Sequence record: PP919962.1
DNA: 64,000 nucleotides
Source: Klebsiella phage KP2025
Reading direction: 5' to 3' (one strand)
Part shown: positions 1-64,000 of the stretch, in pieces
How positions within the stretch are numbered: position 1 is the stretch's first letter
Layout of the letters: each line of letters begins with the position of its first letter
Notes under the pieces: model-generated
Told to the model about the DNA's origin: nothing
Seen by the model: only the letters and a program-made list of their open reading frames with translations
The model's database searches: none
Position numbers and translations under genes: made by a program

Positions 1-3
1 AGA

Positions 4-33
4 TTGACAAAAGTATTAAAAGTATGGTAAAGT
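4..33 (+). promoter_or_regulatory. weak sigma70-like promoter candidate (TTGACA, 18-nt spacer, TAAAGT)
   Basis: TTGACA at 4-9, -10-like TAAAGT at 28-33, read by eye. Confidence 0.25.
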
Positions 34-39
34 ACTTTT

Positions 40-72
40 ATAGATCTGCCCTTTTCTAGGGCAGATTATCTT
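40..72 (+). terminator. stem-loop (ATCTGCCC/GGGCAGAT, 8-bp stem) followed by T-rich run; possible terminator for an upstream gene
   Basis: inverted repeat atctgccc...gggcagat then tatcttttgt. Confidence 0.35.
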
Positions 73-97
73 TTGTAAAACGACTTAGGGGAAACAA

Positions 98-1669
98 GTG
101 ACAGGAAAACGTAAATATACGAAAAAGTCGGATTACTGGAATAAAGGGCAGGTAAATAAAGCAGCCTTATCTCCAACACAATCTTTGGAGAAAGAAAAAA
201 GTCTGGTACTCTCTCCTGAAATTGGTACTATTGGCCTTAATTCAATTAAGGCTTTCACTAATTTCATGCAGCCATATGAGACTCGTTTTCCAGAAAATAT
301 CCGTACCTTCAAAGAAATGGGGGAAGACCCAGATGTAGCTACCGCGTTAGATGCTACTTACATCTTTGTAGATAGAGCATTCTTTGATTTTACTATTACA
401 AGTAATGTAAATTCAAAAAAATCAAGACAAGCTGCAAAATTTGTAGATTATTGTCTAAGAAACATGAATGGGACATTAAGACAATATGTTAGATCTTTAT
501 TAACCTATAAACAGTTTGGTTTTGCTTTTGCAGAGAAAGTTTATGAACTTGATGAAGATCCGAAAAGCCCGTATTTTGGTTATTGGCGTATTGTTAAACT
601 TGCATTCAGACCACAAGATACAATTGATCCAGTACAACCTTTCACTTATTCTGATGACGGTCGTACAATTCTTACAGTAAACCAGAATATCACCAATTCA
701 ATGCTTACCTCTGTAGGAAATATTAATCCTAATCTCATTGGACGCAAAGAAATACCTATGAGTAAGGTTCTGTATCTGGGTACAAACATTACAGAAAATA
801 CTCCATTAGGAGTTAGTCCTCTCCTGGCAGTTTACAGGTCTTGGCGTGAAAAATCTTTAATCCAAGAGTTTGAGGTTGTTGGTGTATCTAAAGACTTAGG
901 CGGTATGCCCGTTCTATTAGTTCCTAGTGATATTCTAAATAGGGCATCATTAAACCCTGAAGGTGACGAAGCACAATCTCTCAGAGTGCTACAAGCCAAT
1001 ATAGCTAACCTACACGCAGGTGAGCAATCTTATATGGTTCTCCCTTCAGATATTTATGAAAACACCTCTATGCGTCAATATGACTTGCATTTCCAGGGTG
1101 TGGAAGGTAATGGTAAACAATTTGATACACAAGCGCTAATAAAACAGCGTAAGTTAGATATTTATAATAGATTTGGTGCTAGTGTTCTTATCATGGGAGA
1201 TGGAGAGGGTGGTAGTTTTTCTCTTGCAGATAATAAACAAACACTTCTATCCCATTTTATAGAACGTGATGTAGACATTATCACAGAAGCTTTAAACACT
1301 CAAGTAATTCCCCAACTATTACGCATGAACAACATATTTTTATCTGATGAAGATATGCCTAAGTTCAAGAGTAATGATATTGGTGATCCTGATCTTGAAG
1401 TCAATGCTAAAGCTATCCAGCAACTTGTTGCAGCAGGAGCAATACCATTAACACCACAGGTGTTAAACGAATTCTTTGAGATGTGTGGCCTATCTTATCG
1501 TATTCCTGATGATATTGTGGCTGACGAGGATAAGTTCCAAGAGTTCTTGGCAACATATATGCCTGATAAAACTTCGAGAGCCGGGGATGGATTAGCCGCA
1601 GGTGCTGGAAATGGAACATCTACAACTGTATCTTCTTTAGACCCATCTGCTGCCAATTTATCAAATTAA
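98..1669 (+). CDS. portal protein (putative)
   Basis: 523-aa ORF first in head module, immediately upstream of scaffold/decoration/MCP; GTG start; size typical of portal. Confidence 0.45.
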   Translation: MTGKRKYTKKSDYWNKGQVNKAALSPTQSLEKEKSLVLSPEIGTIGLNSIKAFTNFMQPYETRFPENIRTFKEMGEDPDVATALDATYIFVDRAFFDFTITSNVNSKKSRQAAKFVDYCLRNMNGTLRQYVRSLLTYKQFGFAFAEKVYELDEDPKSPYFGYWRIVKLAFRPQDTIDPVQPFTYSDDGRTILTVNQNITNSMLTSVGNINPNLIGRKEIPMSKVLYLGTNITENTPLGVSPLLAVYRSWREKSLIQEFEVVGVSKDLGGMPVLLVPSDILNRASLNPEGDEAQSLRVLQANIANLHAGEQSYMVLPSDIYENTSMRQYDLHFQGVEGNGKQFDTQALIKQRKLDIYNRFGASVLIMGDGEGGSFSLADNKQTLLSHFIERDVDIITEALNTQVIPQLLRMNNIFLSDEDMPKFKSNDIGDPDLEVNAKAIQQLVAAGAIPLTPQVLNEFFEMCGLSYRIPDDIVADEDKFQEFLATYMPDKTSRAGDGLAAGAGNGTSTTVSSLDPSAANLSN

Positions 1670-1689
1670 AAAATTTTTTAAATTAGGTA

Positions 1690-1718
1690 TTGACAAATAA
1701 ACAAATATCCTGTAGACT
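1690..1718 (+). promoter_or_regulatory. sigma70-like promoter (TTGACA-17-TAGACT) with AT-rich upstream element
   Basis: ttgaca 1690-1695, tagact 1713-1718, preceded by aaaattttttaaatt. Confidence 0.4.
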
Positions 1719-1754
1719 AAGACTTATGGGATATTTGTTTTTATAAGGAACATT

Positions 1755-2234
1755 ATGGAACTTAATAAAGACTCTCTTTGGGAACTATTTAAAGCGTTCA
1801 GCGGAACGAAAGATACTCCCCCATCTCAACAAGATTCTACTCCAGAAGAAACACCTGCGCAAGTAATTAAACAGAATAAGTTTGATGAAGAAAAAATGCA
1901 GGTTATCGAAGTGATGTACTGTCCGCCTGAATACGATGACCTACATGGTGAACGTATGTCTGATCTTGAGATTAGAAAAATGGTTGACAACTTTAATCAA
2001 AATATTTCCAATGTCAGTGGTAATTTAGGCCACCTTAAAAATACAGATAAATTTAAACCTGTCAAAGCATGGGTTAATGAGGTGGACTGTTATATTGGAG
2101 ATGAATTTGTGGTTGAAGGTACACCACTCGTCAAAATACAATTCTACGATCCAGAACTATATCAAGCAAGAAAAGATGGTATTCTTAAAGGTTTGAGTAT
2201 TGGTGCAATGGGTAGAATAGTTAAGAAGGATTAA
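1755..2234 (+). CDS. hypothetical head morphogenesis protein
   Basis: 159-aa ORF between portal and scaffold; SD present. Confidence 0.3.
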   Translation: MELNKDSLWELFKAFSGTKDTPPSQQDSTPEETPAQVIKQNKFDEEKMQVIEVMYCPPEYDDLHGERMSDLEIRKMVDNFNQNISNVSGNLGHLKNTDKFKPVKAWVNEVDCYIGDEFVVEGTPLVKIQFYDPELYQARKDGILKGLSIGAMGRIVKKD

Positions 2235-2236
2235 AC

Positions 2237-3364
2237 GTGGCACATACATATTTAGCTGACGTAGACTTTTCGGGTAAAGCTACGGAAGACTCATGCGGAG
2301 CGCACATCGCATATACCTTCGATTTCCAAGGTGGTGCAGCTTCTGGTTTTAATACCCCTCTATTATTTAAGTCTGGTGATAAACCAGATATCAGTTTAGA
2401 AAAACTGAAAGCTCTAGAAGATATGGGCGAAGACGTTACTGAATTACGCAAATCCTATTTCGGACAGTTAATGACTCTCCTGAATGAAGCCGTTCGTGAA
2501 AAATACGAAATGGGTTGGGATTGGGTATATGTTGTTGATGCTGATTTCGATAACGGTATTGTTATTTTCTGTAGTGATTACGGAATGTTCTCTACTGATT
2601 TTACTATTAACGGACTACTTGTAGAAGTAGGTGACGTTGCAAATCCAGTAGTTCAGACAACAGATTACCAAGTAGTTGAAGGTGATGTTTTAGTATCTGT
2701 AGACTTCTTTGATAACTTAATTGATGATGCTTTAGGTAGCCTTGTTAAAGGTGCTTTAAAACATACACATGTTAAAGATTATCTGGTGAAAGCTCATTCA
2801 GCTCGCACCAATAACAACTCTGTGATTGCAGAGGATCACCCAGCAGAAGACAATAAACAATCATCTGCAAACACAAATGAACTAAATAAAGGAGATACCC
2901 CTTTGGATAATATTAACAAAGAAGAATTCCTGAAATCTGCTGAATTCCAAGATCTGATTAAAGCCCAGATTGCAGAAGCAGTAGAAAAAGCAGCCGCTGA
3001 TGCTAAAGCTCAGGCTCAGGCTGAAGCTCAGGAAGAAATTCAAAAAGCACGTGCTCAGGCTGAAGAACTATTAAAAGCAGAAGCCGCTCGTATCGAAAAT
3101 GACTACACTCTAGTTATCAAATCTTACGAATTCGTAGAAGAAGATAAAGTAGAAACTCTCGTAAAATATCTTATTGAAAATAACGAAGTTGCAGAAACTG
3201 TAGTTAAAGCTTTCAGTAAAGCTCGTGAAGAAATTGAAGCAGTTAAGAAAGAGTTTGGCAAAGAGATTGGGGTAGAAGCTTCTAATCCTGAACTGGTTGC
3301 TAAAAGTGCTTCTGAACTCATTCAGCAAAAAGCTAACCTTCTGAAACAACACGCCCAGAAATAA
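2237..3364 (+). CDS. capsid scaffolding-like protein
   Basis: 375 aa; C-terminal Ala/Gln/Glu-rich coiled coil (AQAQAEAQEEIQKARAQAEELLKAEAAR); position before decoration/MCP; GTG start. Confidence 0.4.
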   Translation: MAHTYLADVDFSGKATEDSCGAHIAYTFDFQGGAASGFNTPLLFKSGDKPDISLEKLKALEDMGEDVTELRKSYFGQLMTLLNEAVREKYEMGWDWVYVVDADFDNGIVIFCSDYGMFSTDFTINGLLVEVGDVANPVVQTTDYQVVEGDVLVSVDFFDNLIDDALGSLVKGALKHTHVKDYLVKAHSARTNNNSVIAEDHPAEDNKQSSANTNELNKGDTPLDNINKEEFLKSAEFQDLIKAQIAEAVEKAAADAKAQAQAEAQEEIQKARAQAEELLKAEAARIENDYTLVIKSYEFVEEDKVETLVKYLIENNEVAETVVKAFSKAREEIEAVKKEFGKEIGVEASNPELVAKSASELIQQKANLLKQHAQK

Positions 3365-3382
3365 TCTTAGGAGATTTAATTA

Positions 3383-3775
3383 ATGGCAACAGGAATTACA
3401 TTACAAAACTACCGCCAGGAATTCGGATTCCTAGTTCTGGGTGGTGTATTTAGCTCTGACCTTGGACATTGCGTTCGTGAAATCAACCTTGTTAAAACTG
3501 CTACCATGCGTATCGGTTCTGTACTTGGTGCAGATAACACTGAAGCTGCAAGCGCTGCTGATGCTGTAAAAGTTCTACTTTGGACTGATGCACTATTCAG
3601 TATTGATGATGTAGCAGTTGGTGAAACATTTACAGCAGTTGTTGGTGTTCGCGATCTAACTCTTAACCGTTTTGCAGTTTATTACAGCAATGGTTCTCTG
3701 ATTGACGATGCTGGTGTCGCCGCTCTCGAAACTCATGATCTGAAACTGACTGAAAAAGTCGTTTTCACTTCTTAA
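3383..3775 (+). CDS. head decoration protein (gpD-like, putative)
   Basis: 130-aa ORF directly upstream of major capsid gene, lambda D/E-like arrangement. Confidence 0.35.
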   Translation: MATGITLQNYRQEFGFLVLGGVFSSDLGHCVREINLVKTATMRIGSVLGADNTEAASAADAVKVLLWTDALFSIDDVAVGETFTAVVGVRDLTLNRFAVYYSNGSLIDDAGVAALETHDLKLTEKVVFTS

Positions 3776-3799
3776 TTATTATTATAAAGGAGATTTTAC

Positions 3800-4801
3800 A
3801 TGCCAGCTATTATTCTGGATCAGGTTGTTGACTTTAGCCCAATGATTGAGCTACAGGACTCTCCTGACACTCTTATTTCAAGTTTAGGTCTGTTCAACAC
3901 TTACTATCACCAAACTACCGCTATTGAAGTCGGTAAAGAGAAAGTGAATGACGGACTGATCCCAGCACGTGAACGTGGTGGGGAACGTAACTTCCTTACT
4001 ATGGCTCAGCCAACTGTTGAAGTATTTCGTATTCCGTTCTTCCCACTAGACAAGAACATCAAAGCACAAGACATTCAGTCCTTCCGTAGCTTCGCTATGG
4101 CTGGTATTAATGATCAACTGCGTACTGAAGCGGAAGTTGTTAACCGTTACATGACTCAAATCCTGCGTGATGTTGCTAAAACAAAAGAAACCATCTTCGC
4201 AAATGCTGTAATGGGTACTGCTTATGTCGGTACTGGTGGTAGCGTAAACTCAGCGTACAACTGGTACACCGTGTGGGGCGCAACCCAGAAAGTTGTACCG
4301 ATTGATTTCGCATCAACTACGGTCTCTCCAGCAGCAACTGTTGAAGCAGAAGCTCGTGCTTATATCATTGATACAAAGCAAGACGGTTCTACTGCAACTC
4401 GTATCGTTGCACTGTGTTCACGCGAATTCTTCGCGTCTCTGGTGAACTCTCCGTTCGTTCGTCAGGCTTATCAGTACTACCAAGGTACTCCTAACCTGCT
4501 ACGCGACCGTCTGAACGGTAATATGGACGTTCAGGTATTCGAGTGGAATGGCGTTACTTATATTGAAGATATCCACGGTAACATTCCTGCTGGTGAAGCA
4601 TATGTTCTACCAATGGGTATTGCAGATATGTTCCAAGCGCACTACGCGCCAGCAGACACTCCAGAACTAGCCAATACCACGGCTCGTGAACTGTATACCT
4701 TCATGGTGTCAGAACACCGTCAAGTTCAGCTTCAGTCTGAATTCTCACTTCTGGCTATTAACACTCGTCCAGAACTGGTTGTTCGTCTGACCACTGCTTA
4801 A
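3800..4801 (+). CDS. major capsid protein
   Basis: 333 aa, strong SD (aaggagattttacATG), followed by strong intrinsic terminator; position and size like lambda gpE-type MCP. Confidence 0.55.
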   Translation: MPAIILDQVVDFSPMIELQDSPDTLISSLGLFNTYYHQTTAIEVGKEKVNDGLIPARERGGERNFLTMAQPTVEVFRIPFFPLDKNIKAQDIQSFRSFAMAGINDQLRTEAEVVNRYMTQILRDVAKTKETIFANAVMGTAYVGTGGSVNSAYNWYTVWGATQKVVPIDFASTTVSPAATVEAEARAYIIDTKQDGSTATRIVALCSREFFASLVNSPFVRQAYQYYQGTPNLLRDRLNGNMDVQVFEWNGVTYIEDIHGNIPAGEAYVLPMGIADMFQAHYAPADTPELANTTARELYTFMVSEHRQVQLQSEFSLLAINTRPELVVRLTTA

Positions 4802-4815
4802 TCCTAACGGATGAT

Positions 4816-4848
4816 AAAAAGCCTGCCCCTTGCGGGTGGGCTTTTTTG
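4816..4848 (+). terminator. rho-independent terminator after capsid gene
   Basis: aaaaagcctgccccttgcgggtgggcttttttg: GC stem plus T6. Confidence 0.6.
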
Positions 4849-4880
4849 TTATAATAAGACTATAATACGAGGAGAACCGT

Positions 4881-5240
4881 ATGTCAAATCCAACTGTAAA
4901 AACTTATTTTAGTTACCATGAAATGGTAAAAGATTTCTCAGAACTTGCTTCTAACTTAGATTTTGAGAAAACACTAACCACTGCACCTCCTATGTCTTTT
5001 TATACTAAAGATGGTCGTGTGGCTCTAGGTGGAAACTTTATTCATTTCTTAGCTCGTCTAAGAGAAGAAACTGGATTAAAAGTAAATCCTTTCGGAAGTG
5101 AAGAACAGAGAGGCTTCTTTTTAGTAAGCTATGAAGATTATGCCCCTGTTCAGAACGAAAAACAAGAAGTTTTAGAAGTAAAAGCAGTAGATACGCCAGC
5201 GAAGAAAAGATCTCAGCGTTCCGCGCCTTCACAGAAATAA
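4881..5240 (+). CDS. hypothetical (head completion/connector region)
   Basis: 119-aa ORF with SD gaggagaaccgtATG. Confidence 0.3.
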   Translation: MSNPTVKTYFSYHEMVKDFSELASNLDFEKTLTTAPPMSFYTKDGRVALGGNFIHFLARLREETGLKVNPFGSEEQRGFFLVSYEDYAPVQNEKQEVLEVKAVDTPAKKRSQRSAPSQK

Positions 5241-5249
5241 GGAGCATCT

Positions 5250-5798
5250 ATGTTAGTAGCTGCTGATTTAGTTCCTATGATACGCATACTTGTGTTCAAT
5301 CCCTCACAAGAAGTTCTTCCTGATGAGATAGTTGAACAGATAATTCAAACATGGATTGATATTGTAGGTAATAATGATAGTAATAAGTGTGCAGTGCTAT
5401 GGAATAGTTTAATTTCCGTTCTTGAATATCTTTGGAACACTGATCTATTAAATCACAACGACCAAACTGGCGGGGCTATCTCTAGGAAAGAGAAAGTTGG
5501 TGAAATACAAGTAGAAGTAGTGTTCAGCAATGGGCAATCAGAATACCATTCACCTTGGGAGGATATCTATAACGGGTATCTGAATGGAGACATGATGATC
5601 CCTGGTTGTGCATCTGGACGAGGTGTTACAAGTAAAATTCTCGTTGGTGGTGTAGATGCCAGAGAAATCGAACGTGTAAATAGTGATCCTAATTCTGTAA
5701 ATGGCTTAGGTGGTGTTGCTAGTGTAGATAGAAACACTAGAAATATTAATTATCTAAGAAATTATGGGCCAGTGGGATTTTATAGAAGAGATAGGTAA
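5250..5798 (+). CDS. hypothetical head-tail connector protein
   Basis: 182-aa ORF, SD aaggagcatctATG, tightly packed. Confidence 0.3.
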   Translation: MLVAADLVPMIRILVFNPSQEVLPDEIVEQIIQTWIDIVGNNDSNKCAVLWNSLISVLEYLWNTDLLNHNDQTGGAISRKEKVGEIQVEVVFSNGQSEYHSPWEDIYNGYLNGDMMIPGCASGRGVTSKILVGGVDAREIERVNSDPNSVNGLGGVASVDRNTRNINYLRNYGPVGFYRRDR

Positions 5799-6286
5799 TG
5801 AAAAGTGAGATCACAAAAGGAGACGATATGTCTCTTGATGAGTATTTTAAAAAAATATTAGCTTTAGATAATATTGAGATAGATGCAGGCTATCTAACTC
5901 CAAAGAAACATCCTGAAACTGATCTCACTCTTCCTGCCATTGCAGCTATTCAGCAATTCGGTAGTGATACTAATAATACTCCAGCAAGGCCGTTTTTAAC
6001 GGACGGAGCACTACATGCAAGTAAAGAAATACCTAAGTTATGGACTACAGTGTTCAGAGATTACTTATTACACGGAAAAGGTTTGGCAGCATTTGAACCT
6101 GTAGCAAAAGCTTCCCGAGAAGGTATTGCCCAAGCAATTGCGTTACAAAGATATCGTCCACTATCTCCTGTAACTATTAAAATACGTCAAGATAAAGGTA
6201 ACTATTCTACTCACATACTTATTGATAGTGGTCACTTAATAAACGGTATTGAAACTAAAGTTACTCGTAGACGTTCTAAAAAATAA
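5798..6286 (+). CDS. hypothetical head-tail joining protein
   Basis: 162-aa ORF overlapping previous stop (ATGA). Confidence 0.3.
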   Translation: MKSEITKGDDMSLDEYFKKILALDNIEIDAGYLTPKKHPETDLTLPAIAAIQQFGSDTNNTPARPFLTDGALHASKEIPKLWTTVFRDYLLHGKGLAAFEPVAKASREGIAQAIALQRYRPLSPVTIKIRQDKGNYSTHILIDSGHLINGIETKVTRRRSKK

Positions 6287-6287
6287 C

Positions 6288-6316
6288 TTGCAATTAGTTA
6301 ATTTTTAATGTATACT
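6288..6316 (+). promoter_or_regulatory. sigma70-like promoter (TTGCAA-17-TATACT)
   Basis: ttgcaa 6288-6293, tatact 6311-6316, then SD aaaggag and ATG at 6332. Confidence 0.4.
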
Positions 6317-6331
6317 AAAAAGGAGATACAA

Positions 6332-6748
6332 ATGCTATTAGATAATTTTACTCTCCTTGATCTCACCACTTATCAAGGGCGAAGACGAACATATGTGGAA
6401 AGTTCTACATCTGTTTTTGGTAATATGGATAATTCTATCCAATATACGACATTCAACATAGAAGCAGCTAGCTTACAACCTATCTCAGGGAAAACTTTAC
6501 AGGCGCTTCCTGAAGGATATAGATCGAAAGCTCAATATAGCTTTTGGACAAAAACAGAGATACACGGAATTCAACAGGGAACAGATCAACTATCAGATCA
6601 GATTTTAATAGATGGTTTGTGGTACTCTATCTATGCTCTTAAAGATTGGACAAGAACATCGTTTTTAATTCATTGTCACTGTGTAGCTATCCTAGATGAC
6701 CAAAATAATACTTGGTCTTATGAAAAGGAAGGTGGTAACTTTGGCTAG
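6332..6748 (+). CDS. hypothetical tail/connector protein (start revised from ORF-track 6308)
   Basis: ATG 6332 has perfect SD (aaaaaggagatacaaATG); the track ATG at 6308 lies inside the -10 element. Confidence 0.3.
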   Translation: MLLDNFTLLDLTTYQGRRRTYVESSTSVFGNMDNSIQYTTFNIEAASLQPISGKTLQALPEGYRSKAQYSFWTKTEIHGIQQGTDQLSDQILIDGLWYSIYALKDWTRTSFLIHCHCVAILDDQNNTWSYEKEGGNFG

Positions 6749-7406
6749 TATCTATGAACAAATAGAAGCCTATGAAAACAATATTCTTGAAAATATTGGA
6801 GCTTTTATTCATAGACTTGTAGGCTTGCCTGTTTTTTTAATGGATAAACCATTCATAAAACCAGATGGGCCTTATTTAGCATTACGGATTGTATCATCCG
6901 ATGACTCTAATGGTTGGTCTCAAAAGTTTTCTTTTGAAAATGATATGTTTTCCTACTTAATGGATAATAAGTATGACATTGAATTACTAGCGTGTCGTGG
7001 AAGACCTGTCACATTACTAACCTATGTTCTTGCAGCCTTACGCGGGGCAGATGAACTAAAATACCAGTATCTTTATTCCAAAGGAGTTAGTTTCCTATCC
7101 GCAACAAATGTAGCTCAAGCTAATACAATTTTAGATGGGGATAAGACAGAACCTAGAGCAAGAATATTCTTGACATTTAATACAACAATGGTTATTGAAG
7201 ATTTAGCTACTACAGAAGTAGATAAGATAGATCTAACAGTTACCTCATATCGTACTAGTTATGAAGATCCTACACCTTTAAGTTTGTCCCTAGATCTAGT
7301 AAACATTTATGCAGGAGTTTTGGAATCCTCTGATGCCGTATACTCATTTGTAAATAAGGACGGACTCCCTAAAAACACATCATCTACGTGGTGGAATAAC
7401 TCTTAA
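6741..7406 (+). CDS. hypothetical protein (probable TTG start at 6741)
   Basis: track ORF 6696-7406 overlaps previous gene; TTG 6741 with SD aaggaag 8 nt upstream. Confidence 0.3.
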   Translation: MASIYEQIEAYENNILENIGAFIHRLVGLPVFLMDKPFIKPDGPYLALRIVSSDDSNGWSQKFSFENDMFSYLMDNKYDIELLACRGRPVTLLTYVLAALRGADELKYQYLYSKGVSFLSATNVAQANTILDGDKTEPRARIFLTFNTTMVIEDLATTEVDKIDLTVTSYRTSYEDPTPLSLSLDLVNIYAGVLESSDAVYSFVNKDGLPKNTSSTWWNNS

Positions 7407-7483
7407 GAGTACATCATAAGATTAAATAACCTTTATCCATGTGGATAATTTTTCTAAGACCAAAGTTTCTAACAGGAGCATAA

Positions 7484-8890
7484 ATGGCAACTTTTCGTGA
7501 TAAGGTAGTTTCCGTTACTCTAACTTACGGCGCTACTTCAATCAGTGAAACACAATTTGATATCCCTCTAATTCTTACAGGGCATAACGTCACTGATAAT
7601 CTTGTAGATTACTTTACTTCGACCGACGCATTACTAGCCGCAGGTTTTAGTACAAGTGATCCAGCCTATAAAATGGCTAAACTATTATTTGATGGTTTGT
7701 TTAAACCACAACAAGTTATGATCGGTAAACGTGAAGTAAGTACTTTTACTTTCACACCGACTGTAGTTAATGGTGCTACCTACACAGTCACTATTAAAGC
7801 AGGACAAAATTCAAAAGATTTTACTTTTGTCGCAGATGCTTCAGCTACTGCTCAAGAGATTGTAGTTGGACTGACAGACCTTATTAATGCTGATTCTACA
7901 TATAGTGGCTATTTTACTGTAGCAAATGACGGCGCAGTTATTACCTTTACTCCAGTAGTTGGTAAACTAGCAACAGTGTCTGCAAGCGGTCTAACTGGAA
8001 CAGTAGCATACGCAAATGATATCTCAGAAGATATTACCGCTATTGCAGATGCAGATAACTCCTGGTTCTGGTTACTATCGGATTCCCACGCTGATCAAGA
8101 TATCATCGACTTGGCTGGCTACGTAGAAGAACATGATAAAGTTTATTTCTTCTCTAGTTCTGATACAGCAATTACTACTAATGCGGAAGGAAACATTCTC
8201 AAACGTCTTGGAAATATGGGTTATAATAACACCAGCATGGCGTTGTGGATGACTACAGCCGATTCTGTCTTCCCAGAAGCTGCTGTGGTAGGTAGTATTT
8301 GTTCTGCTCAACCAGGTGTTACAACGTTACACGGTAAAACTCTTGTCGGTATTGAACTAGAAAAACTAAGCACTACAGCAGAAAATTATATTGTTCAGCA
8401 GAACGGGAATATTTATCGTAAAGAGCATGGAACATTGTTCTATCGCGATGGATTTATGGTTAGTGGTTTCTATGCTGACTATATTGTTCATGCACTGTGG
8501 TTCAAAGCGCGTGTAGATGAATCCCTGTTCGCCCTGTTCAAACAACAATCTATGATGGGTTCAGGTGTTCGTGCAACTTCTGCGGGTCTAGCATTGATTC
8601 GTCAAGCCGTTACGGCTAACCCAATTCAAGTAGGTATTCTGAATGGTACTATTGCTAACGAAATTGTTACTTCAGAAGAAACAGGTCAATTAGTAAGTTT
8701 AAAACCTACTGTCTATATCCCTTCTCGTGCAGATATGACTGATGCTCAAATCAATCAACGTCTGGTCGATGGAATGGTTATTGAATATGTCTACGCTGGA
8801 TTCTTCCACTATGTCAAAGTACAGGTTAATGTATTAACCAATCGTACTTCGAACAGTACTACTAGCAATAGCAGCACAACATCTTCATAA
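7484..8890 (+). CDS. tail sheath protein (putative)
   Basis: 468 aa, canonical position sheath-tube-chaperones-tape measure. Confidence 0.5.
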   Translation: MATFRDKVVSVTLTYGATSISETQFDIPLILTGHNVTDNLVDYFTSTDALLAAGFSTSDPAYKMAKLLFDGLFKPQQVMIGKREVSTFTFTPTVVNGATYTVTIKAGQNSKDFTFVADASATAQEIVVGLTDLINADSTYSGYFTVANDGAVITFTPVVGKLATVSASGLTGTVAYANDISEDITAIADADNSWFWLLSDSHADQDIIDLAGYVEEHDKVYFFSSSDTAITTNAEGNILKRLGNMGYNNTSMALWMTTADSVFPEAAVVGSICSAQPGVTTLHGKTLVGIELEKLSTTAENYIVQQNGNIYRKEHGTLFYRDGFMVSGFYADYIVHALWFKARVDESLFALFKQQSMMGSGVRATSAGLALIRQAVTANPIQVGILNGTIANEIVTSEETGQLVSLKPTVYIPSRADMTDAQINQRLVDGMVIEYVYAGFFHYVKVQVNVLTNRTSNSTTSNSSTTSS

Positions 8891-8896
8891 TTAAAA

Positions 8897-8912
8897 GCGG
8901 GGGAAACCCCGC
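8897..8912 (+). other. GC hairpin gcgggggaaaccccgc (GAAA tetraloop) after sheath gene, no T-run
   Basis: perfect 6-bp stem, read directly. Confidence 0.4.
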
Positions 8913-8938
8913 ATGACTGTAAATAAAGGAGATCCACT

Positions 8939-9418
8939 TTGGATAAAATGCTTACTGGCATATCCGCTTACGACCCTTCTCAGGTGATTCTATCCCTTGG
9001 TGGATGGGAACCGTGGGGATTTGCCGCAGATACTAAGATCGTTATTTCTAAAAGTAATGATATCATCACCCCGTATTCTGGTACTGATGGAGATGTTTCA
9101 CTAGCACTTAGTCGTAACCGTCTAGGTACTCTAACTATGTCGCTACAACGTACATCACCAGCCAACGAAGTTCTTTCTGCGTATGCACAGACTATGTATT
9201 CAACTCGCCAAGTTGCATTCTCAGTCTATCTGGAAGACCCTCGTGGGTACTATATTTCTACCATCGGATGGATTCAAAGTCAACCTGATGACACCATTGG
9301 AGAAACAATTCAAGAGAACCAGTGGGTAATTGGTCTTAAAGATGCAAGCCTGCTTCGTTCAGCAGTAGGTGCTGGAGTTAACGTACTTAACTCAATTACA
9401 GCTCTAACTATTCAGTAA
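8939..9418 (+). CDS. tail tube protein (putative)
   Basis: 159 aa after sheath; followed by terminator. Confidence 0.45.
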   Translation: MDKMLTGISAYDPSQVILSLGGWEPWGFAADTKIVISKSNDIITPYSGTDGDVSLALSRNRLGTLTMSLQRTSPANEVLSAYAQTMYSTRQVAFSVYLEDPRGYYISTIGWIQSQPDDTIGETIQENQWVIGLKDASLLRSAVGAGVNVLNSITALTIQ

Positions 9419-9423
9419 TATAA

Positions 9424-9447
9424 AGGGCAGAAATGCCCTTTTCTTTT
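9424..9447 (+). terminator. rho-independent terminator
   Basis: agggcagaaatgccct plus ttttctttt. Confidence 0.55.
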
Positions 9448-9460
9448 AAGAGAGGAAATA

Positions 9461-9940
9461 ATGGAACAAAAAGATAATACAATTCAAAAATTCGCACGTC
9501 CAGAAGTTATGGTTGATATTCCATTAGAAGAAGGACGTTTCGCAACATTTCGAATTTTAAAGTGGAATCCTACTAAAGTATTTGAAAGGATTCCTGAACT
9601 AGGTAGTGTGCTAGCTGTCCCTATGGTTATGTATGACACAGCAACTATGTCAGCAGACGAAGATTTAGAACCTCGTATTGCAATGGCCTTGATTCAACTG
9701 TTTTCTGGTCTAGAAGAAAAAAATCTAGCTAACTTTCTAAAGAAAATTCTAGATGAAGTTTACACAGAATCAGGTCATAATGTATCTGAAAACTTTGATG
9801 AATTATTTTTCGCACACCCTGAACTCGTTATTGACTTGACAGCTAAAGTTCTTGAGGTGAACTATGGCCCTTTTTTCAAACGCGGTTTCGGCAAACTGTT
9901 GACCCAATTCAAAGGAATAGAGAGCCTGGTACAGAGTTAA
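9461..9940 (+). CDS. tail assembly chaperone (putative)
   Basis: 159 aa acidic protein between tube and tape measure. Confidence 0.35.
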   Translation: MEQKDNTIQKFARPEVMVDIPLEEGRFATFRILKWNPTKVFERIPELGSVLAVPMVMYDTATMSADEDLEPRIAMALIQLFSGLEEKNLANFLKKILDEVYTESGHNVSENFDELFFAHPELVIDLTAKVLEVNYGPFFKRGFGKLLTQFKGIESLVQS

Positions 9941-9981
9941 GCCCAGCTATTGAACATGCAATACAAGTAGCATCGCAAACC

Positions 9982-10215
9982 ATGAGTTTAACATGGTATG
10001 AAATAATTCTTTGTAAGGTAGTTAAAAATACGTCAGAAACCTTATCTACATTAGATAATTACGGTGTGGATTATTTATTAAAACTATACGAATATCTATC
10101 TTTTGAAGAATATGTTGATGCTATGTACCACAAAGATGTTGATATAAAGAAAGGGCAACAAAAAACAGTACAAGAGTTAGATAAAGCTCTCAAAAAAATG
10201 ATTCCAGCAGAATAA
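9982..10215 (+). CDS. small protein upstream of tape measure (possible second chaperone)
   Basis: 77-aa ORF. Confidence 0.25.
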   Translation: MSLTWYEIILCKVVKNTSETLSTLDNYGVDYLLKLYEYLSFEEYVDAMYHKDVDIKKGQQKTVQELDKALKKMIPAE

Positions 10216-10227
10216 CGGAGAACTCCC

Positions 10228-12201
10228 TTGCTAGAAATTAATACCTCTAAAATTAAAAACACTGTTACCTTCACGGTGGATAAACAAAGCCTGAAAGAAG
10301 CTAAAGACTCTATTCAGAGTGTTAAGACTTTCGCAGAAGGTATTAAACCATCCTTAGACATGACAAGGATGAGAAAGCAGATGCAGGAGATGGAACGTTA
10401 CGCGAAACGTGTTCGGGACTTAATGCGCGGTCAGGGAGGAGGTAATCCTCCTCCACATCCCCCAGGTGGAAATCCACCGCCACCACCTCCTGGCCCTCCA
10501 GGTAGACCACCTAAACCACCCAAGGTTGACCCGGCACAACGCAGAGCAGACATTGCAGCAATGAAGATGGAGAACTTCTCCTTCCGAGCTGCGGCCCTAC
10601 CTAAAGCCGATATTGCCACATTAACACAAGCAAACAGGATTATTGCACAAACACTTGACTTATACCGCCAAGAGAAGATAACCCTAGCGCGTGTAAACCA
10701 GACAATGGCGCATCAGTTAGATAACATTCGTCGATCACATCGAGCAGCAAACGCTCGTATTGAGGATGAAGTTAGAGGTCGTCGCCGTATTAAACGCGAA
10801 GAAGAGGCTATTGCTAAAGCTAGAATTCGTGCTCGTGAACGTGAGCGCAAATTACGTGAGCGGGAAGAGAAACGTATTCGTGATCAAAGAGCGCGTGACC
10901 GCGCTCGCCGCTATGAGCGTGTGAAGGAAGGTGTTCTGGGGTTAAACCCATCAATGCTAGCTGGATCATTGGTAGGTGGTGCATTAGTAGCTGGTCTTGC
11001 TCAAATTCGTAATATTATGAGTGAAAGCGCACAACGTACCAACATGGTCAGTCGAGGTGCTCAGAACGTACAAACAAACCCTAATGCCGTACTTGCTATG
11101 GAATCATGGGGGCGTGTGAACGGTGTTGATTCAGCTAACATCATCAAAGCAATAGACAACATCAAAGATGTTCGTGAACGCCTTGGTAACTCTGCGATGA
11201 ACTCTACCTTTGACGAAAAATCAGGGAAGTGGAAAGGTGGTGATAGCGGTATTAATGATATCATGAACCAGTTTGGTTGGAACATTGACCAGCTTAAACA
11301 ATTCCAAAACAGACCTCTTGACTTTATTCAAGCAGTTGTGAGCGAAGGTCAACGTCGGGGTATGAACTCAGCGCAGATTGGTCGTCTGATGGAGAACCTT
11401 GGTGATGACTTAATGCACTATCAACGTATGTTCTTGGATGGTGGTAAAGAATACCTGGCTATGGTTCGCCAGTTAACCCAAACTGGAGGTGCTCTCAATG
11501 AAGAGCAAATGGTGGCAGCTCAAAATTATGTTATTCTATCTGAAAAACTGAACCAGTTCGGTAATGGATTTAATGCTAATCTAGTTGTTGGTTTCATGGA
11601 TGCAATGAAGGGTGCGCCTGAGTTCGCTCAGAACGTTCCAATTTTCATGGATGCAGCAAAAAATATTGGTAAATCCGCAGGTGAGGTCGCTATAGCTTTG
11701 GCTAGTTTGGCTAGATGGGTTTCAGGTATCAATCCTGAGAATAAACATGAGCAGCTCGCAAGTGATACCTTCCTAGGTATGTCCTACTATCGCGATAGCT
11801 GGTTAGGTCAATGGTTAATTCCACACCTAGAAGGTTTCACTGATAGCGTAGCAAGTTTGAATAGTATCCCTGGGGTACAGAATGCTAACCTAACAGCGGG
11901 TACAGCAGCACTTGGCCCTAACCAAGTCGGTATCGGTAATAGCTATAATGGACTTGATCCGTATAGTTTTGCGGTTAATCGTGGTGGCCCACTTGGAAGC
12001 AATCTGTATTATCCTACTGCCTCTGCTGTTAATCTACAGGCAACCCTGACAATCCCTGACAATTCGTTCACAATTAACGTTGTGCCGGATGGCTATGGAT
12101 TCAGTAATTTCTTACGTAGCGAAATGGATGCATCATTTAGTGGTTACACAAGAGATCTGACTTTACAGATAAATAGTGGACAATCTTCTACCGGAGGCTA
12201 A
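10228..12201 (+). CDS. tail tape measure protein
   Basis: 657 aa, helical/charged repeats, Pro-rich low-complexity insert, TTG start, position after chaperones. Confidence 0.55.
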   Translation: MLEINTSKIKNTVTFTVDKQSLKEAKDSIQSVKTFAEGIKPSLDMTRMRKQMQEMERYAKRVRDLMRGQGGGNPPPHPPGGNPPPPPPGPPGRPPKPPKVDPAQRRADIAAMKMENFSFRAAALPKADIATLTQANRIIAQTLDLYRQEKITLARVNQTMAHQLDNIRRSHRAANARIEDEVRGRRRIKREEEAIAKARIRARERERKLREREEKRIRDQRARDRARRYERVKEGVLGLNPSMLAGSLVGGALVAGLAQIRNIMSESAQRTNMVSRGAQNVQTNPNAVLAMESWGRVNGVDSANIIKAIDNIKDVRERLGNSAMNSTFDEKSGKWKGGDSGINDIMNQFGWNIDQLKQFQNRPLDFIQAVVSEGQRRGMNSAQIGRLMENLGDDLMHYQRMFLDGGKEYLAMVRQLTQTGGALNEEQMVAAQNYVILSEKLNQFGNGFNANLVVGFMDAMKGAPEFAQNVPIFMDAAKNIGKSAGEVAIALASLARWVSGINPENKHEQLASDTFLGMSYYRDSWLGQWLIPHLEGFTDSVASLNSIPGVQNANLTAGTAALGPNQVGIGNSYNGLDPYSFAVNRGGPLGSNLYYPTASAVNLQATLTIPDNSFTINVVPDGYGFSNFLRSEMDASFSGYTRDLTLQINSGQSSTGG

Positions 12202-12205
12202 AACG

Positions 12206-12261
12206 TTGTACATCAGTATTGACAATATATCGATAAACATGTTATCATAACTGATGTACAA
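12206..12261. repeat. perfect 12-bp inverted repeat ttgtacatcagt / actgatgtacaa flanking a promoter-like element
   Basis: 12206-12217 is exact reverse complement of 12250-12261; encloses TTGACA(12219)-18-TATCAT(12243). Confidence 0.6.
12219..12248 (+). promoter_or_regulatory. sigma70-like promoter inside inverted repeat
   Basis: ttgaca 12219-12224; tatcat 12243-12248. Confidence 0.35.
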
Positions 12262-12934
12262 TAGTATTATCATGGCAAATACGATAAATAACACATCTAA
12301 TACAAATGCAAAAACTACAGACAAAGGTCAGAATGGATTTTGTATTTTAGCTAGCGTATATAATAATGCAAGTAATTCTTATATTCAAGATTATCAAGCT
12401 ATTGTATTCGACGCTGTACCTAGTGTTGGGATTAAACGCCAAGCAGACGTAACAGCATATCCTGTGGAGAGTGGTGCGAATGTATCCGACCATGTTCAGA
12501 TAAAAAATAATACTTTTTCTTTATCTGGGATGATCACTGAAACGCCAATACGATTAATGCGCGATATGCTTTATAGTGCAGGCGTTAACGGGACACGTAT
12601 AAGTCAAGCTATTACATACCTAGATCAAATCTTCGAGGCAAGACAGCCTATTATCCTAATAACAGAACATAAGATTTTTGAGAATGTTATTCTTAAAGGT
12701 ATATCTTATGATTATCAGTCTGAATATTCTATGCAGTTTGATTTAGAATTTGAACAAATTCGCCTAGTAAGTTACGCCGAAACTAATGTTATTGCAACTA
12801 AAACAAAAGGCAATAAGAACGTTGGTGGAACAGTTAAACAGAAAGGCCCAGGCCCATCTGGGAATCTAACTGAACGTACCGGAGAGATAACCGGAACATC
12901 GAATAGAAATAATGGTACTGCTTCAAATCAGTAA
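12254..12934 (+). CDS. hypothetical baseplate/tail protein (true start possibly ATG 12272)
   Basis: 226-aa ORF after tape measure. Confidence 0.3.
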   Translation: MYNSIIMANTINNTSNTNAKTTDKGQNGFCILASVYNNASNSYIQDYQAIVFDAVPSVGIKRQADVTAYPVESGANVSDHVQIKNNTFSLSGMITETPIRLMRDMLYSAGVNGTRISQAITYLDQIFEARQPIILITEHKIFENVILKGISYDYQSEYSMQFDLEFEQIRLVSYAETNVIATKTKGNKNVGGTVKQKGPGPSGNLTERTGEITGTSNRNNGTASNQ

Positions 12935-12943
12935 GGAGTTATA

Positions 12944-13363
12944 GTGACAGTTTCTACATTTTCAGAAGCCAGTAGAGCTACAACTAATACTGGTTATAAT
13001 GCGGTATTTATAGAAGATAGATCTGTTTATTTTTCTTGGTTATTAAAAACAGATGAATATCCAGATCAAACCTATACTGTAACATTGGATGGCGTAGACT
13101 ATGACATACGTTTGCGTTGGAACACTCGTGATGAATCATGGCAAATGTTATTAGGGTTATCGGGTGATGAACCTAGTATTACCTTCAAAGTAACAAATGG
13201 CTTAGACCTACTTCTCCCATACAAATATATGGAAGCTGTTCCTGACGGGGAGTTGTACTTGGTAGATACTGTTAAAATAAACGGTAGACCTAACTATGAT
13301 GATACAGGTATAGATAAACGTTTTGTTCTTGTGTACATAGATTCATTACCTAACCAAGCTTAA
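12944..13363 (+). CDS. hypothetical baseplate protein
   Basis: 139 aa, GTG start, SD aaggag. Confidence 0.3.
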   Translation: MTVSTFSEASRATTNTGYNAVFIEDRSVYFSWLLKTDEYPDQTYTVTLDGVDYDIRLRWNTRDESWQMLLGLSGDEPSITFKVTNGLDLLLPYKYMEAVPDGELYLVDTVKINGRPNYDDTGIDKRFVLVYIDSLPNQA

Positions 13364-13377
13364 AATATGGAGGTTAC

Positions 13378-14379
13378 GTGGCAGATTATGTAAAAGCCCC
13401 AGCCCCTAATTTAAACAGGGCGTATAAATTATTAATTGGTGCTGCAACTAACGTAGAAAGAAAAAAGACTAAGAATTCTTCTTTTAGTTCTACTGTTGAT
13501 TTAGATACAAAAATGGCTAGCACTACTAAGTCGTCATCTAACCTCTATTTATTAACAGAATATCAAATATCTTTTAATATTCGTAAAGATAATAATAAAG
13601 ATCCTAACCAAGCTGAAATAACAATCTATAACTTAACTGACGATACTGTTAATTATATCAACAGAAGTATTAGAAACAACTTGGCTGTAGCCTTATCCGT
13701 TGGATATGAAGGTCAAGAGTTAACTATGATCTTTAAAGGAACAGTGCAATGGGTTAGTGACTCTTTCAATAATACAGACCGAAGAACCGTTCTGCATTGT
13801 TTAGATGGCGGGATAAATATAGCGGAAGCCAGAACTAGCCGCAGTTATCCAAAAGGAACTAAAGTTAAAAAAGTTGTAGGAGATCTTGTAAAAGATTTAG
13901 GTACAACTGAAGGTAATATTCACATAGATACTGAAGAAACATTATCATCTTCAACAGTTATGTGCGGTAACACCTCACATTATTTAGAGAGTATTTGCCG
14001 AGGAATAGATCATAATATATCTATTCAAGATGGATCAGTTTATGTTACACCTCGATCTCAAATGTCAAGTGCTCGTTGCGCTTACATCTCTCCTGAAACA
14101 GGTTTAGTCGGAAGCCCTGAGCCTTTCCATAATGATATTAAGCCAACTAAAAAAGTTACAAAGTCTAGTAAAAAATCAAAAAAACCTACTGACGGTGTAA
14201 AATTTAAATGCGAGATGAATGGTGCAATCCTCCCTGAAAAAACTATATGGTTAAAAAGCCACGATTATGATGGAGCTTTTAAGGTTGTCTCTGTCGTACA
14301 TTCTGGGGATAAAGAAGGGAAAGACTGGACAACAGAAGTGGAATCCGTTTCAGTATCTTCAATAATTAAGAAAGGTTAA
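13378..14379 (+). CDS. baseplate hub-like protein (putative)
   Basis: 333 aa preceding spike gene; GTG start. Confidence 0.3.
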   Translation: MADYVKAPAPNLNRAYKLLIGAATNVERKKTKNSSFSSTVDLDTKMASTTKSSSNLYLLTEYQISFNIRKDNNKDPNQAEITIYNLTDDTVNYINRSIRNNLAVALSVGYEGQELTMIFKGTVQWVSDSFNNTDRRTVLHCLDGGINIAEARTSRSYPKGTKVKKVVGDLVKDLGTTEGNIHIDTEETLSSSTVMCGNTSHYLESICRGIDHNISIQDGSVYVTPRSQMSSARCAYISPETGLVGSPEPFHNDIKPTKKVTKSSKKSKKPTDGVKFKCEMNGAILPEKTIWLKSHDYDGAFKVVSVVHSGDKEGKDWTTEVESVSVSSIIKKG

Positions 14380-14380
14380 T

Positions 14381-15079
14381 ATGGATTCTTTAAATATTGT
14401 AACTTCTATGCGAGGATTGATAAATGAACAAATCGCAGAAGTTCATACAGCACTACCTGTAAGAGTAACAGCGGTAGATTATGGAGCTAAGACAGTAACT
14501 TTAGAATCTTTGGTAACTAATAAGCGTAGTACTGAAGATGAAATAGAATATCCAACATTCCACGATGTACCGTTTGCAATTAATGGTGGAGGTACTGCCC
14601 GTATATCATTTCCTCTAAAGGCTGGAGATATTGGAACAGTGATCTTCTCGGAAAGAGACCCGTCTAATGCATTGCAAACAACAGGGGAAACTACCAGCAC
14701 TTCTACGCTTATTCAACCATGTGGATTATACCCTGTTTGTTTTATTCCAAAAATTGCTACAGCCGCAGATACTACAGATGCCGTAGATTCTGATAAGATA
14801 GTAATTTCCAATAATAAGAACACTTATGCTGAATTTGATTCTACAGATACAATCTCAATATATAACAGTGCTGGACTCAAGATAGAGATTAATGGTTCTG
14901 AGATTACTTTGGCAGACGGAGCGGGAAGTTTAACTCTTTCTAATGGAACTTTCAATATTAATGGCTTAAAAATAGCTCCAGATGGAACTCTAACGCTTGC
15001 GGATGGTAGTGTCGTAGATAGACATACCCACGGTGGTGTTGAGTCTGGTGGTAGCTCTACAGCTCCTCTAGGAGGATAA
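14381..15079 (+). CDS. baseplate central spike protein (gpV-like)
   Basis: 232 aa; C-terminal beta-helical repeats and apex with HxH metal motif (VDRHTHGGVESGG); position in baseplate block. Confidence 0.45.
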   Translation: MDSLNIVTSMRGLINEQIAEVHTALPVRVTAVDYGAKTVTLESLVTNKRSTEDEIEYPTFHDVPFAINGGGTARISFPLKAGDIGTVIFSERDPSNALQTTGETTSTSTLIQPCGLYPVCFIPKIATAADTTDAVDSDKIVISNNKNTYAEFDSTDTISIYNSAGLKIEINGSEITLADGAGSLTLSNGTFNINGLKIAPDGTLTLADGSVVDRHTHGGVESGGSSTAPLGG

Positions 15080-15080
15080 T

Positions 15081-15701
15081 ATGGGTGTACCTTTTGACCT
15101 TAAGCTGGACAGTACAAATGATTTGATTATTGTAGAGGGTGATCTCACCCTCACAACTACTCGTACTGAAATGGCAGCACAAACTTTAGGAATTACTCTT
15201 AAAACCTTTAAAGGGGAGTGGTTCTTAAACACCAATTTTGGTACACCTTATCTTCAAGAGATTATAGGTGTAGCTAGGAAAAAAGAAACAGTAGATAGAA
15301 TATTTTTATCTCAAATTGCTAATAACAGATTTGTAGATAATATCAATAGTTACACTTCTAGCTTTGATAGAGAGGAACGTTACTATACTATGGTGGCTAA
15401 CGTTGCAGTTGGTGAAGATAATGTTACAACTGTTTTCTCTACTCAGCCTTCTGAAGAATATATTTATCCTGAAGTTAGTGATGATGATGCACGAATTACA
15501 TGTTCCTTCTTTGGTACTATACCAGATGCAAACCGATTATATAAGTTTATAAACATCGATGGATTACCGGAGCAAACATATTCCACCTGGTGGAATGAGT
15601 GGGGGAACTTCATATCTCTGGAGCAATACTCATTAGTTTCACAATTAGGGGAAGAGATAGCTACTCAGCTTAACACAACATTAAGTGCTAATACAGATTA
15701 G
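15081..15701 (+). CDS. baseplate wedge protein, gpW/gp25-like N-terminal domain with C-terminal extension
   Basis: N-terminal about 110 aa resembles GPW/gp25 (LKTFKGEWFLNTNFGTPYLQEIIG). Confidence 0.4.
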   Translation: MGVPFDLKLDSTNDLIIVEGDLTLTTTRTEMAAQTLGITLKTFKGEWFLNTNFGTPYLQEIIGVARKKETVDRIFLSQIANNRFVDNINSYTSSFDREERYYTMVANVAVGEDNVTTVFSTQPSEEYIYPEVSDDDARITCSFFGTIPDANRLYKFINIDGLPEQTYSTWWNEWGNFISLEQYSLVSQLGEEIATQLNTTLSANTD

Positions 15702-15965
15702 GTGGATAAGTTGAAAAATTTTATAAAAGGATTACTAGGAAATATTCATACAGGAAGAGTTAGTTCTACAAAGTTCTGGAATGCAGTAGGGTTTTTAACA
15801 ATGACTGCCATGTTTATTTACTTAGGTATTGAAAAAGAAATTCCCGAGTGGATGGGTTGGGTGTATGTTTTCATGGTTACACCCTCTCGATTAATGAATA
15901 ATCTGATAGATTTACGTTGGGGCAGAACACCGCCTCCTAAAAAAGAAGAGGAAAAGAATGAGTGA
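15702..15965 (+). CDS. small membrane protein (2 predicted TM helices)
   Basis: 87 aa, hydrophobic segments FLTMTAMFIYLGI and WMGWVYVFMV. Confidence 0.3.
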   Translation: MDKLKNFIKGLLGNIHTGRVSSTKFWNAVGFLTMTAMFIYLGIEKEIPEWMGWVYVFMVTPSRLMNNLIDLRWGRTPPPKKEEEKNE

Positions 15966-17442
15966 TTACGGTTTAACGGACGCAGGGTTTGTAATCCCTA
16001 CTTATGATGACGTGTTGGATAACTATCTAACAGCTTTAAAAAATACATTTGGTGCGGATACAGCCACGTCTGAAGATACCGTATTCGGACAATTATTCCG
16101 TATTATTGCATATACAGACTATACTCTTTGGGAAGGAATGCAAGGAGTATATAACACCCAAACACTAGATGGAGCAGAGGGTGTCTATCTGGATGAAATC
16201 TTTTCTAAACGTGGCTTCTATAGAAAAGGAGCCACGACAGGAAGTGGCTATGCTTATATTAAAACAGATAAAAGAGCACCTTGGAATTACATAGTAGACA
16301 CATCTATTTCTTTTGCAGCAACTAATAGCTTAGATTATACTGTTAGTACAGACACCGAATTAAAAAGTATGATTGCTGCTTTTAGTGTTTCTAAAGCACA
16401 GGCTACAAATGTTGCCAATAGTATTACTTTTTATGCACAGAAAACATCAGCCGATGATTTAAATTCTATAACATTAACAACAAGCTCATCTACATTTCTA
16501 ACAGATCTTAGAGATTTTATCATTGCTAATGTGCAGGATGCAGATCAAGCTTTGGTTTCTGTTGCAAGTAACACTGTTTATGTTGGGTTTAAAACTTCAG
16601 ATTATACTAATCCAGTTGGACTTTCTACAAGTATCAAGTTCTATGCTTCTCATAACGTAGGTTTTAAATGGAGTTTAATCCCTGTTATTGCTGATCAAGC
16701 TGGATATAATCCCCTTGGAGTACAAGGTATTAGTTCTATTTCCTCGACCTTCAACGGTTATGTGGAAGCTGGTAACTTCACTGAATTTTCATCTGGGGCA
16801 GATGTTGAAACAGATGCTGAATATAGATCACGTTTTAATGACAACTTAGATGAAGCAAGTGCAGCTACACGCCCAGCTATCCTAAGAGCGTTGTTAAATT
16901 TAAATGGTGTCTCTAAAGTTAAGATTTATGACAACCCTACACTTATAGACGAGGCGTATGCTCCAGCTTGTAGTTTCCAAACTATCGTATATGGTGGACA
17001 AGATTCAGAAATTGCACAAGCATTATATGAGTCTAAACCAATTAATACATTAACTTATGGAAGCACAGCAGTCACAGTTACAACCGAAGATAATGGTCTA
17101 GAGGTTATCAAATTTAGTAGAGGATCTACCGTAACATATAATGTGCGTATTGTTTATACATCTGCCAATGGTAGGCAGTTAAGTATTACAGAACAAAGCA
17201 ATATTGTCACAGCGCTTAAAAATCTTCAAGCATATTTTGAAATAGGCTCTTTAGTTACAAATGACCAAATAAAAGGAGTTATTTATTCTGCCTTGGATTT
17301 CGGACGCTTGACTTCTCTACGTGTTTATGTTAAACTAAGTAGTGAACCAGACTCATCTTTTGCAGAGACAGATTTAACTCCAGATTATAATGAGCTGCCT
17401 GCAATTGATACTGATAATATAGCATATGTTGTAGGAGATTAA
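15958..17442 (+). CDS. baseplate J-like protein
   Basis: 494 aa, position after gpW-like, typical size of gpJ/gp6-family. Confidence 0.45.
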   Translation: MSDYGLTDAGFVIPTYDDVLDNYLTALKNTFGADTATSEDTVFGQLFRIIAYTDYTLWEGMQGVYNTQTLDGAEGVYLDEIFSKRGFYRKGATTGSGYAYIKTDKRAPWNYIVDTSISFAATNSLDYTVSTDTELKSMIAAFSVSKAQATNVANSITFYAQKTSADDLNSITLTTSSSTFLTDLRDFIIANVQDADQALVSVASNTVYVGFKTSDYTNPVGLSTSIKFYASHNVGFKWSLIPVIADQAGYNPLGVQGISSISSTFNGYVEAGNFTEFSSGADVETDAEYRSRFNDNLDEASAATRPAILRALLNLNGVSKVKIYDNPTLIDEAYAPACSFQTIVYGGQDSEIAQALYESKPINTLTYGSTAVTVTTEDNGLEVIKFSRGSTVTYNVRIVYTSANGRQLSITEQSNIVTALKNLQAYFEIGSLVTNDQIKGVIYSALDFGRLTSLRVYVKLSSEPDSSFAETDLTPDYNELPAIDTDNIAYVVGD

Positions 17443-17445
17443 CAT

Positions 17446-18072
17446 ATGGCAGTTAGTGTTGACCATGTAACAGAGTGGGACACTATTAATGAGGATGTAC
17501 GAAGTCTTCTTATAGAGGACTTCAAATCTTCTGTTAGTATTGTAAAACTTTTGTATACTATCACAAATGAAAAGAAAAAGATAGACCAAGCTATGATTTA
17601 TCTTGCAAAAAATAGATTGATATCTACTGCAACCGGAGCCTACTTAGATGAGATTGGGGAGGAGTTAGGTGTAGAGAGAAATGGGTCAACCGACGAAGAA
17701 TATAGAGTTATTTTAAAAATAAGATCTTATAGAGTAGCTTCTGCGGGTACTAGACCAGATATCATAGATATATTTTCAAGATTTACTGGGTCTCAAGAAA
17801 TAGATATAAACACATATGTTGGACTGAAAAAATCAGTGGATGTATTCTTTTATAATTATTGTTTAGATTCTGACAATGCTATAGAAGAACTTACAAACAT
17901 TTTCCCAATCTTATCCAGCTATCGCTTGGGTGGTAAAACAGGGATCTCTTTTGGTTTTAATTCTACAGTAAAAACAGATACTCCACATGGTTTAGGAGGT
18001 TTTGGTTCACTGTATGTTAACTCTAATGGAACAGAGGGAAGAATGCCAACTATGTTAGTTCAAATACCTTAA
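17446..18072 (+). CDS. baseplate/tail protein I-like
   Basis: 208 aa following J-like gene. Confidence 0.3.
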   Translation: MAVSVDHVTEWDTINEDVRSLLIEDFKSSVSIVKLLYTITNEKKKIDQAMIYLAKNRLISTATGAYLDEIGEELGVERNGSTDEEYRVILKIRSYRVASAGTRPDIIDIFSRFTGSQEIDINTYVGLKKSVDVFFYNYCLDSDNAIEELTNIFPILSSYRLGGKTGISFGFNSTVKTDTPHGLGGFGSLYVNSNGTEGRMPTMLVQIP

Positions 18073-18081
18073 GGAGTATAC

Positions 18082-19122
18082 GTGGCTAAACCAGAATTTT
18101 ATCCAGATTGGGCTACAACAGATACAACATTGCCCTCTACGGGAAACACAAACAAAGTAAGACCTAAGCAAGTTCTCCGAGAAGTTGGGGTGGATTATGG
18201 TCAGCTATTAACGGCAGAAGAAACCAATTGGCTTTTTAATAATACAGGGCAATGGGTAAGATATCTGGCTGATGAATATCTTGATACTATCCCTTTAACT
18301 TATCTTCCAAAAAATGGAACACAATTATCATTTACGGGGGATATAACAGGAACAGCTACTTGGACAGGAAATAACACTACTTCTGTTGTATTACAATCCG
18401 CAACCCTAAATGCTGCAACATCTGATCCTACAGTGAATACTTTAGTTAAAAGGGATAGCGGAGGATCGTTTGGAGCTTCACGGAATATATATGGATATGC
18501 ACCAGCAGGTCAGAATTTTGATTATCGTATATATGATCAAGCAAATAGTAACGTTCAAAAAGGTTCTTTTGCCTGGGATCGTACAGGAGATGTCCTTACT
18601 ATCTACAAAGGAACGCCCACTGCAAAAATATCTGAAATTGTCTTATATGCTGGCAGAGTAGAACTAACTTCACCACGCTCAAAAAGTACACAGGGTACAG
18701 ATAATGCAGATCTTACACGAAAGGATTATGTAGATAGCCAAATTAGCAGCAACATTAGTACATTAGATAGCACACTAAGATCATATATTGACTCTAAGAG
18801 CACTGCGTCATTTGCAACTAATGGTTATTGGAAAGATGTAAACACTGGAACTATTATCCAATGGGGAACTGCAACACTACCTACTTCATCTGGTGAAGCT
18901 CAAACAAGTATGGGTGTAACGTTCCCCATTACTTTCCCTAATGCCGTATATTCCATTAATGCAAGTCCTAAACTTAACCAAATGAATACATCTACTGGGA
19001 ATATTTCGATTCTTGCTTGTGTAAATGGTACAACTTCAGGTTTTACTTTGTGGGCAGATAGTAACAAAGGTCAAGATTTTAGTATTGCACAACCGTGCTA
19101 CTGGATTGCAATAGGGAGATAA
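18082..19122 (+). CDS. tail fibre protein (short)
   Basis: 346 aa Thr/Ser/Asn-rich, GTG start, after baseplate genes. Confidence 0.4.
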   Translation: MAKPEFYPDWATTDTTLPSTGNTNKVRPKQVLREVGVDYGQLLTAEETNWLFNNTGQWVRYLADEYLDTIPLTYLPKNGTQLSFTGDITGTATWTGNNTTSVVLQSATLNAATSDPTVNTLVKRDSGGSFGASRNIYGYAPAGQNFDYRIYDQANSNVQKGSFAWDRTGDVLTIYKGTPTAKISEIVLYAGRVELTSPRSKSTQGTDNADLTRKDYVDSQISSNISTLDSTLRSYIDSKSTASFATNGYWKDVNTGTIIQWGTATLPTSSGEAQTSMGVTFPITFPNAVYSINASPKLNQMNTSTGNISILACVNGTTSGFTLWADSNKGQDFSIAQPCYWIAIGR

Positions 19123-19123
19123 T

Positions 19124-19597
19124 ATGCTATTTAGCCAAAAAACACAAGCTTTTTATGACGAGAGTTTAATATATTCTTCATTACCAGAGGATGTATTCAC
19201 TATAACTACTGAACAATGGTTAAGTAGTTTAGACAAAATAAACTCTGGTTTTTATCTTTATGTAGAAAAGGATACATTAACTCCCTCAGATACTCCAAAA
19301 CCTAGTGCATTTTATACGTTTGATACAGAAACTAAAACTTGGGTTCAAACTGCGGATCAAGTGGCTGCGGAGCAGAAAGAAAAAAGTTCTATTCGTTTAC
19401 TAAAAGCTCAGAAACAGTATGAAACTATTTCTAACCAACTGGCAGAGTATCAGTATGTACTAGAAGATAAAGATTTCAGTACATATACAGAAGAAGAAGT
19501 TTTAGATCTTAAGAATAAAGCAACAGATTATAGAGTTGCATTACGTGCATACTTAAAAACTGACGGGGCTGGAGATCTTCCTGTTCTAGAAAAATAA
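19124..19597 (+). CDS. tail fibre assembly/chaperone-like protein (putative)
   Basis: 157 aa immediately after fibre gene. Confidence 0.3.
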   Translation: MLFSQKTQAFYDESLIYSSLPEDVFTITTEQWLSSLDKINSGFYLYVEKDTLTPSDTPKPSAFYTFDTETKTWVQTADQVAAEQKEKSSIRLLKAQKQYETISNQLAEYQYVLEDKDFSTYTEEEVLDLKNKATDYRVALRAYLKTDGAGDLPVLEK

Positions 19598-19615
19598 AAT
19601 AGTTAAGGATTATTT

Positions 19616-19960
19616 ATGGAATTAGCAGATCTTTGGAGTGTGGCAAAGGATGCCATAATCCCTTTAATAGGTATTATTGGAATGTTTTTTAAGCAGAAAA
19701 TAGATGGTATGGAAAAAGAAGTTACAGACTTGGGGACACAATATCGTGACTTAGAAAAGAAACTTGTCTTTGTTGAATCTACTTATGCGACAAAAGCTGA
19801 GATGGCTCAGATGTTAAACCAAATTAATACAACATTACTTGCCAATAATAATGCCTTAGAACAAAAAATTGAAAAAATTATGGATCTAAAAAATGCTACT
19901 ATTCAAGTAATGCTAGAAGATCTGTACAAGAAAACACAAATAACTAAGAAGGATGACTAA
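19616..19960 (+). CDS. small membrane-anchored coiled-coil protein
   Basis: 114 aa; N-terminal hydrophobic helix IPLIGIIGMFF then coiled coil. Confidence 0.3.
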   Translation: MELADLWSVAKDAIIPLIGIIGMFFKQKIDGMEKEVTDLGTQYRDLEKKLVFVESTYATKAEMAQMLNQINTTLLANNNALEQKIEKIMDLKNATIQVMLEDLYKKTQITKKDD

Positions 19961-22797
19961 TGGCTACTTATCCTGTCTACCCGGCAACAACGTTTACTCA
20001 AGCCGTCGAGTTGACAATTTTTGCATCTAACCAATTGCATGATGTTATAAATGGAGATGCACTTACAACAGTAGAGACAGAGAATGGAGACGTTCCCACT
20101 CTACGTAAAGCCCTTGTAGATAACTTTTATTTTAAAACACCTATTACTTGGGTAGAAGGAGAGTCTTCTACTGTTTTTAATCAGTTATACTATTTTGATG
20201 GTACTATAGCAACATCTGGTTGGTATTATGCTCCGCAAGCTACAGTAGATAACCCTATAGCTATGGGTAGCACCCCTTTAAATGATGATAACTGGAGATT
20301 ATACCAAACAGCTATTGAATCAATCCCTGCACAAGTATACCCTTGGTCTACAGAGATAACAGAGGCTTTAGAGTCTGTTTCTCCTCCTTATGAATTTGAT
20401 ACTGCAATCGTTGTCTTAAATGGTGTCGTTTTAACACCTATCAGAGATTACACAATCTCTGATAATAAAATTAATTTTACTTCAACTATTACTCCAGAAC
20501 CAGATGCAGAAACTCCTGATATTTTATTCTGCTATATTGGTAAAGTGGAGGAAGGTAATCCAAACCTGAATTATGTAACCTACAATAGTCTACTATCTAC
20601 TGGTGGTGCTAGTCTTATTGGAACATCCCTTGGAAAAACATTGCAGCAATTAATTGATGCTGGTGCAAGTGCAGTTAGTTTAATACAAGGAGGTACAGTA
20701 CAGGACGTATTAACGGAAATCCCTGCTTCAAAATTTGGTGTGACTGGAGACGGTGTTGCCTGTGGTTCTGCATGTGTGGCAGCTATTGAATATATTATGC
20801 AGAATGGTGGAACGCTGGTGTTCCCTAAAGGTGAGGTAAACTGGGGAACTACTCGCCATAAATTTGCTATCTATAATGGTAAGCCTTGTACTATCAAAGG
20901 TTCCGATGGTGGAACTACCTGGACGTTCGATAATGTTGATCCGGTTGCTAATGCCACAGGTGCAGCATGGCCATTTAGTGAACCATTTCTTGTTGAGTTT
21001 GGTGGGCAGCCAACTACACAAGGCGTCTTTGTGGAGCCAATAACTGTAGAAAACCTCACAATAGACTATACTAGGCAGGTTAACAAAGGTGGGCCTACCT
21101 ATGAGACAATGGGGGTAGGAGCACATCCTACACCGTACTCAGATGGCACTCTTGGTCTGCGTTTTAGCTACTGCCGTTCGCCAGTAGTACGAAACGTCAC
21201 AATGAGAGAGATCTACGGGTCAGGCATCCAGTTCTGGAAGTGCTCTATGGCTCTGGCAGAAAACAATTATTTATACAACGTCTCAGCTAACCAACCACTA
21301 GGTTCTAGTGGCAGCGAGTCTGTCGATCACTTCGGTTGGGCTATCTGGTCTGGTGCCAGTCCAAAAACAATTATCCGACGTAACACTGCGATTAATAAGC
21401 GCGTTTTCGTATGCGATCCAGCATTGAAATCCCCTAACAACAACGTGGTATATAACGGTACTCTTTGTGGATATATCGGCATTTTCGCGGAGTATGGGAG
21501 CAATGGTGGTACTTCCACCATCTACCCGCCGGACTTTGAATGGCAGGCAGATGCATCTGCTGATAAGAGAACTTACATTACCCTGGAAGATAACCTCGTA
21601 TGGGGTTACACCATGTCCATTAAGTCTGAGGCAACCACCTCAGCTCGAATCATTAATAATACGTTGCTGAATCACTATATCGGTGTATCTGTTCAGGCAT
21701 CAGCTGATGTTGTAGGTAACTACATCAATGGATTACAGGCTGATTTACAAAAATGCCCACAGAACGGATTTGAATTGCAACGAGGTGGGATTCAACTTTC
21801 TTGGTGGGCATCATCTGTACAAGACCACCGACAGTATGTAGCTCAAAATTATGTTTACTCGGCTGCGTACAACTGCATTTCCATTGGTAAGGCTTACGCC
21901 ACAATCGATGATAACCAGTTTACGATTACTGGGGCAGCACGTTTTATAAACTCGGTGACTTCCTTCAACGTAGACTTGCTGGAGATGAGGGGGAACAAGT
22001 TCCTGATGTCTGAATCTTGCACACAGACAGTCCCCATGCGCGTTACCAATTGTTCGAAGGTGGTGATGGAAGCTAACTTCGTAGAAAATAAAAGCCCCAC
22101 AGTCCGTATGTCAGTGCAGATGGTCAACCCTGTAATACGCAACAATACTTTCAAAGGATGGGTTCAGTTATACCTGGCATCGGCTGGCAGCATAGTGGAA
22201 GAGAATACATCTACTGATACTATCGTAAATAAGGGATTGGTGCTGCAAGTAGCGTCAGCAGACAACTGCATTATCCGCAGAAACCGGATAACCAAATATA
22301 ATGTTGATGATGAAGATCAGATATTCTTCTTGTCCGGTGCCGCAAGAACGGTCATCGAAGATAACATCATAAACTATGATGCAGCGACTGGTGCGGGTAG
22401 AACGAAGAGCATACCTGTCATAAAGACATATGGCACCTGCTTTTACACCAGGATACTCAACAACAGGGTTACTGGAGATAGCAGTGCTACATTCGGATTC
22501 ACTCTTTTTGATGGCTCGTCAGGTGCAAGGGTTTTGGAATGCCGTGGGAATAGCACAGATAATGCAACTCGGCAGATGTTCACAATGTATTCTCAGAGCG
22601 GGCCTTGGTTCGTTTCTGGAAACGATTGGACACAGACATATAGCTCTGAGATAAACACCGCAGCCAATATCTATGCATCTTATAAACCAGCTATAGGTGA
22701 GAAAGTGCCTTATCTTCGTCCTCAAGCGGGGGGTGCTGAGGGGATAGTTTATACTGCATCTGGATGGTTAACATTTGGATCGATAGCTTCAGCATAA
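19960..22797 (+). CDS. tailspike / receptor-binding protein with right-handed beta-helix (possible depolymerase)
   Basis: 945 aa; repeated N/G-rich beta-helix rungs (NNTFKGW, IIRRNRITKYN, IEDNIINYD); ATGA overlap with upstream gene. Confidence 0.45.
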   Translation: MATYPVYPATTFTQAVELTIFASNQLHDVINGDALTTVETENGDVPTLRKALVDNFYFKTPITWVEGESSTVFNQLYYFDGTIATSGWYYAPQATVDNPIAMGSTPLNDDNWRLYQTAIESIPAQVYPWSTEITEALESVSPPYEFDTAIVVLNGVVLTPIRDYTISDNKINFTSTITPEPDAETPDILFCYIGKVEEGNPNLNYVTYNSLLSTGGASLIGTSLGKTLQQLIDAGASAVSLIQGGTVQDVLTEIPASKFGVTGDGVACGSACVAAIEYIMQNGGTLVFPKGEVNWGTTRHKFAIYNGKPCTIKGSDGGTTWTFDNVDPVANATGAAWPFSEPFLVEFGGQPTTQGVFVEPITVENLTIDYTRQVNKGGPTYETMGVGAHPTPYSDGTLGLRFSYCRSPVVRNVTMREIYGSGIQFWKCSMALAENNYLYNVSANQPLGSSGSESVDHFGWAIWSGASPKTIIRRNTAINKRVFVCDPALKSPNNNVVYNGTLCGYIGIFAEYGSNGGTSTIYPPDFEWQADASADKRTYITLEDNLVWGYTMSIKSEATTSARIINNTLLNHYIGVSVQASADVVGNYINGLQADLQKCPQNGFELQRGGIQLSWWASSVQDHRQYVAQNYVYSAAYNCISIGKAYATIDDNQFTITGAARFINSVTSFNVDLLEMRGNKFLMSESCTQTVPMRVTNCSKVVMEANFVENKSPTVRMSVQMVNPVIRNNTFKGWVQLYLASAGSIVEENTSTDTIVNKGLVLQVASADNCIIRRNRITKYNVDDEDQIFFLSGAARTVIEDNIINYDAATGAGRTKSIPVIKTYGTCFYTRILNNRVTGDSSATFGFTLFDGSSGARVLECRGNSTDNATRQMFTMYSQSGPWFVSGNDWTQTYSSEINTAANIYASYKPAIGEKVPYLRPQAGGAEGIVYTASGWLTFGSIASA

Positions 22798-22867
22798 ATC
22801 GTACTAACTATGATCTACATCCCCGCTTCGACGGGGAATTTTAAAACTACAACATGAGGATTAACCC

Positions 22868-23938
22868 ATGAATAAGATGTTTACACAGCCTACAGGGCCA
22901 GTGGCTAAACAAACTAACAAGCAGGCTATTGCTCGGACAATTGGAGTAAAGCAGTCAGATGTAGCATACATCAACACGGACACTCCGGTCGATGGTTATG
23001 AAATATTGTTTGACCCACAAACACAAATTACGTGGGTAAGGGGTACTGCAAAGGGCACCCCTTTAAGTTGGGAAGTAGTGTCGGGTGAGCTACATTTAAC
23101 CACAACAATGGGAACATATGTACTCAATCGGGCACGCACTGTAACTTTATCTACTACGACAGATGTATTGACTTCATTTGTACCTGCCTCTGTTATTAAA
23201 ACAGATGGATTTTATACACCTAATGATGGTGGGGAAGGTACATGGGTAGCCACTGGAAATACTGACGCCTCAAAAGCCGGAACTCACGTCATCACTAAAG
23301 CGAAAGTCTATAACGCCAAGGGTGTCGAATATCAGCTTCAGGTCGGTGTTGGGATGGGCGTCATAAGCCCTAAAGCCAACGGCGCGAAAGAAGTCGCAAA
23401 CTATGCTGAAGCACAATCTGATACTGATAATTTCGTATGTCTGGGACAGGCAATTAATGGCATTATCAACGCCCTCCCCCTGTGGATGCAGCCGGGCAAC
23501 AACATCAATGACCAGAGCACTTACTCTGTAATTACCTTCAATATTTCATCTGGTATTTGGCGTATCGGGAAAGAAGCTGCGAAGTTGCGCTCGAACGTCA
23601 TCTACAATCTCGGTGCGTCCACCATTTATGTGAAGGCCAGCGCCTCTCGTAAATTCCAGGTTACTGGTGAGTACCTTAACGGCTTCGAGCACTCTGTAGA
23701 AGACGTGGAAGAAGTGTACACAGCACTCGGAAACAAACTCTACTGGGAGTCAGTTAGTCTCGGTTTCGTTACGTTCACTGGTGGTAAAATCATCGGAGAC
23801 CATGTTCCCGGTACGCTGGATGCTGATTGTACTGCTGGCGTAGGTATCCTGGCACTTAACCCGTGGTACTGCTCTTTCGAAGACAGCCGCGTAGAGAATT
23901 TTCCGTGTCAACCTTGTAGGGATGCAGGTTCGCATTGA
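22868..23938 (+). CDS. tail fibre/spike protein (N-terminal part or separate anchor protein)
   Basis: 356 aa; 17-nt overlap with next fibre ORF. Confidence 0.35.
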   Translation: MNKMFTQPTGPVAKQTNKQAIARTIGVKQSDVAYINTDTPVDGYEILFDPQTQITWVRGTAKGTPLSWEVVSGELHLTTTMGTYVLNRARTVTLSTTTDVLTSFVPASVIKTDGFYTPNDGGEGTWVATGNTDASKAGTHVITKAKVYNAKGVEYQLQVGVGMGVISPKANGAKEVANYAEAQSDTDNFVCLGQAINGIINALPLWMQPGNNINDQSTYSVITFNISSGIWRIGKEAAKLRSNVIYNLGASTIYVKASASRKFQVTGEYLNGFEHSVEDVEEVYTALGNKLYWESVSLGFVTFTGGKIIGDHVPGTLDADCTAGVGILALNPWYCSFEDSRVENFPCQPCRDAGSH

Positions 23939-26381
23939 TGAGGATGGTGTGATGTCCAGCGACATTATCCCCTACAAGTCCAGTTTGCTGCCAGAGAAGA
24001 TTGGGAACTTCTATGGCTGCGTCTTCAAAAACTTGTACGTCAGCACAGCACGATATTGCTGTGTGCGACTGCATATTGACTGGTGTCAGTGGATTGGCGG
24101 GACTATTTCCAACAACGGCAGATGGACAAGCTCCGTCAGTGGACAGCAGTGTGATTATTATTTAATCGAAACTGGTCACGGATTCCATTGCTCCGGTGCA
24201 TATCTCAGCATCCCGGCGTACAACCCGACCGAACGTAAACCTAACAAGTCCGTTATCGCTACCGCTGCTCGTGGCTCCGTCTACTCCGCGTGCTACATGG
24301 AAGACACCCCTTCCTATGTCACCATCCTTAACAAGTGGTGGAACGATGGGAACGAGAAGGGCTTCGGCTTAAACATCGATTGTATTGGTTCGCAGTACCG
24401 TCCTGATAGAACCTATAAGTACTTGACTTTCGAGGAAGGTGCTTTTGGTTACTACGACGAAAACGAAAACTGGGTGCCGCCAGCCGGATACGGTTCATAC
24501 CCATCGACAAACGGTATTGACTTCGTTCGCTTCGGCAGCCCTACACACGATACTGGGGCATTTCCACACGGCGGGTTTGACTTCAAGTATGGTACTTATG
24601 GTGTGATGTACAGCACCAATACCACTTACACAGAACCACCAGATGTGGATAGTATGCGCGGTCACAAAACCACCAAGGAGATGTTCTCTCCGTATGGGCT
24701 GATGGCAGCGAATGGCATCCTGCAACTGCCGGTTTTGTCTCCTGCAATGCACAGCAATATCTGTATCTGGTACAAAGACCTGACCGGAAGCTTTGACCTG
24801 TCCAACATCGCTATCTGGACTAATGCCAACATTGACCAGAATTCCGCAGATGCCGGGTACAACCAGAACCTTTTCTTTGCCCGTGCGGAAATGGCTATTG
24901 ATTATGGTAATGGCTATAAAATGGCGATTATCCAGAACCTTAAGTGGAACAACAATGATGGTGTTGGTACAGCAGGAAGCCAGCAGTCATTGCAGTTTAC
25001 TATCCCCGACACCACTCCGATTATTCTCAAGGCTGTCCAGGCGTTCACTGGTGGTATTCCGGTATTCCCTGTCGGGCTGGATTATCGTCCTGAGACGTCA
25101 GATTTATGTGTGTGGGGTCACGTCAATCCGAGTAACGGGTTTAAGTACAATCTGTTTAAAAAGGTTGGCGGCGGTATCTTCATGCCAGAGGATGTCATTT
25201 ACCCTTGGACGGCACACCAGCGGGCGAACACTGATTATAAGTTTGCGACCACTGTTTACGAGGATTATGGCTTTACGAATCTGCCGTTAATCATCAAAGG
25301 CGGGAATAGCATCGGTGCCTTCTTCGCTAAAGAGTTCACTGTATCAATTGTTGCAGTCGATTCCACTAATGGCCGGACAACCGTAGACGTACCCGCTGCG
25401 TATAAGCCATACGTTTTCATGGGGGTTCCTCTTAAAATTACCGGAGGGTCTTCTACCGGGTATACAGGGGAAGTGCGCATTCATAAGCGTAACCTGAAAA
25501 CTGATGGAACTCTTAGTGGGCAATATGTTCTCGATGCCGTTGTTGGTACTGTTGGGGATACTCTGAATATCAACCAGCGAACGCTTACAGCGCGTACTTA
25601 TCGCCGTGACTACACCGCAGACGCCTTGACCGCAAACGGCAGCTTTACCCTGCGTGGGACTACAATGCGCTTCGGGTATAACGCAGGGTCGACAGGCACA
25701 CGAGCGGTTGAGTTTTATGTCGGTGGGGCAACTACTAAATCTGCTGATATAACCGCATACGGAACCTCAATCGGTCTTAATGCTAGTTCCCTTGTCTTTG
25801 GCGGTAACATCGGTTTCAGTGCAACAAACACCTGGGACATAGGTTCATCTGGTAACACTGTTAAAAACATCTACACCCAGAATGCGGTAACTGTCGTTTC
25901 AGACCGCGACCATAAGCCTGTACAGGAAGGGATACCCGATAACATCCTTGATATATGGGGAACAATCGGTATCAAGCGATTTAAGTACGACTGGGCTATC
26001 GCGGAGAAAGGCGAAGATGCTGCTCGCTGGCACGTAGGCTACATTGCTCAGGATATCATTGAAGCATTCGAAGCTGCTGGCGAAGATGCTACCAAATGGG
26101 CGTTGGTTGTACGTAATGAATGGCCTGCTGAGGATGAGGTAGTTGAGGCATGGGATGATGAGTACGAAACCATTCCAGCGCAGTACGACGCGCAAGGTCA
26201 GAAGATATCTGAGGAAACTCAGGTGCTGGTACGACAAGCAGGATCCCGCGTTGTAAAAGAAGCTATTCCAGCAGGAGGCGAGTGGCGACTTGTTATGGAT
26301 GAGTGTAATGCTATGGAGGCTGCGTATCAACGCAGACGTCTGGACAGGATTGAAGCCGCTATCACAGACGGGAAGGGATAA
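23922..26381 (+). CDS. tail fibre/spike with C-terminal intramolecular chaperone (peptidase S74-like) domain
   Basis: 819 aa; C-terminus DIWGTIGIKRFKYDW...ARWHVGYIAQDIIEAF matches the self-cleaving chaperone of endosialidase/L-shaped tail fibres. Confidence 0.55.
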   Translation: MQVRIDEDGVMSSDIIPYKSSLLPEKIGNFYGCVFKNLYVSTARYCCVRLHIDWCQWIGGTISNNGRWTSSVSGQQCDYYLIETGHGFHCSGAYLSIPAYNPTERKPNKSVIATAARGSVYSACYMEDTPSYVTILNKWWNDGNEKGFGLNIDCIGSQYRPDRTYKYLTFEEGAFGYYDENENWVPPAGYGSYPSTNGIDFVRFGSPTHDTGAFPHGGFDFKYGTYGVMYSTNTTYTEPPDVDSMRGHKTTKEMFSPYGLMAANGILQLPVLSPAMHSNICIWYKDLTGSFDLSNIAIWTNANIDQNSADAGYNQNLFFARAEMAIDYGNGYKMAIIQNLKWNNNDGVGTAGSQQSLQFTIPDTTPIILKAVQAFTGGIPVFPVGLDYRPETSDLCVWGHVNPSNGFKYNLFKKVGGGIFMPEDVIYPWTAHQRANTDYKFATTVYEDYGFTNLPLIIKGGNSIGAFFAKEFTVSIVAVDSTNGRTTVDVPAAYKPYVFMGVPLKITGGSSTGYTGEVRIHKRNLKTDGTLSGQYVLDAVVGTVGDTLNINQRTLTARTYRRDYTADALTANGSFTLRGTTMRFGYNAGSTGTRAVEFYVGGATTKSADITAYGTSIGLNASSLVFGGNIGFSATNTWDIGSSGNTVKNIYTQNAVTVVSDRDHKPVQEGIPDNILDIWGTIGIKRFKYDWAIAEKGEDAARWHVGYIAQDIIEAFEAAGEDATKWALVVRNEWPAEDEVVEAWDDEYETIPAQYDAQGQKISEETQVLVRQAGSRVVKEAIPAGGEWRLVMDECNAMEAAYQRRRLDRIEAAITDGKG

Positions 26382-26383
26382 GA

Positions 26384-26410
26384 AAAAAGGGCCGAAAGGC
26401 CCTTTTATTA
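26384..26410. terminator. bidirectional rho-independent terminator between convergent + and - gene blocks
   Basis: aaaaaagggccgaaaggcccttttatt: GAAA-loop hairpin flanked by A-run and T-run. Confidence 0.6.
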
Positions 26411-26474
26411 CTTCTAAAATCTTTTGCACTTTTGTCTTCAATGCTCCCGTTTGCCCCGCACTAGGGAGTTTTCA

Positions 26475-27353
26475 TCAGAACGGAATATCGTCGTCAAAAT
26501 CTACAGTAGGCTCTGGAGACGGAGCTGGATTAGATTCTTTAGGTTTACGTGTAGTTTTAGGCTTTTCTACTTCAGGGGGAACAGATCCACCACTACGAAT
26601 AGCTGAAGCTACTTTATCAGACAGAAGTAGAACTTCACGAGCTGCTTCAATTAGCTCATCAACAGTCACATCACTCCGAGAATGATCTCGGCAAGCATTG
26701 AGAATTGCATGTCCTACAGAAGCACCTAGATCGTAGTCAGAAACATCCACTCCACGTTCTTTAGCTACTTCTGCCTTTAGGGTTACAGTAGCTGATTGCA
26801 CAACTCCTGCAAGTTCAAAAGCATCTCCTTTAACACCACCACGGATAAGCTCCAGAGCGCCATTTACAGCGTGTCCTGTTTCAATACCTACCGTATCACG
26901 TTTCTTGAAGGAAGGTTTAGCAGGAGCGCTCTCAGAGCCTTTGCTGGCCTTAGGAGTGGCCGTTTTCACACCTTCAGTAGAAATAACCGTGATTCGGGAT
27001 TTCTTAGTATTGTAGTAAGTTTTATCACCACGTTGATCAACTTTATCAATATCAATACTAACTTCGACACCTTTTTCAATAGTAACCCAATCGTCACCAT
27101 TCTTCACACGAAGATCATCAAAACCTTCTTTAATTTCAATATCACCGAGACCAATCCAGACACCTTTGTCTTCTGGTTTAGCGTCTTTTGCTTTGATTGC
27201 TAAAGATGCTCTATGGGTAGAAACAATCGCTTTACCATCCCAATGGAATGTTTTTGGTTCATCAAACTTATCCAGTTTAACAAAATCTACAATACCTGTT
27301 GCATAGGTTACAGTTTTTCCTTTACGATCAGTTTCAGTTTTAATTACGGACAT
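26475..27353 (-). CDS. ssb: single-stranded DNA-binding protein with E. coli-type acidic C-terminal tail
   Basis: 292 aa ending DFDDDIPF (SSB client-binding tip); N-terminal OB-like region; first gene of - strand replication block. Confidence 0.5.
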   Translation of the reverse strand: MSVIKTETDRKGKTVTYATGIVDFVKLDKFDEPKTFHWDGKAIVSTHRASLAIKAKDAKPEDKGVWIGLGDIEIKEGFDDLRVKNGDDWVTIEKGVEVSIDIDKVDQRGDKTYYNTKKSRITVISTEGVKTATPKASKGSESAPAKPSFKKRDTVGIETGHAVNGALELIRGGVKGDAFELAGVVQSATVTLKAEVAKERGVDVSDYDLGASVGHAILNACRDHSRSDVTVDELIEAAREVLLLSDKVASAIRSGGSVPPEVEKPKTTRKPKESNPAPSPEPTVDFDDDIPF

Positions 27354-27368
27354 AAATTCTCCTCTTCA

Positions 27369-27767
27369 TTACATTACTTTAACGCAAAACTCTCGTAAAA
27401 GAGTTACGTCTGTTTCATCAATTAAATATTTTTTATTGCCGATCCCAAATCCAATTTCACCTTTTGAAGAATGAAGCATTGTTATTCTACTCTTACCTAG
27501 AGTAAGAAGTTTAGCTTTATTTTCAGTGTCTATTGTTTCTCGGATACTATCTTGGAGCAATTGAAATTCTTTCTTAGTCATGTCTGTGGTATAAATTTCT
27601 CCACCATCAATTCTAGTAGTAACTCTTATAAAACCACCTAACAAAACTAATACTTGAATGTAAAAAGAATTATCTTGGGGTTGAACATCCTTTTCTGTTA
27701 ATGTAAGAGAGTTAATCTCTCTGCTATATGATGTTTCAACAAGTATTTTACTTTTTGTATTCGCCAT
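27369..27767 (-). CDS. hypothetical protein
   Basis: 132-aa ORF, SD present. Confidence 0.3.
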   Translation of the reverse strand: MANTKSKILVETSYSREINSLTLTEKDVQPQDNSFYIQVLVLLGGFIRVTTRIDGGEIYTTDMTKKEFQLLQDSIRETIDTENKAKLLTLGKSRITMLHSSKGEIGFGIGNKKYLIDETDVTLLREFCVKVM

Positions 27768-27818
27768 TCAAGTCCTCATAGTAACACAAAATAACGGGGT
27801 TTGTCAACCCCTTATTCA

Positions 27819-28535
27819 TTATAAATCATCCCAAGCATTATCCAAAGTTTTCTTAGGTTCTCCATCTATCCCGGCAATCTTGCCGTGAGAGGTTGTGCGT
27901 AGTATCCGCGTACCGGTAGACATATTAGGGAGCAACTCTGCTTCATTATAAGTATCCTCAGGAGGAACAGCAAAAGGAACATCTCCTTCTGGTATTTCCA
28001 CTTTCTTAAAGAACATAAACTGCGGGAAGCGTTTTGCCATTTTACGAACATGTGCTTCTTTCCCAGTATACTTTTCATGAACAAGACAAATACGAGTTTT
28101 AACACAAAACTCAAATTCTTCCATATAATGACACTGCTCACCGTCGAACCACGCACGGCAGATAGCTACGTCAAAGTCTTTAATAATCTCTTCACGTACA
28201 CCTTTCTCCATCACCATAAGATTGACAGGTACACCGTTATATTCTCCAATAAACACCCATTTAAGGTTGGGTAATTCGGCATATGTGGACTCTTTAACTT
28301 TATCAATTTTACCTAAATGTGTAATACCTACCATACGTGCTAAGTCTGAAACTAGTGCCACGGTATTGTGATTAGGTAGACGCATGTACACATCCAAATC
28401 CTTAGCTGTCTTATCAAAATACCAATCACGAGGAGCACCACCTGCAATCATTGCAAATGGATCGACCATGCGTAGTTTGGAGAGAAGCTCGGTAGCTTCA
28501 CGTTTTTGATCTGCAACATCCATAATAAATCCCAT
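27819..28535 (-). CDS. Pol-beta superfamily nucleotidyltransferase (CCA-adding / poly(A) polymerase-like head domain)
   Basis: motif IAGGAPRDWYFDKTAKDLDVY = GGxxRD followed by DxD, signature of class II tRNA nucleotidyltransferase/PAP head domain; 238 aa minimal protein. Confidence 0.45.
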   Translation of the reverse strand: MGFIMDVADQKREATELLSKLRMVDPFAMIAGGAPRDWYFDKTAKDLDVYMRLPNHNTVALVSDLARMVGITHLGKIDKVKESTYAELPNLKWVFIGEYNGVPVNLMVMEKGVREEIIKDFDVAICRAWFDGEQCHYMEEFEFCVKTRICLVHEKYTGKEAHVRKMAKRFPQFMFFKKVEIPEGDVPFAVPPEDTYNEAELLPNMSTGTRILRTTSHGKIAGIDGEPKKTLDNAWDDL

Positions 28536-28547
28536 TATTTTCTCCTC

Positions 28548-29138
28548 TTAGTGTGTCCAAGGTTTTCGGTCGATAACATGCTGGAGCATACTCAACCCCA
28601 TAGTTTTCAGATGCGGAACCACTCTTTCTGATTCAGTGTTAAAGAACTCTTGCAGTTTTAACATCTTGGCTCGTAGCCAACAGATATGTGCGTCGAGTTC
28701 TGTTTCAAAACGTCCAAGTGTAATATTTTTTCGTCCTTCGCCTTGGATAACTGCTTTATATTTTTTACGATCTTTCTCGTAAGAACATCCGGCTAATTTA
28801 CCTTGTTTCTTTTGGTAGGACAAAAACTTGTTCAGTTCGGGGGAAATCATCAGACAAGTGGAGGGAGAATATACTCTACCACCGATGATATCTTTGTCAA
28901 GTTCTAAGTTCTCCCAATTGTCCCAGGTTTGTAACCAAGCATAGAAGTTGGAAAATGTCTTCCATTCTTCGCAAACTTCTACATCCTCGTAGCAAGGATC
29001 ACGAGCAAGTTGATAAGGGGCGTAACATCGCCCCAACATAACCATCCACTTAATGTAGTGAGGAGTCATTTGTTTGCTGTTCGGGAGAGTACACTCACCT
29101 TTCAAGTCGTTAATGCCCTCACCATAAACTTTTCGCAT
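28548..29138 (-). CDS. free-standing AP2-domain DNA-binding protein, probable homing endonuclease
   Basis: C-terminal KKYKAVIQGEGRKNITLGRFETELDAHICWLRAKMLKL resembles the AP2 domain fused to phage HNH/homing endonucleases; sits immediately downstream of intron-containing pol gene. Confidence 0.35.
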   Translation of the reverse strand: MRKVYGEGINDLKGECTLPNSKQMTPHYIKWMVMLGRCYAPYQLARDPCYEDVEVCEEWKTFSNFYAWLQTWDNWENLELDKDIIGGRVYSPSTCLMISPELNKFLSYQKKQGKLAGCSYEKDRKKYKAVIQGEGRKNITLGRFETELDAHICWLRAKMLKLQEFFNTESERVVPHLKTMGLSMLQHVIDRKPWTH

Positions 29139-29165
29139 AAAAACTCCTTTAAAATCAATAAGATG

Positions 29166-29972
29166 TCAATGACAGCTAGCCCAAGAGTTGCCAACATCGT
29201 AACCTGCGGTTAATTCAACGTTCAAATTATAGAATTCCCCAGCTTTCTTAACAGCGAGTGATGCTAATTCTCCAGGACGACTATAAGCGGTAAACCAGCC
29301 TCCTTTAGGAGATTCATGAACGTTCGCCCAAATTTTTCCTGTTCGCGCCTCTTCTTCTTCTTTCCATGCGTTAACTTTAGCCACACACTCTTTGTCTATT
29401 TTTTCCTGTTCTTTTTCATCATGCACTTGAGTCCACCCAAGGGATTCTTTAGAGAACCATTTAAACTCAACAAGATCGCGAGTGACTTCCAGTTGGGCTT
29501 CATCATGATAAGCAATCATTTGTTGCACGAATGATTTATTTTTCCAGTCATCAACGAAGAAGTCAACAGCTAAACCTTCTTCTTCAATAAGGTCATCGTA
29601 AATCACCATTGCACGTTTAGCGCAAATAACCCCGCCGCTTTGAAATAGTGAATTCAGGATAGCATGTGGTGAACGAGTTGGAACTTTACGCCCATCAATA
29701 CCCAGAATGTATTTCTTACCTGTCTTCACCCAAAAATCATGCAGACGTTCTTTCAACAATGCCAGAGGTTTAGCAGCTTCCCAAAATGCATCATAAACCA
29801 TTTGTCCAGTATACATATCGCTACCAATTGTCTTGGCAACTTTAGGAGCTTGAGCACCATATGTGATACCATACTTGACATTCTTAGCAGGCCCACGGTC
29901 AAACTTACGTCCAATTACGTCGCTAATACGCTTAGCCATCATAGAGTGAACATCGTGCGGCTTCTCTAGCAA
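29166..29972 (-). CDS. DNA polymerase family A, C-terminal part (exon 2; real exon 2 inferred to begin at about 30026; ORF-track start is a TTG)
   Basis: motif B GRKFDRGPAKNVKYGITYG (RxxxKxxxYGxxYG) and motif C MIAYHDEAQLEV (HDE); in-frame extension upstream of 29972 to 30068 continues the Pol A O-helix-proximal sequence. Confidence 0.7.
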   Translation of the reverse strand: MLEKPHDVHSMMAKRISDVIGRKFDRGPAKNVKYGITYGAQAPKVAKTIGSDMYTGQMVYDAFWEAAKPLALLKERLHDFWVKTGKKYILGIDGRKVPTRSPHAILNSLFQSGGVICAKRAMVIYDDLIEEEGLAVDFFVDDWKNKSFVQQMIAYHDEAQLEVTRDLVEFKWFSKESLGWTQVHDEKEQEKIDKECVAKVNAWKEEEEARTGKIWANVHESPKGGWFTAYSRPGELASLAVKKAGEFYNLNVELTAGYDVGNSWASCH

Positions 29973-30026
29973 GAGAGCGTTGCAATACTCGTGTGGTTCA
30001 GCCTCATAACGCCAGCAGTAATGGCT

Positions 30027-30437
30027 CTCTATTTTTGCTTCTACCTTATGTTCAGAGGTGGTCGTTAATCACCCCCCGCGCCGTTATGCGCAGCCTATAC
30101 TTTCATATAGGAGCAGACTATATCATCACCTTTCAGTGCTTACTGCTTCGGATCACTTGATCCTACTCCCTTCCGGGATAGTCGTTGAACTTTCTACTCA
30201 TCACCAATCATAATGTTGAGATATTACTTTCCAATCTCATAAATCTGATAAGCGGGGAAACCTTCTATATTTTTCTTTTGCATATCACCTCCGACTATGG
30301 TGGTGATGAGTAGCTTAGCTGCTGATTACCCATCACTATCTTGACATTTTTTAACATTCACGCCCGATGTTACCACCCACGTTTTAGTATGTCAAGCTTT
30401 AGGGCTTCCCAGCAATTCAATAAGTTTTACATTCGCT
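30027..30437 (-). ncRNA. group I intron (ORF-less, about 411 nt) interrupting the DNA polymerase A gene near motif A; boundaries inferred
   Basis: no ORF in 445-bp gap between pol halves; R element GTTCAACGACTA (RC of 30179-30190) and S element GATATAGTC (RC of 30116-30124) can pair GACTA/TAGTC to form P7; proposed 5' exon ends in U (ACG ATT|) and intron ends in G (..ATAGAG|AGC), restoring ...GYDFDSLTI|SHYCWRYEAEPHEYCNALLEKPHDVH..., collinear with T7 gp5 DASGLELRCLAHFMARFDNGEYAHEILNGDIH. Confidence 0.6.
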
Positions 30438-32147
30438 AATCGTTAACGAATCAAAATCATAACCAATCTGAAAATAATAAGGCACTTCTACACCAAACAA
30501 GTTGCGCATTTCATGACCGTATAAAGAGGTTACACGAGGGATGTTAGCGACGAGCCTATGCTTCATGCGACTTGTAGCAGCATCACATGTCGCAGCAGGT
30601 GTAGGAATACGCCCATCAGAGCGCACCGCAGCAAGATAACCTTTCTCGTAATCTTCCTCGTCTTCATCCCATTCCGCACCGCCTCCAAGGATAGAGTTCC
30701 TGCGGTGTTTAAATGTCAGGTATTCTACGATTTGAGTAGCATATGGGAATTTCTCCCCTAATTCAACCAAGTTAGGGCAAATATCTTTTTCCTGTCCTTT
30801 AGTAAACGATGGATTAGTTAGTACCTTAAGACCACGCCCTTTACCTTTCTCTATACGATCTCGGATCTTCCATTCTAAGGTTTCCGGGGTACAATCCAGA
30901 TGTTCACAACGATCAGCACAAAAATTAGATGCTAGGGTTTGTTCTACATAATCCTTAATACCTTTTTCTAATTGTTCAGGCGTTTTCTTAATCTTAGTAC
31001 CAGATTTAAGGGTTAAATCTTTATCTTTGTACTCAGATGGACTCCACCCTAACCCTACTAACCAATCTTTAATATGGGTAGTATCATCCAGTGTTGCCGG
31101 AACGTAAGGATCACAAATAGGCTCTTCACTTGAAATAGGGAGTAAAAACTCTTTACCTAATGCAATAAGATAATAATCCTCTTCTCTCTTAACAATTTCC
31201 CCGCCATGTTTTTCTGCAAATTTAAGAATATTACTAGTGGGTTCACCATTCTTCTTAAACTGAAGTTTAGGAGGGATAAAAGCTTTTAAATATCCCTTTG
31301 TTGCAGGTTTTGGTGGAAGGATTGGTTCTGCCTGTAGCCTACGTTCTTCCATCTTCTGATCTAAATCTGCAATATTGTCTTCCGCTTGTTTCTTGTTGAA
31401 AGCAAATCCACGGTGTTCCTGACGAGTAATAATATCTGCAACACGTTGTTCTAGTGCAAAAGGTTCAGCCCATTTATCATAGTCTCCCCATTCATCCATA
31501 AGATATTTATATACTGCGGTGTTAGATTTGTTATCGTAAATACAGTAATAAAGCATGTCTGCTGCAAATGTTTTAAACCTGTCCTGTTCAGGAATATTCT
31601 TACGAAAATCAATCTTAACATCGCCGCCTGCCTTACTGGATAATTCAGCAAGACTATGACCACCAAAGCGATCAGGGTTTAATACCTTACTTAAAATCAT
31701 GGTATCACAAATTTCTACCGGGGAATTCCCCCAAGTATTATATTTGACACTATAATTTATTTTGAACCAAAGTTTAATAGCTAATAAGTCAAAGTTGATT
31801 ATATTGTGTCCTACAACTTTTGTGATTTTATATTTTTCCTTATTAGTAAATTTACCTGTGCCATTAATAAAATCAGGAAAATCATTTAAAGGGAAATGGG
31901 TGTATTCCTGATGTTGATATTCCTCCAAACGATATTCATATTTTCCATCAGTTTCTACATAAGGACGACCATCAAAAACATACTTATCTCCATCATGAAA
32001 GGCAATAATTTCCCCTGTTTCATGACTTTCACATACAATACAATGCATGTCAAAACTATCTTTTAGTCGATAAGGGCTTGACAGGTAATCCACACTCTCA
32101 TCATTTAATAAGTTATTACTTTCAATGTCGAAAGTGAATGCTCCCAT
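30417..32147 (-). CDS. DNA polymerase family A, N-terminal part (3'-5' exonuclease domain plus start of polymerase domain; exon 1 inferred to end at about 30438)
   Basis: Exo I FTFDIESNN, Exo II VVGHNIINFDL, Exo III YYCIYD; C-terminal GYDFDSL aligns with Pol A motif A (DxSxxE) before the reading frame runs into intron sequence. Confidence 0.7.
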   Translation of the reverse strand: MGAFTFDIESNNLLNDESVDYLSSPYRLKDSFDMHCIVCESHETGEIIAFHDGDKYVFDGRPYVETDGKYEYRLEEYQHQEYTHFPLNDFPDFINGTGKFTNKEKYKITKVVGHNIINFDLLAIKLWFKINYSVKYNTWGNSPVEICDTMILSKVLNPDRFGGHSLAELSSKAGGDVKIDFRKNIPEQDRFKTFAADMLYYCIYDNKSNTAVYKYLMDEWGDYDKWAEPFALEQRVADIITRQEHRGFAFNKKQAEDNIADLDQKMEERRLQAEPILPPKPATKGYLKAFIPPKLQFKKNGEPTSNILKFAEKHGGEIVKREEDYYLIALGKEFLLPISSEEPICDPYVPATLDDTTHIKDWLVGLGWSPSEYKDKDLTLKSGTKIKKTPEQLEKGIKDYVEQTLASNFCADRCEHLDCTPETLEWKIRDRIEKGKGRGLKVLTNPSFTKGQEKDICPNLVELGEKFPYATQIVEYLTFKHRRNSILGGGAEWDEDEEDYEKGYLAAVRSDGRIPTPAATCDAATSRMKHRLVANIPRVTSLYGHEMRNLFGVEVPYYFQIGYDFDSLTISECKTY

Positions 32148-32159
32148 TTTTCCTCCTTA

Positions 32160-32477
32160 TTATTTAAGAATAGCCATTAATTCTTGGAATTGATTATAAA
32201 TTATTTCATCGCCTTCTTCATACGCCCCACGGGCTTCGTAATATCCTGAGTAATGACTTCCACGATCTTCATACTTTTTAAAATAATACCCCATACTTGC
32301 GGTATAGCAAAGTTTAATATCTGAATCAAGACCTTTACTACCTAACCACTTAAGATAAGCCATTTGTACAATTTCAAATACTGTAAAATTTTTCTGCGTT
32401 TGAGTTGAGAGTTCTTTCGGAGTTATTTCTACATCCATTTCTTCTACTGTAGTAACAGAACCTTTTAACTTTATCAT
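32160..32477 (-). CDS. hypothetical protein
   Basis: 105-aa ORF with strong SD (aggagaaaattATG). Confidence 0.3.
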   Translation of the reverse strand: MIKLKGSVTTVEEMDVEITPKELSTQTQKNFTVFEIVQMAYLKWLGSKGLDSDIKLCYTASMGYYFKKYEDRGSHYSGYYEARGAYEEGDEIIYNQFQELMAILK

Positions 32478-32497
32478 AATTTTCTCCTCTATGTCAA

Positions 32498-32512
32498 GGG
32501 GGCTTTCGCCCC
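32498..32512 (-). other. GGGGCGAAAGCCCCC hairpin (member of repeated GAAA-tetraloop hairpin family), no T-run
   Basis: gggggctttcgcccc on + strand between primase-helicase stop and next gene. Confidence 0.45.
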
Positions 32513-32516
32513 TGTC

Positions 32517-34286
32517 TTAGTAACTCCCTTCCGGGATATTGTTTGGATTACTTGTGTATTGCTCGTAGTCATACAGAGTAGCTGTTTTAATTTCATAGAA
32601 GAAACTTCCAGCTTTACCAGTTTCAGAGAACTCACGATTCTTCAAGATATAACAGTATGTACGATTACGTTCCATAGGGTCTTCTGCTTGCTTATCACGT
32701 TCCAGAGCAATAGTAATACCTGCACCTTTAGCAAGGAAGCTACTCCCCATTGCATCATCCTCAGTAATATGCTCATCACTATTATTCGAAGATTTCTTAA
32801 CGTGGGAAATAACAATAATCGTAATACCATACTCTTTCATAATACGTTTTAACCAAGTAGCCAGCTCTTCCTGCTCTTGTACAGACATACCTGAAAGCAA
32901 ATCAGAATAAGGGTCAATTACAAGAATTGTAACACCATAATGGATGATCATTTCCAGTACTTTTTCTTGGATGCTTTCAACATTAGCGCCACGGTCATCA
33001 CAAACATAGAAACGAGGACTACCGTCAGGACGTTCATAAAATCTAACAATCTTATCTTTATTTTCTTCGAGAATGCGTTGCTTTTCTTCCGCTGTTTTTC
33101 TATGTAAAGGAACATGCAAGTATGCAGAAAGAAGGTTTCTGGAATACTTTTTATACGTTGCTTCCAAAGATAATATGCCTAACGTATGTTCTGGATGCGC
33201 TGTGATTATATGTTTAGTGATCTCATTCACTAGGAGAGTTTTACCGATACTTGTCTTAGCTAAAATAACAGTAATCTCTTCCTCAACTAAACCGCCTCCA
33301 AGCATGTTAGCAGCCACGCGCATGAAGCTAGGTAGGGTGATAACCTTTGCTTCTAAACATTCCAGTGCAGCCTCATACAGGACGTTTGAGGCATATACCC
33401 CAGCCGGAGTGTACAGTTTAGCTCCCCAGAAAGCTTTAACAAAATCTTTTTCTCGACCTTCTTCAAGATATTTATTAGCATCCTTCAGTTCCATCTTCAT
33501 TAGATAAACTTTATTCCGAGGTAACACTTTTAAGATATTCTGAAATGCTTCCTCTCCTGCTTTATCATTATCCATGCAGATAATGATTTTCTTAAATTGG
33601 CTAAGAAAATGGTATTGGGCTTGAATCTGTTTATATGCACTAGTTTCACCAGTAGTACCACATACAACAGCAGGCACCTCATATTTTTTATCCATATTCT
33701 CGGAAAGCATTTGGTAAGCGGCTAGTACGTCATGTTCGCCGCCTGTAATAAGAATGGTATGATTCCTCTCCTTAAATTTTACTTGCCCAAACAACTCTAC
33801 GTCTTTTCCTACTTGTCCAATTGGCTTACTAAAATCTTTAGGATGAATACGTTTTTTAAAACCTACTAAACTTCCATCGATAGTTGTAGGATATAATACA
33901 GAAACAACATTTCTTTCATTATCGTATTCATAACGAACAGCATAAAACTTAGAGTATTCTGTTTTTATACCACGATAATTTCTGGAGTCAGTTCCTGTAC
34001 TCTCTACAATAAGTTTACGAATTTCAGGATTAAACTCTGATCCCACTATTTCCTCCTCTTCCTCAAGCTCTTCCCCGTTTTCTCTTAGCCACTCTACGCT
34101 AGGTATCGTGTAATGACAAGCAAAACACTTAGCTCCTCTGTGTTCCAGATTTTGGTCTAGACCATACACCATTAGGTTATTACGTGACCTGTCATTACCA
34201 TTACTTATGCATCGTGGGCAACCTGTATGACCTTCTCGGCTTAAATCTATTGTTATACCAAATCTTGTGATTAAGTTTTCAGACAC
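32517..34286 (-). CDS. bifunctional DNA primase/helicase (T7 gp4-like)
   Basis: N-terminal Cys4 zinc ribbon (CPRCISNGND...CFACHY), TOPRIM-like segment (ILITGGEHDVLAAYQ), DnaB-like helicase with Walker A KTSIGKT. Confidence 0.6.
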   Translation of the reverse strand: MSENLITRFGITIDLSREGHTGCPRCISNGNDRSRNNLMVYGLDQNLEHRGAKCFACHYTIPSVEWLRENGEELEEEEEIVGSEFNPEIRKLIVESTGTDSRNYRGIKTEYSKFYAVRYEYDNERNVVSVLYPTTIDGSLVGFKKRIHPKDFSKPIGQVGKDVELFGQVKFKERNHTILITGGEHDVLAAYQMLSENMDKKYEVPAVVCGTTGETSAYKQIQAQYHFLSQFKKIIICMDNDKAGEEAFQNILKVLPRNKVYLMKMELKDANKYLEEGREKDFVKAFWGAKLYTPAGVYASNVLYEAALECLEAKVITLPSFMRVAANMLGGGLVEEEITVILAKTSIGKTLLVNEITKHIITAHPEHTLGILSLEATYKKYSRNLLSAYLHVPLHRKTAEEKQRILEENKDKIVRFYERPDGSPRFYVCDDRGANVESIQEKVLEMIIHYGVTILVIDPYSDLLSGMSVQEQEELATWLKRIMKEYGITIIVISHVKKSSNNSDEHITEDDAMGSSFLAKGAGITIALERDKQAEDPMERNRTYCYILKNREFSETGKAGSFFYEIKTATLYDYEQYTSNPNNIPEGSY

Positions 34287-34298
34287 TTAAAATCTCCA

Positions 34299-34562
34299 TT
34301 AAAAGGATGCATTGTGCTCCATTACAAATTCAATTTCTTTTTCTTCTAGATACTTTTTAAATTGATATTCAATTTCTTTAATTGGAAGATCAATATTAAA
34401 AACCTCTTTCTGTTCATGGAAAGCTCTTACAGCATCAATATATAAACCACCAGAGTAGTCCCAATCATTGTCTGCATATGGGTCTGGTTCTGTATAATAA
34501 AAATCTACTTCAATTGTAAGAGACATTCCGTCCATGTTATATAAAAAATCAAACGTATTCAT
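34299..34562 (-). CDS. hypothetical protein
   Basis: 87-aa ORF. Confidence 0.25.
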   Translation of the reverse strand: MNTFDFLYNMDGMSLTIEVDFYYTEPDPYADNDWDYSGGLYIDAVRAFHEQKEVFNIDLPIKEIEYQFKKYLEEKEIEFVMEHNASF

Positions 34563-34573
34563 ATTGCTCCTAA

Positions 34574-35536
34574 TTATAAACTTTCAACCACTTGGCGACG
34601 TAATTCATTAGCATCTTCTAATGCATAATGTAAACGAACATGTTCTGCTAGAGCCTCACCTTTATCTTTTCTATAGTTTGGATTTTTTAGTAATTTGTCA
34701 ACCTCTTGCTTCCATTCAAAAGTATTTTCAGCGTAAATTACTACTTTTTCATCTACAGGATTGTAGTAGGGTAGCACTTTAGAGCAAACAATAGGCAGAC
34801 CTTTAGCGCCAGCCTCTAAGATTTTAAGATTACTTTTACAAGCATTGAACTCATTCTCTACCAAAGGCGCGATTGCTATTTGATGACCATTATACACATT
34901 CATATACGTATTTAAATCTTTAACGGCTTTTACGTAATTGCTTGCTGGAAATTTAGTCATTACTTTAGCCCATTCAGAGTGTACTAAACATTCAATTGAT
35001 CCGGGCTTTGCGGTTGGATAAATATCATACCCGGCAATAGTGAATAGCCCTGCTGGAAAAGAATTTAAAACTAAACTCAAATCCCGTTCATGACTAGCAC
35101 CTCCCGCCCAAACGACAGGTGTGCTTGATGTAGTGTCTTCACTTAAAGTGAATTGCAGTTGATCAAAAGGCAATGCATTTTTAATCACCACAATATTTCT
35201 ATTTAAATGACGAAGTTTGTATGCTAAGTATTCTGTTGTAACAGTAACAACATCTGCCAACTTAACCATCTCTTCAATTACTTTAGCATGTTCTGTAAAA
35301 TGCTTGGCTAAATAGTGTTCTTTATTTAACTCATAATAGTCATCCAAATCCACAATTATTTTATAGCCCTTTAACTTAGCTATTTTTACTTCCTCGGCAC
35401 CAAGAGAAAAAACTCTATTAAAAACCAGTACATTTTCTTTTGGTTTAAAATTGCTATTAGCATAGGGCAGAACTATTCTATGATAATCGCAACCACTACC
35501 AAATTTGTTATCAAAATACAACTGTGGTTCTTGCAC
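34574..35536 (-). CDS. glycosyltransferase, GT-B fold (GT1/GT4-like)
   Basis: C-terminal motif KSNLKILEAGAKGLPIVCS matches GT-B E..G..EA.A.G.P motif. Confidence 0.4.
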   Translation of the reverse strand: MQEPQLYFDNKFGSGCDYHRIVLPYANSNFKPKENVLVFNRVFSLGAEEVKIAKLKGYKIIVDLDDYYELNKEHYLAKHFTEHAKVIEEMVKLADVVTVTTEYLAYKLRHLNRNIVVIKNALPFDQLQFTLSEDTTSSTPVVWAGGASHERDLSLVLNSFPAGLFTIAGYDIYPTAKPGSIECLVHSEWAKVMTKFPASNYVKAVKDLNTYMNVYNGHQIAIAPLVENEFNACKSNLKILEAGAKGLPIVCSKVLPYYNPVDEKVVIYAENTFEWKQEVDKLLKNPNYRKDKGEALAEHVRLHYALEDANELRRQVVESL

Positions 35537-35546
35537 AAAGTCCTCC

Positions 35547-36116
35547 TTAATATTTGATTACTTTTTCCATATCTTGGCAATGTATTAGATGTGAAATTGA
35601 CATTTGAGGATTTTGTGATCCTAGGCGATAGGTATGAAAAAGATACATCCCTCGCATGATACCTAAACGTTTCCCCTCTGAATGTAATTTATTTGAGAAT
35701 ATTAGATCGAACTGAATAGACCTTTCTTCGAAAGGTATTTCTTGCCAGAGTGATTTTCTGAATAAAAGGAAGAAACCTGCTAGCGGTACACCATAAGGAA
35801 CTTCTTCTATATCACCACCAAATACCAAACGAGCTACTCTGGCCTTTTGGATATGATTCTCTATGTTTGGGTCTTCGCTACGCTCTCCATCGAATAATTG
35901 GTATGTTGATCCTAGCCTATTACATGATGCCCCAATTACATCATACTGTGGATTAGAACGAACTAATGTTTCAATCCACATTGGTTGTTCAGGTAATAGG
36001 AACATCGTATCGATATCCCTTAAACAAATCCAACTATCTTCTGGTAACACCCGTATAGTATCATTGATACCTTTACCAATGTCTCCAGTGAGATAGGGAG
36101 TGATGTGATAAATCAT
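35547..36116 (-). CDS. hypothetical protein, possible nucleotide-sugar transferase
   Basis: 189 aa; DxD-like ICLRDIDTMF; adjacent to the GT-B glycosyltransferase. Confidence 0.2.
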   Translation of the reverse strand: MIYHITPYLTGDIGKGINDTIRVLPEDSWICLRDIDTMFLLPEQPMWIETLVRSNPQYDVIGASCNRLGSTYQLFDGERSEDPNIENHIQKARVARLVFGGDIEEVPYGVPLAGFFLLFRKSLWQEIPFEERSIQFDLIFSNKLHSEGKRLGIMRGMYLFHTYRLGSQNPQMSISHLIHCQDMEKVIKY

Positions 36117-36179
36117 TCTCCCTCTCCTGTATTGTTAATGTATCACCAATCAGAGCGAATGTCCAATCGGTATTGCCTA

Positions 36180-36377
36180 TCAATCTTTAGGTTTAATGAT
36201 TCCACGATTCTGTAGTTCTAACTGAATTGCAATACTACGATCACGTGCTGCCATATATTCTGTGAATGTATCTCGGAGATGATCCCCAGCTACATCACGT
36301 AACTTTAGCAACTTTTCATCTGTTACCGCAGTAAGGTCAACAAAGTGTTCTACATCATACGTCCCATTTGTTTTCAT
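36180..36377 (-). CDS. hypothetical small protein
   Basis: 65-aa ORF. Confidence 0.2.
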   Translation of the reverse strand: MKTNGTYDVEHFVDLTAVTDEKLLKLRDVAGDHLRDTFTEYMAARDRSIAIQLELQNRGIIKPKD

Positions 36378-36579
36378 CTACAATCCCCTTAATCTCTACT
36401 GAACATTCTTTACAAATACATTGCCCTTTACTTTTATTTAACTCAATAAAAGGCTCATTATCTTCCCTTCTAGAATCATATAATACAGAATTGAAACAGA
36501 TAATGCAAATGTGTTTAGTTAGAACATATTTTTGAACTTTTTCTTTCTTTTTGAAATTTACTTCAATAATATCGCCCAT
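36355..36579 (-). CDS. small zinc-ribbon protein
   Basis: CIICF...CICKEC two Cys pairs. Confidence 0.3.
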   Translation of the reverse strand: MGDIIEVNFKKKEKVQKYVLTKHICIICFNSVLYDSRREDNEPFIELNKSKGQCICKECSVEIKGIVDENKWDV

Positions 36580-36860
36580 TAATGTAATGCTCCTAAAATA
36601 TTATCCTGAGCTACAACACAAGAGAATTCCACCAGGTCATGAGTTCTACTGAATCTTTCCCAAACCTCAGTTTTAACTTGTAAGGTAAGACAAGGATAAA
36701 TACTATCACTCATTACAACAATTGAAAAACAATCCGCAGATTCCTCATCTGTGATGAATAAGGTTGCAAACTTTTCCAAATGTTTTCTTACATTGTGTAA
36801 ATCCTCTTCTGTTAGACCAATCATCAGATAACTGGCAACAACAATTGCATCATCTTCCAT
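36579..36860 (-). CDS. hypothetical small protein
   Basis: 93-aa ORF with ATGA overlap. Confidence 0.25.
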   Translation of the reverse strand: MEDDAIVVASYLMIGLTEEDLHNVRKHLEKFATLFITDEESADCFSIVVMSDSIYPCLTLQVKTEVWERFSRTHDLVEFSCVVAQDNILGALH

Positions 36861-36868
36861 ATAACCTC

Positions 36869-37384
36869 CTACCGGTAAAATTGATGTTCTTTATATCTGT
36901 ACACTAAAGTCATATCTTTTTCCCAATGGACACGAATACTTTTTTTCTTAAAGTATTTTGCTCCTTTAGTAAAGTCCGTAGCATCTCTAGCTTCAGGGAA
37001 ATTACGATTTAAGTAAAGTAAACGGTCTGCAATATGTTTTGCTTCTTGCCATTTATCTTTTTCTACTACATTGAAAGCCCCTTTGTTGGTATAAGAAAAC
37101 TGTCCGGGTTGGAACAGAACATCTTTTACAGTTTTAGGGAATTGTGGGTCATTAACGCGATTCAAGACCACATTGCCAACCGCCGCCATTCCTTTTTTAC
37201 CTTGGCCTCGGCTTTCGGCATACATCGCACAAGCTAAAAGATTTTCTTTCGTATCTCGCTTTGTACATTTGTGAACTACTTTAGCGGTCTTTACGTTTGC
37301 AGCTTCGGCAATGCCGATTACAGGTGTAAATGTAAAAGCAGTTAATGATAGTAACGCAATTGTTACAAAGTTTCGTATTAGCAA
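36869..37384 (-). CDS. secreted SleB-like cell-wall hydrolase (endolysin candidate)
   Basis: cleavable signal peptide (LTAFTFTPVIGIAEA|A) then SleB/Hydrolase_2 motif AMYAESRGQG...GMAAVGNVVLNRV...FQPGQFSY. Confidence 0.5.
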   Translation of the reverse strand: MLIRNFVTIALLSLTAFTFTPVIGIAEAANVKTAKVVHKCTKRDTKENLLACAMYAESRGQGKKGMAAVGNVVLNRVNDPQFPKTVKDVLFQPGQFSYTNKGAFNVVEKDKWQEAKHIADRLLYLNRNFPEARDATDFTKGAKYFKKKSIRVHWEKDMTLVYRYKEHQFYR

Positions 37385-37441
37385 ATTTGCCTCCTTTTTA
37401 TTTTACGAACTATTATTCTAACATAAGAAGGACTTTTTTGC

Positions 37442-37462
37442 AAGAAAAGGGGCTTTCGCCCC
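37442..37462 (-). terminator. rho-independent terminator GGGGCGAAAGCCCC plus U-run (minus sense)
   Basis: + strand aaaaggggctttcgcccc at 37445-37462. Confidence 0.5.
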
Positions 37463-37469
37463 TCTGATA

Positions 37470-38096
37470 CTACAGTGTGAAAGTGGTAGTGAAGTCCACT
37501 TTAGTTCCGTCTTCGTTGACGGTAAGTTTGAGATTATCGCTCTGAACACTTTCCAAACTTTCCAGTTTAACAGTCACACGCTCGTAAGCTGGCTGACCGT
37601 CTTTTAGGAAGGTACGCTCGGTGATCACTACACGACTTGCCACATTGAACGTAGCTTTACCATCGTGCTCAAGATGATAAGTGCTACCATCTTTATAATT
37701 AATAACAACTACTCCGCCGCTAATAACTAGATCTCCACTTAGGGTATCACTTGCCGGTAAAACGGAAGAAACATTTTGTGCTTCTTTTTGAGCTGAAACA
37801 ACAATCTCCTCAAGCTCTTTTACTGTCAGCGCTTCATCATCACCCCAACTACCGTCACTGAGGAAGGTATTACCATTAAGAATACCAAAATATCCCCAGC
37901 CATTGAGACTGTAAGCATCGTTTGCTGTGTTGGTCATCCAAGTATCGTGAAATGCTTCGTCGATACAGTAGTGGATGCCAAGATCCCGTACTACTTTAAA
38001 TAGGTCAATGACTTTTCGGCTATTGGCTTCGTTAAAATCTACATCAATTGCAAAATTGCTGTTGAACAAATCTTTTAGTTTAGAAATTGCGCTCAT
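37470..38096 (-). CDS. hypothetical protein
   Basis: 208-aa ORF. Confidence 0.3.
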   Translation of the reverse strand: MSAISKLKDLFNSNFAIDVDFNEANSRKVIDLFKVVRDLGIHYCIDEAFHDTWMTNTANDAYSLNGWGYFGILNGNTFLSDGSWGDDEALTVKELEEIVVSAQKEAQNVSSVLPASDTLSGDLVISGGVVVINYKDGSTYHLEHDGKATFNVASRVVITERTFLKDGQPAYERVTVKLESLESVQSDNLKLTVNEDGTKVDFTTTFTL

Positions 38097-38116
38097 TTTA
38101 TTCTCCTTTTATTTAT

Positions 38117-38141
38117 TAAAAATGGAGGGTTTTCACCCTCC
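38117..38141 (-). terminator. rho-independent terminator after terD
   Basis: ggagggttttcaccctcc hairpin plus T-run in minus sense. Confidence 0.5.
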
Positions 38142-38155
38142 GATGTAGGTAGTGA

Positions 38156-38758
38156 TTACGGGCATTCGTACCAAGTTTTATCACCGCCGAATGCTACCAC
38201 CACATCACAGATATCCATACCTGCTTTACCAACACCGTAGGCTTTCAGTTTCCATTCGCTGTCTTCACGAACGAGTGAAGCTACGTGGCAGATGGTGTTA
38301 CCAGCAACTTCCGGTGCGAGGAAGTCGAAGTCTAGGATCTCAACATTACGTTCTGCGTCGAAGATTTTCAGCATACCTTCGGAAGCATGACCGAGGCGCT
38401 TCTGACCAGTTTCATCGTCGATGGTGATGACGAATGCGATTTCATCTGCGTTCTGGGAGATTTTATCCAGAGTCACATCGATCTGCTCCAGGTTGCCAGT
38501 ACCATCACGAACATCTTCGCCAGCGAAGGTTGAACGCTCTGGGTCAACTTTGTTGCCGTAGCAAACCAGGTGACGGGCAGACAGCATTTCTGGATTACCG
38601 GAGGCGTTATGACGGCAGATTAGCGCGCTAACATCCAGATCGAGCTTTGAGCTTGATTTCCAGGAGAATTCCAGACGAATCTCTTTCAGCAGGGGTGCGA
38701 TCTTTTTCAGGGAAATCTTTTCGGTGGAACCTTTTTTCAGGGAAATTTTCTCAGACAT
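38156..38758 (-). CDS. terD: TerD-family protein (tellurite-resistance/stress-response TerD domain)
   Basis: collinear with R478 TerD across its length: SLKKG..ISLKK, LDLDVSAL, Ca-binding-region GEDVRDGTGN, EIAFVITIDD, EWKLKAYGVGKAG. Confidence 0.8.
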   Translation of the reverse strand: MSEKISLKKGSTEKISLKKIAPLLKEIRLEFSWKSSSKLDLDVSALICRHNASGNPEMLSARHLVCYGNKVDPERSTFAGEDVRDGTGNLEQIDVTLDKISQNADEIAFVITIDDETGQKRLGHASEGMLKIFDAERNVEILDFDFLAPEVAGNTICHVASLVREDSEWKLKAYGVGKAGMDICDVVVAFGGDKTWYECP

Positions 38759-38785
38759 GTATATTCTCCTTTATTTTTGTTTACT

Positions 38786-38805
38786 GGGGAGAGCCATCTC
38801 TCCCC
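38786..38805 (-). other. 5'UTR hairpin GGGGAGAG-ccat-CTCTCCCC between promoter and terD
   Basis: 8-bp perfect stem. Confidence 0.45.
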
Positions 38806-38817
38806 TTTGTGAAACTT

Positions 38818-38845
38818 ATTCTACTCTTTTCTTTCTAAGTGTCAA
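38818..38845 (-). promoter_or_regulatory. sigma70-like promoter upstream of terD (TTGACA-16-TAGAAT, minus sense)
   Basis: RC of 38840-38845 = TTGACA; RC of 38818-38823 = TAGAAT. Confidence 0.45.
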
Positions 38846-38853
38846 GAAATATT

Positions 38854-39648
38854 TTAGCTTTTTGCACCAACTTTCTCAACCCACTGACCAAATTCGTCAG
38901 ACAGAAGCTTATCATACAGTTCTTCATCTGACAGGTCAAGGTCATCTACACCAATAAAATCGACGTTATCGTAATCACGGGCGAGTTCTTTCAGGAAGCT
39001 GAAGCTTTCCTGTCCTACGCCCACCATAAACCAATAAATAGGTTTACCACGATTACGAGAAAGCAAGCTACGTACAGCCTCTTTATCCGAGTTATCACCG
39101 TCTGTCTGGAAGAATACCATAGCAGGTGTTGTATCGACTGGTACAGAAGTATCTGGTACTTGTTCAGTGATAGTTTTCTTCACAGTTACAGTTTCGGTTT
39201 TGCCTGTCAGCTTAGCAAAGAAACCACTCACAGGACGTTTTTCTTGTACTTCGATTTCACGAGTAACAGTTTTCATTGGAACATTACCAAAGTACTCATC
39301 GTAAATCTCTTGCATTACCGGAGCATAGGCTGTACCGCCTGAGATTGAAATACCACGCATACACTTGCCTACATAATCATCATAGACAGACGCTGTTGCA
39401 GGAGGCAGCTCACGACAGCCGTGGTCAAACGCCCACATATCAATCTGAGCATTATCGTCAAATTGCATACCGAACGGTAAAAGTTTACCTACAAAATCAC
39501 TTACAGTGCCATTACGATACAGGCTACCCATACTACCGGAGATATCCAGCGCAGATGCTACACGCAGGGTGATCTGTGCAATCTTTTTCTTTTTGAGGCT
39601 GATTACCAGTTTCTCTTGGCGTTTAACCAGACTAATTTTTTCGCTCAT
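38854..39648 (-). CDS. von Willebrand factor A domain protein (TerY-like)
   Basis: MIDAS motif LDISGSMG; N-terminus MSEKISLVKRQEKLVISLKKKK mirrors the TerD N-terminus (MSEKISLKKGSTEKISLKK). Confidence 0.6.
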   Translation of the reverse strand: MSEKISLVKRQEKLVISLKKKKIAQITLRVASALDISGSMGSLYRNGTVSDFVGKLLPFGMQFDDNAQIDMWAFDHGCRELPPATASVYDDYVGKCMRGISISGGTAYAPVMQEIYDEYFGNVPMKTVTREIEVQEKRPVSGFFAKLTGKTETVTVKKTITEQVPDTSVPVDTTPAMVFFQTDGDNSDKEAVRSLLSRNRGKPIYWFMVGVGQESFSFLKELARDYDNVDFIGVDDLDLSDEELYDKLLSDEFGQWVEKVGAKS

Positions 39649-39806
39649 TCTTTATCTCCTTTTTCAACTTCTTTTAAGTCATCTGCACGGCGTGAATCAC
39701 GCCATGCAAACCATGTGTGAAACTTAAGTTCTTCTTTTTCTTCCTTTGTAAAGTAAGGTTTACTTTCATAAAAGCGTTCAAACCAAGTCAAAAATTCTTC
39801 ACTCAT
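39645..39806 (-). CDS. small ORF (53 aa; MSEEFLTWFERFYESKPYFTKEEKEELKFHTWFAWRDSRRADDLKEVEKGDKE), missed by 60-aa cutoff
   Basis: TAATG overlap with upstream gene stop and ATGA overlap with vWA start (translational coupling at both ends). Confidence 0.3.
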   Translation of the reverse strand: MSEEFLTWFERFYESKPYFTKEEKEELKFHTWFAWRDSRRADDLKEVEKGDKE

Positions 39807-40212
39807 TATTGCCCTCCATTAAGTTTTTAAGTGCAATAGTTGTTTCACACTCATCACCATATTCATTGTGATGTTCAAGATATGCCTCCGCAGAGGCCCA
39901 ATCATTATCTTGCGTATTCCAACCGTCTATGAAAGCGTCTTCGATGATAGTCTTTAACTCAAGGCGTGTCAAGACAATTTTATCATGCATATTCTCGGAC
40001 TTTTCAGTCAAAATATCCTCCTCTAGGAGGATTTCTAGACCCGCTAACTGCTTTTCACTAATAGGATCATAAGAATATGAATATCTCAAATCTGTAACCA
40101 TCGAGATAAAACCTCTATCTAATTCAGATAGTGATAACATAGGTGCTACACGTAGTTCCTCATCATATCTAACTAAAATTGCGTCTTTGCCTTTGTATAC
40201 ACGAATAAGCAT
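39799..40212 (-). CDS. hypothetical acidic protein
   Basis: 137-aa ORF. Confidence 0.3.
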   Translation of the reverse strand: MLIRVYKGKDAILVRYDEELRVAPMLSLSELDRGFISMVTDLRYSYSYDPISEKQLAGLEILLEEDILTEKSENMHDKIVLTRLELKTIIEDAFIDGWNTQDNDWASAEAYLEHHNEYGDECETTIALKNLMEGNNE

Positions 40213-40221
40213 AATTTCTCC

Positions 40222-41319
40222 TTAGACTAAACCAGCTTTGACTTTCTGTACCATCCCATCCTCCAGGGATTGTACTTCATTGATGTAGTCAATACGGGCA
40301 GCACGCGCTTCAGTATTGATTCGGTTTGTTTCTTCCAGCATACGTACCAAGTTTTCCTGATCTTTACGCAGGGTTTCAATATCTAGGATCTGACGGTTAG
40401 ACAGAGCTGTAGCATTGATAATGTTTTGTGCAGCCAAATCACTTCCCATTTGAATTGCAGTATTGAATTCATCCAATACATTAGCTTGAGTTTGACCAGC
40501 TTCTGCTTGACGCAAACTCTCAATATACATTGAGAAGTTGGCAGAGTACGCTGGAATAACATTGTTCACGATGTTACGTGCAGAGCGCATAAGCATTTCG
40601 CTTACTTTGATCATACTATTAACACGTGGCCCCATTTGGACACAAAGAAGACGCAGTGCTTTTAAGTCAGCAATACGGATCTCCAGAATGTCTAAAGTAT
40701 CACGCACAGCCTGACGTTCTTCAACCTGATCCTCTGGTAATGTATTGAAACGTGCTTCTTCTTTCTCATAAGTATCTGTCAAAAGTTCTACATCTCGATT
40801 TAAACTTAATGCATATTGTCCAATAGCCATTTTAAGTTTTTCGAGATAAACAAGAGAATCTTCTTCTTTTCTAACATCGCCTTCAAGTTCTTTGACAAGA
40901 ACATCAATACGATTATTAATAGTATCGTACTCTGCAAACAGGTCTTCTTTCATACCCATCAACTTTTTGATGAATTTGCCAACACCTTTCGATTGTTTAA
41001 TCGAGCTGGGGTCTAATTGTTTTGCTTGTTTAATAAGAGCGGTGAGACGTTCATTCATTTCTCCGCCCTGATTACCACGTTGATGTTTCAACACTTCATT
41101 GTTTAAACTACGTAGAGTTAATCCGGCCTCTGCACCCACATTATCAATTTCTTTACGAGTCATTGCCGGAAGTTCTGGAACAGGTTTTACTACAGCAGGC
41201 GCATACACAGGGCTAGAATCAAAGACAGTTGGGGCTAATGCCGACCGTGTATCTTCTTTTGCAGCCAATGCACTCTTGCTTGGAGTTGTTTTAACAGCAG
41301 TTAAAAATGGACTAGACAT
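40222..41319 (-). CDS. TelA-like (toxic anion resistance) coiled-coil protein, tentative
   Basis: 365 aa, all-helical coiled-coil; assignment rests mainly on size, composition and Ter-cluster context. Confidence 0.3.
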   Translation of the reverse strand: MSSPFLTAVKTTPSKSALAAKEDTRSALAPTVFDSSPVYAPAVVKPVPELPAMTRKEIDNVGAEAGLTLRSLNNEVLKHQRGNQGGEMNERLTALIKQAKQLDPSSIKQSKGVGKFIKKLMGMKEDLFAEYDTINNRIDVLVKELEGDVRKEEDSLVYLEKLKMAIGQYALSLNRDVELLTDTYEKEEARFNTLPEDQVEERQAVRDTLDILEIRIADLKALRLLCVQMGPRVNSMIKVSEMLMRSARNIVNNVIPAYSANFSMYIESLRQAEAGQTQANVLDEFNTAIQMGSDLAAQNIINATALSNRQILDIETLRKDQENLVRMLEETNRINTEARAARIDYINEVQSLEDGMVQKVKAGLV

Positions 41320-41328
41320 GTTGCCTCC

Positions 41329-41907
41329 TTATTTTCTGTCTTCATAGTATGGAGAAATCCCCATAGCTTCACACTTCTTAAGCCATTCTTCCCAAGACAA
41401 TAACCAAATTTTATCAATGGTTCCTTCCTTATCTTTACTAAGGTAGGTTCCCCACATTATACTATTAGGTTTTTGCCTAGAAGGACGGCGATTATACCCT
41501 CTGATAAATCTTAATTCGTTATCTGATATGAGAGCCATTACCCAAGGGTATTCTGTTTTAACAGAACGCTTTGATACAGCTTTAGGAATAGCCCCTATTT
41601 CCTGCGCTATTGCTTTCCATGCAGCACCATGATCAGACCTACCTCTTTTACAAAAATCTATTGCATGGGCTATCTCATGTAGCATAGTATCAACAATGTT
41701 ATGCTCTTCCGAGTTTTTATGCAGATGCCAATTGATAATAACTAACTTACTTCTATTATCTGCCCAACCAAAGGATTTATTTCTTTTTTCTCTAACGCCT
41801 GCCCGCCATCCGTTGGCCTTTAGCAGGGCATCGTATTCAGGAAAGTCTTCTTTAAATTTACATAATGTAGTTTTCCATAAATTTAGAATATCCCTTGTAC
41901 TATACAT
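41329..41907 (-). CDS. SprT-like zinc metallopeptidase domain protein
   Basis: HExxH motif MLHEIAHAIDF followed by His/Cys-containing segment. Confidence 0.4.
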   Translation of the reverse strand: MYSTRDILNLWKTTLCKFKEDFPEYDALLKANGWRAGVREKRNKSFGWADNRSKLVIINWHLHKNSEEHNIVDTMLHEIAHAIDFCKRGRSDHGAAWKAIAQEIGAIPKAVSKRSVKTEYPWVMALISDNELRFIRGYNRRPSRQKPNSIMWGTYLSKDKEGTIDKIWLLSWEEWLKKCEAMGISPYYEDRK

Positions 41908-41909
41908 CT

Positions 41910-42452
41910 TTATACCCTAACAGTCAATTCGGATAAAATGATCTCCATGCCCTCTTGTTGCCATACCAAATAACCGTTATTAGTTAAAGACATATCCAAT
42001 AAAAATTGGTGATTAATCCCACGAACTTTAACTTCCACAACATCATCATTAGGCACAGTGATAGCCTGACGATAGTTTACCGTATCTTTCCAGTTATCTT
42101 CCATGATAAAGACAACCTTCTCCGCCGTTGCTTCAATAGATACAAAGTCTTTGATAGTGTATGTTTCACCGCTCATGAACAGGATGGTTGCCTTGTTCAC
42201 ACTTGGTGCTTTACGCGACGGGCCTTTCTTACGCTTAGAACGTGCTGGATGAAATGGCTTGATTTCAATTTCTCCACTATCAAGCATATCTTGAGTAGCC
42301 CATTGTACTACATTAGTCTTCGTGCCTCTAAACACCCAATCACCATGATCGTCCGTATGATAGAATGTGAAAAGATTATTGTTATTCATTAAGGCAGATT
42401 CAGCAAAGCCCTCTCCGCTTAGATGATAGATATTACCTTCAATAAAGTTCAT
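41910..42452 (-). CDS. hypothetical protein
   Basis: 180-aa ORF. Confidence 0.3.
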   Translation of the reverse strand: MNFIEGNIYHLSGEGFAESALMNNNNLFTFYHTDDHGDWVFRGTKTNVVQWATQDMLDSGEIEIKPFHPARSKRKKGPSRKAPSVNKATILFMSGETYTIKDFVSIEATAEKVVFIMEDNWKDTVNYRQAITVPNDDVVEVKVRGINHQFLLDMSLTNNGYLVWQQEGMEIILSELTVRV

Positions 42453-42522
42453 ATTTTCTCCTTGATTTATTTATTTCTCTTGACAAGGGACACTATGAAG
42501 CATCCCTAAGCAAAAGTCAACC

Positions 42523-42762
42523 TTACTGCGGAATGATTTCTTTAATTGCTGGCTCACGTCCTGCCAACTTACCGTTGAAGTCAATACAGAAGCTGTATTC
42601 AACACCGCTGGCATGTTCGAAAAGGAGTCTGTCATTCGGATCATAGACGTAGATACCCTCTTCGTCAACTAGGACAATCTCCAGTTGATCTTTATCTCCG
42701 TGTGCTGAAAAGTCCGTATCTACCATTACCGCGATATCACCTTTCTTTGCATTATCAAACAT
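42523..42762 (-). CDS. hypothetical small protein
   Basis: 79-aa ORF. Confidence 0.25.
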   Translation of the reverse strand: MFDNAKKGDIAVMVDTDFSAHGDKDQLEIVLVDEEGIYVYDPNDRLLFEHASGVEYSFCIDFNGKLAGREPAIKEIIPQ

Positions 42763-42774
42763 GTTTCCTCCTTA

Positions 42775-43338
42775 TTAGCGACGACGACTAGAGCTATAAC
42801 TTTTACGGCTAGAAGAACTACTGTAGCTACGAGAAGAACTTAGTGGGCTAGAGTAGGATTTTTTAGTAGTATAACTACTGTTAGTATTCATAGTAGGACG
42901 TGAATACGTTTGGGTGCTCATTGAACGTGGTTGGCTTTGATACACCTGTTTATTTGTTGAATAAGAGCTACGGCTATTTGAGGAGTAGCTACTGCGTGGT
43001 TGAGCCACAGTGTTGTTATTGATGATCGTGGTACGGCTAGAATTATTGCTATAGCCACCGCCATTGTTACCACCACCAGACATCATGTGACCTAAAATCA
43101 TACCTGTTGCAAAGTCTCCAACACCGGAATCATGACTACCACTCTGCACGATAACAGGCGCAGGAGCAGACTGAATCACTTGTGGAGGTTGTTGGTTAAC
43201 ATACTGCTCGTCCACTTGTTGTTGCTGTGGAGCAGGGATGTATTGGGTTTGTGCTGGGACATCATCATCACATGCGCTCAGCATTGTAACACCCAGGCCG
43301 ATAATGATTGCACCGATCACCAGTTTAGTTTTGTTCAT
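42775..43338 (-). CDS. outer-membrane-type lipoprotein with glycine-zipper motif and Ser/Tyr/Gln-rich disordered tail
   Basis: lipobox LSAC; GDFATGMILGHMMSGGG glycine zipper; low-complexity SYSS repeats. Confidence 0.4.
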   Translation of the reverse strand: MNKTKLVIGAIIIGLGVTMLSACDDDVPAQTQYIPAPQQQQVDEQYVNQQPPQVIQSAPAPVIVQSGSHDSGVGDFATGMILGHMMSGGGNNGGGYSNNSSRTTIINNNTVAQPRSSYSSNSRSSYSTNKQVYQSQPRSMSTQTYSRPTMNTNSSYTTKKSYSSPLSSSRSYSSSSSRKSYSSSRRR

Positions 43339-43531
43339 GTTTTGTTTCCTCGCTTAAAGTGTTAATACATTGATTGTTATCTAACGAGTAGCAAAAAACT
43401 GGCTTCTCGTCTTTACTGATGCTAATACTACCACCGCTTACCACTGCTGTCAATGCTACAACTAAAATAAATAAACCTACACCGAAACAAATACTTTCAA
43501 ACACAAACCACACTGCTTTCAGGATTTTCAC
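43325..43531 (-). CDS. small single-pass membrane protein
   Basis: 68 aa, hydrophobic helix VGLFILVVALTAVV; 14-nt overlap with lipoprotein gene. Confidence 0.3.
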   Translation of the reverse strand: MKILKAVWFVFESICFGVGLFILVVALTAVVSGGSISISKDEKPVFCYSLDNNQCINTLSEETKHEQN

Positions 43532-43713
43532 TGCTGCACTCCTTCATTAATGCACTGACTATAGCGCAGATATAGATTATCATTACCTGCCTCAAAATTA
43601 CGAATTTGCTGCGTACACTCTTGGTAAGTGAGGTGTGGGACAGTTAAATGTTCCGTACCTCCATTTGAGTTGGTTGCAATGCTCCAAATCAGAATCAAAG
43701 TATACATGTTTCT

Positions 43714-43731
43714 CTCCTGTAGAAAGCCTCC
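43714..43731 (-). other. UUCG-tetraloop hairpin AGCCUCC-uucg-GGAGGCU after terC (possible weak terminator)
   Basis: agcctcccgaaggaggct on + strand. Confidence 0.35.
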
Positions 43732-43748
43732 CGAAGGAGGCTATTTCA

Positions 43749-44729
43749 TTAAGCTGTTGCTTCTTCTTTCTCAGGGAAGACCAGACTTGCCAGTACACCC
43801 AGCGCCAGAGTACCCAGTACGATATACAGACTTACGTTAGCTGAGATATCGTGTGGCATGAACGCCCACTTAGCATGTAACGCTTCGCCAAACGGGTGAT
43901 ACATCAATTTCGCACCTACAAATACCAGAACTACAGCTACTGCTTTCTCCAGGTGAACCAGATACTTAACCGCAACACTTAGTACGAAGAACAGAGCACG
44001 TAAACCCAGGATTGCGAAGAGCATCGCAGAGTAAACTAGCAGAGGTTCTTGTGTCACACCGATCACCGCAGGTACAGAGTCGAAGGAGAAAATCACATCA
44101 GTGAATTCTACTACGAACACACACAGCAGTGCTGGAGTTGCATATTTAATACCATTTTTAATCGTGATGAACTTCTCACCATCCAGAGCGGGATGAACTG
44201 GAAGAATCTTACCAACCAGACGAGTCGCCCAGTGTTTAGAGTAATCAACTTCATCTTCCTCATCATCACCGCCTTTGATAATAGCCAGTGCAGACCATGC
44301 TACAATCAGACCGAACAGCACTTGGAAAAACCAGTGTAAATTAAAGATTGCCGTACCTGCTGCCACAAAGATACCTCGAAATACAATGGCACCAGCAATA
44401 CCCCAAAGTAGAATCTTATGCTGTAAGTGTGTTGATTTAATACCGAAACTCGCAAAGATTGCCATGAATACCATCAGGTTATCCACCGACAACGACTTCT
44501 CTAAAACATACCCACTCAAGAACAGGGATGCAAATTCTTTACCGTACTCAATCCAGATGAATGCGTAGTAACCAAACGCTAGGGCAATCCAGAACACCGA
44601 CCAGAGCAATGCGCTCTTGATACCGATTTCTTTATTTTCCTTATGCCCGAAAAAATCAACTACAATTGACAGTGCCAGCACACCTACGAGCACAGCAATG
44701 TCCAACAGTGGGAATCCAAAATGGTGCAT
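43749..44729 (-). CDS. terC: TerC-family integral membrane protein
   Basis: multi-pass membrane protein with TerC hallmarks LSVDNLMVF and FSFDSVPAVIG. Confidence 0.7.
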   Translation of the reverse strand: MHHFGFPLLDIAVLVGVLALSIVVDFFGHKENKEIGIKSALLWSVFWIALAFGYYAFIWIEYGKEFASLFLSGYVLEKSLSVDNLMVFMAIFASFGIKSTHLQHKILLWGIAGAIVFRGIFVAAGTAIFNLHWFFQVLFGLIVAWSALAIIKGGDDEEDEVDYSKHWATRLVGKILPVHPALDGEKFITIKNGIKYATPALLCVFVVEFTDVIFSFDSVPAVIGVTQEPLLVYSAMLFAILGLRALFFVLSVAVKYLVHLEKAVAVVLVFVGAKLMYHPFGEALHAKWAFMPHDISANVSLYIVLGTLALGVLASLVFPEKEEATA

Positions 44730-44745
44730 GTTTATCTCCTTTTTG

Positions 44746-44766
44746 AGGAGGGAGCCTATCTCCCTC
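44746..44766 (-). other. 5'UTR hairpin GAGGGAG-cctatc-CTCCCTC between promoter and terC
   Basis: 7-bp stem directly upstream of SD aaaaaggagataaacATG. Confidence 0.4.
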
Positions 44767-44775
44767 TTGACACAT

Positions 44776-44803
44776 ATATTACGCTAATTTAATTTCTTGT
44801 CAA
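44776..44803 (-). promoter_or_regulatory. sigma70-like promoter upstream of terC (TTGACA-16-TAATAT, minus sense)
   Basis: RC 44798-44803 = TTGACA; RC 44776-44781 = TAATAT. Confidence 0.45.
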
Positions 44804-44809
44804 CTACTT

Positions 44810-45076
44810 TTATTCCACAATTTTGAAGTTTACACCGATAGTACCTGCAACATCACACGCACAATCGCAGTCTGTATCATCAAGGAATAGTACCGCTTGG
44901 TCTTCATCGTTCGTCTGACCTGGATAACCAGCAAAGCGCTTAGGTACTACTTCACCTGGCTCCAGAATAATAGCGTCATATTCTTTGTTCACTGTGGTGT
45001 CAATAAATGACCAGTGATCTTTGTTCAGAACAACAATCTTAACATTTTTCATAATTTCTCCTTTGTTAGTGAGCAA
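44810..45076 (-). CDS. hypothetical small protein
   Basis: 88-aa ORF. Confidence 0.25.
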   Translation of the reverse strand: MLTNKGEIMKNVKIVVLNKDHWSFIDTTVNKEYDAIILEPGEVVPKRFAGYPGQTNDEDQAVLFLDDTDCDCACDVAGTIGVNFKIVE

Positions 45077-45176
45077 CTCATTTCGTCTTGATGTAATGAA
45101 GTTTACGCTCTTCTCAGATTAAGTCAACAATTATTTTCAAAATAATTAAGCCTCCCGTAGGAGGCTCATGTTCCAA

Positions 45177-45389
45177 TCATTTTCTTGCAAATATGCCGCG
45201 CAACGTTGCTAGTATGAGTGTGACACACACCACACTCCAAAACGTTACAGGGACTTCCCAACTAACATGCCCCATCAGCGAGACAATATAGTTATAGGCC
45301 AACATCACTAGCCACGTTGGTATCAGGCAGATTAAGAACGCTACCACCACCATAGCTAAGAACATTACAACTCCAGCAATAATTTCCAT
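45177..45389 (-). CDS. small two-helix membrane protein
   Basis: 70 aa, two hydrophobic helices. Confidence 0.3.
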   Translation of the reverse strand: MEIIAGVVMFLAMVVVAFLICLIPTWLVMLAYNYIVSLMGHVSWEVPVTFWSVVCVTLILATLRGIFARK

Positions 45390-45397
45390 AATTTCTC

Positions 45398-45859
45398 CTA
45401 ATTTAATTTAAAAATAGTAACTTCCAGACCTTTGGCGACGAGTGTCTCCTGAATCATAGCTTCAACTACAGACCACTTTCCGCCAGCTAATCCACAACCA
45501 ATGAGAGGGAGTCCTACCGTCTTCCCGCCACATGCAATTACGTCATCACCCATTGCGTCCAATGCATCAAAGATAGCGTCATAGTCTAAGTCACGAATAC
45601 CTGAATCACGTTTACTGTAGCCGTACTGTCCGTACAGATTGTAGACGGTTAGTTCACCATCCTCTACAATAGCTTTCGTGAAGGTTCCCAGTTTCGTGCT
45701 ATCACCTTTACGTGTTGCACAATCAGCAGCATACACTTCGGGCCATTCTTTTTTAATCTTAGGGGCTATGCCCTTGCCCATCGTGCAAAAACAATTGCAG
45801 CAGTGCCCAATAGCATCTACTTCAGCTTGAAGCAGATCTCCGATTTTATACTTTATCAT
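45398..45859 (-). CDS. macro-domain protein (ADP-ribose binding/hydrolase)
   Basis: 153 aa; EVDAIGHCCNCFCTMGKGIA and PLIGCGLAGG match macro-domain motifs. Confidence 0.5.
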   Translation of the reverse strand: MIKYKIGDLLQAEVDAIGHCCNCFCTMGKGIAPKIKKEWPEVYAADCATRKGDSTKLGTFTKAIVEDGELTVYNLYGQYGYSKRDSGIRDLDYDAIFDALDAMGDDVIACGGKTVGLPLIGCGLAGGKWSVVEAMIQETLVAKGLEVTIFKLN

Positions 45860-45868
45860 TCTTTCTCC

Positions 45869-46726
45869 TTACTTATTCAGAACATTACCTTCGAAGAAAT
45901 GATGAAGAAACGCAAAGTTCTCCTCATACTTCGTAATTTTATTATATCCTTCTGCCAAGCAACCAAAATACAACGCCTCAACGTAAGATAGTGGAAGTTG
46001 GCTCAGTGCTACCTTAAAGGTCACTTCTGGTTGGCTCATTAGGTATTTGATTGGACGAACCAAACACTGGGCATCAGGCTCATCTTTAATCATCTGCACG
46101 AAAGCGGAAATAGTGTTAATGTCACTGAAATTCAGTGCCGCTTCTGTGTTGGCCTCAGTCCCATTGTACTTGGCGAAGTAGAGGAAGAATGTGTCATTAG
46201 TTATATTCTCTGCATCTAAGATCTCAATGAGCTTGTCTTCGTGTGTTCCGGTAATATTTACATCATCGATGAAGATCAGGTTTTTGTTTCCCCAGAAATC
46301 TTTGTTGATCGAGAAAGTATCACCGTCAATCAGAGCTTTGCGGTCTTCCTTACTGAGGAAGCCATAATCATTGATATAACTCACCTTACGATGAATGATA
46401 TCCCACTCTACAGCCTTGCCATGATTACTGTTCACAGCTACCAAATGGTTAAGATGGTCTACAAAATGCTCTGAGAGCAACGTAGCGGCGTTTTTAACGT
46501 AGTTATAGGGCGAAGGTATCACCACAAACTGACTATGTACCAAACGGCTCCAGTGGGCCTCAAAGAAGCTTTCTGCAAGAATGCGCCCCATACGCTTAGC
46601 TGCTTGATTGCTACCAAACTTCAGCCGGGAATAATCCGCTGTATTGAAACCGGCATTTTCTAAGGTAGAAAAAGTATGGGCAAAGTGTTGAGTTTGATTA
46701 CGCATTAATGATTTCTCCTTTTTCAA
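45869..46726 (-). CDS. phosphoribosyltransferase-like protein (type I PRTase PRPP-binding motif)
   Basis: NLIFIDDVNITGTHEDK = hydrophobic-x4-DD-xxx-TG-x-T PRPP loop. Confidence 0.4.
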   Translation of the reverse strand: MKKEKSLMRNQTQHFAHTFSTLENAGFNTADYSRLKFGSNQAAKRMGRILAESFFEAHWSRLVHSQFVVIPSPYNYVKNAATLLSEHFVDHLNHLVAVNSNHGKAVEWDIIHRKVSYINDYGFLSKEDRKALIDGDTFSINKDFWGNKNLIFIDDVNITGTHEDKLIEILDAENITNDTFFLYFAKYNGTEANTEAALNFSDINTISAFVQMIKDEPDAQCLVRPIKYLMSQPEVTFKVALSQLPLSYVEALYFGCLAEGYNKITKYEENFAFLHHFFEGNVLNK

Positions 46727-47378
46727 GTTTCTCTAGTAGGTCTTGTGGGTTTTTAACATGACAAAACTTAAAACCTAAATCAACACATTTCCCATCATAA
46801 ATTTCACTATCTCCAATATGCAAAATTTCATAGTTCGCTAGGCTAGATAGCTTACTAGAAAGCAGAGTTTTAGCAAAGAATAAAATGTCAGGCTTACAAA
46901 GCAGATGTTCGTCCGAAAAATGCATAAAACTCCACCAAGGCATTCTATCAAAGCCTACAGCTTGAGACAAGATTCTACCTGAGATAAAGTTAGTATTGCT
47001 TTTGATACTCAATTCATACTTGTCATCGAGGCTTATTAATTGATCAACTAAATCTTCATTTAAACGTGGTGAGAATGCAAGAAAAGCTTCTTCACATTCG
47101 CGTTGCATTTGAGTAATTGCTTTTGGTTCCATGTTTAAATTTTTACCTAAAACATGCCAAGCAGTCGAGGTAAAACTACAAATACCTTTTTCTGCGTTTT
47201 GGTCTAAATATTTCTTTACCTTCCTATACATTGTACCTGCTTCACGATCAGTTACATTTGCATATTTTGCAATTATTTTAGTACGAATTTCACTATACCA
47301 AGGATTTGCAGTAATCAAAGTATTCCATACGTCAAAAGAGATGTGTTTGATTATCATATTAAGCCCACCATGCGTCAA
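46698..47378 (-). CDS. HAD-superfamily hydrolase-like protein
   Basis: motif I-like ISFDVWNTLI, motif III Lys KPDILFFAKTLL, motif IV ILHIGDSEIYDG. Confidence 0.4.
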   Translation of the reverse strand: MTHGGLNMIIKHISFDVWNTLITANPWYSEIRTKIIAKYANVTDREAGTMYRKVKKYLDQNAEKGICSFTSTAWHVLGKNLNMEPKAITQMQRECEEAFLAFSPRLNEDLVDQLISLDDKYELSIKSNTNFISGRILSQAVGFDRMPWWSFMHFSDEHLLCKPDILFFAKTLLSSKLSSLANYEILHIGDSEIYDGKCVDLGFKFCHVKNPQDLLEKLEKGEIINA

Positions 47379-47964
47379 GGTTTAAGTTACTGTCCACTAT
47401 CACTTGTTCTACGTGATAGCTTTTCATTTCAATTCCACTTTCCAGAAGCATACCATACGCCTCATTAAAACGCAACTTATCTTCTGCGGAATATAGACGC
47501 GCATTATAGAAGCGATAATCCACCTCTTCAGCATTGGAAGAGACACGGAAGAAGCCAGTGTCAATCTCCGGCGCACTTGCAGGAGTCTTGATATGAACTT
47601 CACCATAATGCTCTTTACTCAAATCCATAAACATTACACACGCAATGTGTCGGAACATCTGTTCCAGTTTATAGCGTACAACTTTGAATCCAGCGGCTTG
47701 CAGTTTTGCTACACAATCCAACATAAGATCTGTTTCGATACCTGCCTGGTACTTAGTTAGCATACGGTCACGCTGTGATTGTGTATCACGGTGCAGATCA
47801 ATTGTAGTACATTTTGCACCAATCAGTTTTGCTGCATCCATGAGTTGCTCACTACTTACGTCTGCTAATGTAAGATGAAAATGTGCTTTCCATACTTTAT
47901 CCACAGGAACACCGAGAGGTTCATCGTTAGTTTGTGGTAGGTTTGCGATCAGCCTATGTTGCAT
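47359..47964 (-). CDS. hypothetical protein (one HxTx-like motif HFHLTLADV; 2H phosphoesterase not established)
   Basis: 201-aa ORF. Confidence 0.25.
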   Translation of the reverse strand: MQHRLIANLPQTNDEPLGVPVDKVWKAHFHLTLADVSSEQLMDAAKLIGAKCTTIDLHRDTQSQRDRMLTKYQAGIETDLMLDCVAKLQAAGFKVVRYKLEQMFRHIACVMFMDLSKEHYGEVHIKTPASAPEIDTGFFRVSSNAEEVDYRFYNARLYSAEDKLRFNEAYGMLLESGIEMKSYHVEQVIVDSNLNLDAWWA

Positions 47965-47974
47965 TGTTTTCTCC

Positions 47975-48184
47975 TTAAAAAGGTGAGCGTTCTAATTCGT
48001 CTGGTTCAATACCAATAATATTAGCGATATCTCTATCAGAAAGCAACTCCTTTCTTTGCAGAATTTCTACCAGCGTACCAAGCATTTCACGAGTATCTCG
48101 ATCACTGCTCTCTACCAAACCTTTTGCACTATCAATCTGGTCTTTATAAAAATAAAATTGAATCATAAATCCTCCAAACAACAA
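47975..48184 (-). CDS. hypothetical small protein
   Basis: 69-aa ORF. Confidence 0.25.
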   Translation of the reverse strand: MLFGGFMIQFYFYKDQIDSAKGLVESSDRDTREMLGTLVEILQRKELLSDRDIANIIGIEPDELERSPF

Positions 48185-48199
48185 AGGGGCTTTCGCCCC
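48185..48199 (-). terminator. rho-independent terminator GGGGCGAAAGCCCC plus U-run (minus sense)
   Basis: + strand caaaggggctttcgcccc 48182-48199. Confidence 0.5.
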
Positions 48200-48216
48200 T
48201 TGTCAATTACTTCAGC

Positions 48217-49422
48217 TTAGTAGCTACGACCCTGAAAAGCGTAGTCAGTGTAGCTTTTCTGCTCTTTTGTTTTGATAACCAGTTCGATGACATTCTCACC
48301 TTCTTTGAACATGAAGTGGAAGCCATCTACGCCCATACTCTTAACATTTTGCTCGTTGTAAGAGATGGTGAACAGGTCAGAATCCCAGTGCCAATCTTCT
48401 GTCTCGTCATCGTAGATATCGAGAGTAATGTTTTCCATTTCCGGCAGACGCGCCTTACCTTTGTGGTGTTTAACACGGAAGTCAAACGTGCGGCCAGCGA
48501 ACAGACGCTGCGGAGCCAGCTCGTAAAGTTCGTACTCGTCCGTAATGTCATCCTTACGCTCAACACCGTTCACCTTGAAGGTTACAATTTCCTTCGCAGA
48601 ACGAGTACCGCCATCATTGATGGTAATACCCATCAGGTTCAATGCATCGGTAAACTTATCGTCAGGATAACGATTCAGTTCTTCAACCAGGGACTGAACA
48701 ACGTCGAAGTTCAGATCAGAGGACAGGTTGTACAGGGTTTCAAAGTCACCCACGAACGCTTTGTTTTCCAAGTTTTTAGCTAAGTAATCATCCAGCGTGG
48801 ACTTAGGCAGTTTCTTATAGCTAAAGCTATAGAAGATACGGCTTGGTCGGTTACGCAGAAATTCAGACACATAACCATCGTTCTTAGTCAGAACGAACAG
48901 TTTGTTATAGCCACCTACACCATCCAACAGAGTAAGCAGACCGTCCTGATGCTCTTTCTCGGCGTACAGCTTATCAAATTCATCAACCATCACCATAACT
49001 GGTTGCTTGATCTTAGACATGAAGTTGATAAAATCTTCACCGTTGAACGGGCTACCGATGGAGATGGTAGGGATACCGATCTTACGCAGCGCTACAGAGA
49101 GCATTTTTGCTTGCAGAGTTTTACCGCTGCCTTTAGTACCTTCAAGAAGGATACCAGTGTTCTTACCTTGACGGCTCAGGAACGTTTTGATAATACGATC
49201 AGATTTATCGTCGGTATCACCGTAGGTTACACTTGGTACTTCCATATCGTTTTTAGGGTAAAGGAACCACTCGCCATGCTGAGTAACACCAATACCATAA
49301 GTACCCGCTGGAATTACATCGATATCAATACCAGACTTCTGACGCAGGAAGATTTGACTACCAAATTGTGTGAACATGTATTTCTCCTTCTTTCTCTTTA
49401 AAGTGTAGGAGAAGTATATCAA
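48217..49422 (-). CDS. AAA-type ATPase (start probably at internal Met, MFTQFG)
   Basis: Walker A LLEGTKGSGKT, Walker B VMVMVDEFD. Confidence 0.45.
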   Translation of the reverse strand: MIYFSYTLKRKKEKYMFTQFGSQIFLRQKSGIDIDVIPAGTYGIGVTQHGEWFLYPKNDMEVPSVTYGDTDDKSDRIIKTFLSRQGKNTGILLEGTKGSGKTLQAKMLSVALRKIGIPTISIGSPFNGEDFINFMSKIKQPVMVMVDEFDKLYAEKEHQDGLLTLLDGVGGYNKLFVLTKNDGYVSEFLRNRPSRIFYSFSYKKLPKSTLDDYLAKNLENKAFVGDFETLYNLSSDLNFDVVQSLVEELNRYPDDKFTDALNLMGITINDGGTRSAKEIVTFKVNGVERKDDITDEYELYELAPQRLFAGRTFDFRVKHHKGKARLPEMENITLDIYDDETEDWHWDSDLFTISYNEQNVKSMGVDGFHFMFKEGENVIELVIKTKEQKSYTDYAFQGRSY

Positions 49423-49444
49423 CCTCTCCTATGAAAATCAACCC

Positions 49445-50410
49445 TTATTTTTTAAAAACTCGCCCAAGCTGTTTACCGCTATTGATCACCGTACCATCTT
49501 CGGCCTGGAAGTCCCAAGTACCGTCAATGTTGCGGAAGAAGTTAGAACGATTACCCACTTCGTGGATCACTACCGCCATCACCAGATCGGAGTTGATTTC
49601 CGACTCAATGCTCTCTTTGATGCCTTCTGTGATATCCCGCTCATATTGGATATACACCTTATCATCAATGATCTGCACACTACGAACATTCTTGAACGTA
49701 TAAACCTGCTGTGTGGTGTACAGCACCCGTACAATTGTCTTAGCAACAGTAGGTTTTTGACGATTACGTTTACGATAACGTGGGCGCGGGTTTTTTGCAG
49801 TAGCCTGCTCTGTAACACCATAGTGTTCTTTAAGCAATTTTAAAAATTCTTCATAGCTTACTAACACTTGATTTCCAGTAATACCCCTCATATAGCCATC
49901 AATACCACACTCATCCGAGAAATAGGTAACATGTTTATCTTCGTAATTCTCCACATAACGCATGAAACGACTTCCGTCACTCCAGAAAGTTTTACCTTGC
50001 TCACGACAAATTTCCACTAGGAGTTGGATTTCATTCGAGCCTACCGATTTTGTGAGGAAAGCTGCTTCATGAATTGTTGGTTTTACTTTTGGTTTTATTT
50101 TGTCCATAATAACGTCAAACATCTCCTGTCCTGTAATAGTTTTTGTTTGCATATCCCATTTCTGAATAGTTCCTAAGTCAGCACCATCCATAATACCTTT
50201 ACTATCAAAGAAGATATGAGAAAATGGAGGCTCTCGCCCATTGTCGTTTGTAATGAACATAGAACGAACATCTGCTACGCTGTACAAGTCCTCATCATCA
50301 CCAGAAAAAACTTTAGCCAAAGCTTCGAAAAAACGCTCTTCTTTATTTACACTGCGGGCATATGCCAGCACATCAATCTTCGAGGCATTAATACTTACTG
50401 GAATGGTCAT
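49445..50410 (-). CDS. hypothetical protein
   Basis: 321-aa ORF. Confidence 0.3.
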   Translation of the reverse strand: MTIPVSINASKIDVLAYARSVNKEERFFEALAKVFSGDDEDLYSVADVRSMFITNDNGREPPFSHIFFDSKGIMDGADLGTIQKWDMQTKTITGQEMFDVIMDKIKPKVKPTIHEAAFLTKSVGSNEIQLLVEICREQGKTFWSDGSRFMRYVENYEDKHVTYFSDECGIDGYMRGITGNQVLVSYEEFLKLLKEHYGVTEQATAKNPRPRYRKRNRQKPTVAKTIVRVLYTTQQVYTFKNVRSVQIIDDKVYIQYERDITEGIKESIESEINSDLVMAVVIHEVGNRSNFFRNIDGTWDFQAEDGTVINSGKQLGRVFKK

Positions 50411-50684
50411 TATGTTCTCCTTTTAGTGTTTTCATGGCTTCTTCGTACCAAACATCAAAGTCAACTACTTCTCTGCCGCCTGGTTTCAAACCATTACCAT
50501 TTAAATCAAATTTATCCCCATCCATTTCAAGCCAACTATAACCACCACCCAATCCGGCAAAGAACATGTAGTCTTCAGCATCCTCCCAGAAAGTTGAACC
50601 CCGCAGATGCAATTCGTCAATAACTTCCTGAATTTTATCTTCTTCTATGTCCTTGTCGGAAAAACAGATTTTAAAAATATTCAT
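50388..50684 (-). CDS. hypothetical small acidic protein
   Basis: 98-aa ORF. Confidence 0.25.
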   Translation of the reverse strand: MNIFKICFSDKDIEEDKIQEVIDELHLRGSTFWEDAEDYMFFAGLGGGYSWLEMDGDKFDLNGNGLKPGGREVVDFDVWYEEAMKTLKGEHNDHSSKY

Positions 50685-51115
50685 CCTAAGATCTCCTTAG
50701 CAATACTAGATGCCAGTTTACCATCATACTGATTAGGGAAGACAGTACGTAAGTGTTTCATCATATCTGGCATCTTACGCCCCTGCGCACGCATTGCTTC
50801 GGCAATTTCACGCAATGTTTCTTCGTCTAGCATTTCCGGTAGGTAATTTTCCAGTACGATAATATCGCGCTCTGCACGTTCGATACGAACTTGCGGTGCC
50901 GACACAGCTTTCAGGGATTCAAGTTCTTCTTTTGCATGAGCGATCCCTAGTTTAACGATACCAATCATAATGTCGTCTTCAGATTTACCCAGATTTGCTT
51001 TCTGAGTACGAGCGAGATCAAACTCACCGATAATGTTAGTTAACAAGGCAAATGCACCTTTATCCGTGGTGCGTGCCAGAATACGATCTGCTTTCATTTG
51101 AGTTACAATACTCAT
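50681..51115 (-). CDS. GatB/YqeY-domain protein
   Basis: C-terminal LENYLPEMLDEETLREIAEAMRAQGRKMPDMMKHLRTVFPNQYDGKLASSIAKEILG is collinear with YqeY (LEEYLPEQLSEEEL...MGKVMK...ADGKLVS..VKEKL). Confidence 0.5.
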   Translation of the reverse strand: MSIVTQMKADRILARTTDKGAFALLTNIIGEFDLARTQKANLGKSEDDIMIGIVKLGIAHAKEELESLKAVSAPQVRIERAERDIIVLENYLPEMLDEETLREIAEAMRAQGRKMPDMMKHLRTVFPNQYDGKLASSIAKEILG

Positions 51116-51417
51116 TCTTTCTCTCCTTCTAATTCAGCCTTTTGTGCTCGGATGCGTTCCAGGTAGGTGTCGAGGTGTTCTCCTTCATACTGCACATCAC
51201 CTTTACACATCATCATGCTCTTTTCAATGTTCTGTGCGAGTAGATGTGCTGCTAAGTTCGGGGCATCTTTCAAGATACAGCCTTTATCATACCAGACTTT
51301 ACCAATCTTGCAACCTTTATTTTCGTCAATTTTGCTCACTTCGCCCTTATGCCAGAACCAAGGGCTAACTTTACCCATAAAGAAAACAACCTCACATACC
51401 TCGAATGTATGTTCCAT
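51112..51417 (-). CDS. hypothetical protein
   Basis: 101-aa ORF. Confidence 0.25.
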   Translation of the reverse strand: MEHTFEVCEVVFFMGKVSPWFWHKGEVSKIDENKGCKIGKVWYDKGCILKDAPNLAAHLLAQNIEKSMMMCKGDVQYEGEHLDTYLERIRAQKAELEGEKE

Positions 51418-51764
51418 TATTTGTCACCATAATGGTAGAAGTTAATGATTAGGTTCGTAGGATTATCATAGATACAAGTACCCTTTGGTACAGAGGCTAC
51501 AATCCAATCCCGAATCATTTTCCAGTCAACTAACTGGCTGGTCGCTTCAACGTGCAGAACTTTAGCTCCACCTATTTCATGAATCAGTGGTGCGATACAG
51601 ATAGGGCGACTGTCAATTTCTCCGAGAGTGATCAGTGAGCCACTCATGTCTTGCACATACTTATATCCAGCAGCAGTTAGCTCTCGGTAAATACCAATTG
51701 ACTCATAGCCAGAGTTAATTAACACTACAACATCCACAGATTGGAAATCTTTTTCATGAGACAT
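51417..51764 (-). CDS. hypothetical protein
   Basis: 115-aa ORF. Confidence 0.25.
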   Translation of the reverse strand: MSHEKDFQSVDVVVLINSGYESIGIYRELTAAGYKYVQDMSGSLITLGEIDSRPICIAPLIHEIGGAKVLHVEATSQLVDWKMIRDWIVASVPKGTCIYDNPTNLIINFYHYGDK

Positions 51765-51804
51765 AGGTTTATCCTCGCTTAGAATGCCCCCGAAGGGGCA
51801 TGTA

Positions 51805-51996
51805 TTATTTCTTCAAACTGTCTTCAGTACCATCCCACTTCTCAACAAGTTCAATGAGTTGTTCTTTGGTCTTTGTCCAGCCAAGTTTCAAAAGTGACTC
51901 TACTTTAGCATCCACAGAAGGATCATGCAAGCCCTTTTCTACTTCTTGTTCAATCCAGGTTAACACTTTATGTAAAATTGCATTACCGTCCATCAA
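51805..51996 (-). CDS. hypothetical small protein
   Basis: 63-aa ORF, ATGA overlap with helicase stop. Confidence 0.25.
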   Translation of the reverse strand: MMDGNAILHKVLTWIEQEVEKGLHDPSVDAKVESLLKLGWTKTKEQLIELVEKWDGTEDSLKK

Positions 51997-54872
51997 TAAT
52001 CATCTCCCATGAAGTTATCTTGGTCTATCTTACGTTCGAGAATTTCTAAGAGATGACAGTCTCCAGATGATCCACTAAGCTCGGTTTTTAGTCGAGACAA
52101 ATTAGGCATCATATTTATTTCACCAAAGAAATCCCCTTCACCATCTTCTAGCCAACTTTCGTAGGCTTGGATATGGTTATCATTACCATCGAAACTGTCA
52201 GCTATAAACTGTTTTATTTGGTCTGGTGTTGTGTACGCAGCACCAAAAACACCTAAGCGAACATTTTCAATGGGGATGCCGCCGTTAAGCAGCTTCTCCT
52301 TTGGGGCAGTGTGTTTCTCTCCCTCCACACGCTTAATATCTATAATTTCCTGGACAGTACTATTCCATTGTAGACATTTTATACATCGTGTATGTGCTAC
52401 ATAGAGCAGATTACGCTCTGCTTCTTCAAGCCCTACCCACTCCCTTTCTTTATTATAGTTAGAAGGGAAGTCATTTGCAACAACAACTTGATCCCATTCT
52501 AAACCTTTTGATTTATGCGCTGTTGTAAGAGTTACCTTTGCAGTTGGTGAATTTCGATGTGTCCGTAGAGTATGTGCGATTGTATTAGCTTTACCGCTGA
52601 CAACAACGTTTAACAAACGTTTAGCATCAGGATCACTTTCTGCACAGTCTACAAATTCTTCCCAAGTGGCATAGGGCAGTACAGTTTCATGTTTTACTTT
52701 TTCAATATCCCCTCGACGTAAAGCATTCACGCTATCTACCATTGAGATAAAATCTTTGGTGTCAACGTTAATGATAATATCTTCACCATCTGCGATACGA
52801 TCCATTGCTTCCATAAGCAAAGTTAGATTTTTACGGAAGATGATTGTATATGGTTTAGTATAATCTACTATATCAGATACATAGCTGCCTACAATCGTAT
52901 CATAACCCTTACCAACTAAAGGATGTGCCAGAGGTTGTTTATCTTCTAAGATCATATTAGCGACATCTGCCACTTTTGGGCCAAAACGGAAACAAGCTGT
53001 AAGAGGAAGTTCGACACCATAGGTGGCGGTTTCAACCATCATATTAGAACTTCCCCGGAATTGATAGATACAATTGTGACTAAGAATATCATTGCCAAAA
53101 AAGTTAGCTGTATCTTCCACTTCAATATCATAATAGATACCCTCACTATCTACAATGTCCACAATTTCTTCTGCCGTTACAGTATCACCATCTTTTACCA
53201 ACACAGACATACCTTTAAATAAACCCGCCGCAGGAATTAAATTATATTTAGTAGTGTTCACAGAAGACATGCACTCTTTCAATGATGCAAATGGAACTAT
53301 CTCCAATACTTTATTAGCAAAAGTTAAAGCATCACGGTAAGAGCTAAAATACTTACGCACACGAAAACGACCTTCATTTTTCGCATTTGTCACCTTAATA
53401 CCGGATTGCGTTAAACTTTCTATGATGTTCATTTCTACTTCTGTCCACTCAAAGTGAACTTGGGTTCCTTTTTTACATTGTGCTCGCAAAGTCACTGTTA
53501 ACATTTTTCTTTCATCTGCTGCACAATTGAGGCTGTGCCAATGTGGATAAGCAAAATGATAATCTTTATCATCTAAAAGTTTAAAACCATTTTGTCCAAA
53601 TTGTTCAAAGATGTTATTGATCCTTTCTTGATTAATACCGCGTGAACTTGCTTCAAATACACAAGTAGGAATGCCATATTGTAAACTGTATGCCATTTCT
53701 TTTTCCATAGCCGCTTCACGGTTTTCAACAATATCCAACACCCACAATTTCTGTGCTCTTTCAGAACGTGTACGTTGCCCCAGTTTAGAAAAACCTTCTT
53801 TATCATCGAATTTGTTAGTGATCCCTACTCGGAAACCTAGATCTTTCCTCCACATTAGGTATACCACCATCTGATCATCTTTCAGGGCATAAGGTGAAGC
53901 CCAAATACGATGGTTATGTGTCATATCTAAAGTTTTACCCTTGGTAGTAATAATATTCCTACCTTTTGTACGTGTAGATAAAGTCTTATTTGTTACTTTT
54001 CTAAATGTAACTTTACCGTTAGAATAAGACTCTACCTTATCACCGATTTGCAGGTCTTTCATTGCAACCTGACCATTCTCGGTATTAAGTACCGTGTTTT
54101 CTGACGCACATTGGAATTCATCACCAACAACCACAATTCGTTTAGCTGCCTTGGCATTACGCAGAATGGATAAGAAAGCAGGGTTAACGTCCTGGAACTC
54201 ATCGCCAAAGATAATATCATACCCCAAGTCTTTACCGGACAATTCAAACAACTTGACATAAGTATCGTGCGTCATGATCGTCTCAGATTTAGGGTCAATA
54301 CGCTCACGCCAAAGCTGTTTAGCATATGTCACTACTTCAGTGATCAGTTTATTCTCATTAATGTTCTTACGCTTGAGGTCTGCGAGATAAACTGTAGGAA
54401 AATGCTTACGCCCCAGATGAGCATCATCTGAAAATTCAAACTTACCTACAGTTTGTTTAACCATCAGCCCAATCATTGCACGAGTGAGTAGGGTTTTACC
54501 ATTCTTATCAATCAAGTTATTGATTTTGAACTTCTTGGCAATCTCATTACCAGTACCTGCTACATTCACATATGCACCCTCTGGACGTGTCAACTTGTGA
54601 CGCAGAGATTGATCAAGTTGTTGATAGCAAATAGAGTGAAGAGTACGACACTCCACATTATCCGGCATCTTGCGTCGGGCTTCCTCTGCCATGCTCTTGT
54701 TGAATGCAAGATACAGAATCTTATCCTCTGTACCATTAGCCAACATATAGAGTGTTGATGTTTTACCACTACCAGATTTGGCTTGAATAGTAGTAAAACG
54801 GTTTTCTTTGAATGCACCTTCGATTGCAAATTGTTCATCCGTAGGTGTAAAACTTAGTTCACTCTTAGCCAT
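51993..54872 (-). CDS. UvrD/Rep-like SF1 DNA helicase containing an intein
   Basis: Walker A AKSGSGKT; motif II FGDEFQD; motif III VVVGDEFQ...CIYQFRGSS restored after removal of intein; 959 aa precursor, about 613 aa extein. Confidence 0.65.
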   Translation of the reverse strand: MAKSELSFTPTDEQFAIEGAFKENRFTTIQAKSGSGKTSTLYMLANGTEDKILYLAFNKSMAEEARRKMPDNVECRTLHSICYQQLDQSLRHKLTRPEGAYVNVAGTGNEIAKKFKINNLIDKNGKTLLTRAMIGLMVKQTVGKFEFSDDAHLGRKHFPTVYLADLKRKNINENKLITEVVTYAKQLWRERIDPKSETIMTHDTYVKLFELSGKDLGYDIIFGDEFQDVNPAFLSILRNAKAAKRIVVVGDEFQCASENTVLNTENGQVAMKDLQIGDKVESYSNGKVTFRKVTNKTLSTRTKGRNIITTKGKTLDMTHNHRIWASPYALKDDQMVVYLMWRKDLGFRVGITNKFDDKEGFSKLGQRTRSERAQKLWVLDIVENREAAMEKEMAYSLQYGIPTCVFEASSRGINQERINNIFEQFGQNGFKLLDDKDYHFAYPHWHSLNCAADERKMLTVTLRAQCKKGTQVHFEWTEVEMNIIESLTQSGIKVTNAKNEGRFRVRKYFSSYRDALTFANKVLEIVPFASLKECMSSVNTTKYNLIPAAGLFKGMSVLVKDGDTVTAEEIVDIVDSEGIYYDIEVEDTANFFGNDILSHNCIYQFRGSSNMMVETATYGVELPLTACFRFGPKVADVANMILEDKQPLAHPLVGKGYDTIVGSYVSDIVDYTKPYTIIFRKNLTLLMEAMDRIADGEDIIINVDTKDFISMVDSVNALRRGDIEKVKHETVLPYATWEEFVDCAESDPDAKRLLNVVVSGKANTIAHTLRTHRNSPTAKVTLTTAHKSKGLEWDQVVVANDFPSNYNKEREWVGLEEAERNLLYVAHTRCIKCLQWNSTVQEIIDIKRVEGEKHTAPKEKLLNGGIPIENVRLGVFGAAYTTPDQIKQFIADSFDGNDNHIQAYESWLEDGEGDFFGEINMMPNLSRLKTELSGSSGDCHLLEILERKIDQDNFMGDDY
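53073..54110 (-). other. intein (about 346 aa, residues 255-600 of helicase precursor; coordinates +/-1-2 nt), likely with endonuclease domain
   Basis: begins CASENTVLNTENGQVAMKDLQIGDKV (block A), ends DILSHN followed by +1 Cys (HN|C); insertion splits helicase motif III. Confidence 0.6.
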
Positions 54873-55359
54873 TCAATCCTCTCTTAATTTCTTCCACTAA
54901 CATTGGAACCAGATCACGTTGTAAGATTTGTTCCATGATGTGAGATGGCAGCTTACGGAACTGCCAGTTGTATGCCACACTCCCGCCGTTCGGCGTATAC
55001 ACCCGTAGGTAGAGCATTTCGCGTAGTTTATCGACTTCAATATCATACTCGATAGATTCTAAGCGGTGCAAGGTGAGTTCCATTTTCAGGATACGTTCTT
55101 GCATCTCATAGGGCGTAGGGTTAAATGGCCCATAGCTGCGGACTGAGAAGCTACCATATGGAACTTCGCGAGTTTGTGGCATGAGGGTTGGGAAGTATTC
55201 TCCCAAAAGGTCACATGTCATTTGTAGACATTCGCGCTCCATTCTATTCTCATTACGACTATTATCAAGATCTCTCTGCAAATTATTTAATTGTTTTTCC
55301 TGTGCAGCCAGAGATTCACGCATTTTTCGTTTTTGATTTCTTCCAAATCGCTTGCTCAT
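54865..55359 (-). CDS. hypothetical coiled-coil protein
   Basis: 164-aa ORF. Confidence 0.25.
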   Translation of the reverse strand: MSKRFGRNQKRKMRESLAAQEKQLNNLQRDLDNSRNENRMERECLQMTCDLLGEYFPTLMPQTREVPYGSFSVRSYGPFNPTPYEMQERILKMELTLHRLESIEYDIEVDKLREMLYLRVYTPNGGSVAYNWQFRKLPSHIMEQILQRDLVPMLVEEIKRGLNG

Positions 55360-55368
55360 TGTTCCTCC

Positions 55369-55905
55369 TCAATAGAATTTTTCTACCTGATGTAATCTTC
55401 TCATAGTGATCCATGCAAATTCCTGATTTAACTCTTCAGGTAAATTTGCCATAATGTAGGCATATTGTTCTTCCCATGTCCATTTATTAGGGTTATCAGG
55501 AATTTTATCTGAAGCTTTTGTATTATCTTTCTGAGTTTGAATAATCCAATTAGAAGGGAAATGAACACCACCCTTTTTGAAAGGCATGTAATGGCCTAGA
55601 GTGAAGCTACGCTTACCTTCCAGACCACCCAGTTTATTTAAGTGGATGATTAAGCTACGAAATACATAATATTCGTAGACATTATCTACAGTGTAGAAAG
55701 CATAATATTTTAAGATGCCTGTATCCCGTTTGAAATTATGCACATCCAAACTACACCAGTTAACATTGTCTGGATCATAACTGTGATTCTCAATCCATTC
55801 CTCACGTTCGTCCCATTCTGGATAAATTACAGATTGACTTGAAGAGTCCACTAAAGGGGAAAAAACATCAAAAAACATTATAATCTCCTTTAACTTAGTT
55901 TTCAA
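55369..55905 (-). CDS. hypothetical protein
   Basis: 178-aa ORF. Confidence 0.25.
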   Translation of the reverse strand: MKTKLKEIIMFFDVFSPLVDSSSQSVIYPEWDEREEWIENHSYDPDNVNWCSLDVHNFKRDTGILKYYAFYTVDNVYEYYVFRSLIIHLNKLGGLEGKRSFTLGHYMPFKKGGVHFPSNWIIQTQKDNTKASDKIPDNPNKWTWEEQYAYIMANLPEELNQEFAWITMRRLHQVEKFY

Positions 55906-56260
55906 TATCTACCAAAGCATTTCCCACCTTAAGTAAGATAATATCGTTGACAGCATCCTCATCATCTCCTTCTATCTGGGCAAACTTTTCGGTTGCAAAC
56001 ATAACCATATAATGTTCATCCATCTGGAAGACTTTCATATAACCATCCAGTTTAATCTCTTCGCTGAAACGGAAACTGAGGAACTTTTCAGACAGAGGAT
56101 GATCCCCTGAGCGGGCTAGTGCCATCGTATTTGGCGGGATGACATATTTATCAGATCCTACGTAGACATAAGTGTCCTGTTCACCATAGCTATACAGTGT
56201 TGCAGCTTTATCTTGAATCACGGATAAAGAAAAAATATCAAAATCTTCTACTGTTTTCAT
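55895..56260 (-). CDS. hypothetical protein
   Basis: 121-aa ORF. Confidence 0.25.
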   Translation of the reverse strand: MKTVEDFDIFSLSVIQDKAATLYSYGEQDTYVYVGSDKYVIPPNTMALARSGDHPLSEKFLSFRFSEEIKLDGYMKVFQMDEHYMVMFATEKFAQIEGDDEDAVNDIILLKVGNALVDIEN

Positions 56261-56270
56261 GACACACTCC

Positions 56271-56522
56271 TTACTTGAAAATAAAATAAATAACTACACA
56301 AGCAATAAAAGTAAATAATAAACCTTTACCTGAAGTTCTGCTTCTTTTTGTCTCATAACTCAAGCCTATGCCATGAGCGCCTACCGTGTGCTTGACACCC
56401 TTACTATTGATGTTGGAAGTAAACCACCCAGCTTTTACACTTGTTGAATTTATTCCCTTTTTACCGAGATTAATATACACCCCAGGTATAATTTTAATTC
56501 TCTTTCTAAAGCGAAACCCCAT
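56271..56522 (-). CDS. small protein with N-terminal basic motif and C-terminal TM helix (DUF4236-like)
   Basis: MGFRFRKRIKIIPGVYINLGKKG...; C-terminal hydrophobic FTFIACVVIYFIF. Confidence 0.3.
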   Translation of the reverse strand: MGFRFRKRIKIIPGVYINLGKKGINSTSVKAGWFTSNINSKGVKHTVGAHGIGLSYETKRSRTSGKGLLFTFIACVVIYFIFK

Positions 56523-56896
56523 TAAAAATTTTCCTCCCAGTTCCAGTAATCGTCTTTATAATTTCTCCTGTTATATTCTTTCCTAGCCCATTCTACGGCA
56601 GCAACGAGAACATCCCCATGACAAGCAACCTCTTTATTAGGTTGTTTACAAAAGCAAACTAAGTCTTTTCCTTCTAATGCTAATAAGTCTTCCAATGTTA
56701 TCTTACCAGAGCGAATCTGCTCCCACAACCATTCTTTATACCGTTGTATAGTAGCACCACGAGGCTCATCCTCGGTTAGCTTAAATGGATTAGCAAACTT
56801 AGAAGCCTTCAGACCATAATGAGGCATTGCCCGTCCGATATACTCTGCGCCAGGAGGAATAACTTTTCCAAGGTGGTAGAAATTTAAAACTTTCAT
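56522..56896 (-). CDS. DUF4326-like protein
   Basis: KDLVCFCKQPNKEVACHGDVL motif. Confidence 0.3.
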   Translation of the reverse strand: MKVLNFYHLGKVIPPGAEYIGRAMPHYGLKASKFANPFKLTEDEPRGATIQRYKEWLWEQIRSGKITLEDLLALEGKDLVCFCKQPNKEVACHGDVLVAAVEWARKEYNRRNYKDDYWNWEENF

Positions 56897-57255
56897 TTCT
56901 TTTCATCCTCCTTATATTCCAAGAATAAGTCTACCTCATATGTGTGTCTCTGATCAAATTTATTTGGGTCAAGAACAATAAAAAGAACACGATTAATATC
57001 GAGATATTCTTTCACAACAATGAACAGGTCTTTGCGGCAAGAGAATCCGGTGGCTTTAAAGGCATCGCCCCACTGGTCTACAGACTTTACACTCTTATCC
57101 AGTTTACAGCGAATGTCCTTACCTTCGTCTTGGTATAAAGCTACACCACCGTACCAGGTGAAGAATTTAGTGCCATTGGCAACCACTTTGAATCCTTCCC
57201 GCGCATTCACGCCAGTAGAAATGAGCAGCGTGATCACCAATAGCAACTTAATCAT
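56893..57255 (-). CDS. secreted/periplasmic small protein
   Basis: signal peptide MIKLLLVITLLISTGVNA. Confidence 0.3.
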   Translation of the reverse strand: MIKLLLVITLLISTGVNAREGFKVVANGTKFFTWYGGVALYQDEGKDIRCKLDKSVKSVDQWGDAFKATGFSCRKDLFIVVKEYLDINRVLFIVLDPNKFDQRHTYEVDLFLEYKEDEKK

Positions 57256-57533
57256 TCAATCTCCAGTCGTTTACGTTTATCAAAAACAACATCATACTTA
57301 TCACCACACCCATTGTCAACATAAAACTTGATAAACTGGTCATCCTGTTCCACTGTATACCCAACTTCCAAACACAAGCCGTTGCCTGTATCTTCCAAAA
57401 TATCCTCAACTAAGTGACTATAAAGGATACTATCACCAGTGAATGCCCAGAAGTAGTCTGAGAGATTTTCGAAAGATAAGTTCAGTTCAGGATTTTCTTG
57501 GTGAAGTTTAACTGCCTTTGTTAAATAACTCAT
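57252..57533 (-). CDS. hypothetical small protein
   Basis: 93-aa ORF. Confidence 0.25.
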   Translation of the reverse strand: MSYLTKAVKLHQENPELNLSFENLSDYFWAFTGDSILYSHLVEDILEDTGNGLCLEVGYTVEQDDQFIKFYVDNGCGDKYDVVFDKRKRLEIE

Positions 57534-57874
57534 TCAACCTCCTCAAAATCCCAAAGATTTCCGTTTAATGGGCAACCATAGGCACCAACAAAGCCCGCTT
57601 CATTTGTCATCATGTAATCTCCATCTTCATCGTAACCTAGGATAGTATATTCGTTGCCTTTAATAAAGGCATGACTACGGGAGTCATCACGAGTACATCT
57701 TAAAGTAGACCCAATTGGAATTACTCTAGTTTCTTTATTTTCTACATGATTCATAATTCTCTCCTCACTTCTACATGTCGCCAGGTGGCAAGATAATGTT
57801 CTTAAGAGCCACTTGCGCCGGACTAAGATTTGTGTACAGACAAACTGGCTCGCTGTCCCAACCCATTCTCCCAT
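57530..57874 (-). CDS. small protein, paralog family member 1 (shared VRC...W.FE.VE core)
   Basis: IGSTLRCTRDDS...GNLWDFEEVE aligns with the 58601 and 59109 ORFs. Confidence 0.35.
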   Translation of the reverse strand: MGEWVGTASQFVCTQILVRRKWLLRTLSCHLATCRSEERIMNHVENKETRVIPIGSTLRCTRDDSRSHAFIKGNEYTILGYDEDGDYMMTNEAGFVGAYGCPLNGNLWDFEEVE

Positions 57875-57886
57875 ACAGGGAGTATT

Positions 57887-58582
57887 TTACTTGTTTTGCT
57901 TGCGCCATTGGTACACTCCAAACAGAGAGTTAAGCAGATATGCAACCCACATCGCCAACACTGCCGCTCCTCCGCCCTCGTGGTGCATGGTAGCCTGAAT
58001 CCACATGACGACGGCTACAATGTTTACCAACACCCAGGCGTACCATTGCTCCGCATAGCGGTACATCATCAGAGTTGTAGCCAGGATGGACAGAATCGCT
58101 GTAGCGGAGTCTAACCCAGGTATACTACCTTTCAGTTCAGCTACGAAGAGAGCATACACCCCAATCGCTACCAGCGTACCAATTGTTACCCAAACACGTT
58201 GTTTGGTGGTAAGCCATTTCTTTTCAACATCGGCACGATCCCCGTTTACGTTGAGTTTGCGACTCCAAACGACAGCACCCCAAAACTGCATCGGAAGGAA
58301 GACCAGTGTGTACATGATCGCTTCTCCGAAGAGTTGGTACTTATAGGAGATCCATGCGTACAGTGCGGTGGCTATTACGCCCCACCAGTAGCTGGAGATT
58401 TTACCCTTGGCTACCAGAATTGCACCGACGATACCTGTTACAGAGGAGATAAACTCCAGAGCAGAACTTTTCATCAGGATTGAGGTTGCAGCGATAGCCG
58501 CCGTACAAACGAACAGCCATACATACTCTAACTTTGTCCACCCGTAGAAATCTGTCCAGGTTGATTTAACGTATAAATTCAT
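57887..58582 (-). CDS. pnuC: nicotinamide riboside transporter PnuC-like membrane protein
   Basis: 231 aa, about 7-8 TM helices, Trp-rich; size/topology of PnuC; adjacent to NadR-like gene. Confidence 0.45.
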   Translation of the reverse strand: MNLYVKSTWTDFYGWTKLEYVWLFVCTAAIAATSILMKSSALEFISSVTGIVGAILVAKGKISSYWWGVIATALYAWISYKYQLFGEAIMYTLVFLPMQFWGAVVWSRKLNVNGDRADVEKKWLTTKQRVWVTIGTLVAIGVYALFVAELKGSIPGLDSATAILSILATTLMMYRYAEQWYAWVLVNIVAVVMWIQATMHHEGGGAAVLAMWVAYLLNSLFGVYQWRKQNK

Positions 58583-58600
58583 GTTTACCTCCTCGTAAGG

Positions 58601-58915
58601 TTAGTCTTTTTTCGTGCGCCCTTGCGCTAAACCTTCCAGTGCTTCTTCGCGAGTCATTACGCGACCAGCCGCTACGTCAGCTTGGGAGAGTTCCAGCAGT
58701 TTGATTAGAGCCTCAGTTTGCTCATCTTCATCAACTGGTTCAAAGCCCCAAATAGCCCCATCCATCGGGATAGGAATAGGATCAAGATCGCCTTGGTTAT
58801 CACGCAACAGCATACCATTTACCCCTGCCAACCCTTCCACTTCGTAGAGAGTACCTACAGAGTAGAGTGATTCGCTATCACTACGAATACATCTTACACG
58901 AGTACCGATTTTCAT
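58601..58915 (-). CDS. small protein, paralog family member 2
   Basis: IGTRVRCIRSDS...GAIWGFEPVDE. Confidence 0.35.
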   Translation of the reverse strand: MKIGTRVRCIRSDSESLYSVGTLYEVEGLAGVNGMLLRDNQGDLDPIPIPMDGAIWGFEPVDEDEQTEALIKLLELSQADVAAGRVMTREEALEGLAQGRTKKD

Positions 58916-59108
58916 GCAACCCCCTTAGAGTCTTTCGAATTCAATTTTGGCAAGGTGCATCTCTTTAACAGGAACAAACCCGTTGTAACCGTCAACAATC
59001 CACTCTTTACCATGTCTAACAACAATTTCATATTCACGCAGTTCCAGTTTAGGTACTGCTCGTTCTGTAGCCACCACTTTAAGACGTTTTCCAGACATTG
59101 TCAACTCC

Positions 59109-59333
59109 TTACTCTACGATCTCCCAAACACCAAACAAGCATTCTGGATACAAAGCATAAATCTTAACGCCACGATCATTGGTAAGAATCATACCATTTT
59201 CCCCCACAGTACCACCAAAAACAATATCAGGATCACCAGATCCAGCTTCAACAGTATACAAACGGTCTTCTGTAATATAATCAAACCGGGATTGAACACA
59301 ACGTACAACATTACCTTTCTTCATTACTCGCAT
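59109..59333 (-). CDS. small protein, paralog family member 3
   Basis: KKGNVVRCVQSRF...CLFGVWEIVE. Confidence 0.35.
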   Translation of the reverse strand: MRVMKKGNVVRCVQSRFDYITEDRLYTVEAGSGDPDIVFGGTVGENGMILTNDRGVKIYALYPECLFGVWEIVE

Positions 59334-59334
59334 A

Positions 59335-60402
59335 TTAATTCTCCTCTAAGAGCTTGTCAATGGCTTTGATAGCCTGATTGATACGATTTTCATAGTCCGT
59401 ACCAGTAATATGTACTACCGGAACGTCACGGTATAGGTCATGCACCATGTCCCACAATAAAGTGTTAGTGTACTCTCGCTTACTATCTGTATCTTGCAGA
59501 CGGAGAGGATCAGCCACCCATTCCACTTCTGGGGAAAGGTATAACACCATATCATAGAAGTTATGAGCTTCTTCAACAGCTAACGACATAAACATACCAT
59601 CATTATAGCCCACTTTACCAGCACAAATTGCAGAAAAATGCGTTATAAGATTGGTTGTATCTGAAATATGCACCACATGTGCCTGATTTGAGTTACTAAA
59701 TTCCTCAATACGATGGATCATAGCAATCTTAAGATATGCTTCACGATCCATTAAAAATTCACTGCCATTGTACATCTGTTCGCAAATATGCCGCCCTACT
59801 TCGGGTGTTGATGTTGTTCCATAGTGTTGTGCTAGAAGCTCAGTCATAGTGGATTTGCCAGTGCTCTCAACACCAATGATAGCTACACGTTTTACAAAAC
59901 GAGGACGAGCTTGATCTGACAGATAATCGAAGTTGTCGCGTAGATTAGTACGAATACGTGTTGCAGAGATATCCACTCCTGTACGCTCTGCATCCAACAC
60001 AACATGCTCCACCTCCGGGAAATGCTCAGAGAAGTATTCAGTATACTCCGGCTCAGAAGAGAAAGCATGAGTGAGGATCTCACCTTCTGGGATTTTAGCA
60101 CGAATCAACTCGGCATAAGCCTTACCACCTTCTGGATAGCCAGGGATATTAGACTCATCAACATAATCTACAATCACTCTGTGTTGTAATCCTGAATCTT
60201 GAATTAAAGATTTAAGATCCAATAAACGCTGGGTTAAACCAAGACGGTCTTGCATCCAAGGTGTTTGAGTGTTGTTAAACTTCTGGTCAAACGACAGAAA
60301 CAGGTATAGCCGATCAATACCTGAATCTACAGCCATACGAATGAAGTTGACGTGTCCTGCTGTTAGTGGTGCAAATTTACCGAAAATTAAGCCTACGTTC
60401 AT
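59335..60402 (-). CDS. nadR: NadR-type bifunctional NMN adenylyltransferase / ribosylnicotinamide kinase (no HTH domain)
   Basis: NMNAT motif IFGKFAPLTAGH (GxFxPxHxGH) and ISATRIR; C-terminal kinase P-loop GVESTGKST. Confidence 0.65.
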   Translation of the reverse strand: MNVGLIFGKFAPLTAGHVNFIRMAVDSGIDRLYLFLSFDQKFNNTQTPWMQDRLGLTQRLLDLKSLIQDSGLQHRVIVDYVDESNIPGYPEGGKAYAELIRAKIPEGEILTHAFSSEPEYTEYFSEHFPEVEHVVLDAERTGVDISATRIRTNLRDNFDYLSDQARPRFVKRVAIIGVESTGKSTMTELLAQHYGTTSTPEVGRHICEQMYNGSEFLMDREAYLKIAMIHRIEEFSNSNQAHVVHISDTTNLITHFSAICAGKVGYNDGMFMSLAVEEAHNFYDMVLYLSPEVEWVADPLRLQDTDSKREYTNTLLWDMVHDLYRDVPVVHITGTDYENRINQAIKAIDKLLEEN

Positions 60403-60419
60403 GGGATCTCCTTTATTAA

Positions 60420-60872
60420 TCAGTCTTCATCGGAACTGTCTTCGACTGAGAAGACAATTTCCACACCATGCTCTTTCAAGATTTGGTTAACAATGCCAAC
60501 AGTAAGTTCAGCGATTTCCATGCCATCCATCATATAATCAAAATCTTCTTGGCACAAGCTAATTGTGAAGTCCATCGGAGCTTTAGTAACATTAGCAGAA
60601 GGATATGCAATACATCCGTCAGCTAAACCCACTACAGCGCCATCAACAACAACCAACAAAGCTTCAAGGTGGTCATCTGCCAGCGGAAGATATAAATTTT
60701 GATGTAATGGGGTTTGCAAGTAACCCATGAAAGATACACATGTCCAGTAACGTTTTGTATATCTTTGACCAGGATCAGAATGGTACATATTGATCAGCCC
60801 ATCGGCGTCCTGACTGACGAACTTAACATCAGGTGGGAACACTGTATCCTGTAACATCTCAAATAATTTCAT
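60420..60872 (-). CDS. hypothetical acidic protein
   Basis: 150-aa ORF. Confidence 0.25.
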   Translation of the reverse strand: MKLFEMLQDTVFPPDVKFVSQDADGLINMYHSDPGQRYTKRYWTCVSFMGYLQTPLHQNLYLPLADDHLEALLVVVDGAVVGLADGCIAYPSANVTKAPMDFTISLCQEDFDYMMDGMEIAELTVGIVNQILKEHGVEIVFSVEDSSDED

Positions 60873-60881
60873 ATTTTCTCC

Positions 60882-61082
60882 TTATACAATATTTACATCA
60901 TAAGTTTGCATAATATAACTAGCCAAGAACAATGCTTGCTCCTTGGTAAGGGCCATAGACTCATATTCCCAATTCTCCACTCCTTGCCTCTCCAGTAACA
61001 CCATATCATCGTACACAGTGAGTTCATACTTACGATCACAGGTAGCTGAGGGATTTTTAGGTAACATAACATTTACAAACAT
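60882..61082 (-). CDS. hypothetical small protein
   Basis: 66-aa ORF. Confidence 0.25.
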   Translation of the reverse strand: MFVNVMLPKNPSATCDRKYELTVYDDMVLLERQGVENWEYESMALTKEQALFLASYIMQTYDVNIV

Positions 61083-61142
61083 GATATTAATCCTTCTTAT
61101 AGTTAATTAATTGGGTACTTAGGTATGTAGTTTGTTTTACAC

Positions 61143-61220
61143 TTACAATGATACACCTCTAGGTAGGATAATCAAGGAAATAATAGTAAATCGTATAACT
61201 ACTATGGACATAGTATCCAT
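61143..61220 (-). CDS. 25-aa hydrophobic micro-ORF (MDTMSIVVIRFTIISLIILPRGVSL) with near-perfect SD
   Basis: taggaggtattATG in the 291-bp non-coding gap; below ORF-track cutoff. Confidence 0.2.
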   Translation of the reverse strand: MDTMSIVVIRFTIISLIILPRGVSL

Positions 61221-61373
61221 AATACCTCCTATAAAAGAAAAGCTATCCGTCCCTTCCTATCTAACGATAGTCAGGAACGAATAGCTACAGAATCTCCCCT
61301 CGCTTCGCTCGGCACCTTGTAGGGTTAGGGTAGCATATTTTTCAGCGAAAGTCAATATCCCTGAGACATTTAT

Positions 61374-61649
61374 TTAAGGCAGTGGGAAGTAAATTGTATT
61401 GGACTCGTAATCGTAGTAGTATTGTACTCCAGTTTCACGAGATACACGTAGCGCCAGCTTAGCTCCTGCAATCAGTTTGTCCATTTCAGCAATCTCTTTA
61501 CGGAAGCGTGTTACGGTGTGAGAGAAAGCGCTGTGACTCACCCATTCACGATTTACACGATCACGTTTGAAGTGACGAAAATCTTCGATGACATCGTTGC
61601 GTTGTTTACGTAGTACCGCCACCAAGTAGTGGTATGGATGTTTTTTCAT
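61374..61649 (-). CDS. hypothetical protein
   Basis: 91-aa ORF. Confidence 0.25.
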   Translation of the reverse strand: MKKHPYHYLVAVLRKQRNDVIEDFRHFKRDRVNREWVSHSAFSHTVTRFRKEIAEMDKLIAGAKLALRVSRETGVQYYYDYESNTIYFPLP

Positions 61650-61660
61650 TATTTTCCTCC

Positions 61661-61939
61661 TTACTTAGGGAACACAGAGCCAGGGTTAGCTTCTTCCATT
61701 TGTAGAATCCGTTCACACATACTATACACCTCTCCGTATGTGATCTTGGTTATGCCTGTGTCGTCACAAATCATTTCACACAGTTTATTAATATCTATGC
61801 CACCGAAACGCTGCTCGGATTTACACATCTCTTCACCTTCTTTCCAGTCAACTGGAGACGGAAGGAGAATCAGTTTCCCATTAATCAGTTCAACTAGGTA
61901 ATCTGTAATATTTTCGCGCGGGGTATATTGTTCAGTCAT
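61661..61939 (-). CDS. hypothetical protein
   Basis: 92-aa ORF. Confidence 0.25.
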   Translation of the reverse strand: MTEQYTPRENITDYLVELINGKLILLPSPVDWKEGEEMCKSEQRFGGIDINKLCEMICDDTGITKITYGEVYSMCERILQMEEANPGSVFPK

Positions 61940-61943
61940 TTTC

Positions 61944-62372
61944 TTATCCTTTCATAAATTGTTCTGCACGATCAAACCAGATAGTACAATGCTTATCAGT
62001 GGCATTCATTAAAGCATCAATAGCTTCTGCTGTCAACTCCACCGGAGTAAATTCATTTGGTCGAGCATAATACAAACCGTAAGCGTTTGAGTTACCTTCT
62101 TCAAAATGTTTCTGACGCTCTTTCAGGTCTTCAATGGTAAATCCTACCATGTATCCATCCTGTTTACAACCCCACCCAGCCTCTGATTCAATAACATTGA
62201 TATAGAAGCCATAACGACGCTCTGTAACGCCCTCTGGCGGGTTTTTAACAGAAGCCGCACCGTTTTCCCAACCTTCTTTAAAAATCGCATACAGTGAGTT
62301 ACGGAGGCTCTGGTTCATGCTTGGTGCATTCGGGTGAAGTTCTTCAAATTTGGCACGGATCACATCAGTCAT
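61944..62372 (-). CDS. hypothetical protein
   Basis: 142-aa ORF. Confidence 0.25.
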   Translation of the reverse strand: MTDVIRAKFEELHPNAPSMNQSLRNSLYAIFKEGWENGAASVKNPPEGVTERRYGFYINVIESEAGWGCKQDGYMVGFTIEDLKERQKHFEEGNSNAYGLYYARPNEFTPVELTAEAIDALMNATDKHCTIWFDRAEQFMKG

Positions 62373-62518
62373 AAAAACCCCCTATTCTAAGAGTGATAGA
62401 AGTAAGCAAACAACCTGGCAGCCCAAGAAGATGAGTCCCAAGCCAGGGTTATTGAATAGCCAAACAGCAATATTACATGCAACCATGAACATCAGGTTCA
62501 TTCCAAAGAAGACGGACA

Positions 62519-62845
62519 TTAAACACCTCCTTTTGGGATATACTCAGGCATAGGCATGTATGCTACCACTGGTTCCAGGTCAAAGTAGAAGTGACCATTG
62601 ATCACTGCAAACTTCCCACTACCACCTTGGGCCACTTCACAAACACCATATTCACCATCAGCCATGATGACAATCCAGTTGCCAAACGGCATGTTGTCGA
62701 TGCCGTCTACATCAATCCAAGGATGTTGTAAACTGTAAATTTTGTTTACGACCTCTGAGAAGTCTGGATCATACAAACCGAGGTCATGTGCAATGTTCAA
62801 CAACATTTCTTTGTACAGTTCTTCACGTACCATAGATTCAGCCAT
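62519..62845 (-). CDS. hypothetical protein
   Basis: 108-aa ORF. Confidence 0.25.
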   Translation of the reverse strand: MAESMVREELYKEMLLNIAHDLGLYDPDFSEVVNKIYSLQHPWIDVDGIDNMPFGNWIVIMADGEYGVCEVAQGGSGKFAVINGHFYFDLEPVVAYMPMPEYIPKGGV

Positions 62846-63246
62846 TAGCGTACTTCCAAGCTTGGGATTAAGGTTTGTGGAGCAAAGATAACACGAGTGT
62901 GATCAACACTCACCTGAGCACCATCAATCTGCTCAATGAAATAGGTGGTGTCAGTAGATAGCCCCATGTAGTGTTTCTTCACAGAACCGTTCGCCTTATC
63001 ACGACAAGTGATGATTAGTGTACGATCAGTGCTACTGTTATCTTTCGCACAGTAACCTTCAATACGCATCAGCTCTTTGTCTGTACGAGTATTGATGAAG
63101 TGGGTAGAACGCAGCACTTCGAAGTTATCACCAGCGGTGGCGATGTTACGACTTGCAACGTCAGCAGCTTGTTCACAACCAGCTAAACCCAGGCATAAAG
63201 CAATCAGCAGAATCTTTTTCATTTTACTCTCCTTCTTTATTGACAA
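62845..63246 (-). CDS. lipoprotein
   Basis: signal peptide plus lipobox LAGC. Confidence 0.4.
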   Translation of the reverse strand: MSIKKESKMKKILLIALCLGLAGCEQAADVASRNIATAGDNFEVLRSTHFINTRTDKELMRIEGYCAKDNSSTDRTLIITCRDKANGSVKKHYMGLSTDTTYFIEQIDGAQVSVDHTRVIFAPQTLIPSLEVR

Positions 63247-63388
63247 TTTTGTAGTATGGAAGTTTCTTAATCAACTCTTCCGGTGTACCGCTTTCAGACC
63301 AAGTGAATCCACCATCTAGAGAAGCGTAGCCCTTGTTACCAATGTATTTGCGCATGATAGCACGAAACTGGTTCTGATAGATAGTCAT
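63239..63388 (-). CDS. small ORF (about 54 aa, MTIYQNQFRAIMRKY...), missed by cutoff
   Basis: SD ggagaa; stop overlaps SD of lipoprotein gene; N-terminus resembles the next small ORF. Confidence 0.25.
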
Positions 63389-63390
63389 AA

Positions 63391-63570
63391 TTACTTATTC
63401 TCCAATGTAACGGCTGGGGCTTCTACAACCTCAAAGATATTTGGATTATCTGAAAGATCACGCTCAGTAAACGTAGAGGGCCACCAAATTATTCCGTCTT
63501 TACTGTAAGACACTCCGCCCCTTCTTACCCTATAATACCGCAGGTTGTACTTGTTTCTATAGAGAGTCAT
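63391..63570 (-). CDS. small ORF (59 aa, MTLYRNKYNLRYYRVRRGG...), missed by cutoff
   Basis: ATGA overlap with upstream gene stop at 63567. Confidence 0.25.
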   Translation of the reverse strand: MTLYRNKYNLRYYRVRRGGVSYSKDGIIWWPSTFTERDLSDNPNIFEVVEAPAVTLENK

Positions 63571-63968
63571 TTTTTCTTCCTCTTCTGCAATTTGTTGTGA
63601 CCACGACCTTTCGTAATGCGGAAGTTATAGTTCTGCTTCTCACGAGCGACTCTGGCAGACCGTGGGATGCCTGAAAAACAATCCGTAGTTTTCATATTAT
63701 AACCTTGGTTTGCATAAAAAGAAACTACCCGCTCTTCCAAAGAACCAAAATCTGCGTGTAATGGCATACCAGACCCTGTAACTTTAGTCAAAGTATCCTG
63801 ATCTTCTGAAACCGAGTCAATTACCATCCAACCTTCATCCTGCCAATCGTAGCCACGATACCAGCCAGCCATCGGATAACCTTCTTCATCCCACAACTGC
63901 CCGTTCTCCATATAAAAGAACTCGTCATCGGTGAAGCGACGGTTCTTAACACGTTTACCTTCACGCAT
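63567..63968 (-). CDS. hypothetical basic protein
   Basis: 133-aa ORF, Trp/Tyr-rich, basic C-terminus. Confidence 0.25.
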   Translation of the reverse strand: MREGKRVKNRRFTDDEFFYMENGQLWDEEGYPMAGWYRGYDWQDEGWMVIDSVSEDQDTLTKVTGSGMPLHADFGSLEERVVSFYANQGYNMKTTDCFSGIPRSARVAREKQNYNFRITKGRGHNKLQKRKKK

Positions 63969-64000
63969 TGCTTCTTGAGCTTGAGTCCAGTTCAGATTGT

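Follow-up and report, generated by a model that had tools for sequence, protein, structure and literature searches.

The family-A DNA polymerase gene of a 145-kb myovirus-type Klebsiella phage is split within motif A by a group I intron of 402 nt. We hold the following explanation, taken as a whole, with high confidence: the intron would be spliced out of the transcript to give a single polymerase of 859 aa, it has probably lost a homing endonuclease gene of its own, and it probably reached this site by homing or recombination. A preliminary description, made from the sequence letters, had proposed that a group I intron splits the gene at this motif, and the RNA family match (RF00028, 61.6 bits), the intron-less genes of relatives, the covariation of the fold and the alignment with the T7 enzyme all bear it out.

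The list of ORFs in the window (the whole stretch of DNA analysed here, 64,000 nt) contains two polymerase ORFs on the minus strand that are 444 nt apart. The upstream one (30417..32147) encodes 576 aa ending in ...GYDFDSLTISECKTY before the stop codon, with a weak Pfam match to the 3'-5' exonuclease domain (DNA_pol_A_exo1), and the downstream one (29166..29972) encodes 268 aa from a TTG start codon and matches Pfam DNA_pol_A over profile positions 181-346 of 381. The gap between them gives the sole Rfam match at the gathering threshold in the entire 64-kb window: Intron_gpI (RF00028), whose gathering score is 50 bits, is matched at 30455..30094 (minus strand, E 3.4e-13) over model positions 1-253 of 253. 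The gap is a real group I intron, beyond chance. Both ORFs lie where they had been described earlier, and the R and S elements that had been predicted to pair in P7 are present (GTTCAACGACTA and GATATAGTC); in the alignment they fall on the conserved J6/7-P7 and J8/7-P7 positions of the model.

We searched the region by megablast against 50,697 phage genomes. The nearest relatives are the Klebsiella phages KP13-26 (95.7%), phi1_175008 (95.1%) and FKP3 (91%), all members of the Stephanstirmvirinae, and their matches come in pieces, with a span in the record that is 402 nt less than in the query. In each of them the polymerase is encoded by one CDS, exactly 2580 nt long, which reads ...GATTTTGATTCGT|TAGAAGCAAAAATAGA... 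across the site (protein ...GYDFDSLEAKIESHYCWRYE...), i.e., GATTCGT|TAGAAGC at the junction. Joining the exons of the window gives the same length (1702 + 878 = 2580 nt, 859 aa), and all three relatives have 859-aa polymerases collinear with the spliced product, the one of KP13-26 at 98.3% protein identity. The two computational checks put forward in the preliminary description, an Rfam search of the gap and a comparison with intron-less polymerase genes of related phages, have both come out in favour of the intron. The label "DNA polymerase, part I" carried by E. coli relatives does not point to further split genes: these are intact (859 aa) and the name is a transferred label.

By itself, the comparison with intron-less genes permits three placements of the intron, because the intron and exon 2 both begin with UA. 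The 5' exon would end in U or A in these placements (in A in the third), and only 30445..30044 ends the intron in G. In the Rfam alignment, P1 is formed by AUUCGUUAA (30451..30443) pairing with UUAGCGAAU (30439..30431), and its single wobble, U30446•G30436, sits at the conserved U•G of the model, which places the end of the 5' exon at U30446. At the other end, G30044 is the only downstream G that keeps both the frame and motif A (...CAUAAGG|UAGAAGC); it is the last base of the intron, the ωG, and once the intron is removed the host gene is continuous again. The final base of exon 1 is the first base of a Leu codon, i.e., a phase-1 interruption, and the spliced junction GATTCGT|TAGAAGC encodes ...DFDSLEAKIESHYCW (GYDFDS-L-EAKIESHYCW), the spliced peptide across the junction being DFDSLEAKIESHY. 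Exon 2 contributes the remainder of motif A, followed by motifs B and C, and its product aligns without a break with residues 437-641 of T7 gp5.

Table 1. Exons, intron and predicted RNA elements of the interrupted polymerase gene. For intron nucleotide n, the window position is 30446 − n.
Feature	Window position	Strand	Intron nt	Remarks
Exon 1, family-A DNA polymerase gene	30446..32147	-		ATG at 32147; last base T30446
Exon 2, polymerase gene	29166..30043	-		begins TA GAA GCA AAA; stop 29168..29166
Divergence tract in exon 2	29844..30028	-		+16 to +200 nt from junction
Group I intron	30044..30445	-		402 nt; begins UAACGAUUAGCGAAU..., ends ...CAUAAGG
P1	30431..30451	-	exon −6..−1 + 1-3 with 7-15	9 bp; last six exon bases AUUCGU and intron UAA pair with guide UUAGCGAAU (30439..30431)
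5' strands of P3 and P4, and P5-P5a-P5b-P5c arm	30328..30424	-		
P3	30424..30418 (5' strand), 30145..30139 (3' strand)	-	22-28 with 301-307	
P4	30414..30409 (5' strand)	-	32-37 with 121-126	
P5-P5a-P5b-P5c arm	30405..30328	-		extended, capped by GUAA tetraloop
P5			41-44 with 115-118	
P5a			50-57 with 99-106	
P5b			64-67 with 83-86	
P5c			69-72 with 77-80	GUAA loop
P6 and P6a	30189..30319	-		enclose 94-nt loop
P6			127-128 with 256-257	2 bp
P6a	30313..30301 with 30206..30194	-	133-145 with 240-252	perfect 13-bp stem
Stub ORF	30224..30283	-		19 codons; ATG..., MQKKNIEGFPAYQIYEIGK then stop; preceded by GGAGGTGAT (Shine-Dalgarno)
3' half of catalytic core	30116..30190	-		Rfam alignment, covariation
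R element and P7 5' strand	30190..30179	-		GTTCAACGACTA
P7			263-267 with 326-330	
P7.1	30178..30167	-	268-271 with 276-279	UCCC-GGAA-GGGA, then GUA
P7.2	30163..30150	-	283-287 with 292-296	GGAUC-AAGU-GAUCC
P8	30138..30127	-	308-311 with 316-319	
S element and P7 3' strand	30124..30116	-		GATATAGTC
P9, P9.1, P9.2 and tail	30044..30111	-		11-nt tail UGAACAUAAGG ends in the terminal G
P9	30111..30094	-	335-341 with 346-352	GAAA loop
P9.1	30093..30076	-	353-358 with 365-370	
P9.2	30075..30055	-	371-376 with 386-391	
ωG	G30044	-	402	

The features for two-step, guanosine-initiated splicing are all present: a guide with its U•G, the P3-P8 and P4-P6 domains, P7 and the ωG. The transcribed intron would fold into the P1-P9.2 core and its guide would pair with the last six exon bases, the U30446•G30436 wobble marking the 5' splice site. 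An external guanosine would attack there, and the freed exon end would then attack after the terminal G30044, joining the exons in a single 859-aa frame; a short P10 may form between the UAG of exon 2 and the UUA of the guide. Ribosomes translating the transcript before splicing would meet a UGA stop codon at intron nt 27-29, within the 5' strand of P3. Splicing itself we infer from these features of the sequence and from the need of a lytic phage for its polymerase.

The predicted fold is unusually stable (minimum free energy of −124.2 kcal/mol vs −96.8 ± 4.9 in shuffles; z = −5.6), and the minimum-energy fold recovers most of the proposed hairpins. To analyse covariation, we compared four introns (those of the window, KIL4, W70 and phiA009) after removal of the P6a loops, with the structure read from one of them. 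In the proposed structure, 93.6% of the cells are paired and double (compensatory) changes occur in 46 of the 93 pairs, whereas controls in which the 3' partners were slid by 1-3 columns have 36-41% of cells paired and only 5-10 pairs with double changes. None of 500 shuffles reached the observed values. Double changes are found in six of the eight P1 pairs, where the guides of KIL4 and W70 vary in step with the differing exons of these introns, in five of the eight pairs of P5b/P5c, and in P9 (4/7), P9.1 (5/6) and P9.2 (5/6); P4 and P7 are invariant across the four introns and are uninformative in this respect. The covariation supports the proposed core fold, including the P3/P7 pseudoknot, with an effect size that leaves little doubt. 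The P2 positions of the Rfam model are deleted in the intron. In the IA2 introns of ΦI, W31 and Pf-WMP3, P7.1 and P7.2 are linked by GUA and P2 is missing (PMC3428280); by this criterion, the P7.1-GUA-P7.2 arrangement and the absence of P2 fit subgroup IA2, and we regard the intron as IA2-like. The 9-nt loop of P9.2, AUUAACGAC (its position given as window 30377..30385), holds UUAACGA, a 7-nt string that is also found across the 5' splice site, as U|UAACGA (30445..30439, minus strand). KIL4 shares the core of this loop, UAACGAC, and W70 and phiA009 share part of it.

The position of the intron in the enzyme can be read from solved structures of T7 DNA polymerase. The spliced motif A aligns without gaps to T7 gp5 D475-R482 (QIGYDFDSLEAKIESHY with QAGIDASGLELRCLAHF, the Asp being D475 when counted from the start of the alignment), so that the codon interrupted in phase 1 corresponds to L479 and the motif A Glu aligns with E480. 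We take T7 D475 and E480 to be the motif A residues D705 and E710 of E. coli Pol I, which would make the interrupted Leu equivalent to I709. The published intron sites in phage family-A polymerase genes are, in E. coli numbering, 674 (SPO1, SP82, Bastille and Pf-WMP3), 676 (phiL7) and 881 (ΦI and W31) (PMC3428280), and the Leu codon of motif A is different from all of these. Among the 770 phage records with a homologue of the polymerase, we inspected a spread sample of 60: the interrupted polymerases among them are of two kinds, an in-frame insertion and a Pakpunavirus-like group I intron, and none of the 60 is interrupted at the motif A Leu codon. Our literature search found no earlier description of this insertion site and no report of introns in polymerase genes of the Stephanstirmvirinae. 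Phage introns of this type are familiar, as is the kind of gene that hosts this one; the site is new.

The in-frame insertion occurs in the E. coli phages PD211, 118_SA_NWU and vB_EcoM_01. It is about 250 aa long, starts at ESHY|CVPMD... and lies 8 codons downstream of the intron site of the window (at about 2547..3300 of locus L009 in 118_SA_NWU; locus L008 in PD211). It is probably an intein, with a weak match to Pfam Intein_splicing that falls below the cutoff. The intron and the probable intein of sister phages target the same motif.

Scans of IMG/VR and GTDB genomes for the junction and guide pattern gave no second copy of the intron at the motif A site, and the same scan of JGI metagenomes returned three matches, in unrelated sequence that holds no Rfam intron. 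An exact look-up of the 576-aa product of the exon-1 ORF in public assemblies found no record. With the family-level seed TAAAACTTWTTGAATTGCTGG, IMG/VR yielded 12 related introns, all with other guides and in other genes.

The intron had been called ORF-less, and in the functional sense this holds: it has no intact homing endonuclease ORF and no sense-strand ORF of at least 40 aa. What the term misses is that a Shine-Dalgarno sequence survives in the 94-nt loop of P6a, together with a 19-codon stub that is probably a remnant of an HNH gene. The same position in the loop is occupied by full HNH genes in the related introns of phiA009 (225 aa) and W70 (183 aa), whose proteins belong to phrog_59 and match Pfam HNH_3. 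The segment FPAYQIYEIG of the stub resembles YPNYKIYEEG of the phiA009 protein (92 of 20,000 shuffles score as well, p about 0.005), and it is at this segment that the phiA009 endonuclease begins to match I-HmuI (1U3E, E 1.8e-9), the endonuclease of the SPO1 polymerase intron, of solved structure. The similarity to the W70 endonuclease is not significant in a permutation test, the stub peptide, which is too short, has no match in Pfam, PHROGs or PDB, and the DNA of the P6a loop alone has no match among phage genomes, which gave no parent with the endonuclease gene. We consider with moderate confidence that the stub is what a deletion left of an I-HmuI-type HNH homing endonuclease gene, once carried in the P6a loop with the ribosome-binding site that still precedes the 19 codons. 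With its endonuclease gene so reduced, the intron would now be unable to home by itself. The nrdB intron of KIL4 also has, at the same place in the P6a loop (L005 2150..2209), an AGGAGG followed by a 19-codon ORF (MRKFHPIFTRYSTDIDGNV and stop); the two stubs share length and position, and their peptides are barely similar.

The exon sequence next to the intron bears on how it was acquired. A tract in exon 2 (Table 1) has 33 mismatches in 185 nt relative to KP13-26, with 8 amino-acid changes, against about 3.5% elsewhere in the spliced gene. The same differences appear against phi1_175008 and FKP3, and over most of the stretch the three relatives agree among themselves; the best database match of the tract is to these same relatives, at only 84-86%. 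This suggests co-conversion during homing from a distant, unsampled donor, in which the arriving intron would have dragged along about 185 nt of donor exon. The tract could also result from ordinary mosaic recombination that had nothing to do with the intron, since smaller divergent patches specific to the window are present elsewhere in the polymerase gene.

A free-standing HNH gene (28548..29138, minus strand; 196 aa, phrog_953 with E 3e-64, no Pfam match) begins 28 nt after the stop codon of the polymerase. The gene could be thought to mobilise the ORF-less intron in trans, in a collaborative homing in which the intron protects its own genome from the endonuclease. There are documented precedents in T4-like phages and cyanophages, where free-standing endonucleases mobilise ORF-less or defunct introns in this way (PMC3984707, PMC2790892), and the HNH gene both adjoins the polymerase gene here and is missing from the same spot in the intron-less KP13-26 and phi1_175008. 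In FKP3, an HNH gene lies directly upstream of the polymerase gene instead. We nevertheless consider this scenario unlikely. Many E. coli Justusliebigvirus relatives with an intron-less polymerase gene encode an orthologue of the HNH protein (62-69% aa identity) in this position, and the 40 nt on either side of the insertion site are identical in VEcB, which has the gene, and outra, which lacks it, so that the presence of the HNH gene is uncorrelated with change at the insertion site. Neither the distribution of the gene nor the comparison of the sites supports a link with the intron. A more ambitious proposal would make motif A (T7 L479, Pol I I709) an unrecorded homing site, at which the intron recently arrived with its tract of ~185 nt from an unsampled phage and where it may be trans-mobilised by the adjoining HNH gene. 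We hold this to be unlikely; if it were true, this segment of the polymerase would be an arena in which the intron, the probable intein found 8 codons downstream in E. coli relatives and endonucleases compete.

A truly split polymerase, in which the two ORFs are translated separately into two subunits and the RNA between them is the relic of a dead intron, is highly improbable. Both ORFs are intact as listed, and gene callers have annotated the interrupted polymerases of Pakpunavirus-like phages as two genes. Against this, it is catalytic motif A that is interrupted; the upstream ORF extends into the intron by 10 codons, as far as a UGA, and TTG 29972, the first start available to the downstream ORF, comes only after the motif A residues SHYCW, with no Shine-Dalgarno sequence ahead of it. 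The intron core is complete, scores above a curated threshold and has kept its pairings, and the closest relatives have one gene, i.e., the split is not conserved. The preliminary description had also judged two subunits the less likely reading.

Its boundaries fared differently. It had placed the same intron at 30437..30027, with a junction ACGATT|...ATAGAG|AGC (30438|30026) and a product ...DFDSLTISHYCW (DSLTISHY); these limits are off by 8 nt at the 5' end and 17 nt at the 3' end of the element, which occupies 30044..30445. We give this version hardly any credence: it does preserve the frame, an exon end in U and an intron end in G, but the Rfam P1 pairs U30446 and not U30438 with the guide G, the DNA of homologues reads GATTCGT|TAGAAGC, and the product lacks EAKIE, and with it the Glu aligned to T7 E480, and is 3 aa shorter than every intron-less homologue. 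An intein at this site is excluded by stop codons in all three sense frames of the insert.

An excised intron corrects the annotation of the region, with one 859-aa polymerase instead of two fragments and an exact exon junction, where gene callers otherwise give a truncated "DNA polymerase" and a hypothetical protein. It adds a fourth insertion point to those of introns in phage family-A polymerase genes (a fifth if one counts the Pakpunavirus site). The site is within the metal-binding motif A, in keeping with the rule that the codons targeted by introns and inteins are the most conserved ones; the understanding of such elements is otherwise unchanged by it. Together with its intron-less sister phages, the phage may offer a natural example of the late homing cycle, with the endonuclease decayed, the ribozyme intact and the exon tract marked.

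Among known systems, the introns of ΦI, W31 and Pf-WMP3 are alike in many respects: they are group I introns in a phage family-A polymerase gene, have no P2 and show the P7.1-GUA-P7.2 arrangement, start with UAA, and place an endonuclease of the HNH-type lineage in the P6a loop. They differ in position (881 in ΦI and W31, 674 in Pf-WMP3, as opposed to I709) and in having intact endonuclease genes where the window intron has only a 19-codon stub. The introns of SPO1, SP82 and Bastille (I-HmuI, I-HmuII and I-BasI) and of phiL7 also reside in the polymerase gene and have nicking endonucleases of the HNH type, and the stub resembles the N-terminus of an I-HmuI-type protein indirectly, via the phiA009 protein. 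Their sites (674 and 676) are some 35 codons upstream, their endonucleases are functional and their phages infect Gram-positive bacteria or Xanthomonas. Pakpunavirus-like Pseudomonas phages carry a group I intron in the orthologous polymerase gene (about 52% aa identity), which in bmx-p3 (L011 2677..2939; Rfam 73 bits) is ORF-less and in IQPL (L010 about 2736..3469) contains an ORF for an "endonuclease VII". These introns lie ~60 codons downstream (query aa 626-628, in the motif B region) and are of another lineage by sequence; in the records, each of the two exons is annotated as a polymerase gene of its own.

By sequence, the closest relative is an intron that resides in the ribonucleotide reductase β gene of the Pseudomonas phages vB_PsyM_KIL1-5 (70% identity over 92% of the intron). 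It has the same helices, P9.1/9.2 and the P5a-c arm among them, and the Shine-Dalgarno sequence and 19-codon stub in the P6a loop; it differs in host gene and phage, and its guide is a different one that matches its own exon. Further related introns, with an HNH gene in the P6a loop, are those of Escherichia phage W70 (in a primase/helicase gene) and Aeromonas phage phiA009. In both phages, Rfam detects a second compact group I intron near the one with the endonuclease gene (L007 3491..3770, 90 bits, in phiA009; L004 1576..1841, 70 bits, in W70), and these multi-intron genes are annotated only as hypothetical proteins or gene fragments. The nrdB intron of T4, with its defunct I-TevIII, is likewise a phage group I intron with a decayed endonuclease gene and is consistent with the homing-cycle model. 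The T4 intron retains a sizeable truncated ORF and its trans-mobilisation by MobE was shown experimentally, whereas the intron of the window keeps 19 codons.

What the first reader, a model, noticed from the sequence alone, without database searches (positions are those of the whole stretch)
38156..49422. Phage-borne Ter-type stress-response cluster with a nucleotide-metabolite module
Within about 11 kb on the - strand the phage encodes proteins that normally co-occur in bacterial Ter operons. TerD (38156-38758) aligns along its whole length with R478 TerD. A vWA protein (38854-39648) has an intact MIDAS motif (TerY-like). A 365-aa coiled-coil protein (40222-41319) is TelA-like. TerC (43749-44729) carries the LSVDN and DSVPA hallmarks. 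Also present are a PRTase-like protein (45869-46726), a HAD-like phosphatase (46698-47378), a macro-domain protein (45398-45859), an AAA ATPase (48217-49422), a SprT-like metallopeptidase (41329-41907) and an outer-membrane-type lipoprotein (42775-43338). The TerD/TelA/TerC/vWA plus PRTase/HAD combination is the gene neighbourhood that comparative genomics has linked to synthesis of an uncharacterised nucleoside-like metabolite. I know of no experimental characterisation of such a module in a lytic phage. The added macro domain (ADP-ribose binding) and the phage's own promoter-hairpin architecture suggest a phage-deployed signalling or counter-defence system rather than passive cargo.
Basis: partly seen in the sequence, partly recalled or inferred. 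Interest (0 to 1): 0.85.

Follow-up and report, generated by a model that had tools for sequence, protein, structure and literature searches.

The report
Phage Ter-type membrane and nucleotide gene block
A Klebsiella phage of the phi92/phAPEC8 group carries a conserved block of bacterial "tellurite-resistance" (Ter) stress genes next to a small nucleotide-enzyme operon; the genes are real, but more than 130 sequenced phages share the block, it has been noted in print before, and nobody yet knows what it does.

Summary
Profile searches confirm TerD, a TerF-type vWA protein with an intact MIDAS motif, TelA, an Alx-type TerC, a Ter-associated PRTase (PF15610), a HAD-fold protein, a macro domain, a SprT-like protein and an AAA ATPase at the stated coordinates.

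The window is a Stephanstirmvirinae myophage, 95.6% identical to Klebsiella phage KP13-26. The same gene order occurs in phi92, phAPEC8 and about 130 relatives, with dN much lower than dS.

The block looks like a mosaic of three parts:
- **Ter membrane hub:** TerD and TerC each have their own sigma-70-like promoter, and the hub includes small membrane proteins.
- **HAD-PRTase cassette:** this translationally coupled pair also occurs without Ter genes in other phages and in rhizobia.
- **Two flanking ADP-ribose-linked genes:** a SCO6735/DarG-class macrodomain, and an uncharacterised 201-aa family that is fused to NUDIX or neighbours Acb1, NADAR, Macro or PARG elsewhere.

The AAA ATPase is a general phage ATPase. 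SprT is variable. The lipoprotein carries an inner-membrane (+2 Asp) signal.

Phage Ter clusters, including ones with PRTase and HAD, are already in the literature (phi92 2012, Iyer 2021, phiKp34, PhiPsa374), with function unknown. Verdict: a new member of a known kind, of moderate interest.

The parts
38156..38758 (-). TerD-domain protein (200 aa)
   Evidence: Pfam TerD E 9.7e-29. Full-length alignment to Klebsiella TerD 2KXT, E 3.1e-15. DLDVS motif kept; the acidic loop is partly altered (GEDVRDGTGNLE). 82-86% identical in phi92 and phAPEC8.
38818..38845 (-). Sigma-70-like promoter in front of TerD (TTGACA-16-TAGAAT), followed by a 5'UTR hairpin at 38786-38805
   Evidence: Consensus match only; not shown to be functional.
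38124..38141 (-). Terminator-like hairpin after TerD
38854..39648 (-). vWA protein of the TerF C-terminal type, with an intact MIDAS motif
   Evidence: Pfam vWA-TerF-like E 1.1e-41. DISGS at 35, GGT at 104, TDGD at 182.
40222..41319 (-). TelA-family protein (365 aa)
   Evidence: Pfam TelA E 4.1e-34. phrog_5890 E 5.6e-117. 74-75% identical in phi92 and phAPEC8. No solved relative by sequence.
40015..40032 (-). Terminator-like hairpin downstream of TelA, followed by two promoter-like sites (39944-40011)
   Evidence: It lies inside the mechanically called ORF 39799-40212, which matches two separate small genes in relatives.
41329..41907 (-). SprT-like metallopeptidase (HEIAH); a variable accessory gene
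   Evidence: Pfam SprT-like E 1e-11. Present in phAPEC8 at 48% identity, absent from phi92.
42775..43338 (-). Lipoprotein with lipobox LSAC followed by Asp at +2, and a Q/S/Y-rich tail
   Evidence: By the +2 rule it is retained in the inner membrane (established knowledge). phi92 gp180, in the same position, has an annotated signal peptide.
43325..43531 (-). 68-aa protein with one transmembrane segment
   Evidence: Hydrophobic segment at residues 13-31. Conserved at 35-40% in phi92 and phAPEC8.
43749..44729 (-). TerC/Alx-type integral membrane protein (326 aa, about 9 hydrophobic segments)
   Evidence: Pfam TerC E 6.3e-41. NCBIfam TIGR03718 Alx, 319.5 bits against a cut-off of 246.4. LSVDN and DSVPA present. 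No yybP-ykoY riboswitch upstream.
44776..44803 (-). Sigma-70-like promoter in front of TerC (TTGACA-16-TAATAT), followed by a 5'UTR hairpin at 44748-44766
   Evidence: The phAPEC8 record annotates a host-dependent promoter at the equivalent place.
43725..43742 (-). Terminator-like hairpin after TerC
45147..45168 (-). Terminator-like hairpin that ends the nucleotide-enzyme operon
45177..45389 (-). 70-aa protein with two transmembrane segments; last gene of the operon
   Evidence: 54-58% identical in phi92 and phAPEC8.
45398..45859 (-). Stand-alone macrodomain of the SCO6735/Bt_1257 subclass (ALC1-like class, together with TARG1 and DarG)
   Evidence: Pfam Macro. NCBIfam DarG E 1.1e-16, N-terminal half only. 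PADLOC DarG E 5.9e-19. PDB 2fg1 and 5e3b, E about 1e-17 to 1e-18. It has the GQYG Gln and the five-residue longer loop that define the SCO6735 subclass.
45869..46705 (-). Type I phosphoribosyltransferase of the Ter-associated PRTase_3 family, with a C-terminal helical domain
46698..47357 (-). HAD-fold protein; its stop overlaps the PRTase start by 8 nt
   Evidence: Profile match to PDB 2om6, E 5.7e-18. Motifs FDVWNT, SNTN, KP and GDSEIYD are conserved. The D+2 general acid is an invariant Trp.
47359..47964 (-). 201-aa protein of an uncharacterised family with conserved motifs HxHxT, GKxT, RxKLE, ExHxK, SxNP, QFxNxR and DSN..DxWW
   Evidence: No Pfam match. AF2 pLDDT 84. No convincing fold match. 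PADLOC 'AbiEi' models E 3.2e-13. 257 remote representatives. Fusions to NUDIX, HD_4 and HTH. Neighbours elsewhere are Acb1, NADAR, Macro and PARG.
47975..48166 (-). 63-aa protein; first gene of the operon. The phi92 homologue is annotated as helix-turn-helix
48184..48201 (-). Terminator-like hairpin between the AAA ATPase gene and the operon
48217..49377 (-). AAA ATPase; a neighbour, judged not to be part of the Ter block
   Evidence: Pfam AAA E 3.6e-5. The family occurs in 304 phage records of many hosts and lies elsewhere in Phapecoctavirus genomes.

Best explanation
The region is a conserved accessory block of Stephanstirmvirinae phages. It is carried on sigma-70-like promoters, so it is probably read early by host RNA polymerase. 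It is best read as three juxtaposed modules rather than one machine.

1. **Reduced Ter hub.** TerD, TerF-type vWA, TelA and Alx-type TerC, plus an inner-membrane lipoprotein and two small membrane proteins. This hub is installed at the host inner membrane. Inferred: it stabilises the membrane and its divalent-cation balance during infection. It may also reproduce the known Ter phenotype of excluding other phages and pore-forming colicins.

2. **HAD-PRTase_3 cassette.** The two genes are translationally coupled. Inferred: the PRTase joins an unknown base to PRPP, and the HAD protein then processes the product. The HAD chemistry may not be that of a standard phosphatase, because the general-acid Asp is replaced by Trp.

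3. **Two flanking genes co-transcribed with the cassette.** One is a SCO6735/DarG-class macrodomain. Inferred: it removes DarT-type ADP-ribose from DNA. The other is an uncharacterised family that elsewhere travels with ADP-ribose-processing and anti-CBASS genes.

Shown: domain identities, gene order, conservation and motif integrity. Inferred: timing of expression, protein localisation and all activities.
For: **Identity of the parts:**

**Conservation**
- The same order holds in phi92, phAPEC8, KP13-26 and phi1_175008.
- TerD occurs in 146 phage records, PRTase in 156 and TelA in 202.
- Rough dN/dS is 0.02-0.17 for the Ter genes against phi92 and phAPEC8, with dS saturated.

**Separate transcription units**
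- Terminator-like hairpins follow TerD, TelA, TerC and the operon, and one lies between the AAA gene and the operon.
- TerD and TerC each have a sigma-70-like promoter with a 5'UTR hairpin.
- Terminator-like sites number 21, against 10.1 +/- 3.0 in shuffles.

**Membrane theme**
- TerC has about 9 hydrophobic segments.
- There is a lipobox protein with +2 Asp, and there are one-TM and two-TM small proteins.

**The cassette is autonomous**
- HAD lies directly upstream of PRTase in 20 of 21 genome loci.
- Ter genes lie within 10 kb in only 4 of the 20 non-phage loci.
- The pair stands alone in a Sinorhizobium chromosome, in Rhizobium phage RHph_TM61 and in another phage contig.
- It lies with TerC, TerD and vWA in contig L003.

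**The macrodomain is a separate gene**
- It is of the SCO6735 subclass.
- Phage macrodomain and NADAR anti-DarT factors are experimentally established.

**ORF 47359-47964:**
Against: - No expression, localisation or activity data exist for any of these genes.
- The promoter matches are consensus hits, and promoter-like sites are not enriched over shuffles (45 found against 37.8 +/- 5.2).
- The strict adjacency of the Ter hub and the cassette in more than 130 phages, together with their linkage in Pedococcus, Bacteroidales and contig L003, fits functional coupling as well as mere juxtaposition.
- Macro, PRTase, HAD and ORF 47359 sit in one terminator-bounded unit. This argues for joint use rather than independence.
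- The TerD acidic loop is partly degenerate, so Ca2+ binding is uncertain.
- Exclusion of other phages is known only for the full R478 ter operon, which also has TerB and several TerD paralogues. Those are absent here.
Confidence: 0.5

Rival explanations
1. One integrated Ter signalling system. PRTase and HAD make a nucleoside-like signal. TerD senses it. TerC, TelA and the vWA protein then remodel the membrane, mainly to shut out superinfecting phages. The neighbouring genes act as accessories.
For: - The PRTase belongs to the Ter-associated family PF15610.
- TerD/vWA plus HAD-PRTase neighbourhoods occur in Pedococcus, Bacteroidales and phage contig L003.
- The two parts are invariably adjacent in Stephanstirmvirinae.
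- Iyer et al. 2021 proposed this model for phages.
Against: - The HAD-PRTase pair occurs without detectable Ter genes in 13 rhizobial loci, in two other phage lineages and in a Dysgonomonas locus.
- The hub and the cassette are separated by terminators and have separate promoters.
- TerB and the ATP-grasp and other biosynthetic enzymes of the bacterial module are absent.
Confidence: 0.22
2. The whole block is counter-defence.
- The Ter hub shields the inner membrane from abortive-infection effectors that depolarise or perforate it.
- The Macro-PRTase-HAD-ORF47359 operon is one ADP-ribose/NAD-centred pathway. It reverses DNA ADP-ribosylation and destroys or rebuilds nucleotide immune signals.
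For: - The macrodomain is of the DarG/SCO6735 class.
- ORF 47359 relatives are fused to NUDIX and sit beside Acb1, NADAR, Macro or PARG in four other phage contexts.
- The four genes are tightly packed with no internal terminator.
- In Rhizobium phage RHph_TM61 the pair sits one small ORF (63 aa) away from an NMN adenylyltransferase/NUDIX gene.
- Relatives gain and lose genes in this slot, as anti-defence hot spots do.
Against: - No known anti-defence protein family matches PRTase_3, the HAD protein or any Ter protein (PADLOC scan).
- Macro is not linked to the pair outside this subfamily.
- ORF 47359 is missing from phi92, which keeps Macro, PRTase and HAD.
- The association data come from only five contexts.
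Confidence: 0.18
3. PRTase and HAD are ordinary nucleotide-salvage or nucleotide-pool enzymes that belong with the adjacent ribonucleotide reductase and DNA-metabolism genes. Their position beside the Ter genes is a historical accident.
For: - In phAPEC8 the operon abuts nrdD/nrdG.
- In RHph_TM61 the pair lies among DHFR, PurA-like and NMNAT genes.
- The fold is a standard type I PRTase.
Against: - It always comes with this particular HAD protein, which lacks the phosphatase general acid.
- Linkage to Ter genes recurs in unrelated bacteria.
Confidence: 0.08
4. Passive cargo: a moron that gives the host tellurite or metal resistance and has no role in lytic growth.
For: PHROGs and several GenBank records label TelA and TerC as 'moron / tellurite resistance'.
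Against: - These phages are virulent myoviruses.
- The block is kept in the same order in more than 130 genomes, with dN much lower than dS.
- The set lacks components needed for tellurite resistance, as the PhiPsa374 authors also argued.
Confidence: 0.03

Closest known systems
Ter stress-response network of bacteria and plasmids (R478 terZABCDEF, RK2 telA/kla, B. subtilis yceCDEFGH; Anantharaman, Iyer and Aravind 2012)
   Same: It has the TerD, TerC, TelA and TerF-type vWA 'hub', and next to it the PF15610 PRTase and a HAD protein. These are the predicted makers of a nucleoside-like metabolite.
   Different: - It has a single TerD-domain gene instead of several paralogues.
- It lacks TerB, TerW and the TerY kinase/phosphatase triad, and the ATP-grasp and aldolase-type biosynthetic enzymes.
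- TerC is of the Alx subtype.
- It is carried by a virulent phage on its own promoters.
Ter clusters already reported in phages: phi92 gp172-gp187 (2012 record), phAPEC8, Acinetobacter phage ME3 and Caulobacter jumbo phages (Iyer et al. 2021, PMC7824862), Klebsiella phiKp34 (PMC8386662), Pseudomonas PhiPsa374 (PMC9796965), gut Jug phages (PMC12880540)
   Same: Same gene set. For phi92 and phAPEC8, the same order, with 52-88% protein identity for the core genes. Function is unknown in all of them.
   Different: The Klebsiella clade in this window adds SprT-like and ORF 47359 (both shared with phAPEC8, not with phi92). It lacks a 187-aa ORF that KP13-26 and phi1_175008 carry between Macro and PRTase.
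Orphan anti-DarT factors of phages (PhiKZ AdfM macrodomain, PMC13309987; T4-like NADAR, PMC11825919; ICP1 AdfB, PMC11481870) and the SCO6735 macrodomain (PMC9411070)
   Same: It is a stand-alone ALC1-like macrodomain encoded by a lytic phage. It shares the Gln-type active-site motif and the long mobile loop of SCO6735, which cleaves thymidine-linked ADP-ribose and neutralises DarT.
   Different: - Similarity to AdfM is only weak (BLASTP E 1e-4 over 47 residues).
- It has Gln in place of the DarG/AdfM-type Lys.
- Its activity and target are untested.
H. pylori ComF and type I purine/pyrimidine phosphoribosyltransferases
   Different: About 13-15% identity. It has an extra C-terminal helical domain of roughly 90 residues. 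The substrate is unknown.

Membership tests
Ter stress-response system | TerD-domain protein | tested here: met
   Pfam TerD E 9.7e-29. Full-length match to Klebsiella TerD 2KXT.
Ter stress-response system | TerC-family integral membrane protein | tested here: met
   Pfam TerC E 6.3e-41. NCBIfam Alx model above its cut-off. LSVDN and DSVPA motifs present.
Ter stress-response system | TelA-family protein | tested here: met
   Pfam TelA E 4.1e-34 over residues 55-360.
Ter stress-response system | vWA protein of the TerF/TerY type with a MIDAS motif | tested here: met
   Pfam vWA-TerF-like E 1.1e-41. DxSxS, T and D residues present.
Ter stress-response system | TerB and multiple TerD paralogues (TerZ/A/E), as in terZABCDEF | tested here: not met
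   No TerB match and only one TerD match among all - strand ORFs from 37470 to 51764.
Ter stress-response system | Linked biosynthetic module: PRTase and HAD (plus ATP-grasp and other enzymes in the full version) | tested here: inconclusive
   PRTase_3 and HAD are present and adjacent. No ATP-grasp or aldolase-type ORF was found. The pair also occurs without Ter genes.
Ter stress-response system | Phenotype: resistance to tellurite, phages and pore-forming colicins | not testable with these tools
   Needs experiments.
ALC1-like macrodomains that reverse DNA ADP-ribosylation (DarG / TARG1 / SCO6735) | Macro fold with closest relatives in this class | tested here: met
   PDB matches: Bt_1257 at E 2.6e-18, SCO6735 at 7.8e-17, TARG1 at 5.9e-11 and DarG at 7e-9. 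PADLOC DarG E 5.9e-19.
ALC1-like macrodomains that reverse DNA ADP-ribosylation (DarG / TARG1 / SCO6735) | Active-site residue: Lys in DarG and TARG1, or Gln in a GQxG motif plus a five-residue longer mobile loop in the SCO6735 subclass | tested here: met
   GQYG aligns with GQHG of SCO6735 and Bt_1257. The alignment to TARG1 shows the five-residue insertion. The subclass definition comes from PMC9411070.
ALC1-like macrodomains that reverse DNA ADP-ribosylation (DarG / TARG1 / SCO6735) | C-terminal DarT-binding domain and an adjacent DarT gene (a true DarG antitoxin) | tested here: not met
   The protein has 153 residues and matches only positions 1-147 of the 338-position DarG model. No DarT-like neighbour was found. 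It is therefore an orphan macrodomain.
Type I phosphoribosyltransferase | PRPP-binding loop and PRT core fold | tested here: met
HAD-superfamily phosphatase | Motif I nucleophile Asp, motif II Ser/Thr, motif III Lys, motif IV acidic pair, and the fold | tested here: met
   FD9VWNT, S120-N, K155-P and GD183SEIYD188 are invariant. Profile match to 2om6 at E 5.7e-18.
HAD-superfamily phosphatase | General acid/base Asp two residues after the nucleophile (D+2) | tested here: not met
   The position is an invariant Trp in all seven aligned homologues and in 2om6. Phosphatase activity is therefore not assured.
2H phosphoesterase (considered for ORF 47359-47964) | Two H-x-T/S-x motifs on a LigT-like bilobed fold | tested here: not met
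AbiEi antitoxin (considered for ORF 47359-47964) | Match to AbiEi models and adjacency to an AbiEii nucleotidyltransferase toxin | tested here: inconclusive
   Two PADLOC models named AbiEi match over the full length (E 3.2e-13 and 7.8e-11). No Pfam AbiEi family matches. The model has no winged-helix domain. None of the five contexts examined has an AbiEii gene.

The most novel reading that the evidence does not exclude
The terminator-bounded operon 45177-48166 (63-aa protein, ORF 47359, HAD, PRTase_3, macrodomain, two-TM protein) is a single ADP-ribose/NAD-centred counter-defence pathway.

ORF 47359-47964 would found a previously undescribed enzyme family. It has conserved HxHxT and ExHxK motifs, is often fused to NUDIX, and sits beside Acb1, NADAR, Macro or PARG in other phages. 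It would process an ADP-ribose-derived or cyclic-nucleotide immune signal.

The 'Ter-associated nucleoside-like metabolite' made by the HAD-PRTase cassette would be part of the same conflict chemistry rather than a metal-stress signal.
Probability: 0.2. Interest if true: 0.75.

Novelty: new member of a known kind. Interest (0 to 1): 0.4.

Why it matters
The Ter genes have had no accepted mechanism since the 1990s, although they are among the most widespread stress and phage-resistance genes in bacteria.

A virulent phage that keeps only the hub (TerD, vWA, TelA, TerC) and the two-enzyme cassette is a minimal, naturally selected version. Close relatives (phi92 and the BASEL Justusliebigvirus and Phapecoctavirus isolates) grow on E. 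coli K-12, so they offer a tractable test bed. Gene deletions there could show whether the hub protects the membrane, excludes rival phages or counters abortive infection. They could also show what the PRTase-HAD product is.

The flanking macrodomain and the uncharacterised 201-aa family are plausible new anti-defence candidates.

The presence of the cluster is not itself news: it is annotated in GenBank records since 2012 and discussed in several papers.

Tried and rejected
2. **Mn-riboswitch control of the phage TerC/Alx.** Rfam at gathering threshold finds no yybP-ykoY element. Only a promoter and a small hairpin lie upstream.
3. **AAA ATPase as a Ter component.** Rejected on its distribution.
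4. **ORF 49445-50410 as 'ribonucleotide reductase'** (PHROG label). No Pfam or NCBIfam support. In phi92 its homologue is separated from the block by the nrd genes. I left it out.
5. **Outer-membrane lipoprotein.** Rejected because of the +2 Asp.
6. **'MazG-like' label** given to ORF 47359's homologue in the phi1_175008 record. No sequence or fold support was found.
7. **PhiKZ AdfM as a close relative of the macrodomain.** Similarity is only weak.
8. **Unavailable resources.** The Anantharaman 2012 paper (PMC4104200) is not held, so statements about it rest on citing papers and on the Pfam family. The afdb50 fold library was unavailable.
9. **Variable ORFs of relatives.** A Pfam scan of ten of them gave only the macro domain of phi92 gp185.

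Full report
**What the window is**

Megablast of 38000-50500 finds Klebsiella phage KP13-26 (95.6% identity over 99% of the query) and phi1_175008 (92.7%). Both are Stephanstirmvirinae. About 100 Phapecoctavirus and Justusliebigvirus genomes match the TerC-to-HAD stretch at roughly 77%. The window therefore comes from a virulent myophage of about 145 kb in the phi92/phAPEC8 group. The region lies on the - strand between the endolysin gene (36869-37384, Hydrolase_2) and a YqeY-like gene plus an intein-bearing UvrD helicase.

**Check of the observation**

All ORFs are present. Pfam confirms:
- TerD (E 9.7e-29)
- vWA-TerF-like (1.1e-41)
- TelA (4.1e-34)
- SprT-like (1e-11)
- TerC (6.3e-41)
- Macro (3.7e-6, above the gathering score)
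- PRTase_3 / PF15610 (4.1e-41)
- AAA (3.6e-5, above the gathering score)

Further points:
- TerC passes the NCBIfam Alx subfamily model.
- TerD aligns end to end with Klebsiella TerD 2KXT. Its DLDxS motif is kept, but the acidic loop reads GEDVRDGTGNLE, so several acidic positions are replaced.
- The HAD assignment fails as a single sequence (Pfam E 0.033). It is secured by a seven-sequence profile that matches the solved HAD protein 2om6 at E 5.7e-18.

Corrections:
- PRTase, HAD and AAA start at internal ATGs (46705, 47357, 49377). PHROG alignments start at those residues.
- The lipoprotein has Asp at +2, the classical inner-membrane retention signal.
- ORF 39799-40212 contains a terminator-like hairpin and promoter-like sites, and it matches two separate small genes in relatives.

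**Conservation**

A tblastn map shows the order TerD - vWA - (small ORFs) - TelA - (variable) - one-TM protein - TerC - two-TM protein - Macro - PRTase - HAD in phi92 (gp172 to gp187), in phAPEC8 (gp066 to gp048) and in the two Klebsiella phages.

Variable items:
- SprT-like is absent from phi92.
- ORF 47359 is absent from phi92.
- The AAA ATPase is not at this position in phAPEC8, where nrdD and nrdG lie instead.
- KP13-26 and phi1_175008 carry a 187-aa ORF between Macro and PRTase that this window lacks.

Counts across the phage collection: TerD matches 146 records (131 at 80% identity or more), PRTase 156 and TelA 202. Against phi92 and phAPEC8, synonymous sites are saturated while dN stays at 0.09-0.26 for the Ter genes. 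The rough dN/dS is 0.02-0.17.

**Transcription layout**

Terminator-like hairpins on the - strand lie after TerD (38124-38141), after TelA (40015-40032), after TerC (43725-43742), after the two-TM gene (45147-45168) and between the AAA gene and the 63-aa gene (48184-48201). The region holds 21 such sites against 10.1 +/- 3.0 in shuffles.

TerD and TerC each have a near-consensus sigma-70-like promoter followed by a GC-rich 5'UTR hairpin. The phAPEC8 record annotates a host-dependent promoter at the same place before TerC. No yybP-ykoY riboswitch precedes the phage Alx gene.

From 48166 to 45177, six genes are packed with gaps of 10 nt or less, or with overlaps. They are the 63-aa protein, ORF 47359, HAD, PRTase, Macro and the two-TM protein. 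The HAD stop overlaps the PRTase start by 8 nt, and the same overlap is seen in phi92 and phAPEC8.

**The HAD-PRTase pair**

- *HAD.* It keeps the nucleophile Asp and motifs II to IV. The general-acid position D+2 is an invariant Trp (FDVWNT), as in 2om6. A plain phosphatase role is therefore assumed, not shown.
- *Linkage.* A scan of 185,579 species genomes returned 21 loci. In 20 of them a HAD homologue lies directly upstream of the PRTase. One of the 21 (L013) is itself a phAPEC8-like phage contig. Ter genes are detectable within 10 kb in 4 of the 20 non-phage loci: two Bacteroidales MAGs, one Bacteroidetes MAG, and a Pedococcus chromosome with TerD x2, vWA, HAD and PRTase x2. None is detectable in 13 rhizobial loci.
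- *Contexts without Ter genes.* In Sinorhizobium the neighbours are aminotransferases, LysE, a ClpP-like protease and a lactonase. In Rhizobium phage RHph_TM61 the pair lies among DHFR, an NMN adenylyltransferase/NUDIX gene and a PurA-like gene. A further phage contig has it without Ter genes. Another has TerC - TerD - vWA - HAD - PRTase.

The pair is thus a rigid, autonomous cassette that is often, but not always, linked to Ter genes.

**The macrodomain**

Its best solved relatives are Bt_1257 and SCO6735 (E about 1e-17 to 1e-18), then TARG1 and DarG. NCBIfam and PADLOC DarG models match only its macro half. It has GQYG where SCO6735 has GQHG, and it has the five-residue longer loop. Together these define the SCO6735 subclass. 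The characterised member of that subclass cleaves thymidine-linked ADP-ribose on DNA and neutralises DarT.

Phage-encoded orphan anti-DarT enzymes are established: PhiKZ AdfM, T4-like NADAR and ICP1 AdfB. Similarity to AdfM itself is weak. Outside Stephanstirmvirinae the macro gene does not accompany the HAD-PRTase pair. I therefore read it as a separate, probably anti-DarT-type gene, not as a Ter component.

**ORF 47359-47964**

- No Pfam, NCBIfam or PDB sequence match.
- The word-indexed search gives only 34 close homologues. A profile search of 1.84 billion representatives gives 257.
- The model (pLDDT 84) has two ferredoxin-like halves and no convincing fold match.
- Conserved motifs look enzymatic: HxHxT, GKxT, DxMxT, RxKLE, ExHxK, SxNP, QFxNxR and DSN..DxWW.
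- Remote members carry an N-terminal NUDIX domain (4 of 4 tested, plus 7 with precomputed PF00293), or HD_4, or HTH_3.
- In other phage contigs the family lies directly before Acb1 with NADAR 4 kb away. It also lies 1.1 kb from a Macro gene and 5 kb from NADAR, and directly before a bacterial-type PARG.
- Two PADLOC models named AbiEi match it over the full length (E 3.2e-13). I could not verify what those models represent, and no AbiEii neighbour was seen.

This is a lead towards an ADP-ribose- or nucleotide-signal-processing role. It is not a demonstration.

**Genes I exclude from the block**

- The AAA ATPase family occurs in 304 phage records, including Lactococcus, Bacillus, Staphylococcus and crAss-like phages. 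It has a paralogue in the same genomes and lies 15-20 kb away in Phapecoctavirus.
- ORF 49445-50410 has no family support, and in phi92 it is separated from the block by the nrd genes.

**Literature**

- Iyer et al. 2021 describe Ter components in jumbo "and certain other related smaller" tailed phages. This includes a near-complete system with PRTase and HAD in Acinetobacter phage ME3. They propose a role against superinfecting phages.
- phiKp34 and PhiPsa374 list terC, terD, terF and telA. The PhiPsa374 authors state that the function during infection is unknown and that tellurite resistance is unlikely.
- Gut Jug phages transcribe their terD operons strongly.
- The phi92 record of 2012 already names gp172, gp178, gp182, gp186 and gp187 as stress, toxic-anion, tellurium, PRTase and hydrolase proteins.
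- I found no experimental test of any phage Ter gene.

**Conclusion**

My best reading (confidence about 0.5) is a mosaic of three parts: a membrane-directed Ter hub, an autonomous HAD-PRTase cassette, and flanking ADP-ribose-linked genes. Two readings cannot be excluded with these data. One is an integrated Ter signalling system (about 0.22). The other is that the whole block serves counter-defence (about 0.18).

Noticed in passing
window 30094-30455 (- strand), flanked by ORFs 30417-32147 and 29166-29972: A group I intron (Rfam RF00028, 61.6 bits, E 3.4e-13) splits a family A DNA polymerase gene. The downstream ORF matches the C-terminal part of DNA_pol_A.
   Followed up: partly
window 51993-54872 (- strand): The 959-aa UvrD-type helicase carries Hint/Intein_splicing matches at about residues 255-600, so it probably contains an intein. 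The homologue in phi1_175008 has only about 613 aa.
   Followed up: partly
window 47359-47964; loci L008 8001-8534, L009 6001-6993, L011 6001-7014: An uncharacterised protein family (257 remote representatives) with conserved HxHxT and ExHxK motifs. It is often fused to NUDIX, and in phages it lies beside Acb1, NADAR, Macro or PARG genes. It is a candidate new ADP-ribose- or nucleotide-signal-processing or anti-defence family.
   Followed up: partly
window 39799-40212 (- strand): The 137-aa ORF looks like a fusion or miscall. Its two ends match separate genes of 58-66 aa in KP13-26 and phi1_175008. A terminator-like hairpin (40015-40032) and two promoter-like sites lie inside it.
   Followed up: partly
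L005 9032-9595 and 11087-11338 (KP13-26); L001 10875-11438 (phi1_175008): Close relatives carry extra ORFs (187 aa between Macro and PRTase; 83 aa between HAD and ORF 47359) that this window lacks. None has a Pfam match. The operon behaves as a gain-and-loss hot spot.
   Followed up: partly
GenBank MG065656.1 and MG065689.1 (hits H36, H77): Records named 'Campylobacter phage C3' and 'A110a' (146,366 bp) carry phi92-type PRTase and TelA at the same identity as the E. coli Justusliebigvirus phages. The host label looks doubtful.
   Followed up: no
L018 10907-11587 (Sinorhizobium kostiense) and other rhizobial loci L014-L027: In rhizobia the HAD-PRTase cassette stands alone, without Ter genes. 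In Sinorhizobium a ClpP-like protease gene follows directly downstream.
   Followed up: partly
window 37385-37469, 42453-42522, 49378-49444: Other intergenic regions in the block show the same pattern, a terminator hairpin and/or a promoter-like site followed by a hairpin ahead of the ribosome-binding site. The 5'UTR stem-loops may be a general feature of early genes in this phage.
   Followed up: no
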